A DNA stretch of 62,154 nucleotides, filler included, from Hausera hauseri (lineage: Eukaryota), in the NCBI GenBank assembly GCA_046269625.1. It is 10 parts of 10 records of this genome, joined end to end, with 100 filler letters (N's around TTAATTAATTAA, not from the genome) between each part and the next. Parts side by side here need not be neighbours in the genome. Positions count along the whole stretch, not along the records: positions 23,937 to 32,685 come from JBJURY010547674.1; positions 32,786 to 38,892 come from JBJURY010139760.1; positions 38,993 to 43,239 come from JBJURY010678329.1; positions 43,340 to 47,875 come from JBJURY010537453.1; positions 47,976 to 54,327 come from JBJURY010108987.1; 5 more parts are not named here. One strand, given 5' to 3'. Every line of letters starts with the position of its first letter. Position 1 is the first letter of the stretch. A program made the translations under genes and the position numbers. Below the pieces are notes generated by a model, which searched no databases, was not told the origin of the DNA, and was given only the letters and a program-made list of their open reading frames with translations. Shown in pieces: positions 1 to 62,154 of the stretch.

Positions 1-77
1 TCATTATATTTTAAATTAATTTATTAATTTTCCGCTTTCGGCTCACAATAACATACATTAACAGAAATTAAGGAGAT
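1..77 (+). repeat. 77-nt exact direct repeat of 9314-9390 (assembly loop signature)
   Basis: TCATTATATT...AAGGAGAT is identical at both ends of contig 1. The length equals a common de Bruijn k of 77. Confidence 0.9.
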
Positions 78-3000
78 ACCCATTAAGGGTTAAACAATAT
101 TAAAAGAGAAAGACATTTATATATTCAAAGGTTTATTACTAATCACAAAATATACACATTGTCACAGTGAAAATCATCTGAATTTGTATAATTTTGGATC
201 AAAAATTGAGGATCACGAATGTCAATGTGAATATTGTTAATGTAAGTATCGCTCGTGCTCAGATTAAGAAATTTATTATCAATTCAATTCGATTTTCAAA
301 TTCGGTCTTCGGTAGTTTTGTTTTCGGTCTGATTCTGTGTTTTCTATATGTTTTCGAATTTTTGGTTATCAGTACATTTTTCTGTCGATTTTTGACTGAG
401 AAATACAATTTCCTATGTTGTTTTAACTAAGAAACCCTAACAATATTGACTTTTATTTACTACTGTTTATTCTTTCTTGCTTTATTTACAAATAAAACAG
501 GACTCGGTTTGACCGTGTGCCAGGTCCTCTTACGAAGTATTTAACGGTTACTTAGTTAGTTACTTACTTAAGAAATACTGCGTTAACATAAAAATTAACG
601 ACGTCTAAAGTAAATGATAATATAATCAATACTTACATAAATTAGCCATAAAATGAGACAAAAATAATAGTCAAGTTATAATATCTAATCTTTTACTAAA
701 AATTTTCCAGTATTTATACTAATACAGATTATAACCTTTTATATAAAAGGTAACACCATTGAGCGAAACTGAATCAAAAAATTGAATCAACTGTTAAGCA
801 AATGTTGCCGAAATGTTTTTGTCTATCAGACGGCTGACGGCATATTAATAATATAGTCTGCTTTTATTATGTTCTTAAAAAGCGTTTTTTATTATCTGAG
901 AGACAATAATATAAGTGTTCTTATTATCCAATGAGAGACAATATCTGAGATGAAAGTGTTTTTATTATCTGATGAGAGACAATATTTGAGACACAATAGT
1001 ACAATAGTCAATAATATTAGTCTTTGTAGTCAATTTGTACGCTACTTACTTTAATTTCAATCTGACACATTTAAGAAAAACAGTTTCATTCAGCAAGATT
1101 TCCAACAGGAGGTTGTGATTAGTAAAAATTAATTAATAAAACTTGACAATTAATATATGTAACCAAGAATCAATACAATTTTCCACGGATATTTACTATT
1201 TCACATAATTTCCATGTAATATATGCCAGTAGGGTACAAAAGAGCATCCCGCCTCAAACACCCGGTGGGGGATCACCTACGCATCATGTGGTGTAGGTTA
1301 CGTGCCACACGTATTTTCCTCTACAAACAACCTTTATAGTGAAAAATAAACGTACTAATTAAAACACTAATAATAAAGCAATATTTACTCGTAACTGAAG
1401 ATAACCAGTTAATGAGAAAAAAAAACATTTGTACAACTTTTCTCCATTCCATTGTTTGTACAACTATTTTCTTATATTTAAACATTCGCATTTAAGCATT
1501 TTAATTAGTTCATTTTGTTACCATTGAAAAGGCATGATTATTAGATTTATTTATTCACTTTTCTCGAATTACGAGGTATTCAAACCACTCGTATATTTAT
1601 ATGTTTGACATCATTTAAATCATTTGAAATTATTTGAATTCATTAATGAAACATAACATTTTTTAAGAAATCGCTTTAAATTTACTTTTAATTTACTTTA
1701 ATATTTTCAACCGTTTATGGGATTTATCATCTACTTACTGATCAAGTATTCCAATACTGACCTATGTATTTTTGTGAAAATATAGCAAAAACACAGTTTT
1801 CTACTTAGTATTGCGACAATTTTTTCATATACTATCACGAACAAAATTCTGCGAAGTTTTCCGAGTATCACTCCTCATAGAAACCTTTGAGGTAAATCAA
1901 ACAGATATACTTCATTTTTAATTAATCCAATTAGAAATCGAGTTACCTACGAGCGAATTACAAGCGAAGAATTAAACTAGTGAACTCATTGAAATTTAGC
2001 CTTTGCCGAACAAGTAGAATATTTCCTAATAATTGCAATACTGTGTACTGAAATAGAGATGAACACCATCCAAACCGGATCAAACGGACCCTCACGAGGA
2101 ATGATGGAGGAACAAGGAGGTACAGGTATTAACCTATTTTAATTATGATAAAGTAAGTAATAAAATATCGTTCTGTTAATCGTCCTATTATTTTAAATTG
2201 ATAATAAGAACATAAATTTTTAGTAGTGTTTCTTTTGCAATTAATGATAATCGTCGTTGCCATTTCTATATATTGATGTTTCGAAATAAATATTTATTAC
2301 TGCAAATCAATGATAGAATTTTGATGTAAGAGATAAAAATTTCCATTAATTATTTTGACAAATGAGACCTTAATGATTATGGTAAAATTAAATTAAATTA
2401 ATTGATCGACTAGTGGCACTTTCATCTGCGAATAAAAGTTTAAAGGTCCGCACTGCAGCCAAAATCAAGCAAGATCTATTAAAACCACTAGAGAAGACAG
2501 GTACCGGCTAACACGAATGTTGGCAAACCACCGATCGAACTCACCCTAGAAATGCATGATAAAATATAATGCCGATTAATAAAATGTTACAGACTCAAAA
2601 CTGAAATAAAAATGCTTTAAAAATGCTGCAGGTGTTTAACAAAATAAAACAAGAAGTCTTTTAAATGTATATACAAGGTTTATTACTTACACACAGATAT
2701 TTACAATGTCGAATGTTCATTAATTGGATCGAATGTGCAATAGTGAAATTCACAATATAGAATTGTCATAAATTAAATGTGTTTGTCAATGTCAATTTTT
2801 GTTGTTTCGGGTAATCTCTAGAACTGTAGTTCGATTTCTGATTCGGTTTGGTTTTGAATTGAATTGGAATTTCGTATTAGTATTTCGTTATTTGGGTTTT
2901 GATATTGTTAGCCGCGGGAGCGTCCACGCCGCCCACCTCGTCGCCCAGCTTGGGTTGGGTTGAAAAATTTGATCGTTTCTAATTACTCATTGAAAAGTTA

Positions 3001-3212
3001 ACACCAGTTGTTGAAAATTTTATTATCTTAAAATACTCATTTCAAAACAAATTTACTGAAATTCCCTATTTAAATCAAACTTAATATTACATTTTTAAAT
3101 TAAATTCGTGGTTGGTTTCTTTACAATTGAAATTTTCTTTTAATTTAAATTCAGAATTTCGGATGTTGTTTATATCTTCACAGATATTTCGAGGGTTATT
3201 GATTAACGAACC

Positions 3213-4013
3213 CTAACACTCCACATTGAGAAACGGTTTCTTGTGGAGTATCTGTGCTTGCAGGCCTGCCTTCACTAATCTCTGGCGAATTGTTCGGTTC
3301 GATATTACCACCCCGGTGTCAATCAGCGACTTCTTGATGTTAACAGCAGTGGACTTGCGGTTCCGTAGTGCTAGTCTTACAATTCGACGACGAGAATCCG
3401 GACTTGTTGCATTCTTCCTGACTCTTCCCTTCTTGTATTTTACCTCCTTTCTTGCCACGAACCGCTTGCATAACTTGAGAACTCCTGCCGGCGACATCCA
3501 TTGCCCAATCTTTGCATCAATTTCACGATAACTGTATCTCTAATTTCGTAGTGTAATGGTAGTCGCTGTCTTCCTATGTGACCAGTCAAGCTTCTTTGTT
3601 GTTTCCGTAGCTGGATTATCTTTTTTGATATTTTAATGAAATTTTTATAATTTAAAAATAAAAAATTGGTTAATCAAAGAAGTAGCAAATATTTTAAGGA
3701 AAAACAAAGATTTCTTGTAATGAATAAACAAATTTTGATAAATAAATCTATTAAAACAGTATTATTACAAAGTCATAAAGTAAGACTGCATACCTATATT
3801 TTGTTGTCAGGAACTGAAAGATATTTAAATCAAATCAAATTGTATCAAAAAATTTTCAAATTCACAGAAAAATGTTGGCAAACAACCAAAGACTATATAC
3901 GCAGCACATGTTTAATATTTAAATAAGTAACCATTGAGAAAGTTGAATAAACAGTGACAAAATACGAGAGTGGCAAAATTTGGCAGTGTTTCCACAATTT
4001 TAGCGGCTAATGT
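3213..4013 (-). mobile_element. Tc1-like transposon 5' remnant (HTH region) with candidate TIR near 3986-4013
   Basis: ORF 3213-3497 ...RRIVRLALRNRKSTAVNIKKSLIDTGVVISNRTIRQRLVKAGL..KKPFL is the typical second Tc1 HTH. No DDE domain is seen. Confidence 0.75.
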
Positions 4014-4495
4014 ATAAATATGAAAAATTAATGAACTTAACAAAGTTTAGAGGGACGGTTTCTGTATAAGATCAGTTATATTAAACTACTGTGTAAAACA
4101 TTGTGAACGCGATAAAGTTACAATTTTATGAGGATGTTTTCGATAAAATAAGACCACAAAATGATCTTCTTGTGCTGTGTTCTTGTGTTATTGTTTACTC
4201 TGTGGAGTTAGCTGCAAGAATTTTTATAAATTTCATCGTAAATTTCAATTATTTTCTTAAAAGCATATATTGCTGTCATATATAAAAATTTGTAGTGCTA
4301 ATATATGTATTTTTTATAGCAATATAACCTAAATTTAATGTGTAATATGAAATTTGTAGTGTTTCTAAACTGGTAAGCGTGGCCTTTGATCCCTCTAATT
4401 GTTTTTATATACATATATTGTTTTTGTATTGCCTTATGCTTAAAAATGTGATTTTTTGCTGATTTTTTTGAAATTTATTGTTTTCGAAATTTGAC

Positions 4496-4990
4496 ATGCC
4501 GTCAAGAAATAGGAAAGACATTTCCTTGGATTTAAAGCAAACCATTGTGAGGCTGTACAAGTCTAAGATGTCATATCGTTGGATTAAGGCACTTACTGGT
4601 ATTTCAGTTGGAGCTGTCTTGTCAATTATTAAGATGAGTAACTTCTGATTTTATGGGGTTTGGAGTAACACTTTTGTAATTATAAAATTTTTCTTTATAT
4701 TTTTCAATGCTTTATTAGTTTTTCAAGAACTATGTATGATTTCTGTTTCAGAAAAAGAAATTTGGTTCAACATTGGAGTCAAAGCGTCTGAATTGTGGAC
4801 AAAAAAGGAGTTATCGCAACTAGATCTACAAAGGATTGAATTGAGTGTTCGGCGCTCATCTACAAAGTCGAGAAAAATGGTGTAACAAGAGCTGAGATCA
4901 AGTGGAATAAATGTTGCTGCCAGTATATCATTAGTATTGGTTTAAAATCGTGCATTGCGCCGCCCCTGGACCTTGTACAAAAAAGCCTCT
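4496..4990 (+). mobile_element. Tc1-like transposase N-terminal remnant with a probable intron (about 4638-4751)
   Basis: MPSRNRKDISLDLKQTIVRLYKSKMSYRWIKALTGISVGAVLSIIK, then gtaact...tttcag, then KKKFGSTLESKRLNCG..LSQLDLQRIELSVRR. Stops and frameshifts follow. Confidence 0.65.
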
Positions 4991-5247
4991 CATCAAATCC
5001 TTTTACATACTTGTAAAATGAAGACCGTTCATGCAATTGATATGAAAATGTTGAAGATTTTCATAACATCCATTTATTAGGTGTAATATTATTTCAAAGT
5101 GACAAACAGATTTAATTGCATAACCGGACTGCTTTCAAATTGAACCATATATCCGGAAGAAATTAACAAATAAATTAACTGATCATTGGAAAGAATGTCT
5201 AACATATTCATGTACATTCTAATGTATGATGATAAAAATTTACTGGC

Positions 5248-6118
5248 ATGCGGGACCTGATATATCACGAAACAATCAACCCTAAACGAGACGTCACTGC
5301 CAAGCAACTTAATGATAACACTTGTCCACAGAGGTCCAGAGAGAAGGCCACAATCATGCTGAAAATCTATAGATCAATTTCAGAATATCAAAGAAATGTT
5401 GACAATATTGAATCGTCATCACCAATGGATACCCAACAGTCTCCAGAAATGTCTGCGCCTGTCCAGACGTCCACACCTATCCAAACGTCTTACACATCTG
5501 ATAATCAAATTACAGCGCCCACTCAAATGCCTTCCACATCTAATAGTCAAGTGATGAAAGAATGTTCGTGAAATTGACACCAATATCTCAGTCATACGAA
5601 AATTCAACCCACCTATCGTTTTTGCAAACAGTTCCAATGACTCCTTACAGAACATTATTGATTTGACAAAAAATTGTCTCAATCAAAAAGACAATCAACC
5701 TTAAGAGATATATCAAAGACAAAGATCAGTGGTTGAATATCGATTCTCTCAGCTACAAACGCTTCGATGGATTCCTCAACACTTTCCCTCTGAAACGGAA
5801 GACGGCTTCATATAAGGAGGGAGATGTTAAATCAAATAACAAATGATAATTCTCAGACAGCGTACGGTCTTAATGATCAAACAACGTACGTTAATTCCAC
5901 ATGATTACAAATGAATTAATGTAAATAAACATATGGCAAATCTTGATTAAACTGAATAAATTTTATTCCATTGACATATAACGATTATTTTTCTTTGGTC
6001 TGTGAAAATAGAGTAATCTTCATGTATATTTAATATTAATGATTTGTAATTCTACTGTATTTTTATTAAATCTTTCTCACAATTCTAGTATAAATATTAG
6101 ATTTATTCTTTGTCAACA
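5248..6118 (+). mobile_element. 3' end of an LTR retrotransposon: S/T/Q-rich ORF remnant, PPT (5814-5824), candidate LTR 5825-6118
   Basis: AAGGAGGGAGA is immediately followed by TGTT. The segment ends ...CAACA at 6118 and contains AATAAA. Confidence 0.5.
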
Positions 6119-6992
6119 TACAACTTTTGAAATTTGCAAATTGAATTACAAATTGAATTACTACATTTAATATGTCAATCTCAGTTACGCTCTTAGTATA
6201 ATAATTAAGATATTATAAATATCAGGCCCACCTTTGATATAGCGTCGTCCAAAGAAGCGTGTATATAATCTTGATAAACAAGGGAGAGTCGGCTAGTGTA
6301 TCTCCTGGTGTCAGACTCACACATTAAGTCCAAATCAGCCGTAGCAACCCATACGTTGCTAAATAATTAACTGTAGCCTAGGTTTTAAGGTCGAAGGACC
6401 CAATACTATTTATAAACTTCAAAACGTAACAAAATATTAAACAGCAATTTAATGATTCAAAAAATTTCGGATCTTAGGACTTCAAAGTCTTATTATATAT
6501 ACAAAGTTCAAACACTGTGTACGGATATTTCACATTTAAAGCACGTTTTTTCAAAATATGCCTCTCAAAATTTCGTGTACCGACCATAAATAATTTTATA
6601 ATTACAGATAAATACGTACCTTACAACACTTCGTTACCTTCAAATCAATCGATATTTCACTTGTTAATTTAAAAATAATGTTACTTTTCGGAAATATCAA
6701 CATTCAAAACCAACCAATTTAAATTATGGTCTCCGAATAAAATTTCATTCTTATTCGGTGACTATATTAGTTGCTGCATGTTTAGATTTGATACAAAATT
6801 ACCATTAAGTTTAATTTTAATTGATTATGAAATTTAATTACTAAAAATTGTATAATATGAATAAAAGAATGGGCATGAATAAGTGTGCTGAAAAACATTG
6901 TAACCAATATAAATTAAAATAAAAATATTTTCTTTAATATGCACGATCATTTGACATACAATTTAATTTTAAGGCATTCAATTTAAATAAAA

Positions 6993-8552
6993 ATGTTGGA
7001 AGATTTCGTTGAAGATTTAGACTCTATTCAAAATTCAGTCATAAATTCAGCACAAATTGATGAGATCAACATAGAATGCATTTCAGATAGTTGTGAAAAA
7101 AATGTTACACAAACAACTAAACTAGAAATTTTGTTCAGTTGTGCAGGAAAATTTACTTGTACGTTATGTATGTCATTTTCCACTGAAAATGTAAAGTCCT
7201 TTCAAAGTCATTTGAACAAATCTCACAAATTTGTAAAGCATGCCAACTGTCTTTACTGTTGCAATAATATTGGACTTTCGAACCTCGCGCGACATATTGA
7301 AAATCATTTTGAATTAGAATCTCGATGTCAAGAATTTTGCGCTAAGTGTCGAAAATGGATTAAAGTACAAGAACCAGAATGCCTTTTACAGCACATGACG
7401 GAAAATCATGACAGTCAAATTCAATGTCCTGTTTGTTTGGCAGAATTTGCAGAAATTGCAGATCTTTACTGTCATGTCAGTTTTAATCTTTGGACATTGT
7501 ATCATTGTTGCAATGTTGGATGTCGTGTTAAGACTCATGACGAGGAGAAATTTACTGAGCACATGAAATTAGAAGGTCATGATAGTAGTTTATTTTGTAC
7601 CGAACGGTACTTGACGTGTTTAAATAAAGAATATAATGAAAATTGTTGTTTCGTTAAAACAACAAAGAATATGAATTATCAATTATTGGCGGACGAAAAT
7701 GTGGAAAAATTACACGAAACGATAAATTCAATTGATGAAGCAATCAAATCGGTTATGGATAATCTGTTTATTTATTCTTTGAAATATTCAAAAACTGTGT
7801 TTCAAAAACTATTTTCACACATGAATTTTGAAGACTTCAACATACTTCATGCAAAAATGGAACAGTTTGAATCATTTACATTGAAAATTGAATATATTGA
7901 AAATAAGAAATTTTATGTCTGTGTTTCATGTGGACTAAAGACAACAGGTTCGTCGTCCAACGTAATCAAACATATACTTATATCTCATTGCGACATTTCT
8001 CCGGAAAATGCCAAACAGTGCCTCTATACTGCTCAGTTAGACAGAAATCACAGATTGTGTTCCGATCAAGATATAATTGATAATATTAATTGTGCTAGAT
8101 CCGTCGAAGCTCAGAAAGCAGGATTGGAACCACTACTACTTGAACAGAAAGACTTTAAAAATAAAATATTTAAAAGAAAGCTAAACAATGTATTAGACAA
8201 AGAGCCACCAGAAAAGAAAACCAAAAAAGAAGTAATTCAATTGTGCTATTCAGACGAAGCATTAATTAAAATATGTGAAACGGAATGTCTTGAAATGGAT
8301 AAAATTGAAACATTACGAAATCAAATGAAAATATTTGCAACTTATTCTGGTCGGATTATAACAGAAGGAAAATCAAAGTTAATTCAATGTTCAGGATGCG
8401 AAGAAATAAATTTGAAATATTGTAAAGATTTGGTGAATCATGTTTTACAAATTCATGTAAGGATTGAACCCTGTTTAAGGTCGTATGCCAAAGCATGTAG
8501 CAAACTTGATAAAAATTATGATTTATTACCAGAAAATGAATTGCATATTTGA
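6993..8552 (+). CDS. Intronless multi-C2H2-type zinc-finger protein, 519 aa
   Basis: Long uninterrupted ORF in AT-rich DNA with repeated CxxC..H..H units, e.g. CTLC..HLNKSH, CAKC..HMTENH, CVSC..HILISH, CSGC..HVLQIH. Confidence 0.8.
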   Translation: MLEDFVEDLDSIQNSVINSAQIDEINIECISDSCEKNVTQTTKLEILFSCAGKFTCTLCMSFSTENVKSFQSHLNKSHKFVKHANCLYCCNNIGLSNLARHIENHFELESRCQEFCAKCRKWIKVQEPECLLQHMTENHDSQIQCPVCLAEFAEIADLYCHVSFNLWTLYHCCNVGCRVKTHDEEKFTEHMKLEGHDSSLFCTERYLTCLNKEYNENCCFVKTTKNMNYQLLADENVEKLHETINSIDEAIKSVMDNLFIYSLKYSKTVFQKLFSHMNFEDFNILHAKMEQFESFTLKIEYIENKKFYVCVSCGLKTTGSSSNVIKHILISHCDISPENAKQCLYTAQLDRNHRLCSDQDIIDNINCARSVEAQKAGLEPLLLEQKDFKNKIFKRKLNNVLDKEPPEKKTKKEVIQLCYSDEALIKICETECLEMDKIETLRNQMKIFATYSGRIITEGKSKLIQCSGCEEINLKYCKDLVNHVLQIHVRIEPCLRSYAKACSKLDKNYDLLPENELHI

Positions 8553-9390
8553 TAGATTTCAACGTTTTATTTATTAGAAATACATATGTATTGTTATAAT
8601 TCTTTGTTGTATTATTATTTTGAATGTGATAAAATTATACATGATATCACTGGTGTCAATAATTTAAATTCTTGAAAGATTGCCTACACGGAAAATTGTT
8701 CAATGTCCGTTAATTTATGTGGGAGAGGTTAATTATTTTTAATCTTTGTAGATCTCATAAATCAACGAGTGAAGTAAATTAGCGTTGAGATAGTGTTATG
8801 AATAGAGAGAGATATGAGTGGCAAACTTTACCTATCTATTTTATAGGTAATGTGTTGCGCTTGTGCAACATTATCCGGCGTGTTCTAGTGGTAGTTGGGT
8901 GACACATAATGGTCACGTGCACCTAATTAATTCATTTGGACCTCCTTCATTTTACTCTTGTCGCAAACGTTTACTCAATAATATTCTTATTAGGTCATAT
9001 CCTCATGTGGAATTAGGGTTACTCAAGAATTTCTAAACTTAACTCAAATTGATTTGCGAACACCCCATGTAAAGGTCAAAAATTCAAATTTTAATTTTTA
9101 TAATTTCAAAGGATTATATTTGGATTTTCCAAAATGATTACAACTTTGACCTTTCCCTTTTGTACTAATTAATTACCAAAACTATGCTTGTTTCTTAGCC
9201 ACAAGTTTTCTTTTCCTTTTGTTTTTACTATTAAATTTACCTCTTTTCTCAAAATGGCACTTATTCATTATGTGATGTTTATTACCAATATCTACATATA
9301 TTGCTTTTTTCTTTCATTATATTTTAAATTAATTTATTAATTTTCCGCTTTCGGCTCACAATAACATACATTAACAGAAATTAAGGAGAT

Positions 9391-9490
9391 NNNNNNNNNN
9401 NNNNNNNNNNNNNNNNNNNNNNNNNNNNNNNNNNTTAATTAATTAANNNNNNNNNNNNNNNNNNNNNNNNNNNNNNNNNNNNNNNNNNNN
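9391..9490. other. Artificial contig linker (also at 13831, 18329, 23837, 32686, 38893, 43240, 47876, 54328)
   Basis: Identical N44-TTAATTAATTAA-N44 each time, giving stop codons in all six frames. Confidence 0.98.
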
Positions 9491-9947
9491 AATCCGATCT
9501 GCTGACTGCCACGTTGGAATGTTGGAATCACCTTTGACAAAATCTTCCACAAACCGTATTTGACATGTATTGCCATCCAACGCATAGTAATCCGCCAATT
9601 TCTGATAGGTGCGAAACAACTGACCGAATATCATACATGTCACCAACAACCTGCTTCATGTCGTAGATAAGGTTCTCGTACCCTCCAATTCTCATCAGCA
9701 CGCCGGATTATCTCTTCAGGAGAACAGTATCGTGCATCATGTAAAGGTCGATCAAGATTGTAAAGGTGACTCCGGAGACCGTGGAACGAGTTATATAAAC
9801 GAATGAGTTCTGTTAAATGGGATATGTCGTAATGTCATACCGTAAAGAAGCGCAAGTATTTATACTGAAATGTAACAACAACAAAGACACGTGAAATAAA
9901 TTATATTGATTCACGAAAACAAACAGCAAAATATGATATATTTGTTA

Positions 9948-10220
9948 TTAAATATGGTCAATGAACTTTTTCATTACAATACAAAGCGAAATAGTAAATA
10001 CATGTCCAATGAGGAAATTAATACGTCGTTGTTGTCGTTTTCGTCCCATTTCATCCGCAATACGTTTTACGAAGAGAAATCTGATTATCAAATCAATATA
10101 CTCTCGCCTGCTCATTATTCTTTTTTCTGTGAGCTCACATAAATACTGTACATCAAACACATGTCCGGTCAAAATGGCATCGGTCAATCTCTGAATTTCA
10201 CTTTCAATATACTTTTCCAT
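9948..10220 (-). CDS. Small unknown ORF divergent from the PolB gene, possibly element-encoded
   Basis: 90-aa ATG-initiated ORF head-to-head with the PolB unit. No recognisable motif. Confidence 0.3.
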   Translation of the reverse strand: MEKYIESEIQRLTDAILTGHVFDVQYLCELTEKRIMSRREYIDLIIRFLFVKRIADEMGRKRQQRRINFLIGHVFTISLCIVMKKFIDHI

Positions 10221-10399
10221 TTGATTTAGAGTAGTAGTAGTAATGTTGCTGCACGTTTATAGACGATTTAGACGACGTCTGAGACTGCAGTAAGGGGAAT
10301 AATTTATTGTGTATTGTAGTTAAATTTATTTATTTATAAATAATACATTTTTATTTGTTTTTAGTTTAACATTTACTTTAATTTGTTCATCATTCAGAA

Positions 10400-13300
10400 A
10401 TGTTCGCAATATCTCATGTATTGAGTTTCCCGCATACATGAGGGTGGACAATGCCACAAGTGGCCAAGGATACGTACCTGTTTCCCGTGTGTTGTAATCA
10501 AAGCATATGCCCGGATGCAGACTTTTATCAGATGCATAAGCATCATCTCGGTTCCTATTCGCGGTCGAAGATGATGGTTGTGCATTGCTTCACATCCGTG
10601 TTACTGTAGTAGTAGTAGTAGAGTGCACGACATTGATGGTTGCCATAGTGTAATGGAGCAGTACTATGGTGCCACAGCGGTGCGCGGTAAACGGGCCTAC
10701 GTTTGTCCTGGTTGTTCTATATTTGATGAAATCAACTATGAACAATTCTACAGCATTCACAAGGACCATTTGAACCGGTTTCAGAGGTTCAAAAAGGAAA
10801 TATTAATGGACGCAGCAAGAAGCAGCAGGAAACGTCATGCATCAGCAAGCCTTGACGAACACTTTCAAAACAACAGAAGTCAGAAACAGCAGCAGCAGCA
10901 GGAACGTGAACCGCCCATTACTAAACAGATTGTACGTGGACATGAAGGTGGACATGTCGGAGAAAACAGCAACGCAATTGAAGGATGTACCCGCTAATGT
11001 GCGTAACCGGTTGGAATCAGAGGTGGCTAAATTCCAACAACACCACTGCAAAGTGTAATATTACTCACTTGCAGAATTTGAAAATCTGCAGGGTGACAGG
11101 AAACAATGATCTCTGTTACATCGAGCCGTACCATACTCTGAGGATGTTATTGCCGAGGTAGGCGAAAAGCTTTACGAAAAAATCGCCAACTATACCGAAA
11201 AGGGCAGTGGTTGACGAATTGTAAAGATTGTAACTCAGCTTTATTCTGACCAAGGCGAGTGATATGATCTACCTGTCTGGACGTTCATACTGACACCTGC
11301 ATCCTTGAAGCAGTCTCTGGCGGTAATGAATATACAAAATACTAACGACGATTACTGGTTTATTTACAGCATTCTGGCAATATTGAAATATATTCAAGTG
11401 TCCAGACATCATGCAATATGTCCAACGCAGTACAATAAGTATATCTCAGAATTGGACTACGACGAATGTTGGATGTCGATGAAACTCAAAACCATTCCGG
11501 CTTTTGGATAGCATAATCCGACACTAGAAGTCAACGTGTTCCGGTACAACACAATTGTAGAAATGCCAGCAGATGAAGAGAATCAAAAACCCACTTGTGG
11601 ATATAATTTATCGCAGTGGGAACCCGAATGGACACGCAGTAAATTTGTTGCTGTTGGAGCAAGCAGATAAATTTCACTTGTGGCAATAACCAATTTGGAC
11701 AGGCTGCTGAACATGGATCACCACCAATTAATCAAAAAGCGTATAAATTGTAAATGGTGCCCCATATATATGCATGGTTTCAGGTCAAAAACGACATGGG
11801 AAAACGTGGCGCTGTGCAGACAAAATTCATCAGGGACAAAAATTTACGTTATACCAGTCAAAAAGGAACTGAAGTTCAATGATTGGTCGAAAACAGACAG
11901 TCCGGCATATGTAGTATATGCCGATATCGAGGCAATCCTACCGCGGCACAACGTATACGACCAAAAGCACTTTCCAATGGCCGTCGGTATGTTGGTTGTT
12001 CCAATAAAAGCCGCCGGACAACTGCAATATTACGTTTTTCATGGCTGGAACTATATACACGATTTCCTGCAACAGTTGGAAACGATAGTGGAAACGGAAA
12101 TCGCACCGTGGTACAGTAACAATAGCACTAAGCCCTTGATATGGACAGACGAATATAAACCGCTGCTTTTCGCTACCACCGATGAATGTTACCTCTGCCA
12201 CAAAATATTGCCTTTTGATGCACAGAAACGGCTCGTACCGGACCATGATCATTTCAGCGGTCGATACCTGGGAGCAGCATGCAACGTATGCAATTTAACA
12301 AGGTGTGTACGGCCATTCCTACCGATGATCTTTCATAATTTCCGAGGTTATGATTGTCACATATACTGAAATGGGCCATCAACGGATTTCCACACTAGGA
12401 ACTGTCCATAATCCCAACAACAATGGAGAAGTACCTGTCACTGTCAGCACGCATAAACCGGTTCCAGGTACTCTTCCTTGATTCATTACAATTTTTCAAT
12501 GAATCATTGGCAAAGCTGGTAAATGCATTGCCAGATGTGCCGAATGCACTGACGCAGTTCCTCGCACATATCGTACGGAGCAAAGGCATATTCCCATATG
12601 ACTTTGCAACATCGTATGAGCGACTCCGGACAGCAGAGGAATTACCGACGCGTTAGACAGGCATCACAGAAGATGAATATCGGAGAGCACAAGAATTTTG
12701 GACAGAACTGGAATGTAGAAACATGTTGGATTACATGCTCCAGTATCTTAAACTGGACGTGTACTTATTAGCTGATGTGTTTCAGGCGTTTCGAACGAAA
12801 GCGTTAGCGGATGATTGCTGGAACCACTCAACTTTTATTCCATACCGGGCAGGAGTTGGGCGTAGCTCTGATGTCACTGGATTGGAATATCGAGCTATTG
12901 CAAGACCCGGAAATGTACCGAATGTTTGATGTTGGTATTCGCGGCGGCATAACATTTGTCAACAAGCACCACGTAACCAGTAATACCACATCACTGTTGT
13001 ATATCGACATTAATAACCTGTACAGCTGGGCGCTTTCACAACCCTTGCCGTACGGTTTATTCGAATGGATAGTCGATAAAGAGGACATGGACACAATACT
13101 GGAAGATCTGTCGTATGCAGACACGACAGCAGCAGAAAGCAGCTCAATCGGATACCTGATGGAGGTCGATCTCGTGGTACCAGATGAGCTTCATGACTTT
13201 CTGGATGAAATGCCGGTCGCACCAATTAGCCCATGTTCGCAGCTTGTATAAAGTTCGAAAAGAACTACTACAAGCTGAAAACAATTCGCTGTACTGAAAA

Positions 13301-13775
13301 ACAGTGGATAATCTAAAAAAGTGGCTCAATGTGCGTTTATGTAACTCGATAAAGCGGCTGGTTACGTATACCAGCAAGGCACAGTTTCGGCGGTCAATGC
13401 ACATTGCCGATGGATTGGTTGCGGTGCTCTTAAACAGGGAAGAAGTCATTCTGGACCGGCCAAGTTACATAGGACAAGTGGTATTGGACCTGAGCAAGCT
13501 GCGGAATCGCGACTTGGCACGTTACCGGCAAATGTTCGGCGGCTACGGCGGATGCAAGATCAATATAATTGCCGGTGACAGATAGTTTTTCTTGTAACTG
13601 GAAAACGTCAGTCAAGAACAACTACTGCAGCAAATGCAGTCAGGGAATACTGGACACGTCCAACTACTCACCGGATCAGCCGTTGTACAGCAGCGCGATC
13701 ACCAATAAAATCGGTTGCTTCAAGGATGCAAGTGAAGGTCGTATCCGGTACCGAGAATGGATATTCTTACGCTAC
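10400..13775 (+). pseudogene. Polinton/adintovirus-type protein-primed DNA polymerase B with endonuclease VII-like insert, frameshifted (copy 1)
   Basis: YADIEA (Exo I), DHDHFSGRYLGAACNVCN (EndoVII-like), FHNFRGYD (Exo II), KGIFPY, YLKLDVYLLADVF (Exo III), GIRGG, LYIDINNLY (motif A), GD-TDS (motif C), spread across broken frames. Confidence 0.88.
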
Positions 13776-13777
13776 AA

Positions 13778-13830
13778 TCATAATCATAATAATCATAATA
13801 ATCATAATCATAATGATCATAATCATAATA
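13778..13830 (+). repeat. (CATAAT)n-type microsatellite at contig end
   Basis: Seen directly in the sequence. Confidence 0.9.
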
Positions 13831-16800
13831 NNNNNNNNNNNNNNNNNNNNNNNNNNNNNNNNNNNNNNNNNNNNTTAATTAATTAANNNNNNNNNNNNNN
13901 NNNNNNNNNNNNNNNNNNNNNNNNNNNNNNCTTCCTGCTTTTATAACATGGCGAGCCTTAAGGATCTCTGTGTTATAATGATTTAATAAAATAATGAATA
14001 TACAGTTTAAATAATTAGATAATTAATAAACATCATAGCACTGATGAATCTATAAACACATCCCAAAATTTACTAAGTCTTGCAGAGCTGTGCATGTTGG
14101 TGACATCCCCTTTCCTATCTACGTCATTTTGTCGAGGTCCTCCTCTCCAGTACATTTTGATGGTAAATAAAACGTTTGAAAGATACTAAATAAAGACGCA
14201 GTGGTAAGCTTAATTTTTTTCTTTCATAAATGATATCCAAAATCCAATTTTAGATTCAATAAAAATCAGCGTTTGAAATTTTTCTATCAAAATTCAGGAT
14301 ATTAGATTCCTGGCTGCTCAGTAATATACACTGTCTTTTAGCCTCATTGCTCTTTCATACACATAAACAAACAAGGTCCCACCAAGATCAAGGGTTAAAT
14401 CCCTAATCCACAGGCTTCAACCGAACCCTGGAGACCAAGAATGACCTTTTCTTTGCTCTCGATGTCTCCTCTCCTGCTTCACCCGTCAGGGCCCCCCAGT
14501 CACAATGAGTGCTGCTACAAAATGGTTAGGCACCTACTTGTGTGTTGTGAGCATTTGAATTGGTTCACTCACATGTCTTTGGGTCCTTTTGACTTGACAT
14601 TGTGTCAACAACCTGTTTCTGGGCCCTGTGAGATAATAAAATGTTTCTCTCCTCACCCAAAGATGCAGGTCATCAGTAACCTGTGTCGCAAACTGAAGAA
14701 TGAATAGTTTATGAGGATAATCCAGTGTTTGTCAGCTGGTCAGTGTCTTTGAGGAGGCACTGACCATGCATCACTCCAAAATGACTCATTAGCTGTTTCT
14801 AGAAGCTGTTCCACAACACTATTTTATAGCTTTTGATTTTAAAATTTATTTTCTGTAACCTTACTACTTTTTGTGTTAATATGATAAATATTTAATCAGT
14901 AGTATGGACAAGGAATAATCTATGAATTAAATTTAGCAGTAAGTTATATTTTTCAGTGTATCAATTGATGTAAAACAAGCAAAAGTATCCAAATTTTTAC
15001 TTTATATAAATAAAAAAATAACACCTCACTAATTTAAACTAATTGGGATCTATGTCTGTTTGGATTAATTGGGATTTATGGTGAAACTTGTACTAGTCAG
15101 TGCTGGTGGAAGGCGGGTACAATGTGTGAAATTCGCGCAGGGGGAGTCTTATTTTCATGAAAGAATGATTTTGTAATTTTCAAAATATATTTTCCCTTCA
15201 TGGTTTATAATTATGTATTGAGGGGTGAAGTGAGTGGATCACCCGTGTGACTGGAATGTACAGTTGCCTGCCCCCCCCCAATGATCAATGTCCCTGCCCC
15301 TCATTGTGAAAGGGAAAAAAATTTGTATTTGTGGGGTATAACTTTAGGAGGAAAAAGCTCCCCTGCATTGTTAAAACTAAAAAACATTTGTATTTGTGGG
15401 TATGGCTTAGCAAAAAGCTCTCCCCTCTTCCGTTGTTTTTCATCATAGTTGTACCAATTATTTTTAGCATTGGATTTTTTAGTTTCAGTTTAAGACGATC
15501 CCTTTTTGTAGTTGACAGGCTCATTTTTGGTCCCCCACTGTTTGTATTCACTGTTAAAGTCTTAGTTTAAGACTTTTATAATACTATATGGGTAAATAAA
15601 TATTAATAATCTATTATTTCTTGAAATCAAAGCAACAATATGAAATTTTCAACCACTGTTTATTTTCCTAGTGGTGGCTCTGACTACAGTTGTATAAATA
15701 TATAGAGTAGATTTTTGAGTCACTTAATTGATTATTTGGCAGTTTGAAGTTTTATACCTAAATGTCTGATGGTTGGAAACCTTATGTCTGTGGTAGAACT
15801 GAAATATTATTTCATTTATAATATACTGAATTTCAGTAAGTTTGGTATATGTAGTACACTTAGGCACATGATTGATTGATTCTGAAAAAATAAATATTCT
15901 ACTGACAAAGTAAAAATCTGCTAATGTTCTCAAAGCCATTTAAAAATGGATCTCCTTGACTTTCAAAAATAACACCCTCAAAATATAGTTCAATATGCAC
16001 TCCAAGTGTAAAAAAAAAAAAAAGATTTTAAATAGGGGGGAACTGACCTCAGCCACTAGGGTGCCACCCCAGACCTAGATCTCACCTAGAGATAACTCTC
16101 TCAAACCTGGAGGCATATTAGCATACTCTCAACACACTTGGCGAGAGCAAGCCATATTATTCTTTCTGCAAAACAATTTTTTTAAAAAACTACCACTTTT
16201 TGACATTAACAACGATTTTTAAATTGCACACTTTATATTTTTCCCACTTCACACATTGACTTTAACTTCATATCAGAATTACATTTCAAATATTTAAATT
16301 CATCCCTAATCAAACCAACTTCCCAAATAAATGCCCCAAACAGATCTTTATCAAAACACAAAGTTTACACAATTAACAATACAGTCATAACTAAAATATG
16401 CTTCCCAGCCAACACCTTAAACTTAACAGATTGTTTCAACAATTTCTCATACTTCTTTACAATATCAAATACTGCTGATAACATTAATAAATTAACAACA
16501 TAAAAAATACAACCTGCATTTTTCTACCTGTAAATAACACAAGAAACGAAAGTATTTTCATTAAAATATCCAAACATACTTCCAAATTAAATAGAAACAA
16601 ATTCTAAATTGAATTCATGATGGCAACTGACAGCATGAATTGAACATCTGACAGCACAATAACATGATCCAACCTACACACACTTGAAAAAAAAAATACC
16701 ATACTGAAGAAATCTCTTACAAAACCCCAAATGACATAAATGATGTTAAACAACAAAAAAACTACCGAAACACACAAGTATCACTCTTGGTAAAATCACG

Positions 16801-16989
16801 TGCAAACTCACTCCCAAAACATGGCTACCATTTATGGCAGTGATTAAGCGTTTGTTCCAAAAAACAAGAAAAAAAATTCAAATAAACCCATGCAATTTTA
16901 AAAATTCATTGCAGACATCATTTGTAAGCTTAACTGTAACTGCAAATTTCAGTTATGTTTCATTGCTACTAAATTACTCTTTAAATTGA

Positions 16990-17964
16990 CACGCATAGGG
17001 ATCGATGGAGCATGCAATAAGTTGTGTATTTCTCAATTCTGATCTAAGTAAAGCTTCAGCAGCATTATTATCATAAAAATATACTTGTTGTTCCTCTGGT
17101 AAATGTACGGGCAAACGAATAACTGTATGAGATTGCTCGTGCATTGGATAAGAAAAAATTCTGTATGCAGCTTCACGCGGACTGACATATCAGGTGTTTA
17201 GGAAAGCAGTAACTTCATCATGATGGAGTAAACTCCCTTCAGCAGTTACCTGAACATTAGCGCAGTCATGGCCTTTGTAAACATATTTATGTATGTATTT
17301 AATACTGTGAACACTTGCACAAATTTCTACATTTATGTGGGCTTGAAAATAAAGTAAGAGAAAAGGGTTATAGGGAACTATGTAGCGGTTGTCAACTTCA
17401 ATATTATAACCTTTTATGTGCTTGGTAATAGTCCTGCCATTATTTCTCCTTTTATAAAGGGGATACCCATTGACATTTGCTTTTGTTTCAAGAACAAATT
17501 CTTTTGGAAATTGTTTTTTACATTTACCATCAACCATACAAACTGCATTTGGATTAAGACTACTGCAAGGACCATGTACCATGTGACATTTAACTAAATT
17601 ATATAAGACCGTGTCATTAGGGTCTGGAATTTCTGCAGACACAACTTTGTCTATATGATATTTCTCTAAATTTACAATGATCTTGAAGACATAATAATAA
17701 ATGAATATGGGGCAAACCTCTCTTTTGGAATTCAACCGTGTATAAATATGTTTGTACTCCCCCAAATACTTTTTTTTCATTTATAAGGTGTAACAATTCT
17801 TTTATTTTAGAATGAAAAACACGAACTGTCACATCTGGTCGGTTATTAGCATTTTCAAAAGAATGTATGCTATTAGTTATTTCTGGCCATAAAGGGTTAC
17901 ACGTAAATGTTATGAAAATATCGGGTTTACCAAATTTTCTTACCATTGCCATAGCATGAAGCAA
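16990..17964 (-). mobile_element. Helitron Rep (HUH) fragment, disrupted
   Basis: GKPDIFITFTCNPLWPEI, VEFQKRGLPHIHLL, HMVHGPC, YNPFLLLYFQAHINVE, KYIHKYVYKGHD, then YVSPREAAYRIF..VIRLPVHL. One frameshift near 17660 and a stop at 17190. Confidence 0.93.
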
Positions 17965-18428
17965 GGTTAGTGGGAAAAAACTTTGAAATCACCAGAAACA
18001 AAAGTTTTCACGTGTGGACCTGTGATACTATATCATCCGCTTCCAGAATATCCTGCACTATTTCGTATTGAACATCTTTTTACTTTGCTAAATGGACTTT
18101 TTAGAAAGCACACCCTGGCATTTCATGACCTAATTGCAAGAGCAAAAAATAGTTACTGTTTTTGTTTGGCTCTGCATTAACAACACGTATCCTACGGTCT
18201 AAACCTTCCCGCCAGAATCAATCCTTTTGCCGTCAAACCCCAACAACCCTCAACACCACCTCAGCTGAGGAAATCCCCACAGCTTCCTGCCAAATCACCC
18301 GACGGCACTCCGAAGGAGGCCAAGCCGANNNNNNNNNNNNNNNNNNNNNNNNNNNNNNNNNNNNNNNNNNNNTTAATTAATTAANNNNNNNNNNNNNNNN
18401 NNNNNNNNNNNNNNNNNNNNNNNNNNNN

Positions 18429-21400
18429 CGCAACTCGTTCCGCCGTATGCGAATAGGTAGGTATCCGGAACTGGGTCAGTCCAAAATTTTGTCGACCCAA
18501 CTCATGGCCTTTTTTCCGAATATGCAGGTGTCCGGAAATGGGACAGTCCGAAATTTGTTTCGACGTAACTCGTTCCACTCTATCCGAATACTTAGTTGTC
18601 CGGAACTGGGTCTGCCCAAAATTTTTTTGGCACAACTAATTACGCTTTTTCCGAACATGCAGTTGTCCGGATCTGGGTCAGTTCAAAATTTTATTGGACC
18701 CAAGTAATTCAGCTGAGTCTACATATGCATGATTCCGGAACTTCTCAGTCGAAAATTTGTTTTGACGCAACTTGTTCGCCGTATCCGAATATGTAGGTGT
18801 CCGGAACTGGGTCAGACCAAAATTTATTCGGCTAAACTAATTGCGCCTTTTCCGAATATGCAAGTGTCCGGAACTTGTTCAGCGCAAAATTTTTTTCGGC
18901 CCAACTAATTACGCTTATCCGAATATGCAGTTGTTCGTAACTGGGACTGTCCAAAATTTTTTTCCACCCAAATCATTCCGCTAAATCTGAATATGCAGGT
19001 GTTCGCAAATGATTCAATCCAAAATTGTATTGGACCCAACTATTTTGGCTGAGTCTGCATATGAATGTGTACGAACTGGGTCAACCCGGAATTCTTTTCG
19101 TCCCAACTCATTCCGCTAAGTCTGAATATGTAGGTTTCCGGAATTGGGATAGTCCAAAATTTGTTTCGACGCAACTCATTCCGCTATGTCTGAATATGCA
19201 GATGTGCGGAACTGGGTCAGTCCAAAATTTTTTCGACCCAACTCATTGCGCTTTTTCCGAATATGCAGTTGTCCGGAACTGGGTCATTCCAAAAATTGTT
19301 TTGACGAAACTCGTTCCGCCGTATCCAAATATGTATGTGTACGGAACTGGGTCAGTCCAAAATTTGTTTCGACGCAACTCGTTCCGCCGTATGCGAATAG
19401 GTAGGTATCCGGAACTGGGTCAGTCCAAAATTTTGTCGACCCAACTCATTGCGCTTTTTCCGAATATGCAGTTGTCCGGAATTGTGTCAGTACAAATTTG
19501 TTCCGACGAAACTTGTTCCGCCGTATCCAAATATGTATGTGTCCGAAACTGAGTCAGCCCAAAATTTACTCTGCTAAGCAAATTGCGCTTTTTCCAAATA
19601 TGCAGGTGTCCGGAAATGGGTCAGTCCAAAGTTTCTTTTGACGTAACTCGTTCGTCGTATCCGAATATGTAGGTGTCCGGAACTGGGTCAGTGCAAACGT
19701 TTTTTCTACCCAACTCATTCCGCTAAATCTGAATATGCAAGTGTCCGGAATTGGGACAGTTCAAGATTTGTTTTGACGCAACTCGTTCGCCATATCAGAA
19801 TATGTATGTGTTCTAAACTGCGTCAGTCCAAAATTTTTTGCGACCCAACTCATTCCGGTAATTCCGAGTATGTAGGAGACGGGAACTGGGACAGTCCCAA
19901 ATTTTGTCGACCCAACTCATTGCGCTTTTTACGAATATGCAGTTTTCCGGAACTGAGTCAGTCCAAAGTTTGTTTCCACCCAAATCATTCCGCTAAATCT
20001 GAATATGTAGGTGTCCGCAAATGATTCAATCCAAAATTGTATTGGACCCAACTATTTCGCCTGAGTCTGCATATGCATGTGTACGAACTGGGTCAATCCG
20101 GAATTCTTTTCGGCCCAACTCATTCCGCTAAGTCTGAAAATGTAGGTTTCCGGAATTGGGATAGTCCAAAATTTGTTTCGACGCAACTCATTCCGCTAAA
20201 TCTAAATATGCAGATGTCCGGAACTTTGTCAGTCCAAAATTTTATTGGACCCAACTCATTCGGTTGAATCCACATATGCATGTGTTCTGAACTGCGTCAG
20301 TTCAAAATTCTTTACTGTCCAACTCATTCCGCTAAATCCGAATATGTAGGTGTCCGGAACTGGGTCAGTCCAAAATTTTATTGGACCCAACGCATTCAGC
20401 TGAATCCACATATACATGTGTCCTGAACTGGGTCAGTCCAAAATTCTTTTCGGCACAACTCATTCCGCTAAATCCGAATATGTAGGTGTCCGGAAATGGG
20501 TCATTCCAAAATTCTTTACGGCCCAACTCATTCCGCTAAATCTGAATATGCAGATGTCCCGGACTTGGTCAGTCCAAAATTTGTTTCGACGCAGCTCATT
20601 CTGCTGTATCCAAATATACTGGAATCCGGAACTGGGTCAGTCCAAAATTTTATTGGACCCAACTCATTACGCTGAGTCCACATATGCATGTGTCGGGAAC
20701 AGAGTGAGTCCAAAATTCTTTTCGGCCCAGCTCATTGCGCTTTTTCCTAATATGTAGGTGTTCGGAACTGGGTCAGTCCAAATTTTTTTCGACACAACTT
20801 ACTGCGCTTTTCCAAATGTGCAGTTGTCTTGATCTGGGTCAGTTCAAAATTTTATTAAACTCAAGAAATTTAGCTAAGTCTACATATGCATGTTTCCGGA
20901 ACTGCTCAGTCAAAAATTTGTTTCGACGCAACACGTTCCGCCGTATCCGAATATGTAGGTGTGCGGAACTGGGTCAGTCCAAAATTTTTTTCTACCCAAC
21001 TCATTCCGCAAAATCTGAATATGCAGATGTCCGGGACTGGGTCAGTCCAAAATTTGTTTCGACGCAGCTCATTCCGCTGTATCCGAATATACTGGAATCC
21101 GGAACTGGGTCAGTCCAAAATTTTATTGGACCCAACTGGTTTCGATATGTCCGAATATGCTGGTTTTGAGAACTGGGCCAGTAAAAATTTTTTTTCGATC
21201 CAATTCGTTCCGCTAAGTTCGACTATGTAGTGTCCGGAACTACGTCAGTCCAAAATATTTTTCAACCTAACTCATTGCGCTTTTTCCGAATATGCAGCTG
21301 TTCTGGACTGGGTCAGTACAAAATTTTATTGGACCCAACTCATTATGCTGAGTCCACATATGCATGTGTCTGGAACAGAGTGAGTCCAAAATTCTTTCCG

Positions 21401-23836
21401 GCCCAGCTCATGGCGCTTTTTCCGAATATGTAGGTGTCCGGAAATGGGTCAGTCCAAAATTTATTTCGACGCAGCTCATTCCGCTGTGTCGGAATATGCT
21501 GGTGTCCGGAACGGGGTCTATCCAAAATTTTATAGGACCCAACTCATTCGGCTGAATCCACATATGCATGTGTCCGGAATTGGGTAAGCCCAAATTTCTT
21601 TTCGGCCCAACTCATTCTGCTAAGTCCGAATATGTATGTGTCCGGAAATGGGTCAGTCGAAAATAATTTTCGGCCCAACTCATTGCGTTTTTTCGCATAT
21701 GTAGGAGTCCGAAACTGGCTCAGTCGAAAATTTGTTTTGACCCAACTCATTGCACTTTTTCCGAATATGAATGTGTCCGGAAATGGGTCAGTTCAAAATT
21801 TTCTCGACCCAACTCTTTCATCTGTCTCCGAATATGCAGGTTTGCACAGCTGGGTGTGTCGAAAACTTTTTTCCACCCAACTCGTTCCGCTAAGTCCGAC
21901 TATGTAGTGTCCGGAACTATGTCAGTCCAAAACTTTTTTCGGCCTAAGTCATTGCGCTTTTTCCGAATTTGAAGATGTCCGGAAATGGTCAGTCCAAAAT
22001 TTTTTCGACCCAACTCGTTCCGCTGTGTCCGAATATACAGGTGTTCAGAGTTGGGTGAGTCGAAAATTTTTCTCCACCCAACTCGTTCCGCTAAATCGGA
22101 GAATGTAGTGTCCGGAACTACGTTACTCCAAAATGTTTTTCGTCCTAACAGATTGCGGTATTTTCGAATATGCATGGGTCCGGAACTGGGTCAGTCGAAA
22201 ATTTTTTTCGACCCAACTCATTGCGCTTTTCCCGCATATGTAGGTGTCAGAAACTGGGTCAGTCGAAAATTAGTTTCGACCCAACTCACTGCACTTTTTG
22301 CATATATGAATGTGTCCGGAAATGGGTCAGTTCCAAATTTTATCGACCCAACTCTTTCCTCTATATCCGAATATGTACGTGTTCAGAACTGTGTGTGTCG
22401 AAAATTTTTTTCAACCCAACTCTTTCGCTAAGTCCGACTATGAATTATCCGGAAATACGTCAATCCAAAACTTTTTTCGGCAAAACTCATTGCGCTTTTT
22501 CCGAAAATGCAGGTGTCCGGGAATGGATCAGTCCAAAATTTTATTGGACCCAACTCATTCGGCTGAATCCACATATGCATGTGTCCGGAATTGGGTCAGT
22601 ACAAAATTCTTTTCGGCCACACTGACTCCGATACGTCCGAATATGTAGGTGTTGAGAACTGGGTCAGTCGAAATTTTTTTTCGATCCAACTCGTTCCGCT
22701 AAGTTCGACTATGTAGTGTCCGGAACTACGTCAGTCCAAAATTTTTTTCCACCCAAGTCATTCCGCTAAATGAGAATATGTAGGTGTCCCGAACTGGGTC
22801 AGTCCAAAATTCTTTTCGACCCAACTGGTTCCGCTGTGTCCGAATAAGCAGGTGTTGAGAACTGGGTCAGTCGAAATTTTTTTTCGACCCAACTCGTTCC
22901 GCTTAGTCCGAATATGTAGGCTTTGAGAATTGGGACAGTCCAAAATTATTTTTGGCCCAACTCATTGCGCTTCTTCCGAATATGCAGGTGTCCGGTACTG
23001 GGTCAGTCCAAAATTTGCTTCGAAGCAACTCGTTCCGTTCTATCCGAATATGTAGGCTTCCGGAACTGGGTCAGACCAAAATTTTTTTGGACCCAACTCA
23101 TTTTGCTGAATCCACATATGCATGTGTCCTGAACTGTGTCAGTCCAAAATTCTTTTCCGTCCAACGCACTCCGCTAAGTCCGAATATGTAGGTGTCCGGA
23201 AATGGGAGAGTCCAAAATTTGTTTCGACGCATCTCGATCCGCCGGATCCGAAAATGTAGGTGTCCGGAACTGGATCAATCCGAAATTTTTTTCGACCCAA
23301 CTCATTCCGCTATATATGAATATGCAGGTGTCCGGAACTAGGTCATTCCAAAATTCGTTCCGACGTAACTCGTTCCGGTGTATCCGAAAATGTAGGTGTC
23401 CGGAACTGTATCAGTCCACATTTTTTTTCGGCCCAACTCATTGCGCTTTTTACGAATATGCAGGTGTCCGGAACTGGGTCAGTCCAAAATTTTATTGGAC
23501 CCAACACATTCGGCTAAATCCACATACCCATGTGTTCGGAACTGGGTGAGTTCTAATTTCTTTTCGGCCCAACTCATTCCGCTAAGTCCGAATATGTATG
23601 TGTCCTGAATTGGGTCAGTAGAAAATTTGTTTCGACCCAACTCATTGCAATTTTTTAAATATGTAGGTGTCCGGAAATGGGTAAGTTCAAAATTCTTTTC
23701 AACCCAGCTGGATCCGCTGTGTACGAATATGCAGGTGTTAAGAACTGGGTCAGTCGAATTTTTTTTTCGATCCAACTCGTTCCGCTAAGTTCGACTATGT
23801 AGTGTCCGGAACTACGTCAGTCCAAAATTTTTTTCC
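18429..23836. repeat. Tandem satellite, 67-68-bp monomer, about 80 diverged copies
   Basis: Consensus approximately CCGGAACTGGGTCAGTCCAAAATTTTTTTCGACCCAACTCATTCCGCTAAATCCGAATATGTAGGTGT. Measured spacings of 67, 68, 68, 67 between 19210 and 19480. Confidence 0.97.
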
Positions 23837-24339
23837 NNNNNNNNNNNNNNNNNNNNNNNNNNNNNNNNNNNNNNNNNNNNTTAATTAATTAANNNNNNNN
23901 NNNNNNNNNNNNNNNNNNNNNNNNNNNNNNNNNNNNAACCAATTTATTCGAATATAGAAACTGGACTGTCTGAAGTAACTGACGAATTATTTTCTTTCTT
24001 GAAGATATTTTCAAATCAATTTATACAAACGACAAGATCAGGTTGATTAGATCAGCTAAAAATCTTGTACTTTCGGCAACAACTGGTGAAGGGAAAGGAA
24101 AATAAGATTTACTCGTGTGGCTAATTCTCAGACTGCCGGCATTATGGCCCGGACCCTTGATGTTTCTCTTTGATATGCTCGACTTTTTTTGATTTGTCCT
24201 ACTATCGGCCATCGAATGGCGAACGTAATGTGGACTAGAAGATTCAAACGTAACAACAACAATACCAATCTCTCTTTTTTATGTATTTAAAATTTCCTTT
24301 TCGATATCAGCTTCTAAATGGAATATTTCGTCATAGTAA

Positions 24340-27300
24340 TTGATAACGTCACCTTTCGAGGCGGAAGATCGGGAGGCCGCCTATGTGTCCGACGCGTCAG
24401 CAGCGGAAAACCCGGCCGTGCCCAACCGAATGGGCCGGAGGGCAGCGGTCGACGCCGGCACTACATTACCCCTCCCCGTTGCAAAGATATAACTATACAG
24501 AATTAAAGAAAGAGAAAAGGCGCAAAACGAAAAGTATGTGTGTTAGCTGAGCTTAGTGTGTATAAGGCGTTGAATACCTTCGACTGATTTTTCCCTACTA
24601 TATTGCCTGAATGTGACTCTGCGTGTTGTGTTTATGCAGTGTGTCTGTTTGCAGAGATTGAGGTTGGGGAAGAACTGTTAGATTTTAGTGTAGGTGTTAT
24701 GTCTTGCGAAGACGAAGAAGGTGAAGGAAGTGAAGTAGAAGGTAAGGAAGGTGAAGAAGGAAGGGTGATTGTTGAAGATAGAGGGTCAAAAGTATTGAAA
24801 AGAGTAGAAGACGAAGGAGTGATGATAGGTGTAGTGATGGATAAAGGAAGATAAGAAAAGGTTGGAAGATAGATTGGAGTTGTGTTGAGTGAAAGAGTTG
24901 AAGAGGGAGATGATACAGAAGGAGTCGTAGAGATAGGAAGAGTGGTAGGGAGAGAAGGAGGAAGTGTAAGAAATGATGCAGCAAGATTAGGCGCGGAAGA
25001 GGAAGGTGGAAATGGTATAGTAATAGGTGTAGGGATAGCAATGAGTGGAGGAGTAAGAAAAGAAGCTGGTGTATCAGGTGGTAGTGTCGTCAACAAAGAA
25101 AGCTGACTTTAGGTTGGTGATGTGTACAGTGATGTCTTTACCGTCTTTGGAGATGATGGCGTTATGCGAGTGGATCTGTAAAAGTTTATAGAGCCCCAGA
25201 TACCGTGGCTGGAAAGCACAAGGAGCTTGATTCTTCAGCCATACGAATTTGGCCGTGTACAAATCAGGTAAGTTTTATCTTTGTGGAGTAACCTGCAAAA
25301 AGCATCCTTGCTGACCTCGACGAAGTGATTTTGCGCCGCCCGTATCGTTTTATCTGTGGGAGTGTCGTCTAGGGCGGTTAGTTCGAATAATGAGCGGACA
25401 GGAGCTCCAAATAATGCTTCAGTAGGTGAGCATCCTGTAGAGGTGGACGAAGTGTTCCGCCAGCCAAGCAGAACGAACGGAAGAAGATTGGTCCAACTAC
25501 CGTTGGACTCTGCGAGAATGCATAGTGACGTTTTCAATGTACGGTGAAAGCGTTCTAGGAGGCCGTTCGATTGGGGATGATAAGGTGTAGTATGAATGTA
25601 TACGAGGGATTTGAAGAGGTTGGATTCAAATTGTGGACCTTGGTCCGTGATGATGAAGAGAGGTGATCTGAACCTGTTAATCCATGTACCAATGAAAACG
25701 TCAGCTATGGTGTCGGTGTTTGTGCTCCGCAGAGGGATGGCTTCTGGCCATCTCGAGAAACGGTCCATCATGGTGAGGATGAATTGATGACCGTTGTCTG
25801 GAGTAAGAGGGCCAACGATGTCGATATGCACGGACTCGAAACGCGATGGGCAGTGAAAGTGGAATATTGGTGGCTTTAAATGCTTAGTTGTTTTGTATTT
25901 TTGACATGCCACACTCCTTAACCCATGCCTGCACATTTGAACGCATTGACGGCCAAATTACTTGTCGGTGGAGTAAACGAAAAGTGACTTTAGCACCAGG
26001 ATGGTGAAAAGAATGTACGTGATGAAATACTTATCTTTGCAATGAAGGTGCTAGATTTATTACTGAATGGCCTGATTTGGAGGTGTCTAAATCCACGCCG
26101 TCAACGATTGTGCAAGATTTGAAAGACTTAAGCATTTCTGGAGGTGGCTGGTTCTGTTGGAGTTGTTCTTGCGTAAAAATCGGAGAAAAATGAATTGAAC
26201 TAACCGACCTAGATAAAAAATCAGCAAACAAATTGTTAACTCAATTAATATGTTTAATATCGAAGCTAAATGTCGACAAGTATGATATTTACCGTTCTTG
26301 GCGTGTGGATGGGTGTTTCATGGCCATGATGTTGAGTAAAGGCTTGTGGTCAGTTTGTATAGTGAAATGACGAGCGACAAGTAAGTGTGAGAAATGTTTG
26401 AGTGTGAGAAAATTTGCCAATAGTTCTCGGTCAAACGTGGAATATAGGGTTTCAGGTGCTGTTAGTTTGCGGGAAAAAATTCTAATGGTTGGTTTTCTCC
26501 CTTGTAGATCTGGTGGAGTACAGCGCCTACAGCAGTGGTTGACGCGACAGTGGTGAGGATGAGCTCTGCATCAGGCTTAGGAAAAGCAAGAATATCTACA
26601 GTTTTGATGCCTTCGCGTAGCCTGTCGAATTTGTCAACCAAGTCAGGTGTCCATTGGATTGGTTGATGTTTTTTGCCGCCGCTTAGGTGTGCGAATGGAG
26701 CTGTCAACTCCGAGCAATAAAGTACATATTTATGCACGAAGTGTAGTGTGCCAAGGAAGCTACGCATTTCGGTGGTTGTACGTTGCAGTTGGATGTTTTT
26801 AAGGGCTTCGACTCGGTCTGACTGAGGAGAATGACCGTCTGGTGTGATAACGTGGCCTAAGAAGTTAATTTGTTTTTTGAAAAAGTGGCATTTGTCGAAG
26901 TTAATCTGTAAATTATGGTGACGAAGACGTTGGAATATTGCGCGAAAGTGTTAGTCGTGCTGTTTGGCCGAAGATGAAACGACTAGAATATTGTCGATAT
27001 AAGGGTGTGCAAACGGGAAATCGGAAAGAATGGAATCTGTGTCGCTGAAAGGTTTGTGCGGCATTCCGCAAACCGAATGGCATGAATAGATATTCGTAGA
27101 GGCCAAACAGAGTAGTTACTGCGATTTTTTCAATGTCTTCAGGTGCTATCGGTATTTGATGGTAGGTTTTAGCTAAATCGATGGTCGAATAGATGATGGT
27201 GGAGTTAAGGCGATGTAGGATATCCTTAATGAGTGGTAAAGGATACGCATCCATGATTGTCAATGTGTTTAGCTGTCGGTAGTTACCGCGTGGTCGAAAA

Positions 27301-29400
27301 GTATTATCCTTTTGTATCACGTGTAAAGGTGATGACCAAGGTGATTTGGATTGGCGTACTATGCCGGAGCGTTCTAGCTCGAGAAATTCGGCTTCTACGG
27401 CGAGGTGACAGAGGCCGTACCTTTTGGCGTATTGGACGTTTATGCTGTTACTATATAGTGTAAGGTGCTATTGGCAGGAGTAAAAGTACGATTTTCTTGA
27501 AGTACGCGTGGACATGATTCGTTTATGAATTGCTGTAACGTTGTAGGTAGCTGAGAGAATCGGTGAAAGTGGTGGAACGGTTTGAGAAGTAGCAGATGCG
27601 ATATGTGAGTTGTTAGGTGACGTGCAGTCAAGTGGTATTTGGTGTAAGATGGTTGAATTGAAAATGGTGTTGGCTGAGGTATTTTCGTCGAATAAGTTAG
27701 CGTTGGTGGCAGTACTACAATTATCTACCTTAAACTTCAATCGGGTATCTATATGATTATTTACAAATTTGCGAATAGAATTATTAAAAAAATTCGAATT
27801 AATCAGACTTTTTAAGATTGACTTCCGCATTCCGGTCGACTGCGCGCTAGTCGAAACGCTATTTACATGTCCAGAAATGCTGCCAGTGGTGCCGTTCCTC
27901 AAACATCGCTGGCTGCAGTCAACCAGTAGGTTATAGTGTGAGAGAAAGTCAGATCCTGGGTTTGCCGACTGGACGTTAGCGACTGTGAACGTCCAGCGGA
28001 AAGATGTAGAGAAATTTGCTAGAGTGAAAGACAATGTAGCCGTGCCCGAGATGCGCAGCGGCTGGTTTGAAGCAGTATATAAAGGCCTGATTTTGAAAGG
28101 AGTTTTGTGTAGAAAAGGTTTGCGGTAATAGAGAAATGGCTGCCCCTGTATCAATAAGAAAGTCAAGAGATTGAGTTGTAGGGGCAGTAATTGCGGCTTT
28201 TAGCGTGAAGACTGCGAAAGAGACATGTCGGCGTTTAGAGTTTGAAGGAGTGCCTTCGCCAGAGGTTGCCGTGACTTCTGGCGGCGAAGTTTTTTGGAAA
28301 AGAAGTGGGACGACTGTTTGAAGTGAAGGCAGTACGTCCGTCTTTCGTATTGGATTTGAAGGTACAGCCGGGGATACATTTACATGCTTGATTTTTGAAT
28401 CTCGCATGGTAAATGCAAACAACGGTGCTCGAGAAAATTCACTATTGTAAAATTGGCAACCCAGGCAGCACTTCTGAGCATTCGTGTTGAATCTGCTGTG
28501 GTAGTAGCAGATCGACGAACGCGCAGGCGATGGTGAGCGGTTTCGTGACGTAGAACGGGCACGTGAAGCGACAAAACTCCCTCGTCGAAACAAAGACAAT
28601 TCATTTAATTTATTATTTATGTAGTTGATAGTTGACTGCAATGCAATATTTTCAGCACGTAGCTGATTTAGCTGCTGTTCTATGGGCGTTTTAGTTGTTT
28701 TTATGTCGTTAGCAGCAACTGCTGCTGAATCTACGGGTTGCGAATTTATGTTGAAGACATCGTATGTCCTATAGGCCAATTCGGCCAATTTTTCAAGCTG
28801 CGTGGAGTCTCCTACCACGGTAAAACGGTCCAGATTTGGATATGAAGGGCATTCAGAAAATAATGGCGTAGAAGTAGGGATTATGTTCCTTAGTTACTCT
28901 AAGAGTACGCAAGTGTGCTAGTAAAGTGCGTAAGAAGTCGCTAGGTTTTTGTGTGCCCAGCGCATTTTCTTTGAAGAAACGCTGCATTATGGAGTGAATG
29001 GAAGGTTCGGTTTGTTTTAATACAGCGTCGCATTATTGGGTATAAGGATCAGGGTGTATGTAGGCTTTTATGGAATTTGGAAGATAGAGTAAGCTATGGG
29101 CTTTAGATAGGAAATCTGTGATACCATTAGCCTGTAACCACAGTTCATGAAAGTGAAGCCACGTTTTACTGGATTTTTCGTTATCGATGAAGTAGTCAGT
29201 GCAATGTGTAGAAGTATGAACTGGGTTTTTGTTGGAAGAGTTTGCGTCGGTTAAAATAGGTGTGTGATTTGGTCTGGTGTAGTAGAGAATAGGTATTGGT
29301 TTTTTTGTGGTGGTTGTATCCGTGGTGTCAGTGGTTGGTGGGGAATTCATTCCAACACGGATACGGAGGTGGATGTTGAAGGAAGCGTGATTTGAAAAGG
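24340..29400 (-). mobile_element. Ty3/Gypsy LTR retrotransposon (CsRn1-like), gag-PR-RT-RH-IN, degenerate; PPT 24469-24477, 3' LTR starts at 24465
   Basis: Gag CYYHSRFNTNAQKC, PR FLIDTGA, RT DAYPLP/IDLAKTYHQIP/MPFGLRNAAQTFQR, IN HIDIVGP..TDQGPQFES..YHPQSNGLLERFHR. GGGGAGGGG-TAA-TGTAGTGCC on the minus strand. Confidence 0.92.
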
Positions 29401-30889
29401 AAGGTAAAGTCTAGTTCAGGTGGATGATGGTACCTTAATGGCTAAGATAGAAGTCAGAAGAACCAAGGATAGAATGGTGGGTTTGAAAGGTGGAGATATG
29501 CGGGTGTGTAGTATGGAGGGTATATATGTGAATGTTATTATAAAAAAAGAAAAAGGAAATAGGAGTAGTGAGCCTGGGGGCGTGACCCGGGGCTGACGTC
29601 GAAGGTGCCCCCTACCGACCAGCTCAGGGTTGGCGGTCGGGACCTCCGTCTTGACGGGGCGCGCAGCAAAATGCGGGTTATCCGAGTTTCCCCTCAAACC
29701 GCGCAAAGTATTCGGTAGATACGTGAGGTTGTTTACTTGTTGTTGCACGTTTTGTAGCGGTAATATTGGATTATGGAACGAATGGAGTGAACACATAGGG
29801 GTCAATGGGTGTAATGTCAGATAAATCGGAGACCTAATTCTTCCAACAGCTGTTAATTTACATATACGCTAAGGAATTCTGAGCGTTATTTGGATAAATA
29901 ATTTATACTTTTCGATGAATTTTTGTGTTTTGTGAATTTTCTAATAAAGAGGTCAACTGCTTGAAAAATATTTCCTCATCTTTATGAAATCAATCGGTGG
30001 TCGTATAGTCTATCTTGTCAACAAATTGGACATGATTAGTGTGAACCCAGCAAGGTAAATCAAACTTATCGTTGGAATGTCTTGAATTTTTTAATAAATT
30101 ACTTGATGAGCTGCTTGAGACATCTAATTGTAGATTATGTTTTTGCTAAAGCCTTTAATTCACATTTTTTGAGTAAAGGTAGCATGAGAATATTTCCGGT
30201 AATAAACTTGTGGGGAACCTGTCTAACGCGTATTGATACATATTCATACATTTCAATTCGCGTATCCTTTCGTTTACTAAGCAATGTAATATTCGTCTTA
30301 CCGATTAGATTGTCGCCAGTCCCGTTGTTCGTCAGCGAACACGATAGCTCATCGCAGAGTCTCCTCAGCCAATAGTTCACATTGGAACTGCGATCGCCAA
30401 ACGAAATATCCACATCTGGGCTGTAATCCGTGGTGACCGCCTGCAGCGTCTGAACGGACAAACTCGCCGATTTCCGGAGCCGTCTCAAATGATCAGTCGC
30501 TGGTAAATCGGCATCGACGTTTTTGTCGATGAGGTCGTCAAATTGTGTAACGGTCGATTCAAATAGCGTTTTACGTTCCATGAGTAAGATGAAATTGGTA
30601 CTGTTGAAATTCAGTTTCAATCCGTACTGGTTCAACGTTACGGTCAACGTGTAAATATTTGTCAGGATATGGCACCGGATTTTGACGCACCATTCGGAAA
30701 ACCAAAGCATTTTGTCGCATATCAAATGCGTAATTGTGGTATAAAAGAACTGCGCTATCATAATCCTATGGATCTGATTCCATACTACCGCATCCCGCCA
30801 GCGACACGAGCAAACTGACGGATGCGGATTGCGGCCTAGGAGATGAATTGACCAAATTGTCGTTGTTTCTCAAGATAATACTTTCCTAC

Positions 30890-31500
30890 TTTGGCAATTA
30901 TCTTTTTCAGAGCTAACTGTAGGGTAGCAAGTGTATTCGTTGAACCTTGACAAGTAAGGCCTTCCAACCCATGCCAGGAAGACGTTAGGTTGGCTTCTGT
31001 AACATCTACCACCCGATCTCTCCAAGGTAGAGCCTTTGTGTTAAGTGCGACAAAATTGACTTTTTATTTGTGTTTTAACTGTTCTAAAATTAGGCAATAA
31101 AGTTGGTCTTTTAAAAAATTAATATGCGGTTCCATGCTCGCACTTGTATCAATAAGTACACAAACATTATCTTCCGTTATAGTATCGAAAAGTTCTCTGG
31201 AACCTTGGCGAAGCCATTCTGTTCTTCTTTTAATAGCATTTAAACAAATAATCATTCTGTCACAATAAAGCCGATGAACATCAGCCGACATTTGCACGTG
31301 AACTAATGTTCTGTCCTTCCATCGTACATGAGCAAATTTATCACAATACTTCCCATTGACTAGTTTTTGATGAGCGATTAAACGTCCACCACACCATCAC
31401 ATTGTCTAAAACAAACTCCAGCAAGTAATCATATATATCAAGCTTTCTGGCTTTTAAACCGAATTTTGATAACCATTCCTTTGATGACATGTATTCTTCT
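30890..31500 (-). pseudogene. VWA3A/VWA3B-like vWA-domain gene fragment, intronless and frameshifted
   Basis: SSKEWLSKFGLKARKL, RRTEWLRQGSRELFDTITEDNVCVLIDTSASM (MIDAS DxSxS), VNFVAL..PWRDRVV..GSTNTLATLQLAL. Confidence 0.7.
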
Positions 31501-32660
31501 TGGGTAGCATGGGGACTGTCTACTCGTACAGTATAATCTGTATTTTCATATTGTGCTTTCTTCGAAGGAATTTGGTTGATAAGGTTTTGAATTTCTGTGA
31601 TTTTCAACTCGTCTCTGATTTTGAATATTGTACTTAAACGAATTTTTGTACATTGTAAAAATTCTCGAATAATATTCGAAATATTTTCCTTGGAATCACA
31701 TTTTTCATGACCAATCAAATTTTGGTTCTCAAAGTACATCATTTGACATATAAAAATGAAATCGTCTGCATTGGAGAGATTCTGATTTAATGAATAGATT
31801 GTCTCATTGCAAAATAAGCACTGTTTTGCATCTTTTATTTCGCGCGATGATTGTGCACAGTCAAATAGTATTAGCACGCGACGTGACAATAAATACGTCA
31901 TTTTAATGTTTTTGGACATATACACTTCAACATTCGGCAGGAAATCTTTATCCGAGTTTTGAACATTATATCCGAAATAAAGCAATATTGCATCTGAAAT
32001 TATGGCAATATTTTCCAAACATATTGATTGTACACGAATTAAATTATCAACATCGTACAAGGGCGTTGCATTCATTGTCGTGTATTTGCGAATATAAATT
32101 TCAATATCATCTGAATATTCAGTCAGAAAAGTATCGATTAGGTCATTGGCCATTTGTTCTTGGAATATAATTTTCCTCGTTGATTCAAACTATTTAATTT
32201 CATACATTGGTGAAAACTTTTCAGAACATTTTTTCTGTACTTCCAATGCAAAATTCAAAAACAATTTTTTATGTTGGACAAACCTTTTTAGAAAATCCGA
32301 CAATTGAATTGGCAGTGCTTTCTGTAAAAATTCTTTTACTGATATTGTCCATTGTACCTCATTTTCATTGCTGATGCATAACAAGTCAGTTGCCCGTATT
32401 CAGTCTAAAAGGCAAATAGGGTCTCGTATAAACCAGTTTTTAAACATTCAGTACAAAACAGATATTGACAGTTTGAAATATTTATCCTTTCAATATTTAA
32501 TAGATCTGCATAACAAATTTGTATGTTGAATCATCATTGGAGGCATTATTTGCTGCTTGAACGAATTCTAAAAGATTCTTTTTAAAGGAATTGAATTTAA
32601 GTTCTGCATCCTGCTTTGATTGCATCTTGAAGAAATAGCTGCAATTTCGAATATATCAAT
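31500..32660 (-). pseudogene. Unidentified decayed coding sequence fused upstream of the vWA fragment
   Basis: ORFs 31341-32153 and 32190-32384 look like broken protein-coding DNA. No motif recognised. Confidence 0.4.
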
Positions 32661-32666
32661 ATAAAG

Positions 32667-32677
32667 TTCTGACACCA
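32667..32677 (-). promoter_or_regulatory. tRNA-Leu-type primer binding site (copy 1)
   Basis: TGGTGTCAGAA is complementary to the tRNA-Leu 3' end ...TTCTGACACCA. Confidence 0.65.
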
Positions 32678-32818
32678 ATTTATAGNNNNNNNNNNNNNNN
32701 NNNNNNNNNNNNNNNNNNNNNNNNNNNNNTTAATTAATTAANNNNNNNNNNNNNNNNNNNNNNNNNNNNNNNNNNNNNNNNNNNNAATAATTTTTAAGCT
32801 AAAAACTTCTTCCAAAAT

Positions 32819-32832
32819 TGGCGTCACGAACA
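32819..32832 (+). promoter_or_regulatory. ERV primer binding site (tRNA-Lys-like)
   Basis: TGGCGTCACGAACA heads the retroviral leader and imperfectly resembles TGGCGCCCGAACA. Confidence 0.6.
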
Positions 32833-33269
32833 TTTTCCGTTGAGAGTTCGTCCCGACGACGGGGGACCGGGACGTTTGGCTGATCACCAGGAAGAAACAG
32901 TTTTTCCTCCTCCGAACCTCCGCTGTGACTTCAGGAGCGGGAGGGGCGTCCTGATTCACCGGCCGGGGACCGACTTCACACGGAACCGAACCAGGAGACA
33001 GAAAACACCCGATCGCCAGGTAAAGGAAATTTACTTTCGTTTTATAAAAGAAGTTTCGTAAGCTCTGAAAGTTAAATTAGGAGCCGAGGGTAGGTTTTTC
33101 GACAGGGAAACTGAGTTACGTCAGCGGCGTTCTGACATTTGTAGGTTTGTTCACTAATAACAAGCTGAGTGTAGGCTCGTCCACGAGACAAGTTGAGTGT
33201 AAGCGCGTTCATGTAGGAGGTGGTGCACTTTCGTTCACGATGCGCGGAGGCAGACTTGCTCACGGAGCA

Positions 33270-33465
33270 GCTGAGTTTTGTAGGTTTTGTTTATAATAAC
33301 AAGCTGAGTTTGTAGGTCCGTTTAAATAACAGACTGAGTCGTAGGTTCGTCTTGATAAAAGAGGACTGAGGATTTTATTTTAACGTAAGTTCGTCTTGAC
33401 TAAAGAGAACTGAGGATTTTATTTTAAGTAGGTTCGTCTTGCCTAAAGAGAACTGAGGATTATAT
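33270..33465 (+). repeat. Tandem repeats of about 42 bp in the ERV 5' leader
   Basis: GTAGGTTCGTCTTGACTAAAGAGAACTGAGGATTTTATTTTA-like unit x3, preceded by related shorter CTGAGT..GTAGGT units. Confidence 0.8.
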
Positions 33466-33526
33466 TTTATTTTACATAAAATTGTGATTTTAAAAACGTG
33501 TAGAAAACGTGAAAAACCAGAAAAAA

Positions 33527-35608
33527 ATGGGAGCTAAAAACACTTCCGAACCGGAGGAGGAGTATATACCGCGCGGCCCGATTGCAGATGAGATGAGACG
33601 AAAACACGGTGAATTTTGTGTCAGATTTGTGCAACAGTGGCATTATAAATTCGGATTTCCAAAACACGGCTCTTTAGAACCGGATCATATTGCACATCTT
33701 GAGGAAAATTTATTAAATCAGAAACAGAGAATGATGGCTCAGAAAAGAATCCCACAAGAACAGATTGTAACAATGCATAATCACGAGGAAGCCTTTAGAT
33801 TATGGAAAAATGAATCAAAAAATTTAATAAATAAAGCAGACTCAAAGATTATACAGATGACCCAGAAAGTGGTGGAGCTTCAGAAGAAAAAAGTGCAAAC
33901 TGAAAAACAAATACAGAAAATTAAAGACAAAGAACAACCTGAAAAGTCTGATATAAAACACAAATGTAACAAATCTTTTTCTGCCTTCTCTTCTGTCTTT
34001 GCATGTACACCGGAGAGCCAAGGACCTCATCTAACCACCCCCTCCACCTCCCTCTACCCATCACTCACTGACCTGCAGCCGCCTCCTTACACACATGAAA
34101 AAAAAGAAACACTCTCTGCACTGAGACCTGTCTGGGCTCTGTCAACCGATGATGATTATGTGGGACAACGTGCAGCTCCTGCTCCAGCACAGCTGGATCA
34201 ACCTCTTCACGGTGCAGGTGCAGCAGGACCAGATCCTCAAAGTTTATCAGGAACATCTGATCCTCAGGTAATGCAAATCACATCAACAGGTCCTCCAGCC
34301 TGGGGAACACGAGCAAAGACAGCTTCTGAGAAACAACAGATGGAGGAAAAGATTGCACAAACAGAGACTGAACTGAAAAAGGCTAAAAAAATGCTGGCCA
34401 AAGTACAAGAAGCAACAATTACACCAGGAACAAGCGCATTACACACCTCTGAGGATGAAGACTCAGAAGAAATATCACAAGATGATAACAGTTCTACTTT
34501 TCCTAAATTACAGGTCCACACTATGCCTATGCTTGAAGTTGGAGGAGCAGATGGACCGCAGCTCGTCTTCAGAACCTGGCCACTCGCTGACCTGAAAGAG
34601 CTGGCAAAACAACACCTCCCAGATCTGGCTCAGGGAGGGCTTGAAGTGGGTACAGCACTCGACCACATGGTAAGAGCCATCCGACCCACCCTCACTGAAC
34701 TCAAACTGGTTCTGTCTTCAATCTATGGCATCAACTTCATCACAAGAATAGGGCCAGAACTGTTTGATGCTGCAAACCTTCAACAGCGCCTCACTGCAGT
34801 TAATTATGATGATGCTGCAAACAATAACTACAGACAAGCCATACAAGCAATTACAACAAAAATTACTGAACAGTATGTACAAAGACCTGAGTATGGAAAG
34901 ATAACAGACACCATACAAGCAGCCCAAGAATCTCCACAAGATTACTTGGAGCGTCTGTTGCAAGTTTTTCGCACTCACTCAGGCATTCCACAGCCAAACG
35001 CAGCTGACTGGCGTTCTGCCGCACAGCCCACTGCATATGAAACCATACTGTGTCAGAACCTGATGAATGGGTTCCTCCCACCAATTAAAAAGAGCATCCA
35101 ATCCACATACATTGGATGGAAATCAGGCCTCCGCCTAGAGGAGCTGATGCGCCATGCACACCATGCATGGGAACAACACAATGCAGAAGAGGCTCAAACT
35201 CAAAGAAAGAAGATTAAACAGACTGAACAAGCTCAACTCACACTTCTTAAAGCTGCACAACAAATGACTTTAAACACACAGCCTGCACAACCAATCCCAC
35301 ACGCCTCACGCCACTTCCAGTCATATGGGCCCGACCGACCAAGTCCATTCTACCCAAATGGTCCTCAGCCATGTTTCCTCTGTGGAGGAACAGACCATTG
35401 GGCACGTGAATGTCCTTTAAAGAGAGGCCCTCCAAGAGGAAGAGGAGCCTACAGAGGCCAAAGCCGCCCACACTTGAGCCCACAGAACAGTTATCCAAGA
35501 CAAGATCCATCCCAAAGTCCACAGAGACATCAGCCCAATGCACCACAGCATGGCCACAGCTATGGCCCACCTAGAGGCAGAGACAATTACAGAGGTCATT
35601 CTACCTGA
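33527..35608 (+). CDS. gag: Gag of an epsilon-like/class I fish-type endogenous retrovirus
   Basis: MG start, PSxxLYPSL and PPPY, MHR-like QAAQESPQDYLERL, CCHC knuckle CFLCGGTDHWAREC. Ends TGA-CTAG. Confidence 0.92.
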   Translation: MGAKNTSEPEEEYIPRGPIADEMRRKHGEFCVRFVQQWHYKFGFPKHGSLEPDHIAHLEENLLNQKQRMMAQKRIPQEQIVTMHNHEEAFRLWKNESKNLINKADSKIIQMTQKVVELQKKKVQTEKQIQKIKDKEQPEKSDIKHKCNKSFSAFSSVFACTPESQGPHLTTPSTSLYPSLTDLQPPPYTHEKKETLSALRPVWALSTDDDYVGQRAAPAPAQLDQPLHGAGAAGPDPQSLSGTSDPQVMQITSTGPPAWGTRAKTASEKQQMEEKIAQTETELKKAKKMLAKVQEATITPGTSALHTSEDEDSEEISQDDNSSTFPKLQVHTMPMLEVGGADGPQLVFRTWPLADLKELAKQHLPDLAQGGLEVGTALDHMVRAIRPTLTELKLVLSSIYGINFITRIGPELFDAANLQQRLTAVNYDDAANNNYRQAIQAITTKITEQYVQRPEYGKITDTIQAAQESPQDYLERLLQVFRTHSGIPQPNAADWRSAAQPTAYETILCQNLMNGFLPPIKKSIQSTYIGWKSGLRLEELMRHAHHAWEQHNAEEAQTQRKKIKQTEQAQLTLLKAAQQMTLNTQPAQPIPHASRHFQSYGPDRPSPFYPNGPQPCFLCGGTDHWARECPLKRGPPRGRGAYRGQSRPHLSPQNSYPRQDPSQSPQRHQPNAPQHGHSYGPPRGRDNYRGHST

Positions 35609-36601
35609 CTAGAAAGGGGGAGTGGTGATGATGGTCCAGAGGCCCAAACTCCAGGTGTACATACACACACAGCTCTGAACACACCCATCTCGACTGCATA
35701 CACTTACCTTAAATACATTCAAGCAGCACACAGGAAGTTACCTATGCTGGCAGTAACAGTTGAAGGGGTCACACTAGATTTTCTGGTGGACTCAGGAGCA
35801 ACACAATCCCTTATAAGGCATGACTGTTTCCCTCATGCACCTCCCAGTGGACAGACAGTCCTCTCCACAGGAGCATCAGGATTAGCAGTCACTGAACCTT
35901 TAACTACTCACTTAACCTTGATTGATCCTTTTGATAAAACAGAACACAAACATCAGTTCTTACACTCAAAATTGTGTCCAGTTAATCTTTTAGCTAGGGA
36001 TCTGATGTTAAAAATGAACTTGACCATCTCATGCACTTCAGAAGGACTTCTGGTGTCCAAAAACATGGAAACCATGTTTTTAGAGACTCCTGACATCCTT
36101 TATGTCTATGAGTGGCTATTGACAGACCAAGACATGAACACACGCTTTGTTCAGGAAGCAAAACAAAGGCTGTTAACAACAACAGATTTTATGTCTCCAA
36201 ACAAGCTCCACTGCACAGCACACGTGACTCCTAACAACACTGATTTAGGTAGCTTGTTTATGCAAACAACACCCACTGGACTACAGATTACAGATCTGTG
36301 TTGGACTAACACTTGTTGTTTCATACTTGTACATCTAACCACTGACCAACTTGAGTTTTTCACTGTTCCAGACTCTTTCCCTCACATCTCATTAGCAAAA
36401 CACACGAGTGTCCAGTGGTCATCCATAGGCCCACACGCACTGTCTGCCTATCTAGCAACAGACTGGCAAGAGCTATGGCAAGGATGTTTCTACTCTCCTT
36501 CTTTACAGATGCACAAACAATCCATGGGTTTTCTTTCACCACACTTCTCCACTGTGGAAGTGACACCCAACCTTGAAGTGATAGATGCATCATCACAATG
36601 A
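35609..36601 (+). CDS. pro: Retroviral protease plus 2H phosphoesterase-like domain, in frame with gag
   Basis: FLVDSGA and NLLARD protease motifs, then LHCTAH and PHISL HxT/S motifs. Confidence 0.85.
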   Translation, partial: LERGSGDDGPEAQTPGVHTHTALNTPISTAYTYLKYIQAAHRKLPMLAVTVEGVTLDFLVDSGATQSLIRHDCFPHAPPSGQTVLSTGASGLAVTEPLTTHLTLIDPFDKTEHKHQFLHSKLCPVNLLARDLMLKMNLTISCTSEGLLVSKNMETMFLETPDILYVYEWLLTDQDMNTRFVQEAKQRLLTTTDFMSPNKLHCTAHVTPNNTDLGSLFMQTTPTGLQITDLCWTNTCCFILVHLTTDQLEFFTVPDSFPHISLAKHTSVQWSSIGPHALSAYLATDWQELWQGCFYSPSLQMHKQSMGFLSPHFSTVEVTPNLEVIDASSQ

Positions 36602-38892
36602 CTATCTTTGGTTAAGCTGACCATTGATGATCCACTTCTGTCTGAAGTTCCCAACACATTATGGGCTAAAACAAAATATGATGTAGGGTTAATTAAAGGT
36701 CAAGAACCAATCCACATCACACCTAAATCGTCCTACAGACCAAAAATAGCTCAGTACTCACTGAAGCCTGACGCTGTAGAGGGCATCACTCCAGTATTTT
36801 ATTCTCTTTTGGAAGCTGGTGTAATTGTTCCCTGTCCCACTTCACCAGTGCGTACACCGATCTTTCCAGTAAAGAAAATACGCCCGACACCGCCTGATGA
36901 ATGGAGATTTGTTCAAGACTTGAGAGCTGTCAATTCAGCTGTCCAGGCTCGAGCACCGATTGTTCCAAATCCTTATGTCATCTTGTCGCAAATTCCGACA
37001 GGCTCCACCCACTTTTCGGTGATTGACTTGGCAAATGCTTTCTTTTCTGTTCCTGTCCATGAGGATAGTCAGTTTTGGTTTGCTTTTGAGTTTTTAGGTA
37101 AGTCTTACACCTTCACACGCCTTTGCCAAGGTTATTGTGAGTCACCAACAATCTTTCATGGAGCACTTAATGACAGCTTGGAAGGATTTACATTACCACC
37201 TGAATGTGCTCTGTTACAATATGTTGATGACTTACTTCTGGCAGCACCAGACAAGTCTACTTGTGAGATACACACTATTCGTCTCCTGCAGTATTTGGCT
37301 CAGGAAGGACACAAAGCATCACTGTCCAAATTACAGTTTGTACAGCCTGAGGTCACTTTTCTTGGACACAAAATTACAGCTAATGGTAGGGAACTTGCGA
37401 GCACTCGCGTTGCAGCCATTGTCTCTTTACCTCTACCGGTGACAAAGAAACAACTTATGTCATTTTTAGGACTGTGTGGCTATTGTAGACATTTCATTCC
37501 TAACTATGCAGAACTCGAGGGCCCTCTTAGATCCATCTGTCATGAAAAAGGCCTACAAATGAGCTCTAAAGTTACATGGACTGATTCAGCTTTAACTGCT
37601 TTTGAGACTTTGAAAAAGCAGTTACAACAAGCACCCACCCTGGGCATTCCAGATCCACATCGTCCTTTTATCCAGACGGTGGATGAAAAAGGGGGATGCA
37701 TGACTTCAGTTTTGCTACAAAAACATGGTGACCGGCTTAAACCAGTTGCATATTTTTCAGCAAAACTTGATCCAGTAGCAGCAGGTCTACCTTTATGTTT
37801 GCGCGCTGTGGCTGCTGCAGAAAAATCAGTATTGGCCAGCAGAGACATTGTGGGATACTCTGATTTGACCTTGCTTGTACCACACTCTGTCACACACATT
37901 CTAAACGAACAAAAGACAGCTCACCTGTCTACTGCGCGATGGTTAAGGTACCACACTACATTATTGGACATGCCAAACATCACTGTTCAACGTTGCAACA
38001 TTTTGAACCCAGCTACTCTTCTTCCAGGACCAGACGATGGAACACCACATGACTGTCTTGCAGAACTTGAGATCTTATGCACTCCTAGACCTGACCTTTC
38101 ACAAGAACCTTTACAGGACCCTGACTGGGAACTTTTTGTTGACGGATCTTCTTCACGTGACCAACTCACAGGTCATGTTAAAAGTGGTTATGCTGTTGTA
38201 ACCTCTACTGACATTATTGAAGCTTTACCTCTTCCATTTTGTTCAGCACAGGCTTGTGAGCTTGTAGCTTTGACACGTGCTTGTGAATTATCTGAAAACA
38301 AATCTGTTAACATCTACACCGACTCCAGGTACGCTTTTGGTGTTGTTCATGACTTTGGAGCACTGTGGAAACACAGACGTTTTCTCCGCTCAGATGGACA
38401 CCCAATCTCAAATCACAAACTTGTATCTCGACTTTTAGATGCAATAACTCTTCCATCTTGCATTGCTGTGATCAAATGTGCAGCTCACACCAGACGTACA
38501 GACCCCATCTCAGAAGGAAATGACTTTGCAGACACAGCTGCAAAAAATGCTTCACTTTCAACCACACCTGATCCAAACACATTGTCTTTAACCACTCTCA
38601 CAGATCAAACCACTCCTTTTACAATCACTGACCTTCAGAAACACTCCACCTCAGCTGAAAGGGCTGAGTGGAAAAAATTAGGTTCCACATTCACAAATGG
38701 TGTCTGGTATGGTCCTAACACAAATCCTTGCTTACCTAAACATTTCTTCCCTACATTTGCATGTTTGACACATGGTATTGATCATGTGTCCAAAGGAGGG
38801 ATGTTAAGAGAAATCAACACACACTGGTTTACTGTGAAGTTTTTGAAAACTGCTGAACAATACTGTGACTCATGTCTGATCTGTGCCTCACA
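36602..38892 (+). CDS. pol: ERV reverse transcriptase, RNase H and start of integrase (cut off by contig end)
   Basis: WRFVQDLRAVN, IDLANAFFS, LCQGYCESP, QYVDD, FVDGSS, YTDSRY, HGIDH..CLIC. Confidence 0.95.
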
Positions 38893-38992
38893 NNNNNNNN
38901 NNNNNNNNNNNNNNNNNNNNNNNNNNNNNNNNNNNNTTAATTAATTAANNNNNNNNNNNNNNNNNNNNNNNNNNNNNNNNNNNNNNNNNNNN

Positions 38993-39760
38993 TTTTAAGT
39001 GCTGTTGAATCGTCTACAACAGTAAGCAATGCTTTGATGGAAGAGGGTAAAGAGAAAAGGAAATACAAACGAAGATCGACAATGTTTGTAGGAGTGACGC
39101 CTAAGGCACTCGATTGAGAAATAGAGGTTTTAAGAAAATCAGACGGCTTTTGAGTTCCAATAGCATGCTCATTAAAATATTTTTGTATGATATTGTCGAT
39201 TGACGGATAGATAATATGTAGGACCGATTCGTAGAGCATGTCATATGAAGTTGAAGAAGTTAGCATCTCAAAAAGATCGATGATTTTTTGTTTTATTTGT
39301 GATGGAAGGAGTAGTAACAAACTGTTAGCACACAGAAAAGAGTCGGTGATGTGGTTGGCTTTAAGCCATTGGAAATGAAATTGTAGCCAGGTAAGGCTAG
39401 AAGTGGTCTTATCTAAAAAGAAATCTACACAAGGAAGGTTGTGAGAAGCAGATGGTGTAGATTCAGCAGGGAGACGACCAGATTTACTTTTGGTGGAGTT
39501 TTCAGCATAAGAAGGATCGGTGTCTAATCCACCCCAGATGAGCAAGTGGAGAGTAAGGTGGATGATTGAAAAAGAGAAGGAAGAATGTCGATCATAGACA
39601 TTAAGGATAGAGCCATGATGCGATAGATAAAAGTCTGAGGTGTGAAGCAATAAGGCCAAATGAGTGTAAAGGCATTGTGCACTCTCTCTGTATGTCGCAC
39701 TGAACGTATACTTATTATTAGAAAAAACCAAAAGGGAAAGGGGATGTAATGCAGCGCGGG
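38993..39760 (-). mobile_element. Gypsy gag 5' part, same family as 24340-29400
   Basis: FFLDKTTSSLTWLQFHFQWLKANHITD parallels YFIDNEKSSKTWLHFHELWLQANGITD. GTQKPSDFL occurs in both. Confidence 0.85.
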
Positions 39761-40429
39761 CGGGCATGCTCGGTCCCTCAACCAGACAATTTCTTGATTG
39801 CGCATGTAGTTTGAGTAACATTTCATTATTGTCAGGAGAATTATAATCCCTTTGTAATGGTGGTTGTGGTGATGGTGATGATCTTTAGTTGCTTACATTT
39901 CGACCGAAATCATTAAAACCGGGACCACTTCTCGATGAAGACAGATCTTTCCTAATAATGACTATCATAGTTCTGAGATGTCATAACTCTCGTGTGAATT
40001 ACTAACGTTTTTCGAGATTTAAGATGATGGAATACCGATATATGAATATCTATCATAATTACCTTTTAACGATAACGACTCGGGCAATCGTTCTTGATAT
40101 TTTTGTGTCAACTGAACTAATCCCACTAAATCATAAACAGCTTTGACAGATTGTGGATTGCTTCGGTTCGGATTGGTTAGTGCATTTAGCACATTGGTCA
40201 GTACATTTGTATGTGCCTTTCCAAACCGATTCATGTACAGTCTTATTTCGCAATTGTGTACAATTTTTGAATTAAATAAATAAGTGGACAAGAAAGCTTC
40301 TTCAGCAGACACGAATTCGGCTGGTCCGAATGCACAGGAATTACTATAGTGATCGGTTTTTAGTTCACCAATTTTCTCTTTAAATATGTCATTGAGTTCC
40401 TTCATAGAAGTTGTAAAAGTAAATGGACG

Positions 40430-40760
40430 TTGTCGGCAAGTAAAACGGAGCTCGATTTGTTTATTGCATGCATTGCAAGCATTCAGAACGGAATGTTTCT
40501 GTTCCATATGTAATTCGTAACAGAAACAATGTCGAGAATTTAGAACGCCGCAAAGACGAGAATTTCAAATGCTTTTCTCTTGCTAAGCACAGAAATTTAT
40601 ATCTTCCATCCATTAAATCGCTACTGACTGATGGAGATGGATCATTAATTGGAGGCAAATTAGCAGGATCACTTTGCGTGTGAAGACGAATTGCGAAAAA
40701 ATTTTTCTTTTCGTTTCTCCATCAATTCTAAGATTCTTCTTGAAGCACCATTAATAATCA
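40430..40760 (-). pseudogene. CREBBP: CBP/p300 fragment (end of HAT domain to start of ZZ finger)
   Basis: MEKRKE..FFAIRL..LPPINDPSPSVSSDLMDGRYKFLCLAREKHLKFSSLRRSKFST, then CNACNKQIELRFTC after a frameshift. Confidence 0.88.
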
Positions 40761-40849
40761 AGTCAATGTCTTTCAGAACAATTCATAATAGTTTAGTCTT
40801 AGAATCCTGAGAAAATTGTAGTTCAGATCTACGTATATTTTGATTGCGA

Positions 40850-41280
40850 CGATCAATATTTTGAAGATCAGTAAAAGGTTTTCCTTTATCGTATATATTA
40901 TCGAATCGTGGAGCTACCAACAAAATACTATTTGGCAGATATTTTGAAGTGAATTCTTTATAGAATGCCATTGTCAATAGAGAATACATTCTTGGTCGAT
41001 GATTTACAATTGGAGTTAATAATTCCGTGATGACGTCTCTCGCAGACGGTCCAATAGAAGATGGTCAACCGAATTTGACAGTCATTTTCGTAGATTAAAA
41101 TTTTTGCCAATTTTAAATTATGCTAAATGACTTTTTCTTTGTGCAAACAGCTGCATGCATTGGCAATTTGCGTCCTGAAATATCGCGTCTGGGCTTCCGT
41201 TATTGATTTTCTGCATTTGTGCAGTTCCAACAGCGACTTAAATATGCACAATCCCAAAACAATATAATAAACTTGATTCT
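40850..41280 (-). pseudogene. PLK1: Polo-like kinase fragments with internal deletion
   Basis: YIVLGLCIFKSLLELHKCRKSITEAQTRYF..LHKEKVI*HNLKL..TVKFG, then RPRMYSLL..YLPNSILLVAPRF. Confidence 0.85.
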
Positions 41281-42331
41281 CTCTCTGCACCGAAATGACT
41301 ATGGGAGCAGAAAATCTCCGCCAGCAAAAAACAAACGAACTTTCAATGATCTCTTCAACGTGAATAACGATGAGATTCAGTTGACTTGCGGACGATTCGT
41401 CGTCGGTATTTAACTGATTTTTATTAACAGACGCATTACGCGACTGAAAACTTCGTATTTCTATACCGTCCAATGAAGTATATGTACACTTTTCCTCATT
41501 TAAAGACAAATTATTATAATGTCCACTTCGACGTCGTATGTCAGTAATTCTGGTCAATGGCAAATTATTTTTCATCTGATGCGCACTGATCTGAGAGTCT
41601 GGATCGATTTCTTGACGGATTGAATTATTGTTTACGTATGATATCTCAAGGGCGACTACACCATTCCAAATATTGCTTGTCGTGGACTTTGTGCTTTCCA
41701 CTGATAACAATTCGATAGCCATGTTAGAATCCTGAAAATATTTCCAGAATCCTGATTCAGTGACGACCATGATCATGATGTCATCGACATTAATTCTAAA
41801 TTTGTGAGCTATATTTGCACGAACTGCACAGGGCTGGCAGTGTTTATCCACATCGCTGCAAATATTTGTTGTCCTTCATATATTATTGTCCTTTTCAACA
41901 AAACAATAATACAACGGCTCCATTGTTTTAGCTGGAACTGGAAGACTACGGCAAAGATTCGGTTCCAATTTGTTCTGTCGAGTATGACAATTCGGCCAGA
42001 CAATAACCAACTGTTGATATGTGGCGAAAATCGAATGACTTCAGGAATTGTTCTGGTTGACGATTTCCTGCGCTTCGAAATACAGAATATTTTTTCTCGG
42101 TTTTTTGACTTTCTTCGGTTCAAAAACGACACCGAATTTCATACGTTCGTGGCAATAGTTGAATAGAAACAACAGAAACTCCTGGGCATCCTGTTGATCG
42201 TTGCTTTGGAAATTGCGTTCGGTATTTGACAATTCCAAACGGAAATCATTGGACAACGAATTACAGTCGACTTGTGACAACCAGAGACTTTTGAGAAACA
42301 TGGAGAATTTAGTTAACAACATCGAATTCAT
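41281..42331 (-). pseudogene. USP31/USP43-like ubiquitin-specific protease fragment
   Basis: FLKSLW..SNDF..NDQQDAQEFLLFLFNYCHE (QQD box). Later segments ESGFWKYFQD and RRFSAPIVI recall USP31/43. The catalytic Cys box is absent. Confidence 0.7.
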
Positions 42332-42369
42332 AGTATCTGAATTTTTCGGCGATTTGCTATCTTAATTCT

Positions 42370-42382
42370 ACTTCTGACACCA
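42370..42382 (-). promoter_or_regulatory. tRNA-Leu-type primer binding site (copy 2), preceded by CA-AAT; candidate LTR 42386-42593
   Basis: Minus strand reads ...GCCA AAT TGGTGTCAGAAGT. The upstream AT-rich tract has AATAAA and a TGT start at 42593. Confidence 0.7.
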
Positions 42383-43339
42383 ATTTGGCTCCAGTAATAA
42401 ATCCAAAACTTAGTATTAAGCCTTTATTAAATTTCAAATCAACATAAAATCCATAATCTAATTAACAAATTTTTTGTACTATACGGAAATGAAAAATTGG
42501 CTAATTACAATTTATCATGAACTGAAGATGAACAGAAACATTAAGAGATAGAAAAATGAATTTACAAGAAATCCTGATCAAATGATAATCACAATATTCC
42601 GAAAATATGATTTTTAACCAATATTTCTCAAATGTTTGTAAGTCAGTCTAATTTCATCATAAAACATAAAATCAGGATCAATGAGTAGAAATAAACTCGG
42701 ATACTCTTTGAATGAACTTTGCATCCTGTACGGGGATTCTGAGGATTTTATAATAATCTTTATTATCTGCCTTATATAAGGTTTGTCATCGGGACTGAAT
42801 TGAGGGAATGTATCTAAGACTGAGTACAACGTGCAGTCCAAACTCACGAGTCAAAATCCTGACCGATCGTAATTTGACATTTTCCTTAAATGCTTTCTGT
42901 GTTAGATTACAAAATAACATTGTGATAATCAATGAAAGATCATCTTCAAACTCTTCACTCTTGAGCAAATTACCGATCGTTGCTCCCGATACAATCAATG
43001 AGCACTTTTAACAGATATGATCGGTGTTGCATAAGCAACGGCCGGTTTTTGTGTTGTTCAAGAAGCATTTTGGCCAGCGATTTATCCACTTCGTCAATAC
43101 GCAAAATGATCGTATACATTTTCAGAGCAAGTAGAAGAACAGCGACAAAACCCACTACTGAACACGGCATTGACTGCATCCCAATCATCGCCATTTTGGT
43201 GTGGACACGAGTTGTGTCCGCGACCGCGACACCTCTATANNNNNNNNNNNNNNNNNNNNNNNNNNNNNNNNNNNNNNNNNNNNTTAATTAATTAANNNNN
43301 NNNNNNNNNNNNNNNNNNNNNNNNNNNNNNNNNNNNNNN

Positions 43340-43340
43340 C

Positions 43341-43406
<66 letters not shown>

Positions 43407-43423
43407 AACAACAACAGCAACAA
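43340..43423 (+). repeat. (CAA)n microsatellite at contig start
   Basis: Seen directly in the sequence. Confidence 0.95.
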
Positions 43424-43890
43424 AAGGAGAAGGGACGACTTTGCCTTCCGAAGGTGCTAAAAGCTGCTTGACGCTGAAATTAAATAGCTATAAAAAACTA
43501 TGTGGCGTTAAATCCCCAATGTGGAAACTGGGGAAGTTTATTCTGATTTGACTTACTTATTGTGTGTTTTTGATTGTGATTAATAAAAGTATTTGAGTTT
43601 ATGTTTTGTATTTTAGTAATACTGCATTTGTCAATGTATGTTGGTAATAACAGGTCATGAAAAATGATGTGTAGCGCGTAATTCGTTTATGTAACATTTC
43701 CTTCCAACTTAAGCTTCATTCCCTTGTTAACTTAAAACTACGTAAAACAAAAGGCAAAAACAGTGTACAAAATACGTTATTGAAATATAATACATGTACA
43801 ATAGAAAAAAATGAGGAAAATCACAAATTGTCAATACTCTGGCTGGACTCTATTGCATATTTGAACTGGCCTGTCGGTCCATATTTTATT

Positions 43891-46800
43891 TCAAATGCCA
43901 ATGCCCATACGCCCAACTCTTATTTCGCCCCACCCACTTTCGCTTGTCATCGCTGCATGACAAAGCAATATTTTTATTTTGATGGTATACAGATGGTGCT
44001 CAATCGATCGTATAGTCCTTTGAGACACAGCAGTCTTTCCTTCTTCTTCTTCTTGTCTATCATAGACACGGCGATAATCACCGTTAATTATTTCCGTCTG
44101 TTTCAGATGGATGCTTTTTGTCCGCATTTTCGGCCCACAGTCTGTCAGAAGACTGTAACACTTTGGGCACAAAAATATCCATTCCCTGTATTGAACCCGG
44201 CCTTCACTTTCGTCCTTGAAGCAGTCGATTTTGTTTGTTACCACGCTTCTGTACAGTAAATGGTTCTGTGAGTAGCTGGACGTGTCTAATAGTCCACCTG
44301 ACATCATTTGGTCTCGATTGATGTTTTTCAGCTTAAGAGAAAAGCTGTCTGTGTCACCAGCAACGATAATGGTCTCACAGCCACCGCCGCCGCCGCCGCC
44401 GCCGCCGAACATTTGCCGGTAACGTGCAATACTGGAGCTCGTACATTCGCAACTTGCTTAGGTACAATACGACGTGTCTGATGTAGCTTGATCGGTCCAG
44501 TACGAATTCTTCTTTGCTTAGAAGCATGGCGACCAATCCATCGGCAATGTGCATTGACCGCCTAAACTGATCCATGCTGGTGTACGTAGCCAGTCCTTTT
44601 TCGTTGTTGCACAGGCGCACATTAAGCCAACTCTTTAGATTTTCCACTGTTTTCCCACACAGTGAATACTTTTTGAACTTGTAATAGTCCTTTTCGAACT
44701 TTGCGCAAGCTGTGGCTCGTTTCCCTCAATTTCCATCAATGTACGCCTTGAATATTGGCGCCTGATTGAAGCGGATTGCATGATGCCGCTGTGGGACGCG
44801 TACACCGAGCTGCATGTAAAACTGCACTAGACACCAATGAACCACGTAATTTGATTTTGGTTAATGTGTCATGAGCAGCTTCTTTATTTTTGAGCCGCCG
44901 GACGGACATTGGCTAATTGGTGCGACCGGCAGTTCATCCAAACAATCATGCAGCTCATCTGATACCACGAGATCGACATCCTCGAGATCGACCTCCTCCG
45001 ATTGAGCTGTTTTCAGCTGTTGTTGTGTCTGGCGCCCTCAACAAATTTTCCAGTATTGTGTCCAGGTCTTGTTTGTCGACTATCCATTCGAATGAACCGT
45101 ACGGCAAGGGTTGTGAAAGCGCCCAGCCGTACAGGTTATTAATATCAATGTACAACATTGACATTGTATCATCATCGTTATCACTGGTTATGTGATGTTT
45201 GTTGACAAATGTCATGCCGCCACGAATACCAACATCAAACAGTCGGTATATTTCGGGGTCTTGCAACAGCTCAATTTCCCTGTCCAGCGACATTAGTGCT
45301 GATGCTCAACTCATCCCCAGTATGGAGTAAAAGTTTAGCGGCTCCAACCTATCTTTCGCCAACGCCTTAGCACGAAATGTCTGAAACACATCGGCTAAAT
45401 AGTACACGTCCAGTTTCAGGTACTGGAGCATGTACTCCAACATGTTTCTGCAGCCAAGCTCTGTCCACCCTTCCTGTGCTTTGTGGTGCACGTCCTCTGT
45501 GATTCCGGCCCACTATGGCGGCAATTCATCTGTTGTCTGAAGCCGCTCGTACGACACAGCAAAGTCATACGGGAATATGCCTTTGCTGCGTGCAATATTC
45601 ACGGGGAACTGCGTCAGTGTTAGCGGCACATCCGGCAAGGCATTTACGAGCTTTGCTGCAAGCTCATTGAGGAACTGCAATGAATCAAGAAATCGTACCT
45701 GAAACCGCTTTATGCGTGCCGATAAGGACAGGTACTTTTCCATCGTTGTTCGGATTATGGATATCTCCAAGTGTGGAAATCTGTTGATAGCCCATTTCAG
45801 AATATGGTGACAGTCATAACCCCTGAAGTTATGAAATGTCACCGGCAGGAATGGCCGCACCCGTCTTGCCAAATTGCATTAATTGCATGCTGCTCCGAAG
45901 TATCGACCAGTGAAATTATCGTGATCCGGTACTAGCCGTTCCTGTGCATCGAACGGCAATATTTTGCGGCACAGGTAACATTTGTCAGTGGCAGCGAAAA
46001 GCAGTGGTACATATTCGTCTGTCGAGACCAAGGGTTTATTAGTGCTACTATTCCAATACCACGGCGCGATTTCCGTTTCCACTATTGCCTTAAACTGATG
46101 CAGAAAATCGCGGACACAGTTCCATCCATGAAAAACGTAGTATTGTGGTTGTCCATCGGCTTTAATTGGCATAACCAGCATTCCAACGGCGATTGGGACA
46201 TACTTTTGGTCGTAGATGTTGTGCCGTGGTAAAATTGCCTCGATATCAGCATATACCACATATGCCGGACTGTCGATTTTTGGCCAGTCACTGAATCTCA
46301 TTTCCTATTTGATTGGCACGACATACATTGTTGTTCCTGTTGCATTTCTCCTGCACAGCGCCACATGCTTTTCCAATGTAGACATATGGGACACCATTTG
46401 CAGTGTATGCGTTTTTGGACAAAGTGATCATGGTCCATGTTTAGTAGTCTATCCAAATTTGTTACTGCCACATAATGAAAGTTTTCTGCATTCTCCAACA
46501 GCAACAAATTTACTGGGCGTCCATTTAAGTTCCGACTGTGGTAGATTATGTCTACATAGGGATTTTTGTATATTTCTTCATCTGTCAGTATCTCTATAAT
46601 TGTGTTGGACCGGAACACGTTGATTACCAGTGTCGGATTACGCCGTTCAAAAGCCGCATTGGTTTTGAGTTTCATCTGCATCCAACATACGTCGTAGTCC
46701 AATTCTGAGAAATACTTCCTGTACTGCTTTGGACAATTTGCATGTCTGGACACTTGATAATATTTCAATATGGCCAGAATGATGTAAACAAAGCAGTATT

Positions 46801-47815
46801 CGTCGTTAGTATTTTGTACATTCACTACAGCCAGAGACTGCTTCAAGGATGCAGGTGTCGGTATGAATGAACGTCCGGACAGGTAAATCATGTCACTCGA
46901 CTTAATCAGAATAAAACCGAGAGTGATAATTTTTACAATTCGCCAACCACTGCCCTTTTCAGCGTACTTGGCGATTTTTTCGTCAAGCTTTTCACCTACA
47001 TCGGCAACAAAATCCTCAGAGTATGGTACGGCTCGATGTGACAGGTACCATTGTTTCCTGTCACCCTGCAAATTTTCAAATTCTGCAAGTGCATAATATT
47101 GCACTTTGCAGTCGTGTTGTTGGAATTTGGTTATCTCTAATTCCAACCGGTTATGCGCATTAGCGGTATATCTTTCAATTGCGTCGCTGTTTTCGCCGAC
47201 ATGTACACCTTCATGTCCACGTACGATCTGTTCAGGTCGTACTTTACAGTAATGGGCGGTTCATGTTCCTCCTGCTGCTGCTGTTTCTGACTTCTGTTGT
47301 TTTGAAAGTATTCGCCAAGGCTTGCTGATGCTTGACGTTTCCTGCTGCTGCTGCTTCTGGCTGCGTCCATTGATGTTTCCTTTTTGGACCTCTGAAACTG
47401 GTTCAAGTGGTCCATGTGGTTGTTGTAGAATTGTTCATAGTTGACTTGTGTCTCAACTACAGAACAACCGAGACATACATAGGCCCGTTTACCATGCACC
47501 GTTGTCGTTGTTGTTATTGTTGTACTATAGTACTGCTCTATTGCACTATGGCAACCATTAACATCATACACCTTACAAGTGCAGTAACGTGGGTATGTGC
47601 GGCAATGCACATGCATGATCTTAGACCGCGTGAACAGATCAAGATGATGCTTGTGCATTTCATAAAAGTCGGCGTACTAGCATGTGTTTTGAATAAAACA
47701 TACGGGACACAGGTACGTGTCCTTGGCCACTGAATAATATTTGGCAATTTCCATGTGGCACTGTCCACCCTCATGTATGCGGGAGACGGAATACATGGGA
47801 TATTGGGAACATTCC
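43891..47815 (-). pseudogene. Polinton/adintovirus-type protein-primed PolB, frameshifted (copy 2)
   Basis: Collinear with copy 1: KGSGW, YADIEA, FHNFRGYD, KGIFPY, GIRGG, LYIDINNLYG, SLCGKTVEN, AGDTDS. (GCC)n expansion at about 44383-44407. Confidence 0.9.
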
Positions 47816-48124
47816 TGAATGATAAACAAATTAAAGTAAAAGTTAAACTAAAAACAAATAAAAATGTATTAATTANNNNNNNNNNNNNNNNNNNNNNNNN
47901 NNNNNNNNNNNNNNNNNNNTTAATTAATTAANNNNNNNNNNNNNNNNNNNNNNNNNNNNNNNNNNNNNNNNNNNNAGTTGCGAGTAAAAGAAGAAAAAAA
48001 GAAGAGCGAGAAAAAATTATGCCTACTAGCGAAAGAAATGAAGAAGCTTAAGGGGCTTAGGTTAATTACAAAAATAAGTTATTAAAATGTATGGTTAATG
48101 TATATTTAAGAAAATCCACAAAAT

Positions 48125-51100
48125 CTAAACAATTTCATCTAATTTTGTTTTCTTTACATCACCAAGATCTTCTTGACTTTCTTCCTTTCGTTTCAACGAC
48201 GATGTTTCATTGATCGTCTGAAATGATGAGTAGATTGTATCAACGTATTGGCACATGTGTTGAACATTCTCCATGTAACATATACGAGATGAGTCAACTA
48301 CATCTGTAACCATTCTCACTTTGACATCCTCTCCAGAAAGAACACGGTTGACATCCGAATAATGCTCTTTGGTCACCAATGCCAATTTGGTCGTCCTCTG
48401 ACGCAGAATATTAAAGGAACCTTGTAATTCCCGACATTGAGTAAACAAAGAAACTCTACAGAACACGTATAAACCAAGTCTAGCACGAGACATAGCGACA
48501 ACTAAACGTCGAATATCCCTCAAATGACCAACAGATTTCGTACGTACCAATGACAAAATAATATAATCATTCTGTTGACCCTGAAATCGATCAACTGTTG
48601 TAACAATACTTTGTGATTCGATATCACCGCATCGTTTCTTAATAATATCTCGAATCAAATGTTTCTGTCCATTGTACGTCGTAAGGATCGTGATTTTATT
48701 TGCCGGATATCCAATTGCTCTCATATACATATACATTGCTACGCAATATTCGGCTTCAGCAATATTCTGAATAAAATGCGGTGTTGGTTCCGATTCGCCT
48801 TGACCGAGATAATTTTGTACATCAATCAATTGATAATCATACAACAAACCAACATTAGCAATCGAATATTCGACATTATGATGAATACATGGCAAATCCT
48901 GTAATAATTTATAACGCCAACAATACAATTGACGCAATGATGAACGTGATCGACCTTGGGCATCTAATTGAATAAAGGGTACCGATAATTTAATCAGACG
49001 ACTAAACATTGATTGACTCATATTACAATAATTTTGAAAAGTCATATTTTTAATAACCGGCGGTAACTGATTATGATCGCCAATCATTATCCAACGTTTT
49101 AATCGATTTAATTTTGATTGATCGGGTTTTTGTAATAATAATGGAATAAATGTTTCAATTTCAAGTATTTGTGCTGCTTCTTCAATGAGAATATTGTCAT
49201 ATGTAAAATTTAATTGTATCAAATCCCGTCGACGTAATGCGCTGTGTGTACATGTCATAGCGATAATTTTTGCATGTTGAACTAACAATGAATGGGCGCG
49301 GGCTAATCCGTTACGGATTAATTCAAATGAACGGAAATCATCCAATTGACAGAAAATATCAACGAGATGACGAAAACAACCGATGGCAATTTCCATATCA
49401 CTGGCAAATGACACACCGGGGAATAATTGACGAATGGATTCAGCCGATTGGAATTGCAATGGAATAAAGAAATTGAGAAATGGAAATTCGCCGACGAATT
49501 GATCAATTGTCAACGAATTGGAATATTGATCAAATTGACAAAACGATTTCTGGAAATGCAACCATCGAGGCATAATTTCCGACATGAGAAAATGTTGAGC
49601 TGTTTCACAAGTATACAACGGTTCGTCACGGCTTTCAGTCGGATTCAATTCGATACAGCCGAGACTGGCAGATAATTTCTCAACTTCACCAAGTAAATAC
49701 AGCCGTTTCCAAAGAACGAAATTCACTCGGCCGTATTTACTGAAATCCTTCGTTGTTTCCAGTGCTTCTTCTCCATGACCGAGACGCAACAGATGTCGTT
49801 CATCGATACCGAGGTTCATAATCTTCTCAAACAGCTGATTCAATGCCTGATTACTGTGCGTGACGATTAATGTTCGCTGATTTGGATAATTCCGATAGAT
49901 ATTGTTTATTATCTGCACAGCAACATCCGTTTTTCCTGTACCCGGTGGACCGACAACCAATGTCAATCCGTGTTGCATACCCGACCGAATTGCCTCAATC
50001 TGAGCTGCTGTGAATTCAATACGATTGCCGGGCACCTCGATAGGTTTATCCGGCAGTCTGTCGAATTGCGACCAGCGAAGGGGATCGGTAAATTTCTGTG
50101 CCAATTTCAATTGGGGTTTGTACGGTTCAACTTGCAATATCGGACGATTGACTGATCCGTCTGTTCGATTTTCCGTCGATTTTAATGTCCGATCGTTTTC
50201 CGGTAACGGGAATACTAATCGATACGGCGAGATGACTGGCGAACTGTCCGCCAATTTGATTTCGTATTGCGGAAAACTTTGTCGCAAATGATCCAAATTG
50301 AGGAAAGTATCACCCCAATCTTGTTTGGCAATGTATTGAGACGTCATGGTCGAATAATGGGCCGCTTCCGGCCTCTCGTAACCGAGTAACAAATCCTGTA
50401 GCCATTCCGGTACGACAAATTGATCGTTCATCAAATCTCGAATCGTTTCCAGTACCGCTTTAAAATTATTTTCCTTCGGTTTCCGTCTCATGAAAATGTT
50501 GAAAGTGCTGTAAACATCTTTCGTTTCACTGTCATCGTTGATAACATCATCATTGTACTGACATGGATCCAGTTTCACTCGCCACGTTCTTGTCTGGCCT
50601 GGTAAATTCGCCAATTTCGATCGTTTCTCTTCTTCTGGAATAATTCTCCCGTTTTTGTCGAGAATTCCTTCTATTTCACACCCACGCACGTACAACAAAC
50701 CGGCCTGTGACGCCATCGATTCACGATTGTTGAATCGCTGTCCGATTTTCAATTTCGGATAAACGGTAATGAGAAAACACGGATCGTGTTTGGCGAGACT
50801 TTCCCATTCTCGACAGATGACATCGGAACAATTCAACACAATCGACACGCCTGCACTAACGACCCGTGGATAACTGCAGCCGATTTCCGGTTTGCAGACT
50901 TCAACAATTTGAAATCCATCAATGGGCATTGCCATTCGAGACCAACCGTGGAATATCGTCTCACCATTCTGCAGTGGACAAATGACGCTCAAACAATGCT
51001 CAGTGTCCTGTTTGATTTCGTAGGCTGTTTCCAATCGGAGCAAATCGAAATTTCTCATCAAATAATCATGAAATGTCAAATATTGCACACCCAAATGAGG

Positions 51101-52279
51101 AATTGCAAAGTTCTGTAACGTTGAAGAACGTTTCTTAAACGAATAGGAAAACATTCAGATTAAATAATCTTTGGAATAATTAGCTTTATTTGTCGTCGGG
51201 ATTAAACTGATCAAACTCGCCAAATCCTGCAGATCACTTTCGTTTTGTTCCAACAAAATCTTCATTAATTCATTATTTTTCTCCAGCCCATCACAAATCG
51301 TCAGCCATAATTTCCGTATCGGTTCTTTAAACGATTTAAATGCTTCCCGTTGCAATTTCAACAATTTATCACGATGACGACATTCCAATTCGGAATCCGT
51401 CAACGAATTACCCGATATTTCATCAATTTCAAAATTAACGTAAAAATCCAACATTTCCAACAGTTGACAAAAGAGTTTCGTTTCGTCAGATTTTCTGGAC
51501 AATTGAGAACGTTGAGCACGAACTATCATGTATTTGTCTTCGATAATAGCGTTCAAATATCGTCTCGTTACGAGCATACTTTCTAAATTGATAAATAACA
51601 CCAAAATATTCTCAAAATAATGCAACATTAACGAATCAAAATTCGAATTATCAAACGAATCAACAGATTGTAGAAAACTGTCAATTAATTTCGGTAAAAA
51701 TGTCCGTTTAAATTTGAAATTATTTACATCAGGACTATTTTGCTTTTCATCATGCTTCAACAATTTCCCATATAACTTCTTATAGTGTTTACTTTTCCCC
51801 AATTCTTCGTTTAATCTCGTCGTTGATAAACAGGTCCTCATTCCAATTGACAACATTTGTTTTAATTCATCAAAATTCAATTGATTTTCAGTCATGATTA
51901 GAAAACAATTGTAGAACAATTGTTCCAAAGTCCGCTTTTTAACACTTACAGAATCATCGTTATCATCAACTGGAGCTTCTATATCGATAATTAAATACAA
52001 AGCTCGTCGGAAAAGTGTACGAAAAACAATTTCGCTTGCGCATAAAACTTCCCATGGATTGACTTTTTACTGAGTATTTTATTGACAATTACACAAACGG
52101 ACAAAACAATTTCTTTTCAGAAATTTGATGTGAGATTTGGCCAAAGATATTTCTCTAAATATTGGGTAAATTCGACATTTTGAACTTGTTTATGGGAAAA
52201 TCCATGGCGTAAAATTTATTCGTTGTATATTTGAATGACTGTAAGTAATTGGCTTAGTAATTTCATCTGAATTATCCAT
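48125..52279 (-). pseudogene. AQR: Aquarius (IBP160) spliceosomal SF1 helicase, intronless; 3' 1009 codons open, 5' part disrupted
   Basis: EFTQYLEKYLWPN, YLTFHDYLMRNFDLLRLE, RRKPKENNFKAVLETIR, GPPGTGKT, EEAAQILEIETFIP, IGDHNQLPP, TVDRFQGQQ, RRLVVAMSRAR. In-frame stops at about 52217, 52118 and 51156, plus frameshifts. Confidence 0.95.
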
Positions 52280-52285
52280 ATGAAA

Positions 52286-52298
52286 ACTTCTGACACCA
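52286..52298 (-). promoter_or_regulatory. tRNA-Leu-type primer binding site (copy 3), preceded by CA-AAT; candidate LTR 52302-52443
   Basis: Minus strand reads ...ACCACA AAT TGGTGTCAGAAGT TTTCAT ATG. Confidence 0.72.
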
Positions 52299-52440
52299 AT
52301 TTGTGGTTAATGTGATAATGAAAGATGGTAAGTTATAAATTCCATAAAAAACAGGAAGGCTGATAATTAAAGTTTTCATTAAACTACAGATCCTTTTAAC
52401 AATTGAAATCAATTATCTTTAATCAATGTTTTTTTACTAT

Positions 52441-52500
52441 ACAATATTTATATACATAATATTTATATACACAATATTTATATACAATATTTATTTATAT
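52441..52500 (+). repeat. Short AT-rich tandem repeat (ACAATATTTATAT)
   Basis: About four imperfect units. Confidence 0.7.
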
Positions 52501-53009
52501 AATAATACTCTTCTGCCTGCTAGAAGGGAATATTGTAGAAGTGTGAGATGACGTCAATATCTTTACAAAAGTTATTTTCAAGGACATTTGGTAAATTTGT
52601 AAATTGAGGAAACACACTGAATTGTCGAGATTGTCATCCAGGAATAATGGATAGTAGAATATTTTTGTTGATGTAGGTCTATAAATCTAAGACGAATGGA
52701 TACAAGAACTGATGACTTCCCATAACATTTTGTCTGTCATTACATGAAAATATCTGGAAACTGGCCTTTCAGTGCTTTTATCACAACTTACATGACTGTA
52801 TTACATTCATCATATTGACTTTTTAACATCATACTATTTATCGTAAATTTCAGAAGCCGTAAATCCAACAGTTCCTAGCATCGTATCCAAAATCGTCAAG
52901 CTGAACATTGAGATATTGATCCGTTGTTTGCTTTCTAAAATGAGAGTGTTACATGTTGGCGAGATTGCTATTTCCGCTTGAAGTTGAATTTTTACCTCTG
53001 AGGGAAAGA

Positions 53010-54327
53010 GCTGTTACCGAGACCGCGGCACCACATAACCCCCGTGGCAGGATGAAGATTACGAAGAGGAAAATAAATGGGGATTATATTAGGAAGAGAA
53101 GAACTTGTACCTATTCGGTTTTGGTACGTGTTAGACGTTGGATTCCATCTATGAACTTCTCCCTGCTATAAGTATAAAATATCACTTGGCGTGACCTGTT
53201 AGATGTTACTGGTGCTTGTGGAGTTGTTTGAGGGAGGGATATTGTGGATTTTTTGGTGCTGGAGGATGCTTCATGAAGAGGTGAAAGTGGAAAAGAAGCT
53301 GAAAAAGGAGAAGGATCACGCGAAGAATTGGGGATAGCAGTGAATCATGTGATGAAGATGAAATGAGTAGTGGATGTGCAGGCGATGAAGGAGAGACAGA
53401 TGGTGGGGGAGCAGTAGATGATGACGGAAGTGAAGAAAGCTGATTGTAAAGCGAGAGTGAATGCTTCGAAGGATTAAAATCATCAAAGAAATTATGTGAT
53501 GGCTCTGTTTCAAAAGGAGAAGTGCAAGGGAAGTGGTCGAGTGGTTGTTTGAGGTGTTTATGAACCTTGTATTGTTGACATGCTACGCATCCCTTGACCC
53601 AGATCTGTACATTGGTACGCATAGTTGGCCATACAGCGTGGCGTTGCAGTAGACGAAATGTGGCTTTTGAACCCGGATGATAAAGAGAGTGAAAGTGAGT
53701 AAAAGCTGTCTTTGTAGCGATGGAGCAAGAATGATTTTCTTGTTGGTCGAGTTGGAAGTGTCATAAGCGATGCCTTCGGTGATTTCAACAGATTTAAAAG
53801 CTTGGAGAATATCAGATGATGGCTGATTGCTTCTCAAGACCTCAGAGGAGAAAATTGGCTGAAATATAGTTGAGTTAACCGATCGCGAAAGAAAGTCCGC
53901 TACTAAATTTTCGGTTCCTGAAATATATTTCATGGAAAAACTAAACGTCGACAGGTATGATATCTGTCGTTCTTGTCTGGGTGAGGACTGTTTCAAAGTC
54001 GTTATGTGAAGTAGAGGCTTGTGGTCGGTTTGGATGGTAAATTGGTGTGAAAGAAGCAAGTGCTTGAAATGCTTTACCGCTAGAACTACAGCCAAGAGTT
54101 CACGATCGAATGTTCAGTATCGGCTTTCTGGTTGCGTGAGCTTTAGGGAATAGAATGCTAATGGTTCGTTGACGCCATTGTATATCTGGTGTAATAACGC
54201 ACCAGTTGCTGTGGTTGAGGCATCGGTAGTTAATATTAGTTCAGCGTTTGGCTTTGGAACGGCGAATATTTCAACAGATTTCAGACCTTCACGAAGGCGA
54301 TCAAATTGGTTTACTAGATCGTGAGTC
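53010..54327 (-). mobile_element. Gypsy 3' part (RNase H, integrase zinc finger, integrase core deleted); PPT near 53039-53043, LTR start 53035
   Basis: TDASTTATGALL, FDRELLAVVLAVKHF, TDHKPL, ENLVADFLSR, CVACQQYK. GGGGG-TTA-TGTGGTGCC matches the contig-5 element junction. Confidence 0.88.
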
Positions 54328-55249
54328 NNNNNNNNNNNNNNNNNNNNNNNNNNNNNNNNNNNNNNNNNNNNTTAATTAATTAANNNNNNNNNNNNNNNNN
54401 NNNNNNNNNNNNNNNNNNNNNNNNNNNGAAAAAGTGCACGAACCACAGGCCAACACCCTCTGGCTGGGGAAAATCCAGTGGGTGTTATTCCCACTTCTCT
54501 CTAGCTACAAAGTTTCTGAGAATAGCTTAATGTTTAACCTGAATACGTTGTTCACTGGTTTAAAAATGTTCCTTTCTTTGATCACGCAGATTTATATATT
54601 CCATCCATTGTCGTTAGTTTTAAAGAACCACACGGAGTAGTAAAAGTGAACGTAAGTCACTAACAGCTCTACACAGATTTGATGTGTTTACGCTGCGATG
54701 CTACAATGCTTGAAATTTTATATACCACTCTTTACTAATTTTGCAAATAGTCAAAAAATAATGTTTTATGCATTAAGACCAAAAATCGGATATTCATTTG
54801 TTCTAATTACATATCTTGACCTCGTTGCCATGGATCTGAACTATTATTACATTGTTTTATTTTGGCTTCAAAATAATAGTAAAACTGTACTTCGGCTCCA
54901 GGGCAACAAGGTCAAGTTATATTATTTAAACAAACCAACGTCCTATTTTTGCTGATCACTCTTTATTGAGCGATGAATTACTCCAAGAATTCAGTTTATC
55001 AGAATTTTCCGTTTAACAAGCAATACTGGAAATTTTTACATTTTCTAAGTATTTGCTTGAATTTCTTTGATTTCGGATTTTCACGGTAAAATTTCTTCAA
55101 ATACATAAGTAGTAGGATTTTTGTTTTTCTTTTATAAAATTCGATTTTGAACTGGCGCGTTTGTGTGAATTTCATAATGATAGTGCGCATATTTGAATAC
55201 ATTGTGTATTAAAAATTTGTATTATACACAATATCACATTCGCTATTTA

Positions 55250-57750
55250 TTTTTGTTTGAATAAGCTGATCGGCGGGTAGATGAATAAATTTAAATACAC
55301 GTTTATTGCTATCACGGCAATTTGTCCGATTTGGTTTTTATTTACGATCAATTTTTTACGGGCTATCAAAAGCAGAAAAAATATTGCAGTTGTTTTTGAT
55401 CTACAGAGCATATGAAGTTTACAAGGCCACATTGATTGAGATAAAGAAGGACATAAGAAAATTAAAGCCATACCAAGTTGTGCAGATATCTGGTTTGCCG
55501 CAAGTGTCTACTGACTTTATTTTTACGGAAATATGGATTTTACAATGCCTGCTCGGTATGGATTTCGTGTCCGCAGTGGGCGGAATAGTGGTAGAAAATT
55601 TCGTTTAGCAGATGTAATAAACACGTATAAGTCTGGCTCTTGAAAAGCTACAGGCAAGCCATGGACAAGTTATGTATGACGCAGATTTCTCGACCAGCTT
55701 TGTGGATGGTAGCTTGGAAGTTCTATGGAAGTGGAAAGGTCACAAGGGACGTGAGCTCAAACATACGGTAAAGCAATATCCCATTCATCCTGATGTTGTC
55801 GAAGGAAGTAGAAGAATGGATTAGAAAAGGGTGGCTCTCTACTTATGATGAACCTTGCAAAAACTCGCTTTCTCTCTTGGCAGTTGTCCAAGAAAACAAA
55901 AATAAAGTGAGGACTAGCTGAACTATGGCTGGTTGAACTGTTTTATATCACCTCATACCTAGAAGGCTGTTGTATGTTCGAACTCGCTGCGTCTATGGAG
56001 GCAAATGGGAACCAATCTAAACTATTTGATTTGAAAAAGGCATGACGATAAATTTGCATAGACAAAATCATGTAGTCAAAGGTACCGTTTGACTCGGTTA
56101 GGATTTGGCCTAAATTTGGCTCCAAAGATTATGACTAGTTCTACATAAGACAAATGGATTCAGAAGGGTATTTCGGCCTACACTGATAGCATTGGTGTCA
56201 ACAGATATGTTATAGCCGAATGCACTTAAATGCATCACTCTAAGCTAAGGAACCAGTTGGACTTAATGAATCTCGTGTGTTGGGGCTTCGAGTAGAAAAC
56301 CTAGAAAACTATTTTATGTAGTCCAGGGATAATCAGCTTCCTCACATAAGTAAATCGATCAAATTGAAAAGGCAAACGTGTTCTCGGTACGCGGGAAGTT
56401 AGTTGGGCACCATCCAACCTACTCTTAGCTTCGACAATTTGGCAGTTATATCAAGGGAACACTGAATTGTATGTCCTATAAATCTAAAGTTCTAGATTCG
56501 ACGGTTTGAAGTATTCTCTCTTCTAAAGTAGAAAGACCTATCTAAAGACAGTTGGTTTGTACCGCCATCCTCTAAAGGAATTGTCTAGTGCGACGCTAGC
56601 TCATTGGCTATTGGTGTCTGTGTGAATACAGATGGAAATATTGTTGAAGATGCGTCATGGTTTCGCAAAGTAGACGATTCGGGTAATATAAATTTGACAG
56701 AGTTAGAAACGTTGGTCATAAGTCTAAATTTAGCTCTATAAAAGAACTTGAAAAGAGTTTCCATAAAACTGATACGGCCACAGTTCTCATGACCTGATTC
56801 CTTGATGGAAAAGTATTGAAGAATTAAGGTGCATGGAATGTCATAACTTCGGGTGAAGCGAAGGTTTTATTTGGTGTCATAAATAATCTCTTCATATAGC
56901 TTAAAGGTCAGGATATTGACTGTAACGAGTTCTGAAAATAAATCCGATGAATTTACTAGAGTACCTGAGGTGGCTAGCGAGCCCGTCAAGGTTAGTTTGA
57001 ATCAAAATGGAAAAGCTTTATTGAGTAATGTTCATGGGAAATCCCGCTGTGGAGTCAAAAGACCTCCTCCTGAAGCAAATAGAATACATCCCCAGTATGA
57101 ATTTACTGAGTTGGAACAACGATCGGTTATTGATACCTGTTCGCGTTGCTTGTCAATCATTCCAGGTGCAGTCCATTGGGAAAAGGTGACCTGGACGAGA
57201 AATAAACTTTTTCCAGCGTAGATATGGATGTAACGCACTACTAAACGACGCATTACCTTAGTTAAGTGGATTCTGACCTTAATAGATAAGTCGTTTTGTG
57301 GAGCATTGAACGTGCGAGTTAGGTCTGTGTACTGAAAGAGTTAAGGTGCCTCTTCTTGGAGTTTGGTTATCTGGATGAGATTATATTCGATAATTTGTCT
57401 ACGTTCCGTTCAGGAAGAATGAATCAATTACTAGATCGATGGAGTATAAGGGTCCACTTTTGTTTAGCTTATTAACCTGCTGGAAATTCAGTAGTTGAAA
57501 GGAGTCCCAGGACTATGAAACACATGCGGCAAGGTAGAGATGATCTACGTTGGAGGCGGTATATTAGTACACTGCGCTTGCGACAAGGGAGCTAAATCTC
57601 CAGGCAGTTGGAAACGGTAGAAACAATACTTTCTCAAAGGAAATTTTCACACGACGACAGTATCTTTGTTAAGACGTTAATGGCTCGATGTGTTGATGAG
57701 TAGTCCGAGGGTCGGTCACAGGGTCTACCGCGAGCTCAGCAACAATAGGT
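55250..57750 (+). mobile_element. Highly decayed Gypsy-like pol (RT, RNase H, integrase), a different family
   Basis: Fragments FDLKKA, TRLGFGLNLAPKIM, CDASSLAIGV, INLTELE, GNSVVERS with many stops. Confidence 0.75.
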
Positions 57751-57959
57751 TCTTTGCAGCGGAACGTCACTGAATGTTTTCGTATTCTGAAACAATTACC
57801 ATGGATCGTAAAGAAGGTTACAACTGTTCATAGATTTACTACTAATAATGTATAATATATGACTTCGCGTATAAAAAATTTTATTTACGTGTGTACCTAG
57901 TTAGTTAATATATTTTCACACAAGAAGAAATTCCAATAAAAATTTATTTTTGAATATAT

Positions 57960-58190
57960 TAAATTGAAACTTAAAAAACTTAGATACGGTTTACATTGTT
58001 TTTATAACAGGTTTCAAATTTCAAAATGGTCACCACTGACCTCCACACATTTCTTCAATTTCGGACTCCACTCGCTTATAGTGGTACGGACCTTTTCCAT
58101 TGAAATCCGATCCCAGGCTATGAGAATGGACCTCATCAGGGACTTCATACTTGTATGTTGTTTGCTACAGGCATCCTTCTCGAGCTACAC
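57960..58190 (-). mobile_element. 3' fragment of the same Tc1/mariner family in opposite orientation
   Basis: TCAAAATGGTCACCACTGACCTCCACACATTTCTTCAAT is the near reverse complement of about 59298-59337. Confidence 0.75.
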
Positions 58191-58233
58191 TCAGAATTGG
58201 TTCATATATTCATACAAATTCAAATAATAAAAG

Positions 58234-59400
58234 TACAGAGACGGTGCACGTTATATAGCATTGTTCATTGCATTCACAACTAACTGCATATGATATCACC
58301 TTATTGCTAACATTTACAGGTTTCAACATGTGATATCGCATTGGTCACCTAGTTTATAAAAACAAGCTGTTTAGATATTCAGTTTATTATAATTACCTTT
58401 ATACGTTGTTCAGATATTTTGAGAGAAAATGCTGACTATGAAAGAGAAAAGGAGTTTAGTTTTACATAATCATATGGGAGAATTTCAAGTTGTTGAAGAA
58501 ATACGACGTCAAATGGGATTTTTATCGGACCATTCGACGTTACAAGGGTACTGGAACCACTGCAGACCGACCCAGAAGTAGCAGAAAACCTTCGATTAGA
58601 ACACCGAAATCCAGGCCGATACTCCAAAACATTGGCTATCTAAATGAAGACATCATATACTACCATGAAGAGAGCCATTTCTCATGACTTTGGTTTGAAG
58701 GCTTACAAAAAATCCACTTGCCATTTTCTTACTCAGGCCCAGAAAAAATAGGAAAATAAAATGCCTCGAGTGGTTGAAGCGGTACTCGGAAAAAGACTTG
58801 GAAAGGATCCTGTTTACTGATAAGAAAAGTTTTACAGTGGAGCACATATTTAGTAAACAAAATGACAGAATTTATGCAGCATCATCCAATGAAGTGCCAA
58901 AGAGCCTCAAAAGAGTGATCGGGTGACACCATCCTCCTCAACTCATGGTGTGGACCGGAATCAGTGTCACGGGCAAGGCACCACATTACTTTGTGGAACA
59001 AGGAATCAAAGTCAAAGCGAAGAATTACATCGAATACATTTTGGAGCCAGTTATGAAGCCGCTGAACGATACTCTTTTCAAAAGAAAACATCGGTCCTTC
59101 ATGCAAGACTCGGCTCCTTCGCATAAAGCTAGGGTCACCCATGAGTGGTTGTGAACAAATGTCAGAGATTTCACTTCATCCAGTGAATGGCTCTAGGCTT
59201 CACCCAATTTGAATACATTTGGAGCTCGAGAGGGACGCCTGTAGCAAACAACATACAAGTTTGAAGTCCCCGAAGAGGTCCATTCTCAAAGTCCGAGATT
59301 GAAGAAGTGTGTGGAGGTCGGTGGTGACCATTTTGAAATGTGAAAACTATAATAAAAACAATGTAAAGTTTCAATTTAATATATTCAGAAATAAATTTTT
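58234..59400 (+). mobile_element. Tc1/mariner (maT/DD37D-like) transposon, decayed
   Basis: DRPRSSRKPSIRTP, ILFTDKKSF, NDRIY, MVWTGIS..FVEQGIKV..FMQDSAPSHKA. Confidence 0.85.
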
Positions 59401-59402
59401 CA

Positions 59403-61023
59403 TACCGTGTGGGCCCAATAAAACACGGACTTTTTTGATTTGACAAACATAAAAAAAGGATAAGATTTGTCAAAAGATTTTTGTTATATATATTTTTGTA
59501 GAACTCTTTTCGCTGTTCAGTTTGCTAAAAGAAATTTATATTTTCAATGAGTAACGATTACGTTATAATCCAGAAACAAACATTGTTTTTAATTGAGAAT
59601 TTGCGGCTAATTTACGCAAATAATGGAAATTGTATAAATTTTTATGACAGCCTACCTAAGTATCTACGTTGTTGTTTTATCTACGTAACGTACGGTACCC
59701 GTTATTTCAAGGTTTTGTTTCTAATTATTTGTATGAAAATGTGGGACTCTACAAATTTAGTGCCTGGTCAACGAATGGAAATGATCACAACAGGTATGCA
59801 AATTGAAAAATCAGGAAAAGTTTTCGATGTAGAATTATCAAAGAAGACAAGTTTCAATAAAAACTTGCAAGGTTTGATGGGATCGAAAAGATTTATTGTT
59901 GAAAACAGGAATGTTATGTCACCGTACAAAAGGCAGGTCAGGTCTTCCAAAATCACCACCACCAAAAAAGGGAAAAAAATCATAATTATTTTATCTGTGC
60001 TAAAATGCTGCAATTTACTCGAGCGTTGTTGAATAGACGAGGCCAGTTGAAATACTCATATCAGAACAATACATTTCTTGATCATAAAAAACGCATGCAT
60101 ATGGTCAAAATTGGTCACACAACGTCAGTGTCTAAGGAAAGGTTCAGCAATACCATTGAGACCTTTAATAGACTCACAGTCTAATCCATCTATTCATGGT
60201 ATGTTTGTAGCAAACCAAAATGGCTGAAATGTTTGTATGCATGAAAAAACTCAATTGCGTCTAAAACAAGTTGAAACATGGGTTGGTGAAAAAATGAACG
60301 AACAATCTTACTTGTGCGGTTTGAAAACCCGTCTTGTTCCAATTATTTTAATGTTTGATTGAGTGAATGTCAAACACGCATTACAAATTCAACTGAAAAT
60401 GGAAAAGAATTGTATGGAAGCGCTGTAGATCATCATCAGGTTGAATGTGGATACCCACCGTACTCTCCCGACTGTTCTATATTGAATTCATCAATGTTTG
60501 GAACTTTTCAATTTCAAATTGCTGATGAAATTGCAATCGCTATACACTTGGTGGATTTAGATGCTGTTTTGATTCACATGAGTAAAATTGTTCCAGAAAT
60601 ATGGACATCTGATAAATACAAAATTATCGGAAAAATCGCGTTGCTGGATATGCAAAACGATTGCAATGAATAATCGCCCATTATGATGGTATAATGCTTA
60701 ATGCGGGTAGCTTATTTGTTCATAACCTATCCCTGCATAAGTATGATGTGAATATGCAGAAAAATTGAAAAACACTTGAAGAGTGTACACGTTTGTTTGC
60801 GTCATTTCAAAGGACAAATGAAGCATTTTCTTTACTTTTACTCACTTTTTACTACAATGTTTTGTTTTTGGATTATAACTTAGTTGTTACTCATTGAAAA
60901 TAAAAATTTCTTTTAGCAAACTGATCAGTGAAAAGAGCTCTACAAAAATAGATAAAGGAAAAACTCTTTACAATTCTTATCGTTTGTTTGTGTCAAAATA
61001 AAATGTCCATGCTTTTTTGGGAC
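59403..61023 (+). mobile_element. Second Tc1/mariner-like element with long imperfect TIRs (about 59410-59540 and 60904-61023)
   Basis: TTTTTGTAGAACTCTTTTCGCTGTTCAGTTTGCTAAAAGAAATTT versus AAATTTCTTTTAGCAAACTGATCAGTGAAAAGAGCTCTACAAAAA. Internal YPPYSPD motif. Confidence 0.75.
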
Positions 61024-62154
61024 ATTTCTTCTTCGTTTGTCATTGTCGACTTTTCGAAAATAAGGCAGCCAGTACATTGTAGCAATTCTTCCAGTTAATA
61101 GTTAAATATTTCTTAAATCTATTAATGAATTATAGCTTCATATAACTAGAGTACAAAACATTCATTGAAGCATACATAAATATTACTTTTATAGCTGTTC
61201 GATATCAGAAATTTGTTTTACTTTAGTTTTGACCTTCGTATTCAGAAGCAGTTTGTACTTTACCGACGACACAACGATTATGAGGTGAACATTTTTTAAT
61301 GAACCAAAAATCAATAGAACTCTTGAAACAAAATTACGTTCCACGTCTTGGTGGATGATGTTGATGCAGTTCGACAAAATTGAGAAATCGGCAGTAATAC
61401 ATTTTCCCCGGACTTCCACATAAACAATTATAAATAAAAATTTGAGGTATGTGTTACTTATATTAATCAGTAGCATTTATGCCTTATTCTCATTTTTAAG
61501 AACATTTATTCTCAATACTGTGATATCTTTATCTTCGATCCAGTGGGCCTTAATTCGCAATTATAACAGTAGTACGTACAAACTGTTGTTGAAACGAAAT
61601 TATGAATAGTTGTAAATTGTTGGTTAGCACATGAAAGTGTTACAAATCGGCGGGGCTATCAATTAGAATAGTGGAGCAAAAATGTCGCATTTTTTGGTAT
61701 TTTTTATACTAGAAAATCGAATTTTTATTGTGGACTATCCAGTATTCTCAGATATTTGCTTTGATAAATTTATCTACAATTTCCTCGTTTAAATACATTA
61801 TTTAAATGAATTTCAATGGCACTTTAAATATTCTTCCGTAATATAGAGCACGAGTCTTACTACAATTCATTGTATCAACCTAACTCTACCTACTACCAGG
61901 ATGGCGACCATTGCAAGCTGTTCGATTCCTCCCGCTTCCTCGGAATTTTCCTGAGGATAATGAAGGCAATAGATAAACTTTTCCAGGCACTGGCACCAAC
62001 GGAAAGCGGGTTAGTCCCTTGTCGCTCCCGCAGATGCCGACCTGAGCCGTCACGATGGAGACTCATTCAGTCCAGTTCTGACAACTCGTACGAATCTGCG
62101 GACGAGCAAGGTGGAGACAACTCGATTCATGTTTCTCATTTTACCTGTCTTTTC

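Follow-up and report, generated by a model that had tools for sequence, protein, structure and literature searches.

Three contigs of the 62,154-nt window (the whole stretch of Hausera hauseri DNA analysed, made up of 10 N-separated contigs) probably carry three divergent Gypsy elements with a CHCC-type Gag and a tRNA-Leu primer-binding site (PBS), whose host-derived cargo was acquired from co-packaged mRNAs by template switching. All three copies are dead, and the cargo is mostly decayed passenger sequence. The genome hosting these elements is likely that of a flatworm.

A shared primer-binding site

The exact 15-mer reported in the first-pass annotation was recovered at 32667, 42372 and 52288, on the plus strand only and in 3 of the 10 contigs. 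It is the sole 15-mer common to at least three contigs, and none of 100 order-2 Markov simulations yielded any. The sites, numbered 1, 2 and 3, lie in contigs 5, 7 and 9:

32667-32681, minus strand: site 1, AAAT and tRNA-Leu(CAA) PBS (11 contiguous matches; 4 nt from the contig end)
42372-42386, minus strand: site 2, AAAT and PBS (13 contiguous matches, 16/18 in total)
52288-52302, minus strand: site 3, AAAT and PBS (13 contiguous matches; a 441-nt contig spans it with 0 differences)

The three sites are read as tRNA-Leu primer-binding sites at LTR ends. The annotated Leu primer agrees with 11, 13 and 13 contiguous bases (sites 1, 2 and 3) matching the 3' end of tRNA-Leu(CAA), and with 12/18, 16/18 and 13/18 total matches, as compared with an antisense probe from PMC7997516 that may differ from the host's own tRNA. 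ARAGORN and Rfam gave no hits in the window. The CA-AAT-TGG geometry claimed for two copies is indeed found at sites 2 and 3, while site 1 reads TA-AAT-TGG; the ACA-AAT-TGG geometry is present in ordinary Leu-primed elements at 4 of 114 loci. Twenty-two matches of the motif in a viral collection, most without extension towards a full PBS, were set aside. Sites 1 and 3 resemble each other over 35 nt, which was read as AT-rich chance beyond the 15-mer.

LTRs and read depth

Each of the three contigs contains one LTR:

23937-24477, minus strand: polypurine tract (24477-24469) and LTR start (TGT at 24465) of contig 5, which ends in AAATTGGT
42383-43239, minus strand: LTR of contig 7, both ends homologous to the contig 9 LTR; the middle differs and looks coding
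52299-53035, minus strand: LTR of contig 9, between G-tract and PBS, in a shared-LTR tandem
53036-54327, minus strand: upstream element of contig 9 with RNase H, integrase zinc finger, 3' UTR and G-tract (Pfam)

The motif is interpreted as an LTR primer-binding site because repeat-level depth stops at site 3 and because the termini upstream of sites 2 and 3 are shared. Summed depth is 402-635 over 52428-53063, just upstream of site 3, and 0.8-20 over Aquarius; these depth data, as well as the bridging data, concern contig 9 (site 3) only. Homology between the LTRs of contigs 7 and 9 comprises the first 34 nt and the last 100-165 nt (0/200 shuffles at each end); it was detected only with lenient local alignment and shuffles, and not by blastn. 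Contig 7 begins with the 34-nt motif found after the G-tract of contig 9, some 850 nt ahead of the contig 7 PBS. The 3' LTR region of contig 5, which has only 4 nt upstream of its motif, did not align with the other two LTRs (78/200 and 84/200 shuffles reached the score). Possible LTR starts are the TGT at 24465 and that at 53035, and the 3' end can be read as AAA-T-TGG or CA-AAT-TGG.

The contig 9 LTR contains TGACGTCA at 52556 and TATAAA repeats. Codon scoring of the LTR middles was clearly coding in contig 7 only, with controls reaching 1-8/100. A kinase resemblance at 52705-52992, in the middle of the contig 9 LTR, was unsupported by follow-up searches, and PHM7_cyt at 23940-24362 was rejected as weak (E 0.006) and without a matching solved structure. 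The upstream element of contig 9 lacks the integrase core and shares 66% nucleotide identity with contig 5 over 747 nt.

Cargo followed by gag in contigs 5 and 7

Contig 5 retains the most complete element, with the cargo preceding gag and pol:

31605-32625, minus strand: cargo 1a, decayed coding sequence (codon score 0/100 shuffles)
30908-31604, minus strand: cargo 1b, VWA3B-type internal fragment (Pfam VWA_3; tblastn)
29950-30907, minus strand as listed: cargo 1c, coding-like sequence (codon score positive on both strands)
29351-29590, minus strand: element leader before gag, homologous to 39528-39773 (0/200 shuffles)
28364-28509, minus strand: two Gag knuckles, CX2HX9CX3C (CHCC), at 28509 and 28417 in different frames
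25238-28199, minus strand: decayed protease, RT, RNase H and integrase in Gypsy order (Pfam RVT_1, RT_RNaseH_2, rve)

The ATG that opens cargo 1a lies 41 nt past the 15-mer. Searches named no homologue for this cargo; its top two database matches, both repetitive proteins, were set aside. Cargo 1b matches all four homologues compared (tblastn E 6e-39 to 3e-53) and is colinear with them, carrying frameshifts and one stop. Two database searches with cargo 1c gave no match. A DTG motif can be read in the protease, and the searches retrieved no relatives of the RT, RNase H and Gag pieces.

Within 1.9 kb, contig 7 packs internal fragments of USP, PLK1 and CBP:

41798-42361, minus strand: cargo 2a, USP (UCH) domain fragment starting in mid-domain (Pfam and structure matches)
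41057-41281, minus strand: cargo 2b, PLK1 kinase-domain fragment (E 3e-12)
40461-40721, minus strand: cargo 2c, CBP/p300 HAT-ZZ fragment (E 4e-17)
40022-40480, minus strand: cargo 2d, possible RRM-protein fragment, a lead only (RRM matches at 0.85-0.89)
38993-39773, minus strand: leader plus 5' gag portion (56% to contig 5 gag by tblastx), truncated at the contig end

The best solved-structure matches of cargo 2a are USP8 and USP2, and the fragment likely extends to about 41285, judging from a resemblance and the codon score. Testing did not bear out a second PLK1 piece at 40900-41058. Among the host genes named in the first-pass annotation, Aquarius, the USP domain, PLK1, CBP and the VWA3B-type piece were thus recovered, while 'USP31' is a presumptive label given by resemblance. 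Its description of the cargo as intronless stands insofar as the pieces are colinear with homologous proteins; no parental gene was seen for comparison. The proposal that host cDNA had replaced the element interior does not fit contig 5, where the cargo precedes the whole of gag to integrase, or contig 7, where it precedes leader and gag.

The Aquarius unit of contig 9

48125-52279, minus strand: cargo 3, near full-length Aquarius coding sequence (Pfam, alignment to homologues)

The Aquarius ATG lies at 52279, 8 bases past the 15-mer and not 6 nt as previously annotated, and its Met aligns with the start of the closest relative. No poly(A) occurs in the 149 nt after the stop. Three stops, two frameshifts and one 87-nt deletion interrupt the sequence, none of them 3' of about 51110. 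These six lesions fall within the 5' 28% of the coding sequence (p about 0.002 for five), and a 1009-codon open frame follows; in Aquarius, the term 'decaying' suits this 5' part only. The contig ends without gag, and interior replacement might apply to the Aquarius unit only.

As the 3' 3 kb are intact and no second copy was placed, Aquarius may be a real gene or a mis-join, and low read depth makes mis-joins possible. The 3' 3 kb would then be a genuine intron-free gene, to which a decayed captured 5' piece was joined by short-read mis-assembly or gene conversion, or which is preceded by an LTR end and a primer remnant. This explanation, confined to Aquarius, is possible though somewhat unlikely. 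It is favoured by the 5' clustering of the lesions and by the Aquarius core (48986-50233), which is spanned by one unbroken contig with nothing else placed there at 80%; a young retrocopy should show a visible parent, so that its absence in the core counts against capture. Depth of up to 17-20 over 50732-51367, two contigs in that interval whose residues at 3 of 4 replacement sites are like those of the closest relative, and a branch length of 0.53 versus 0.43 for the relative point in the same direction. At conserved columns, Aquarius departs no more often than the relative (10/459 vs 9/458), which also speaks against capture. However, the three stops fit about 1.5% neutral divergence, and a stop-free frame of 1009 codons has a 6-25% chance at 1-2% neutral divergence. 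Private changes in the last 660 residues (29 vs 14) and the bridged PBS-Aquarius junction also argue against this explanation, and contigs 5 and 7 would be left unexplained.

Proposed shared architecture and capture

Taken together, the junctions tile a single unit: contig 9 shows pol-PPT-LTR-PBS, contig 7 shows LTR-PBS-cargo-gag, and contig 5 shows PBS-cargo-gag-pol-PPT-LTR start. All five tool-identified host pieces, at three loci, are sense to the element; they are flanked by element sequence on both sides in contigs 5 and 7 and on the 5' side only in contig 9. Together, the contigs may represent one architecture, LTR-PBS-cargo-leader-gag-pol-PPT-LTR. The available sequence revealed no parental locus or intron position, nor any microsimilarity, paired LTR or target-site duplication.

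The same arrangement could be composite, with Leu-primed non-autonomous elements (LTRs of about 200 nt) whose interior was replaced by cargo, followed by later insertion of CsRn1-type elements into or next to them. Mag and Steamer/C-clade elements typically have a Leu PBS together with LTRs of 145-220 nt (PMC3286476, PMC8905726), and CsRn1-like elements use Trp (PMC2582038); the block of homology preceding sites 2 and 3 is 100-165 nt long, and Aquarius is not followed by gag up to the contig end. Nevertheless, this origin appears improbable. The CHCC elements lack a 5' LTR or Trp PBS of their own (in contigs 5, 7 and 9, no second LTR copy precedes gag, and the element strand shows no Trp PBS when up to 2 mismatches are allowed), they share one strand in 3/3 contigs, the motif following the contig 9 G-tract recurs at the opening of contig 7, well before its PBS, and the CCHC Gag motif is absent from contigs 5, 7, 9 and 10. 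It is very improbable that the 15-mer represents a host promoter element, or the relic of a spliced leader, before ordinary or retroposed genes, with a chance tRNA match: an ATG follows within 8 nt (site 3) and 41 nt (site 1), and AUG ends flatworm leaders (PMC12582326), but site 2 enters USP in mid-domain with a 16/18 tRNA match, the sequence immediately upstream has LTR-like termini and repeat depth, and similarity among the three sites ends with the tRNA match, while a leader is conserved up to its AUG.

Template switching during reverse transcription is the preferred reading, and the cargo would thus have an RNA origin. In retroviral replication, the RNA template ends at the PBS, and second-strand transfer pairs there. 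The polymerase might have left the element RNA within the leader, used one or several host mRNAs as its template and rejoined at this very boundary. The captures would be independent in each subfamily, in a lineage that may have switched its primer from Trp to Leu.

Such capture, if true, would retain gag-pol, so cargo-bearing elements could remain autonomous. It would also provide a fixed junction for testing strand-transfer models across many events, and would yield false gene models as well as shuffled domains in flatworm genomes. A broader and more doubtful proposal, which we consider unlikely, is that the PBS boundary is a standing capture site of the CHCC-Gag/Leu-primer Gypsy lineage, where host mRNAs were joined repeatedly, sometimes from the start codon and with gag-pol intact, and that host sequence also entered U3. 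If true, self-mobile transducing copies would put whole host genes under an LTR promoter on a genome scale, and the 1009-codon Aquarius frame could be a selected retrogene. The system was initially suggested to be unusually prolific, which three cases do not show, since short-read contigs of at least 4 kb are probably biased towards copies with unique cargo. The current evidence comprises three dead copies from an assembly of short reads at shallow depth.

Comparison with known systems

CsRn1-clade Gypsy elements (PwRn1, AgCR; PMC2582038), a clade abundant in flatworms (PMC12471100), resemble the present ones in the CX2HX9CX3C Gag and possibly in the LTR termini, with a TGT start after a purine tract and an end readable as AAA. 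In this clade the LTRs run from TGT to AAA or ATA, and target duplications measure 4 bp. They differ in that here the PBS is Leu(CAA) instead of Trp, there are two knuckles, 2.4-4 kb of host cargo follow the PBS, and the LTRs share their ends and not their middles. As the Trp PBS is replaced by Leu, the elements are called CHCC-type and are not filed as CsRn1 members. Steamer/C-clade and Mag Gypsy elements (PMC8905726, PMC3286476) have an identical 12-nt Leu PBS directly after the LTR, but their LTRs are short, mostly 120-300 nt. In the Leu-primed elements examined, a CCHC Gag lies about 1 kb behind the PBS, whereas here a CHCC Gag lies behind the cargo. Planarian Burro giant retroelements (PMC6431247) are likewise flatworm Gypsy elements with host-like domains; unlike here, where every element bears its own decaying cargo, the extra domains of Burro are intact in the polyprotein and fixed across thousands of copies.

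A literature search, which covered few subscription journals, found no report of PBS-boundary capture or of Leu-primed CsRn1-like elements. LTR-mediated retrocopies, including multi-gene ones, have been published (Tan et al. 2016, PMC5131818), and the present case is a variant form of this known gene-capture process, not a new mechanism. As in those retrocopies, host coding pieces from several genes per locus lie inside LTR-element sequence without poly(A), and one family there, BLASTOPIA, has a recurrent switch site; the term 'PBS' has 0 occurrences in the main text of that paper. Published animal captures mostly cripple the element by overwriting its ORFs: in flies, part of the element ORFs had given way to the retrocopy in 15 of 15 cases (PMC5131818), whereas here the cargo lies between PBS and leader, and gag(-pol) is retained behind it.

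The leucine primer-binding site

The 15-mer that the first-pass annotation reported at three positions is present at each of them, and heads the following Gypsy-like elements carrying host coding pieces (cargo):

32667 (contig 5), minus strand: putative tRNA-Leu primer-binding site (PBS); cargo of an unnamed gene, a VWA3B-type piece and more unnamed sequence
42372 (contig 7), minus strand: putative tRNA-Leu PBS; cargo of USP, PLK1, CBP and a possible RRM piece
52288 (contig 9), minus strand: putative tRNA-Leu PBS; cargo of Aquarius, beginning at a start Met aligned with the start Met of P0001, its closest relative protein

Its recurrence greatly exceeds chance: across the 10 contigs, separated by N spacers, it is the sole 15-mer common to at least three, and none of 100 simulations yielded one. 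The claimed complementarity to tRNA-Leu is also borne out: the three sites match the beginning of an antisense probe against tRNA-Leu(CAA) over 11, 13 and 13 contiguous bases (PMC7997516, accessible part), while Steamer elements use an identical 12-mer as PBS (PMC8905726, in the portion available). The 17-mer occurs at 114 or more metagenome loci and the full 18-nt PBS at 11 or more; among the latter loci listed, at least four have a CCHC motif ~1 kb downstream and at least two an RT match, and therefore ACA-AAT-TGG is a genuine LTR-PBS geometry. The gap between the motif and the Aquarius ATG, previously given as 6 nt, is 8 nt.

Element architecture

Downstream of the cargo, contig 5 encodes a leader, gag, protease, RT, RNase H and integrase, every one broken, and contig 7 a homologous leader and gag start. 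In these two contigs, the retention of element ORFs argues against the earlier proposal that host cDNA had replaced the interior from the PBS onward. The contig 5 gag contains two CX2HX9CX3C motifs. Such a CHCC pattern marks the CsRn1 clade, with a Trp PBS and an LTR that can finish in AAA (PMC2582038, accessible text). Neither a Trp PBS nor a separate 5' LTR was found before gag; because a Trp PBS is lacking, the elements are termed CHCC-type, a class set by the Gag motif rather than by an RT tree including references. Primer changes among related flatworm families are discussed in the available part of PMC12471100.

Contig 9 has the order PPT-LTR-PBS of a shared-LTR tandem. Read as a composite across contigs, the elements would be organized as LTR-PBS(Leu)-cargo-leader-gag-pol-PPT-LTR. 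Homology between contigs 5 and 9 extends through pol (66% across 747 nt) and the 3' UTR, which in both contigs ends in a G-tract and TGT. The contig 9 LTR is matched in contig 7 at both ends: its opening 34 nt at the extreme start of that contig, and the final 100-165 nt ahead of the motif at the corresponding position (each 0/200 shuffles, though AT-richness makes both weaker than apparent). The LTR middles of contigs 7 and 9 are unlike; the variable middles may derive from captured host coding sequence. The 3' LTR region of contig 5 did not align with the LTR of contig 7 or 9 (score reached in 78 and 84 of 200 shuffles), even though the contig terminates in AAATTGGT.

Summed depth on contig 9, the sole contig covered, is 1,918-13,877 where the pol remnant and the 3' region lie, 402-635 across 52428-53063, 61 in the PBS-containing bin and 0.8-20 across Aquarius; it does not equal copy number, and the contrast between regions alone is used. 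A 441-nt overlaid contig (i.e., one aligned onto contig 9) spans the PBS-Aquarius junction with zero differences. The one public run containing this DNA may be the assembly source and is thus not independent support.

The Aquarius copy and the host

Among 8000 candidates scored, the best match of the Aquarius copy is P0001 (78% in the core, 63% over 1365 residues). In a 40-row tree (39 rows hand-picked from 120 matches; quick search), both fall in a group with six sequences from trematodes and cestodes (SH-aLRT 100; long branch), and therefore the host, judged by this sequence grouping, is likely a flatworm.

Every lesion of the copy falls within its 5' 28%: 3 stops, 2 frameshifts and one deletion of 87 nt. 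Where 90% of 50 further homologues conserve a column, private changes number 6/63 and 10/459 in the copy, and 6 and 9 in P0001; over the last 660 residues, at looser conservation thresholds, they number 29 versus 14. The 3' part may be a true gene, mis-joined or converted. Consistent with this are the confinement of the lesions and the single unbroken overlaid contig at 48986-50233, where nothing else was placed at 80% likeness (some records being filtered out), versus the deeper 50732-51367, where two overlaid contigs carry differing letters. Within 51264-51317, the window differs from two overlaid contigs at five positions, four altering the residue; three of these four give the residue of the closest relative in the overlaid contigs. 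Because the overlaid-contig search filters some records, the copy may also be a young retrocopy whose parent was missed.

Other features of the window

CpG o/e is 0.37 in contig 3 and 0.43 in contig 6, and these depleted contigs likely come from a vertebrate present in the sample. A segment of a CpG-depleted contig (17190-17780) presumably represents a Helitron-like helicase fragment. A CpG-depleted retroviral gag-pro-pol with in-frame stops (32786-38892), preceded by 30- and 44-nt tandem repeats, probably belongs to a provirus contributed by vertebrate DNA in the sampled material. Contig 1 (1-9390) repeats its first 77 nt at its end, as in a circular or tandem unit, and contains a Tc1-like fragment recognized by eye and a 521-codon Cys/His-rich frame (6987-8552) without a Pfam match. 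Two decayed copies, ~80% identical (9491-13830 and 43340-47875), resemble what we take to be a Polinton/adintovirus-type B polymerase gene; a Pfam search of one frame of the pair gave no match. A satellite array (18429-23836) has a period of 67-68 nt with higher-order spacing of 135/203 nt, and 54428-62154 holds a decayed Gypsy pol of a different type and Tc1/mariner transposase remnants, seen by eye in translations. The variable LTR middles lie at 42560-43200 (contig 7; clear codon signal), 23945-24350 (contig 5; weak PHM7_cyt match) and 52560-53000 (contig 9; host coding origin unsupported).

Probable capture at the PBS and comparison with known elements

All five identified cargo pieces are in sense orientation relative to the element, and the VWA3B-type piece is colinear with four of four homologues. 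The cargo was likely captured from co-packaged mRNA: a host mRNA packaged with the element would be copied into it, and copying would rejoin the element at the PBS. After first-strand transfer, the RNA template ends at the PBS. The presence of different cargo at the same place in three subfamilies, as divergent as 66%, suggests that the PBS boundary is a capture hot spot. Cargo renders copies unique and therefore assemblable, so 3/3 is unusable as a rate.

A literature search found no account of PBS-boundary capture or of Leu-primed CHCC elements. As far as the accessible part of PMC6431247 describes it, Burro is a different case from the present cargo-bearing elements. The CHCC Gag is like that of the CsRn1 clade, whereas the PBS is Leu here and Trp there (PMC2582038, in part). 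Serial template switching yields packed internal fragments of unrelated genes, like those in contig 7, in LTR retrocopies (PMC5131818, portion available); in those retrocopies, however, the element ORFs are replaced, whereas here they are kept.

Follow-up and report, generated by a model that had tools for sequence, protein, structure and literature searches.

Pieces of several host genes between the primer-binding site and gag of a decayed Ty3/gypsy element in the Hausera hauseri assembly

INTRODUCTION

How could pieces of at least three unrelated conserved genes come to follow one another, almost without spacers and all in the same orientation, within 2.5 kb of DNA? The question is raised by a contig (JBJURY010678329.1) of the Hausera hauseri assembly GCA_046269625.1, for which a preliminary description had proposed that the pieces were joined by serial template switching of a reverse transcriptase between co-packaged mRNAs. 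The contig is the seventh of ten, each 4.2-9.4 kb long, that are linked by N-TTAATTAATTAA-N into the stretch of 62,154 nucleotides analysed here (the window), which is not one locus. Positions below count along the window. The mosaic of gene pieces is found in contig 7 (38993-43239, GC 0.37), whose words were found in two sequencing runs, X1 (0.68; possibly the source data) and X2 (0.13; another study). No RNA run was listed among the matching ones, a result that bears neither way on expression.

RESULTS

The mosaic lies inside a Ty3/gypsy-type element

Read on the minus strand, contig 7 has the order LTR-like end, primer-binding site (PBS), USP31/43-like piece, two PLK1 pieces, CBP/p300 piece, an anonymous open frame, leader and Ty3/gypsy gag. 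All features of this contig, and of the two sister elements described below, are on the minus strand.

The element begins with an LTR-like region (42385-43239), of which the first ∼40 nt alone are similar to the stretch behind the polypurine tract of contig 9 (local score 33, reached by 0 of 1000 shuffles); no such match was seen to contig 5, where 493 of 1000 shuffles reached the score. Since the start of the region resembles sequence past a polypurine tract, we read 42385-43239 as a putative LTR. Neither a second copy of the region nor a target-site duplication was found within contig 7, which ends within gag, and none of contigs 5, 7 and 9 contains both ends of its element. The LTR-like regions of the three contigs (23937-24470, 42400-43239 and 52301-53033) have only their first 20-40 nt in common and contain protein-like frames. 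That of contig 5 gave a weak PHM7_cyt match (E 0.008) without backing from the PDB, and domain search found no host cargo within those of contigs 7 and 9; going by these frames, it is possible that cargo also entered the LTRs.

Directly after the LTR-like region comes the PBS, TGGTGTCAGAAG (42382-42371), which is complementary to tRNA-Leu(CAA). The identical 12-mer has been reported as a Leu PBS (PMC8905726), and a tRNA-Leu(CAA) probe begins with it (PMC7997516). A 15-mer around it occurs three times in the window, where 0.0003 occurrences are expected. We considered a spliced leader for this motif and dropped that reading, because in contig 7 the motif precedes the middle of a gene.

At the other side of the mosaic, a leader (39528-39773) with a GC-rich stretch followed by a pyrimidine tract is common to contigs 7 and 5, with an alignment score of 56 where 200 shuffles reached no more than 40. 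It runs into a gag frame (38994-39560) that is truncated by the contig end and that matches the gag region of contig 5 in tblastn (E 8e-27). The gag frame of contig 7 has no Pfam match of its own, an Rfam search of the contig gave no match, and gag and integrase queries found no relative among the viral contigs scanned. Contig 7 thus offers the PBS and gag of a Ty3/gypsy layout, and the full order PBS-gag-RT-RNase H-integrase-polypurine tract is present in the homologous contig 5.

Identity of the gene pieces

The first piece (41282-42361) starts within ∼10 nt of the PBS and has a single frame with two stops, at codons 107 and 162. It matches the Pfam family UCH (E 2.4e-9) and, in a full HMMER search, 67 representatives at E≤0.001; word-index protein searches with this piece and with the PLK1 pieces returned nothing at that threshold. 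When ten proteins including P0001 were looked up, six of the nine top matches were named USP31- or USP43-like. Alignment to a profile built from 22 homologs extends as far as the motif directly before 41281, and a further match of a USP31 profile, at 43110 (E 0.48), is taken as chance. The linker of the piece is 139 residues long, as compared with 52-88 in six of the seven homologs that have both flanking motifs (463 in the seventh; 21 examined); the excess of 50-85 residues over the measured homologs could hide an extra piece or an in-frame intron. At 41875, sibling sequences of high depth are 13 letters shorter, and at 41821 one of them is four letters longer; the copy in the window may be locally frameshifted at 41821-41875, beside the stop at codon 162.

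PLK1 is represented by two fragments in different frames. Fragment 1 (41066-41281), from the hinge to just before the DFG motif, matches the human PLK1 kinase (E 2.7e-13) and contains a stop at 41125. Fragment 2 (40757-41065) covers the kinase C-terminus and probably the linker. Its match is weak (E 0.3) and ranks below three DNA ligase matches, and its lower end was placed by a sibling contig of the CBP piece. About 78 PLK1 codons are absent between the two fragments (∼163 to 242 of chain 4j7b).

Fragment 1 reads through the site of human PLK1 intron 1, at 41237|41236. The human intron follows c.408, i.e. codon 136, as given for the variant c.408+3G>A (PMC8354858), and we took the residue numbering from Leu130, Glu131 and Cys133 as they are cited in PMC12183085; the Plk1 gene of a flatworm is stated to have seven exons (PMC3386946). 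A second PLK1 copy in X1 (record 8, 217 nt) has nine differences in 112 aligned letters and aligns from 41238 down only, leaving 66 letters unaligned upstream, and positions 41238-41237 are AG, directly before the serine codon aligned to human Ser137. These alignments hint at a spliced-RNA origin, with an intron of the parental PLK1 gene at 41237|41236 that may have been lost in the cargo. We count this as one hint, since it is read from the break point alone and was spotted afterwards: the chance of a break exactly at the intron site is ∼1 in 216, for a coincidence noticed after the fact.

The CBP/p300 piece (40430-40756; E 4.4e-18) comprises the end of the HAT domain and the first part of the ZZ finger and is frameshifted. 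Both of its ends are fixed by siblings: among the X1 contigs listed, there are three in which the ZZ finger runs on in frame past 40430 (by hand translation) and one in which CBP extends upstream of 40756. The open frame of 410 nt that follows (40019-40429) gave an RRM-like lead, an Atlas RRM_1 cluster at 0.89, ranked third beneath two unnamed archaeal clusters. The lead was not confirmed by Pfam, NCBIfam or the PDB, which gave no match or, for the PDB, no convincing one, nor by a structure model (pLDDT 41.5), and a uS7 match (E 0.03-0.26) is taken as chance.

These searches bear out what the preliminary description had read from the sequence, namely that USP31-like, PLK1 and CBP/p300 pieces lie in one orientation and in the sense of the PBS, and that PLK1 jumps from the middle of the kinase to its C-terminus. 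Its two in-frame junctions were also recovered: the USP/PLK1 join at 41281 lies inside an open reading frame (41123-41875), and the CBP/anonymous-frame join at 40430|40429, within the ZZ finger, inside another (40019-40564). Because stops and frameshifts interrupt the USP, PLK1 and CBP pieces, one intact fusion protein is ruled out for the cargo of contig 7.

Reads across the junctions and sibling copies

Whether the joins are carried by reads, as the preliminary description had asked, can be answered in part. Two of the five joins lie within exact X1 contigs, USP/PLK1 in one of 413 nt (41075-41487) and PLK1/CBP in one of 240 nt (40626-40865), while the PBS/USP, PLK1-deletion and CBP/anonymous-frame joins are unbridged among the pieces listed (16 of 772; 8 of 37). 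Exact pieces from the second study, X2, lie at 40032-40275, 40953-41047 and 42012-42273, and no join is bridged among the 8 of its 20 records that are listed.

Diverged siblings of the stretch are numerous (728 records in X1). Among the matches listed, 8 sibling contigs differ from the window at 40484, 6 at 41991 and 12 at 40130, and siblings depart from its order at 40661, 40436 and 41352; one links 40174 to 41619 via 40 other letters, omitting PLK1 and CBP. The USP, CBP and anonymous pieces therefore occur with different neighbours in sibling contigs. One of the two donors was seen at two of the joins. At the PLK1/CBP join, on the single side that can be compared, differences between the two sequences reach as far as the join itself. 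Differences in depth between pieces were left out as a measure of copy number.

Two sister elements carry host-like sequence at the same place

The sister element in contig 5 (23937-32685) has its PBS at 32677, followed by ∼3 kb of cargo, the leader, gag, RT, RNase H, integrase and a polypurine tract. Its reading frames are broken, and its gag has the CHCC motif CX2HX9CX3C. Its cargo (29900-32666) contains one or more anonymous frames, a piece matching VWA_3 (E 3e-5, short of the curated cutoff), which we take to resemble VWA3A/B, and further frames without a name; it is probably a second multi-gene mosaic.

The sister element in contig 9 (47976-54327) consists of an RNase H/integrase remnant, a polypurine tract, a 735-nt LTR-like region, a PBS at 52298 and a near full-length copy of Aquarius (47976-52298) whose ATG, at 52279, is 7 nt past the PBS. 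The layout is that of a tandem array or of collapsed LTRs. Over 1365 aligned residues, the Aquarius copy has no insert of more than four residues relative to its closest relative, and it has one internal stop (51157) and N-terminal frameshifts. A quick tree places it with protein P0001 (68%), the two on a long branch that is separate from 20 named animals, in a set that includes no flatworm, rotifer or myxozoan; a metagenome scan gave distant Aquarius loci only. As a control, we looked at 80 Aquarius loci of other eukaryotes: 57 have intron-like gaps and 23 have none, some of them on long DNA contigs. Since 23 of 80 loci lack an intron-like gap, the absence of introns is by itself weak evidence for an RNA origin.

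Taken over the window, this PBS is directly followed by host-like sequence in all three contigs that contain it, a count from contigs that may be a selected set and that gives no genome-wide rate. All five identified genes (USP31, PLK1, CBP, Aquarius and VWA) are in the sense orientation (sign test, 0.03).

Other contigs of the window

A retrovirus-like gag-pol (33494-38890) lies on another contig, which is CpG-depleted, and does not bear on the mosaic of contig 7. That contig (32786-38892, plus strand; CpG 0.43) has gag, protease and pol frames with single stops between them and is cut in integrase. Another CpG-depleted contig (13931-18328) carries a frame that we take to be Helitron-like. 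Together, the two contigs suggest that DNA of a second, vertebrate organism is present in the assembly. Contigs 9491-13830 (plus strand) and 43340-47875 (minus strand) carry a broken gene for DNA polymerase B, presumably of Maverick/Polinton type, in two diverged copies that are 77-92% identical in blocks. Satellite DNA fills 18429-23836 (68-nt units, ∼80 copies, higher-order spacing). Contig 1-9390 has an exact 77-nt terminal repeat, which suggests a circular path in an assembly with k=77, and a Cys/His-rich frame of 521 residues (6987-8549) without a Pfam match. At 54428-62154 there are nested inverted repeats and broken frames, which we assume to resemble a second gypsy pol type and a mariner transposase.

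DISCUSSION

Here, we have followed a mosaic of gene pieces to its place in an element, and found that sense-oriented pieces of identified genes lie between PBS and gag, that the PBS-cargo layout is repeated in sister elements, and that the pieces have other neighbours in siblings. We think it probable that contig 7 holds the first portion of a Ty3/gypsy element, now decayed, in which the stretch between PBS and gag was filled from spliced host mRNAs by template switching, over several rounds of loading and reshuffling. In such a process, host mRNAs would be packaged together with the element RNA. Minus-strand synthesis would leave the element RNA ahead of the gag leader and copy an mRNA toward its 5′ end, and the reverse transcriptase would return at the PBS, which must be copied for synthesis to finish. 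The slot between PBS and gag would tolerate 2.5-4 kb, because the conserved leader adjoins gag and not the PBS. Loaded copies would be transcribed again and recombine with siblings, so that pieces could be stacked and parts, such as the middle of PLK1, deleted. The original proposal of serial template switching survives in part. Its core, the capture of RNA by an LTR element, agrees with the PBS, the gag, the sense orientation, the reading through the intron site and the two sister contigs; a single serial run fits the siblings less well than loading over several cycles, and their differing neighbours lead us to favour stepwise loading and recombination.

A wider reading, which we put forward tentatively and with some doubt, is that there may be a CsRn1-like gypsy lineage with a cargo slot, which would keep gag-pol, routinely load host mRNAs (up to the ∼4.2-kb Aquarius) and perhaps load its LTRs too, and swap pieces, so that much of the gene set would circulate as amplified and shuffled fragments.

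The cargo might instead have been acquired in the manner of retroviral transduction, in which read-through transcripts of an element lying beside or within genes are spliced into host exons and one later recombination restores the 3′ part of the element. In contigs 7 and 9 the cargo does begin no more than ∼10 nt from the PBS, with a GT after the first 11 letters of the PBS in both, and the PLK1/CBP join of the CBP sibling has an AG right before it; yet the GT is absent at that PBS site in contig 5, the CBP/anonymous-frame join falls inside the ZZ finger, where siblings run on in frame, and the 24 sibling letters that precede the PLK1/CBP join, read by hand, form a GC-rich stretch that stays open in frame and do not look like the end of an intron. 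Three or four unlinked genes would also need as many insertion sites, and we regard transduction as unlikely. Capture at the DNA level, by which break repair or Helitron/Pack-type elements would have put intron-poor gene pieces into the leader, seems to us more unlikely still. It could draw on the long USP linker, which could conceal an intron, and on the intron-free Aquarius loci of other organisms, but it is hard to reconcile with five of five genes in sense, with cargo that reads through the PLK1 intron site and with an Aquarius copy that begins at its start codon beside the PBS. Nor did we find around the cargo the terminal inverted repeats or duplications that would frame it in a Pack-MULE, Pack-TIR or Helitron; there are no terminal inverted or direct repeats, only short pairs at chance level.

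With so many diverged siblings in X1, no listed piece that spans the stretch and three joins unbridged, the contig could also be an assembly path through sibling copies whose long-range order exists on no single molecule, and the PBS that follows a 3′-type LTR in contig 9 is what two collapsed LTRs would be expected to give. Such a path switches copies through shared words only and so creates no new gene-to-gene joins, whereas two of these joins lie within the exact contigs of 413 and 240 nt and a second study has exact pieces at three places; we judge an assembly mosaic to be improbable, and if anything slightly more so than DNA-level capture. The least probable account, and one to which we attach hardly any weight, is that separate retrocopies made by a LINE were inserted into the leader one after another. 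Pieces without introns would be expected in that case too, but the minus strand of contig 7 has no run of at least eight A, the pieces are internal coding parts and not 3′ ends, and flanking duplications are absent.

Capture of host mRNAs by an LTR element, the reading we prefer, has precedents. LTR-mediated retroposition in animals yields partial mRNA copies within an LTR element, with further rounds of retroposition, and chimeras of two to four parental genes, including a two-gene case in Drosophila and a four-gene case in mouse, are described by Tan et al. (2016, PMC5131818); microsimilarity at 25 of 29 junctions is given there as a hallmark. As with those retrocopies, parts of a single LTR element lie on either side of the host pieces of contig 7, the LTR-like end and PBS upstream and the leader and gag downstream, and the pieces have neither a poly(A) tail nor a LINE-type duplication. 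In the Drosophila set of that study, the retrocopy replaced part of the element ORFs in all cases, which is a trait of the set and not a stated requirement; in contigs 7 and 5, by contrast, the cargo precedes gag, and contig 5 has all of gag, RT, RNase H and integrase behind it. In maize, the LTR element Bs1 contains parts of three host genes that are unlinked (PMC5131818 and PMC13317346), and contig 7 resembles it in carrying pieces of several unrelated host genes; however, Bs1 is a transcribed and translated chimeric gene, while the cargo of contig 7 has stops and frameshifts. The locus in contig 7 is a dead copy with decayed cargo.

As to the family of the element, a CHCC gag motif marks the CsRn1 clade of Ty3/gypsy (PMC2582038), and contig 5 shares with CsRn1 both this motif and the pol order RT, RNase H, integrase. 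It differs in that the PBS is complementary to tRNA-Leu and not tRNA-Trp, no tRNA-Trp-type PBS motif being present in the window, and in the 2.5-4 kb of host cargo after the PBS. Changes of PBS are known inside a related flatworm clade (PMC12471100). By gag motif, we file the elements as CsRn1-like only. The planarian Burro elements are likewise invertebrate gypsy elements with host-like sequence added; they are enlarged by host-like domains within an intact polyprotein of ∼5000 residues (PMC6431247), whereas the pieces described here are decayed, lie outside gag-pol and differ between elements. The capture process and multi-gene chimeras are thus already known, and what differs here is a recurring cargo slot ahead of gag with the coding region behind it. 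A literature search, made on listings and with subscription journals largely outside its scope, turned up no paper on gypsy elements that have host sequence in the stretch from PBS to gag.

Gene capture by LTR elements in animals has been described mostly as single events that replace element genes. Cargo at one place in three of three sister elements suggests a lineage in which capture is routine and the coding region need not be lost, and in such a lineage many junctions would let the template-switch model be scored. The amplified pieces of essential genes such as PLK1, CBP and Aquarius might feed small-RNA silencing or new chimeric genes. They also carry a warning, as gene counts would be inflated in genomes that carry such elements.
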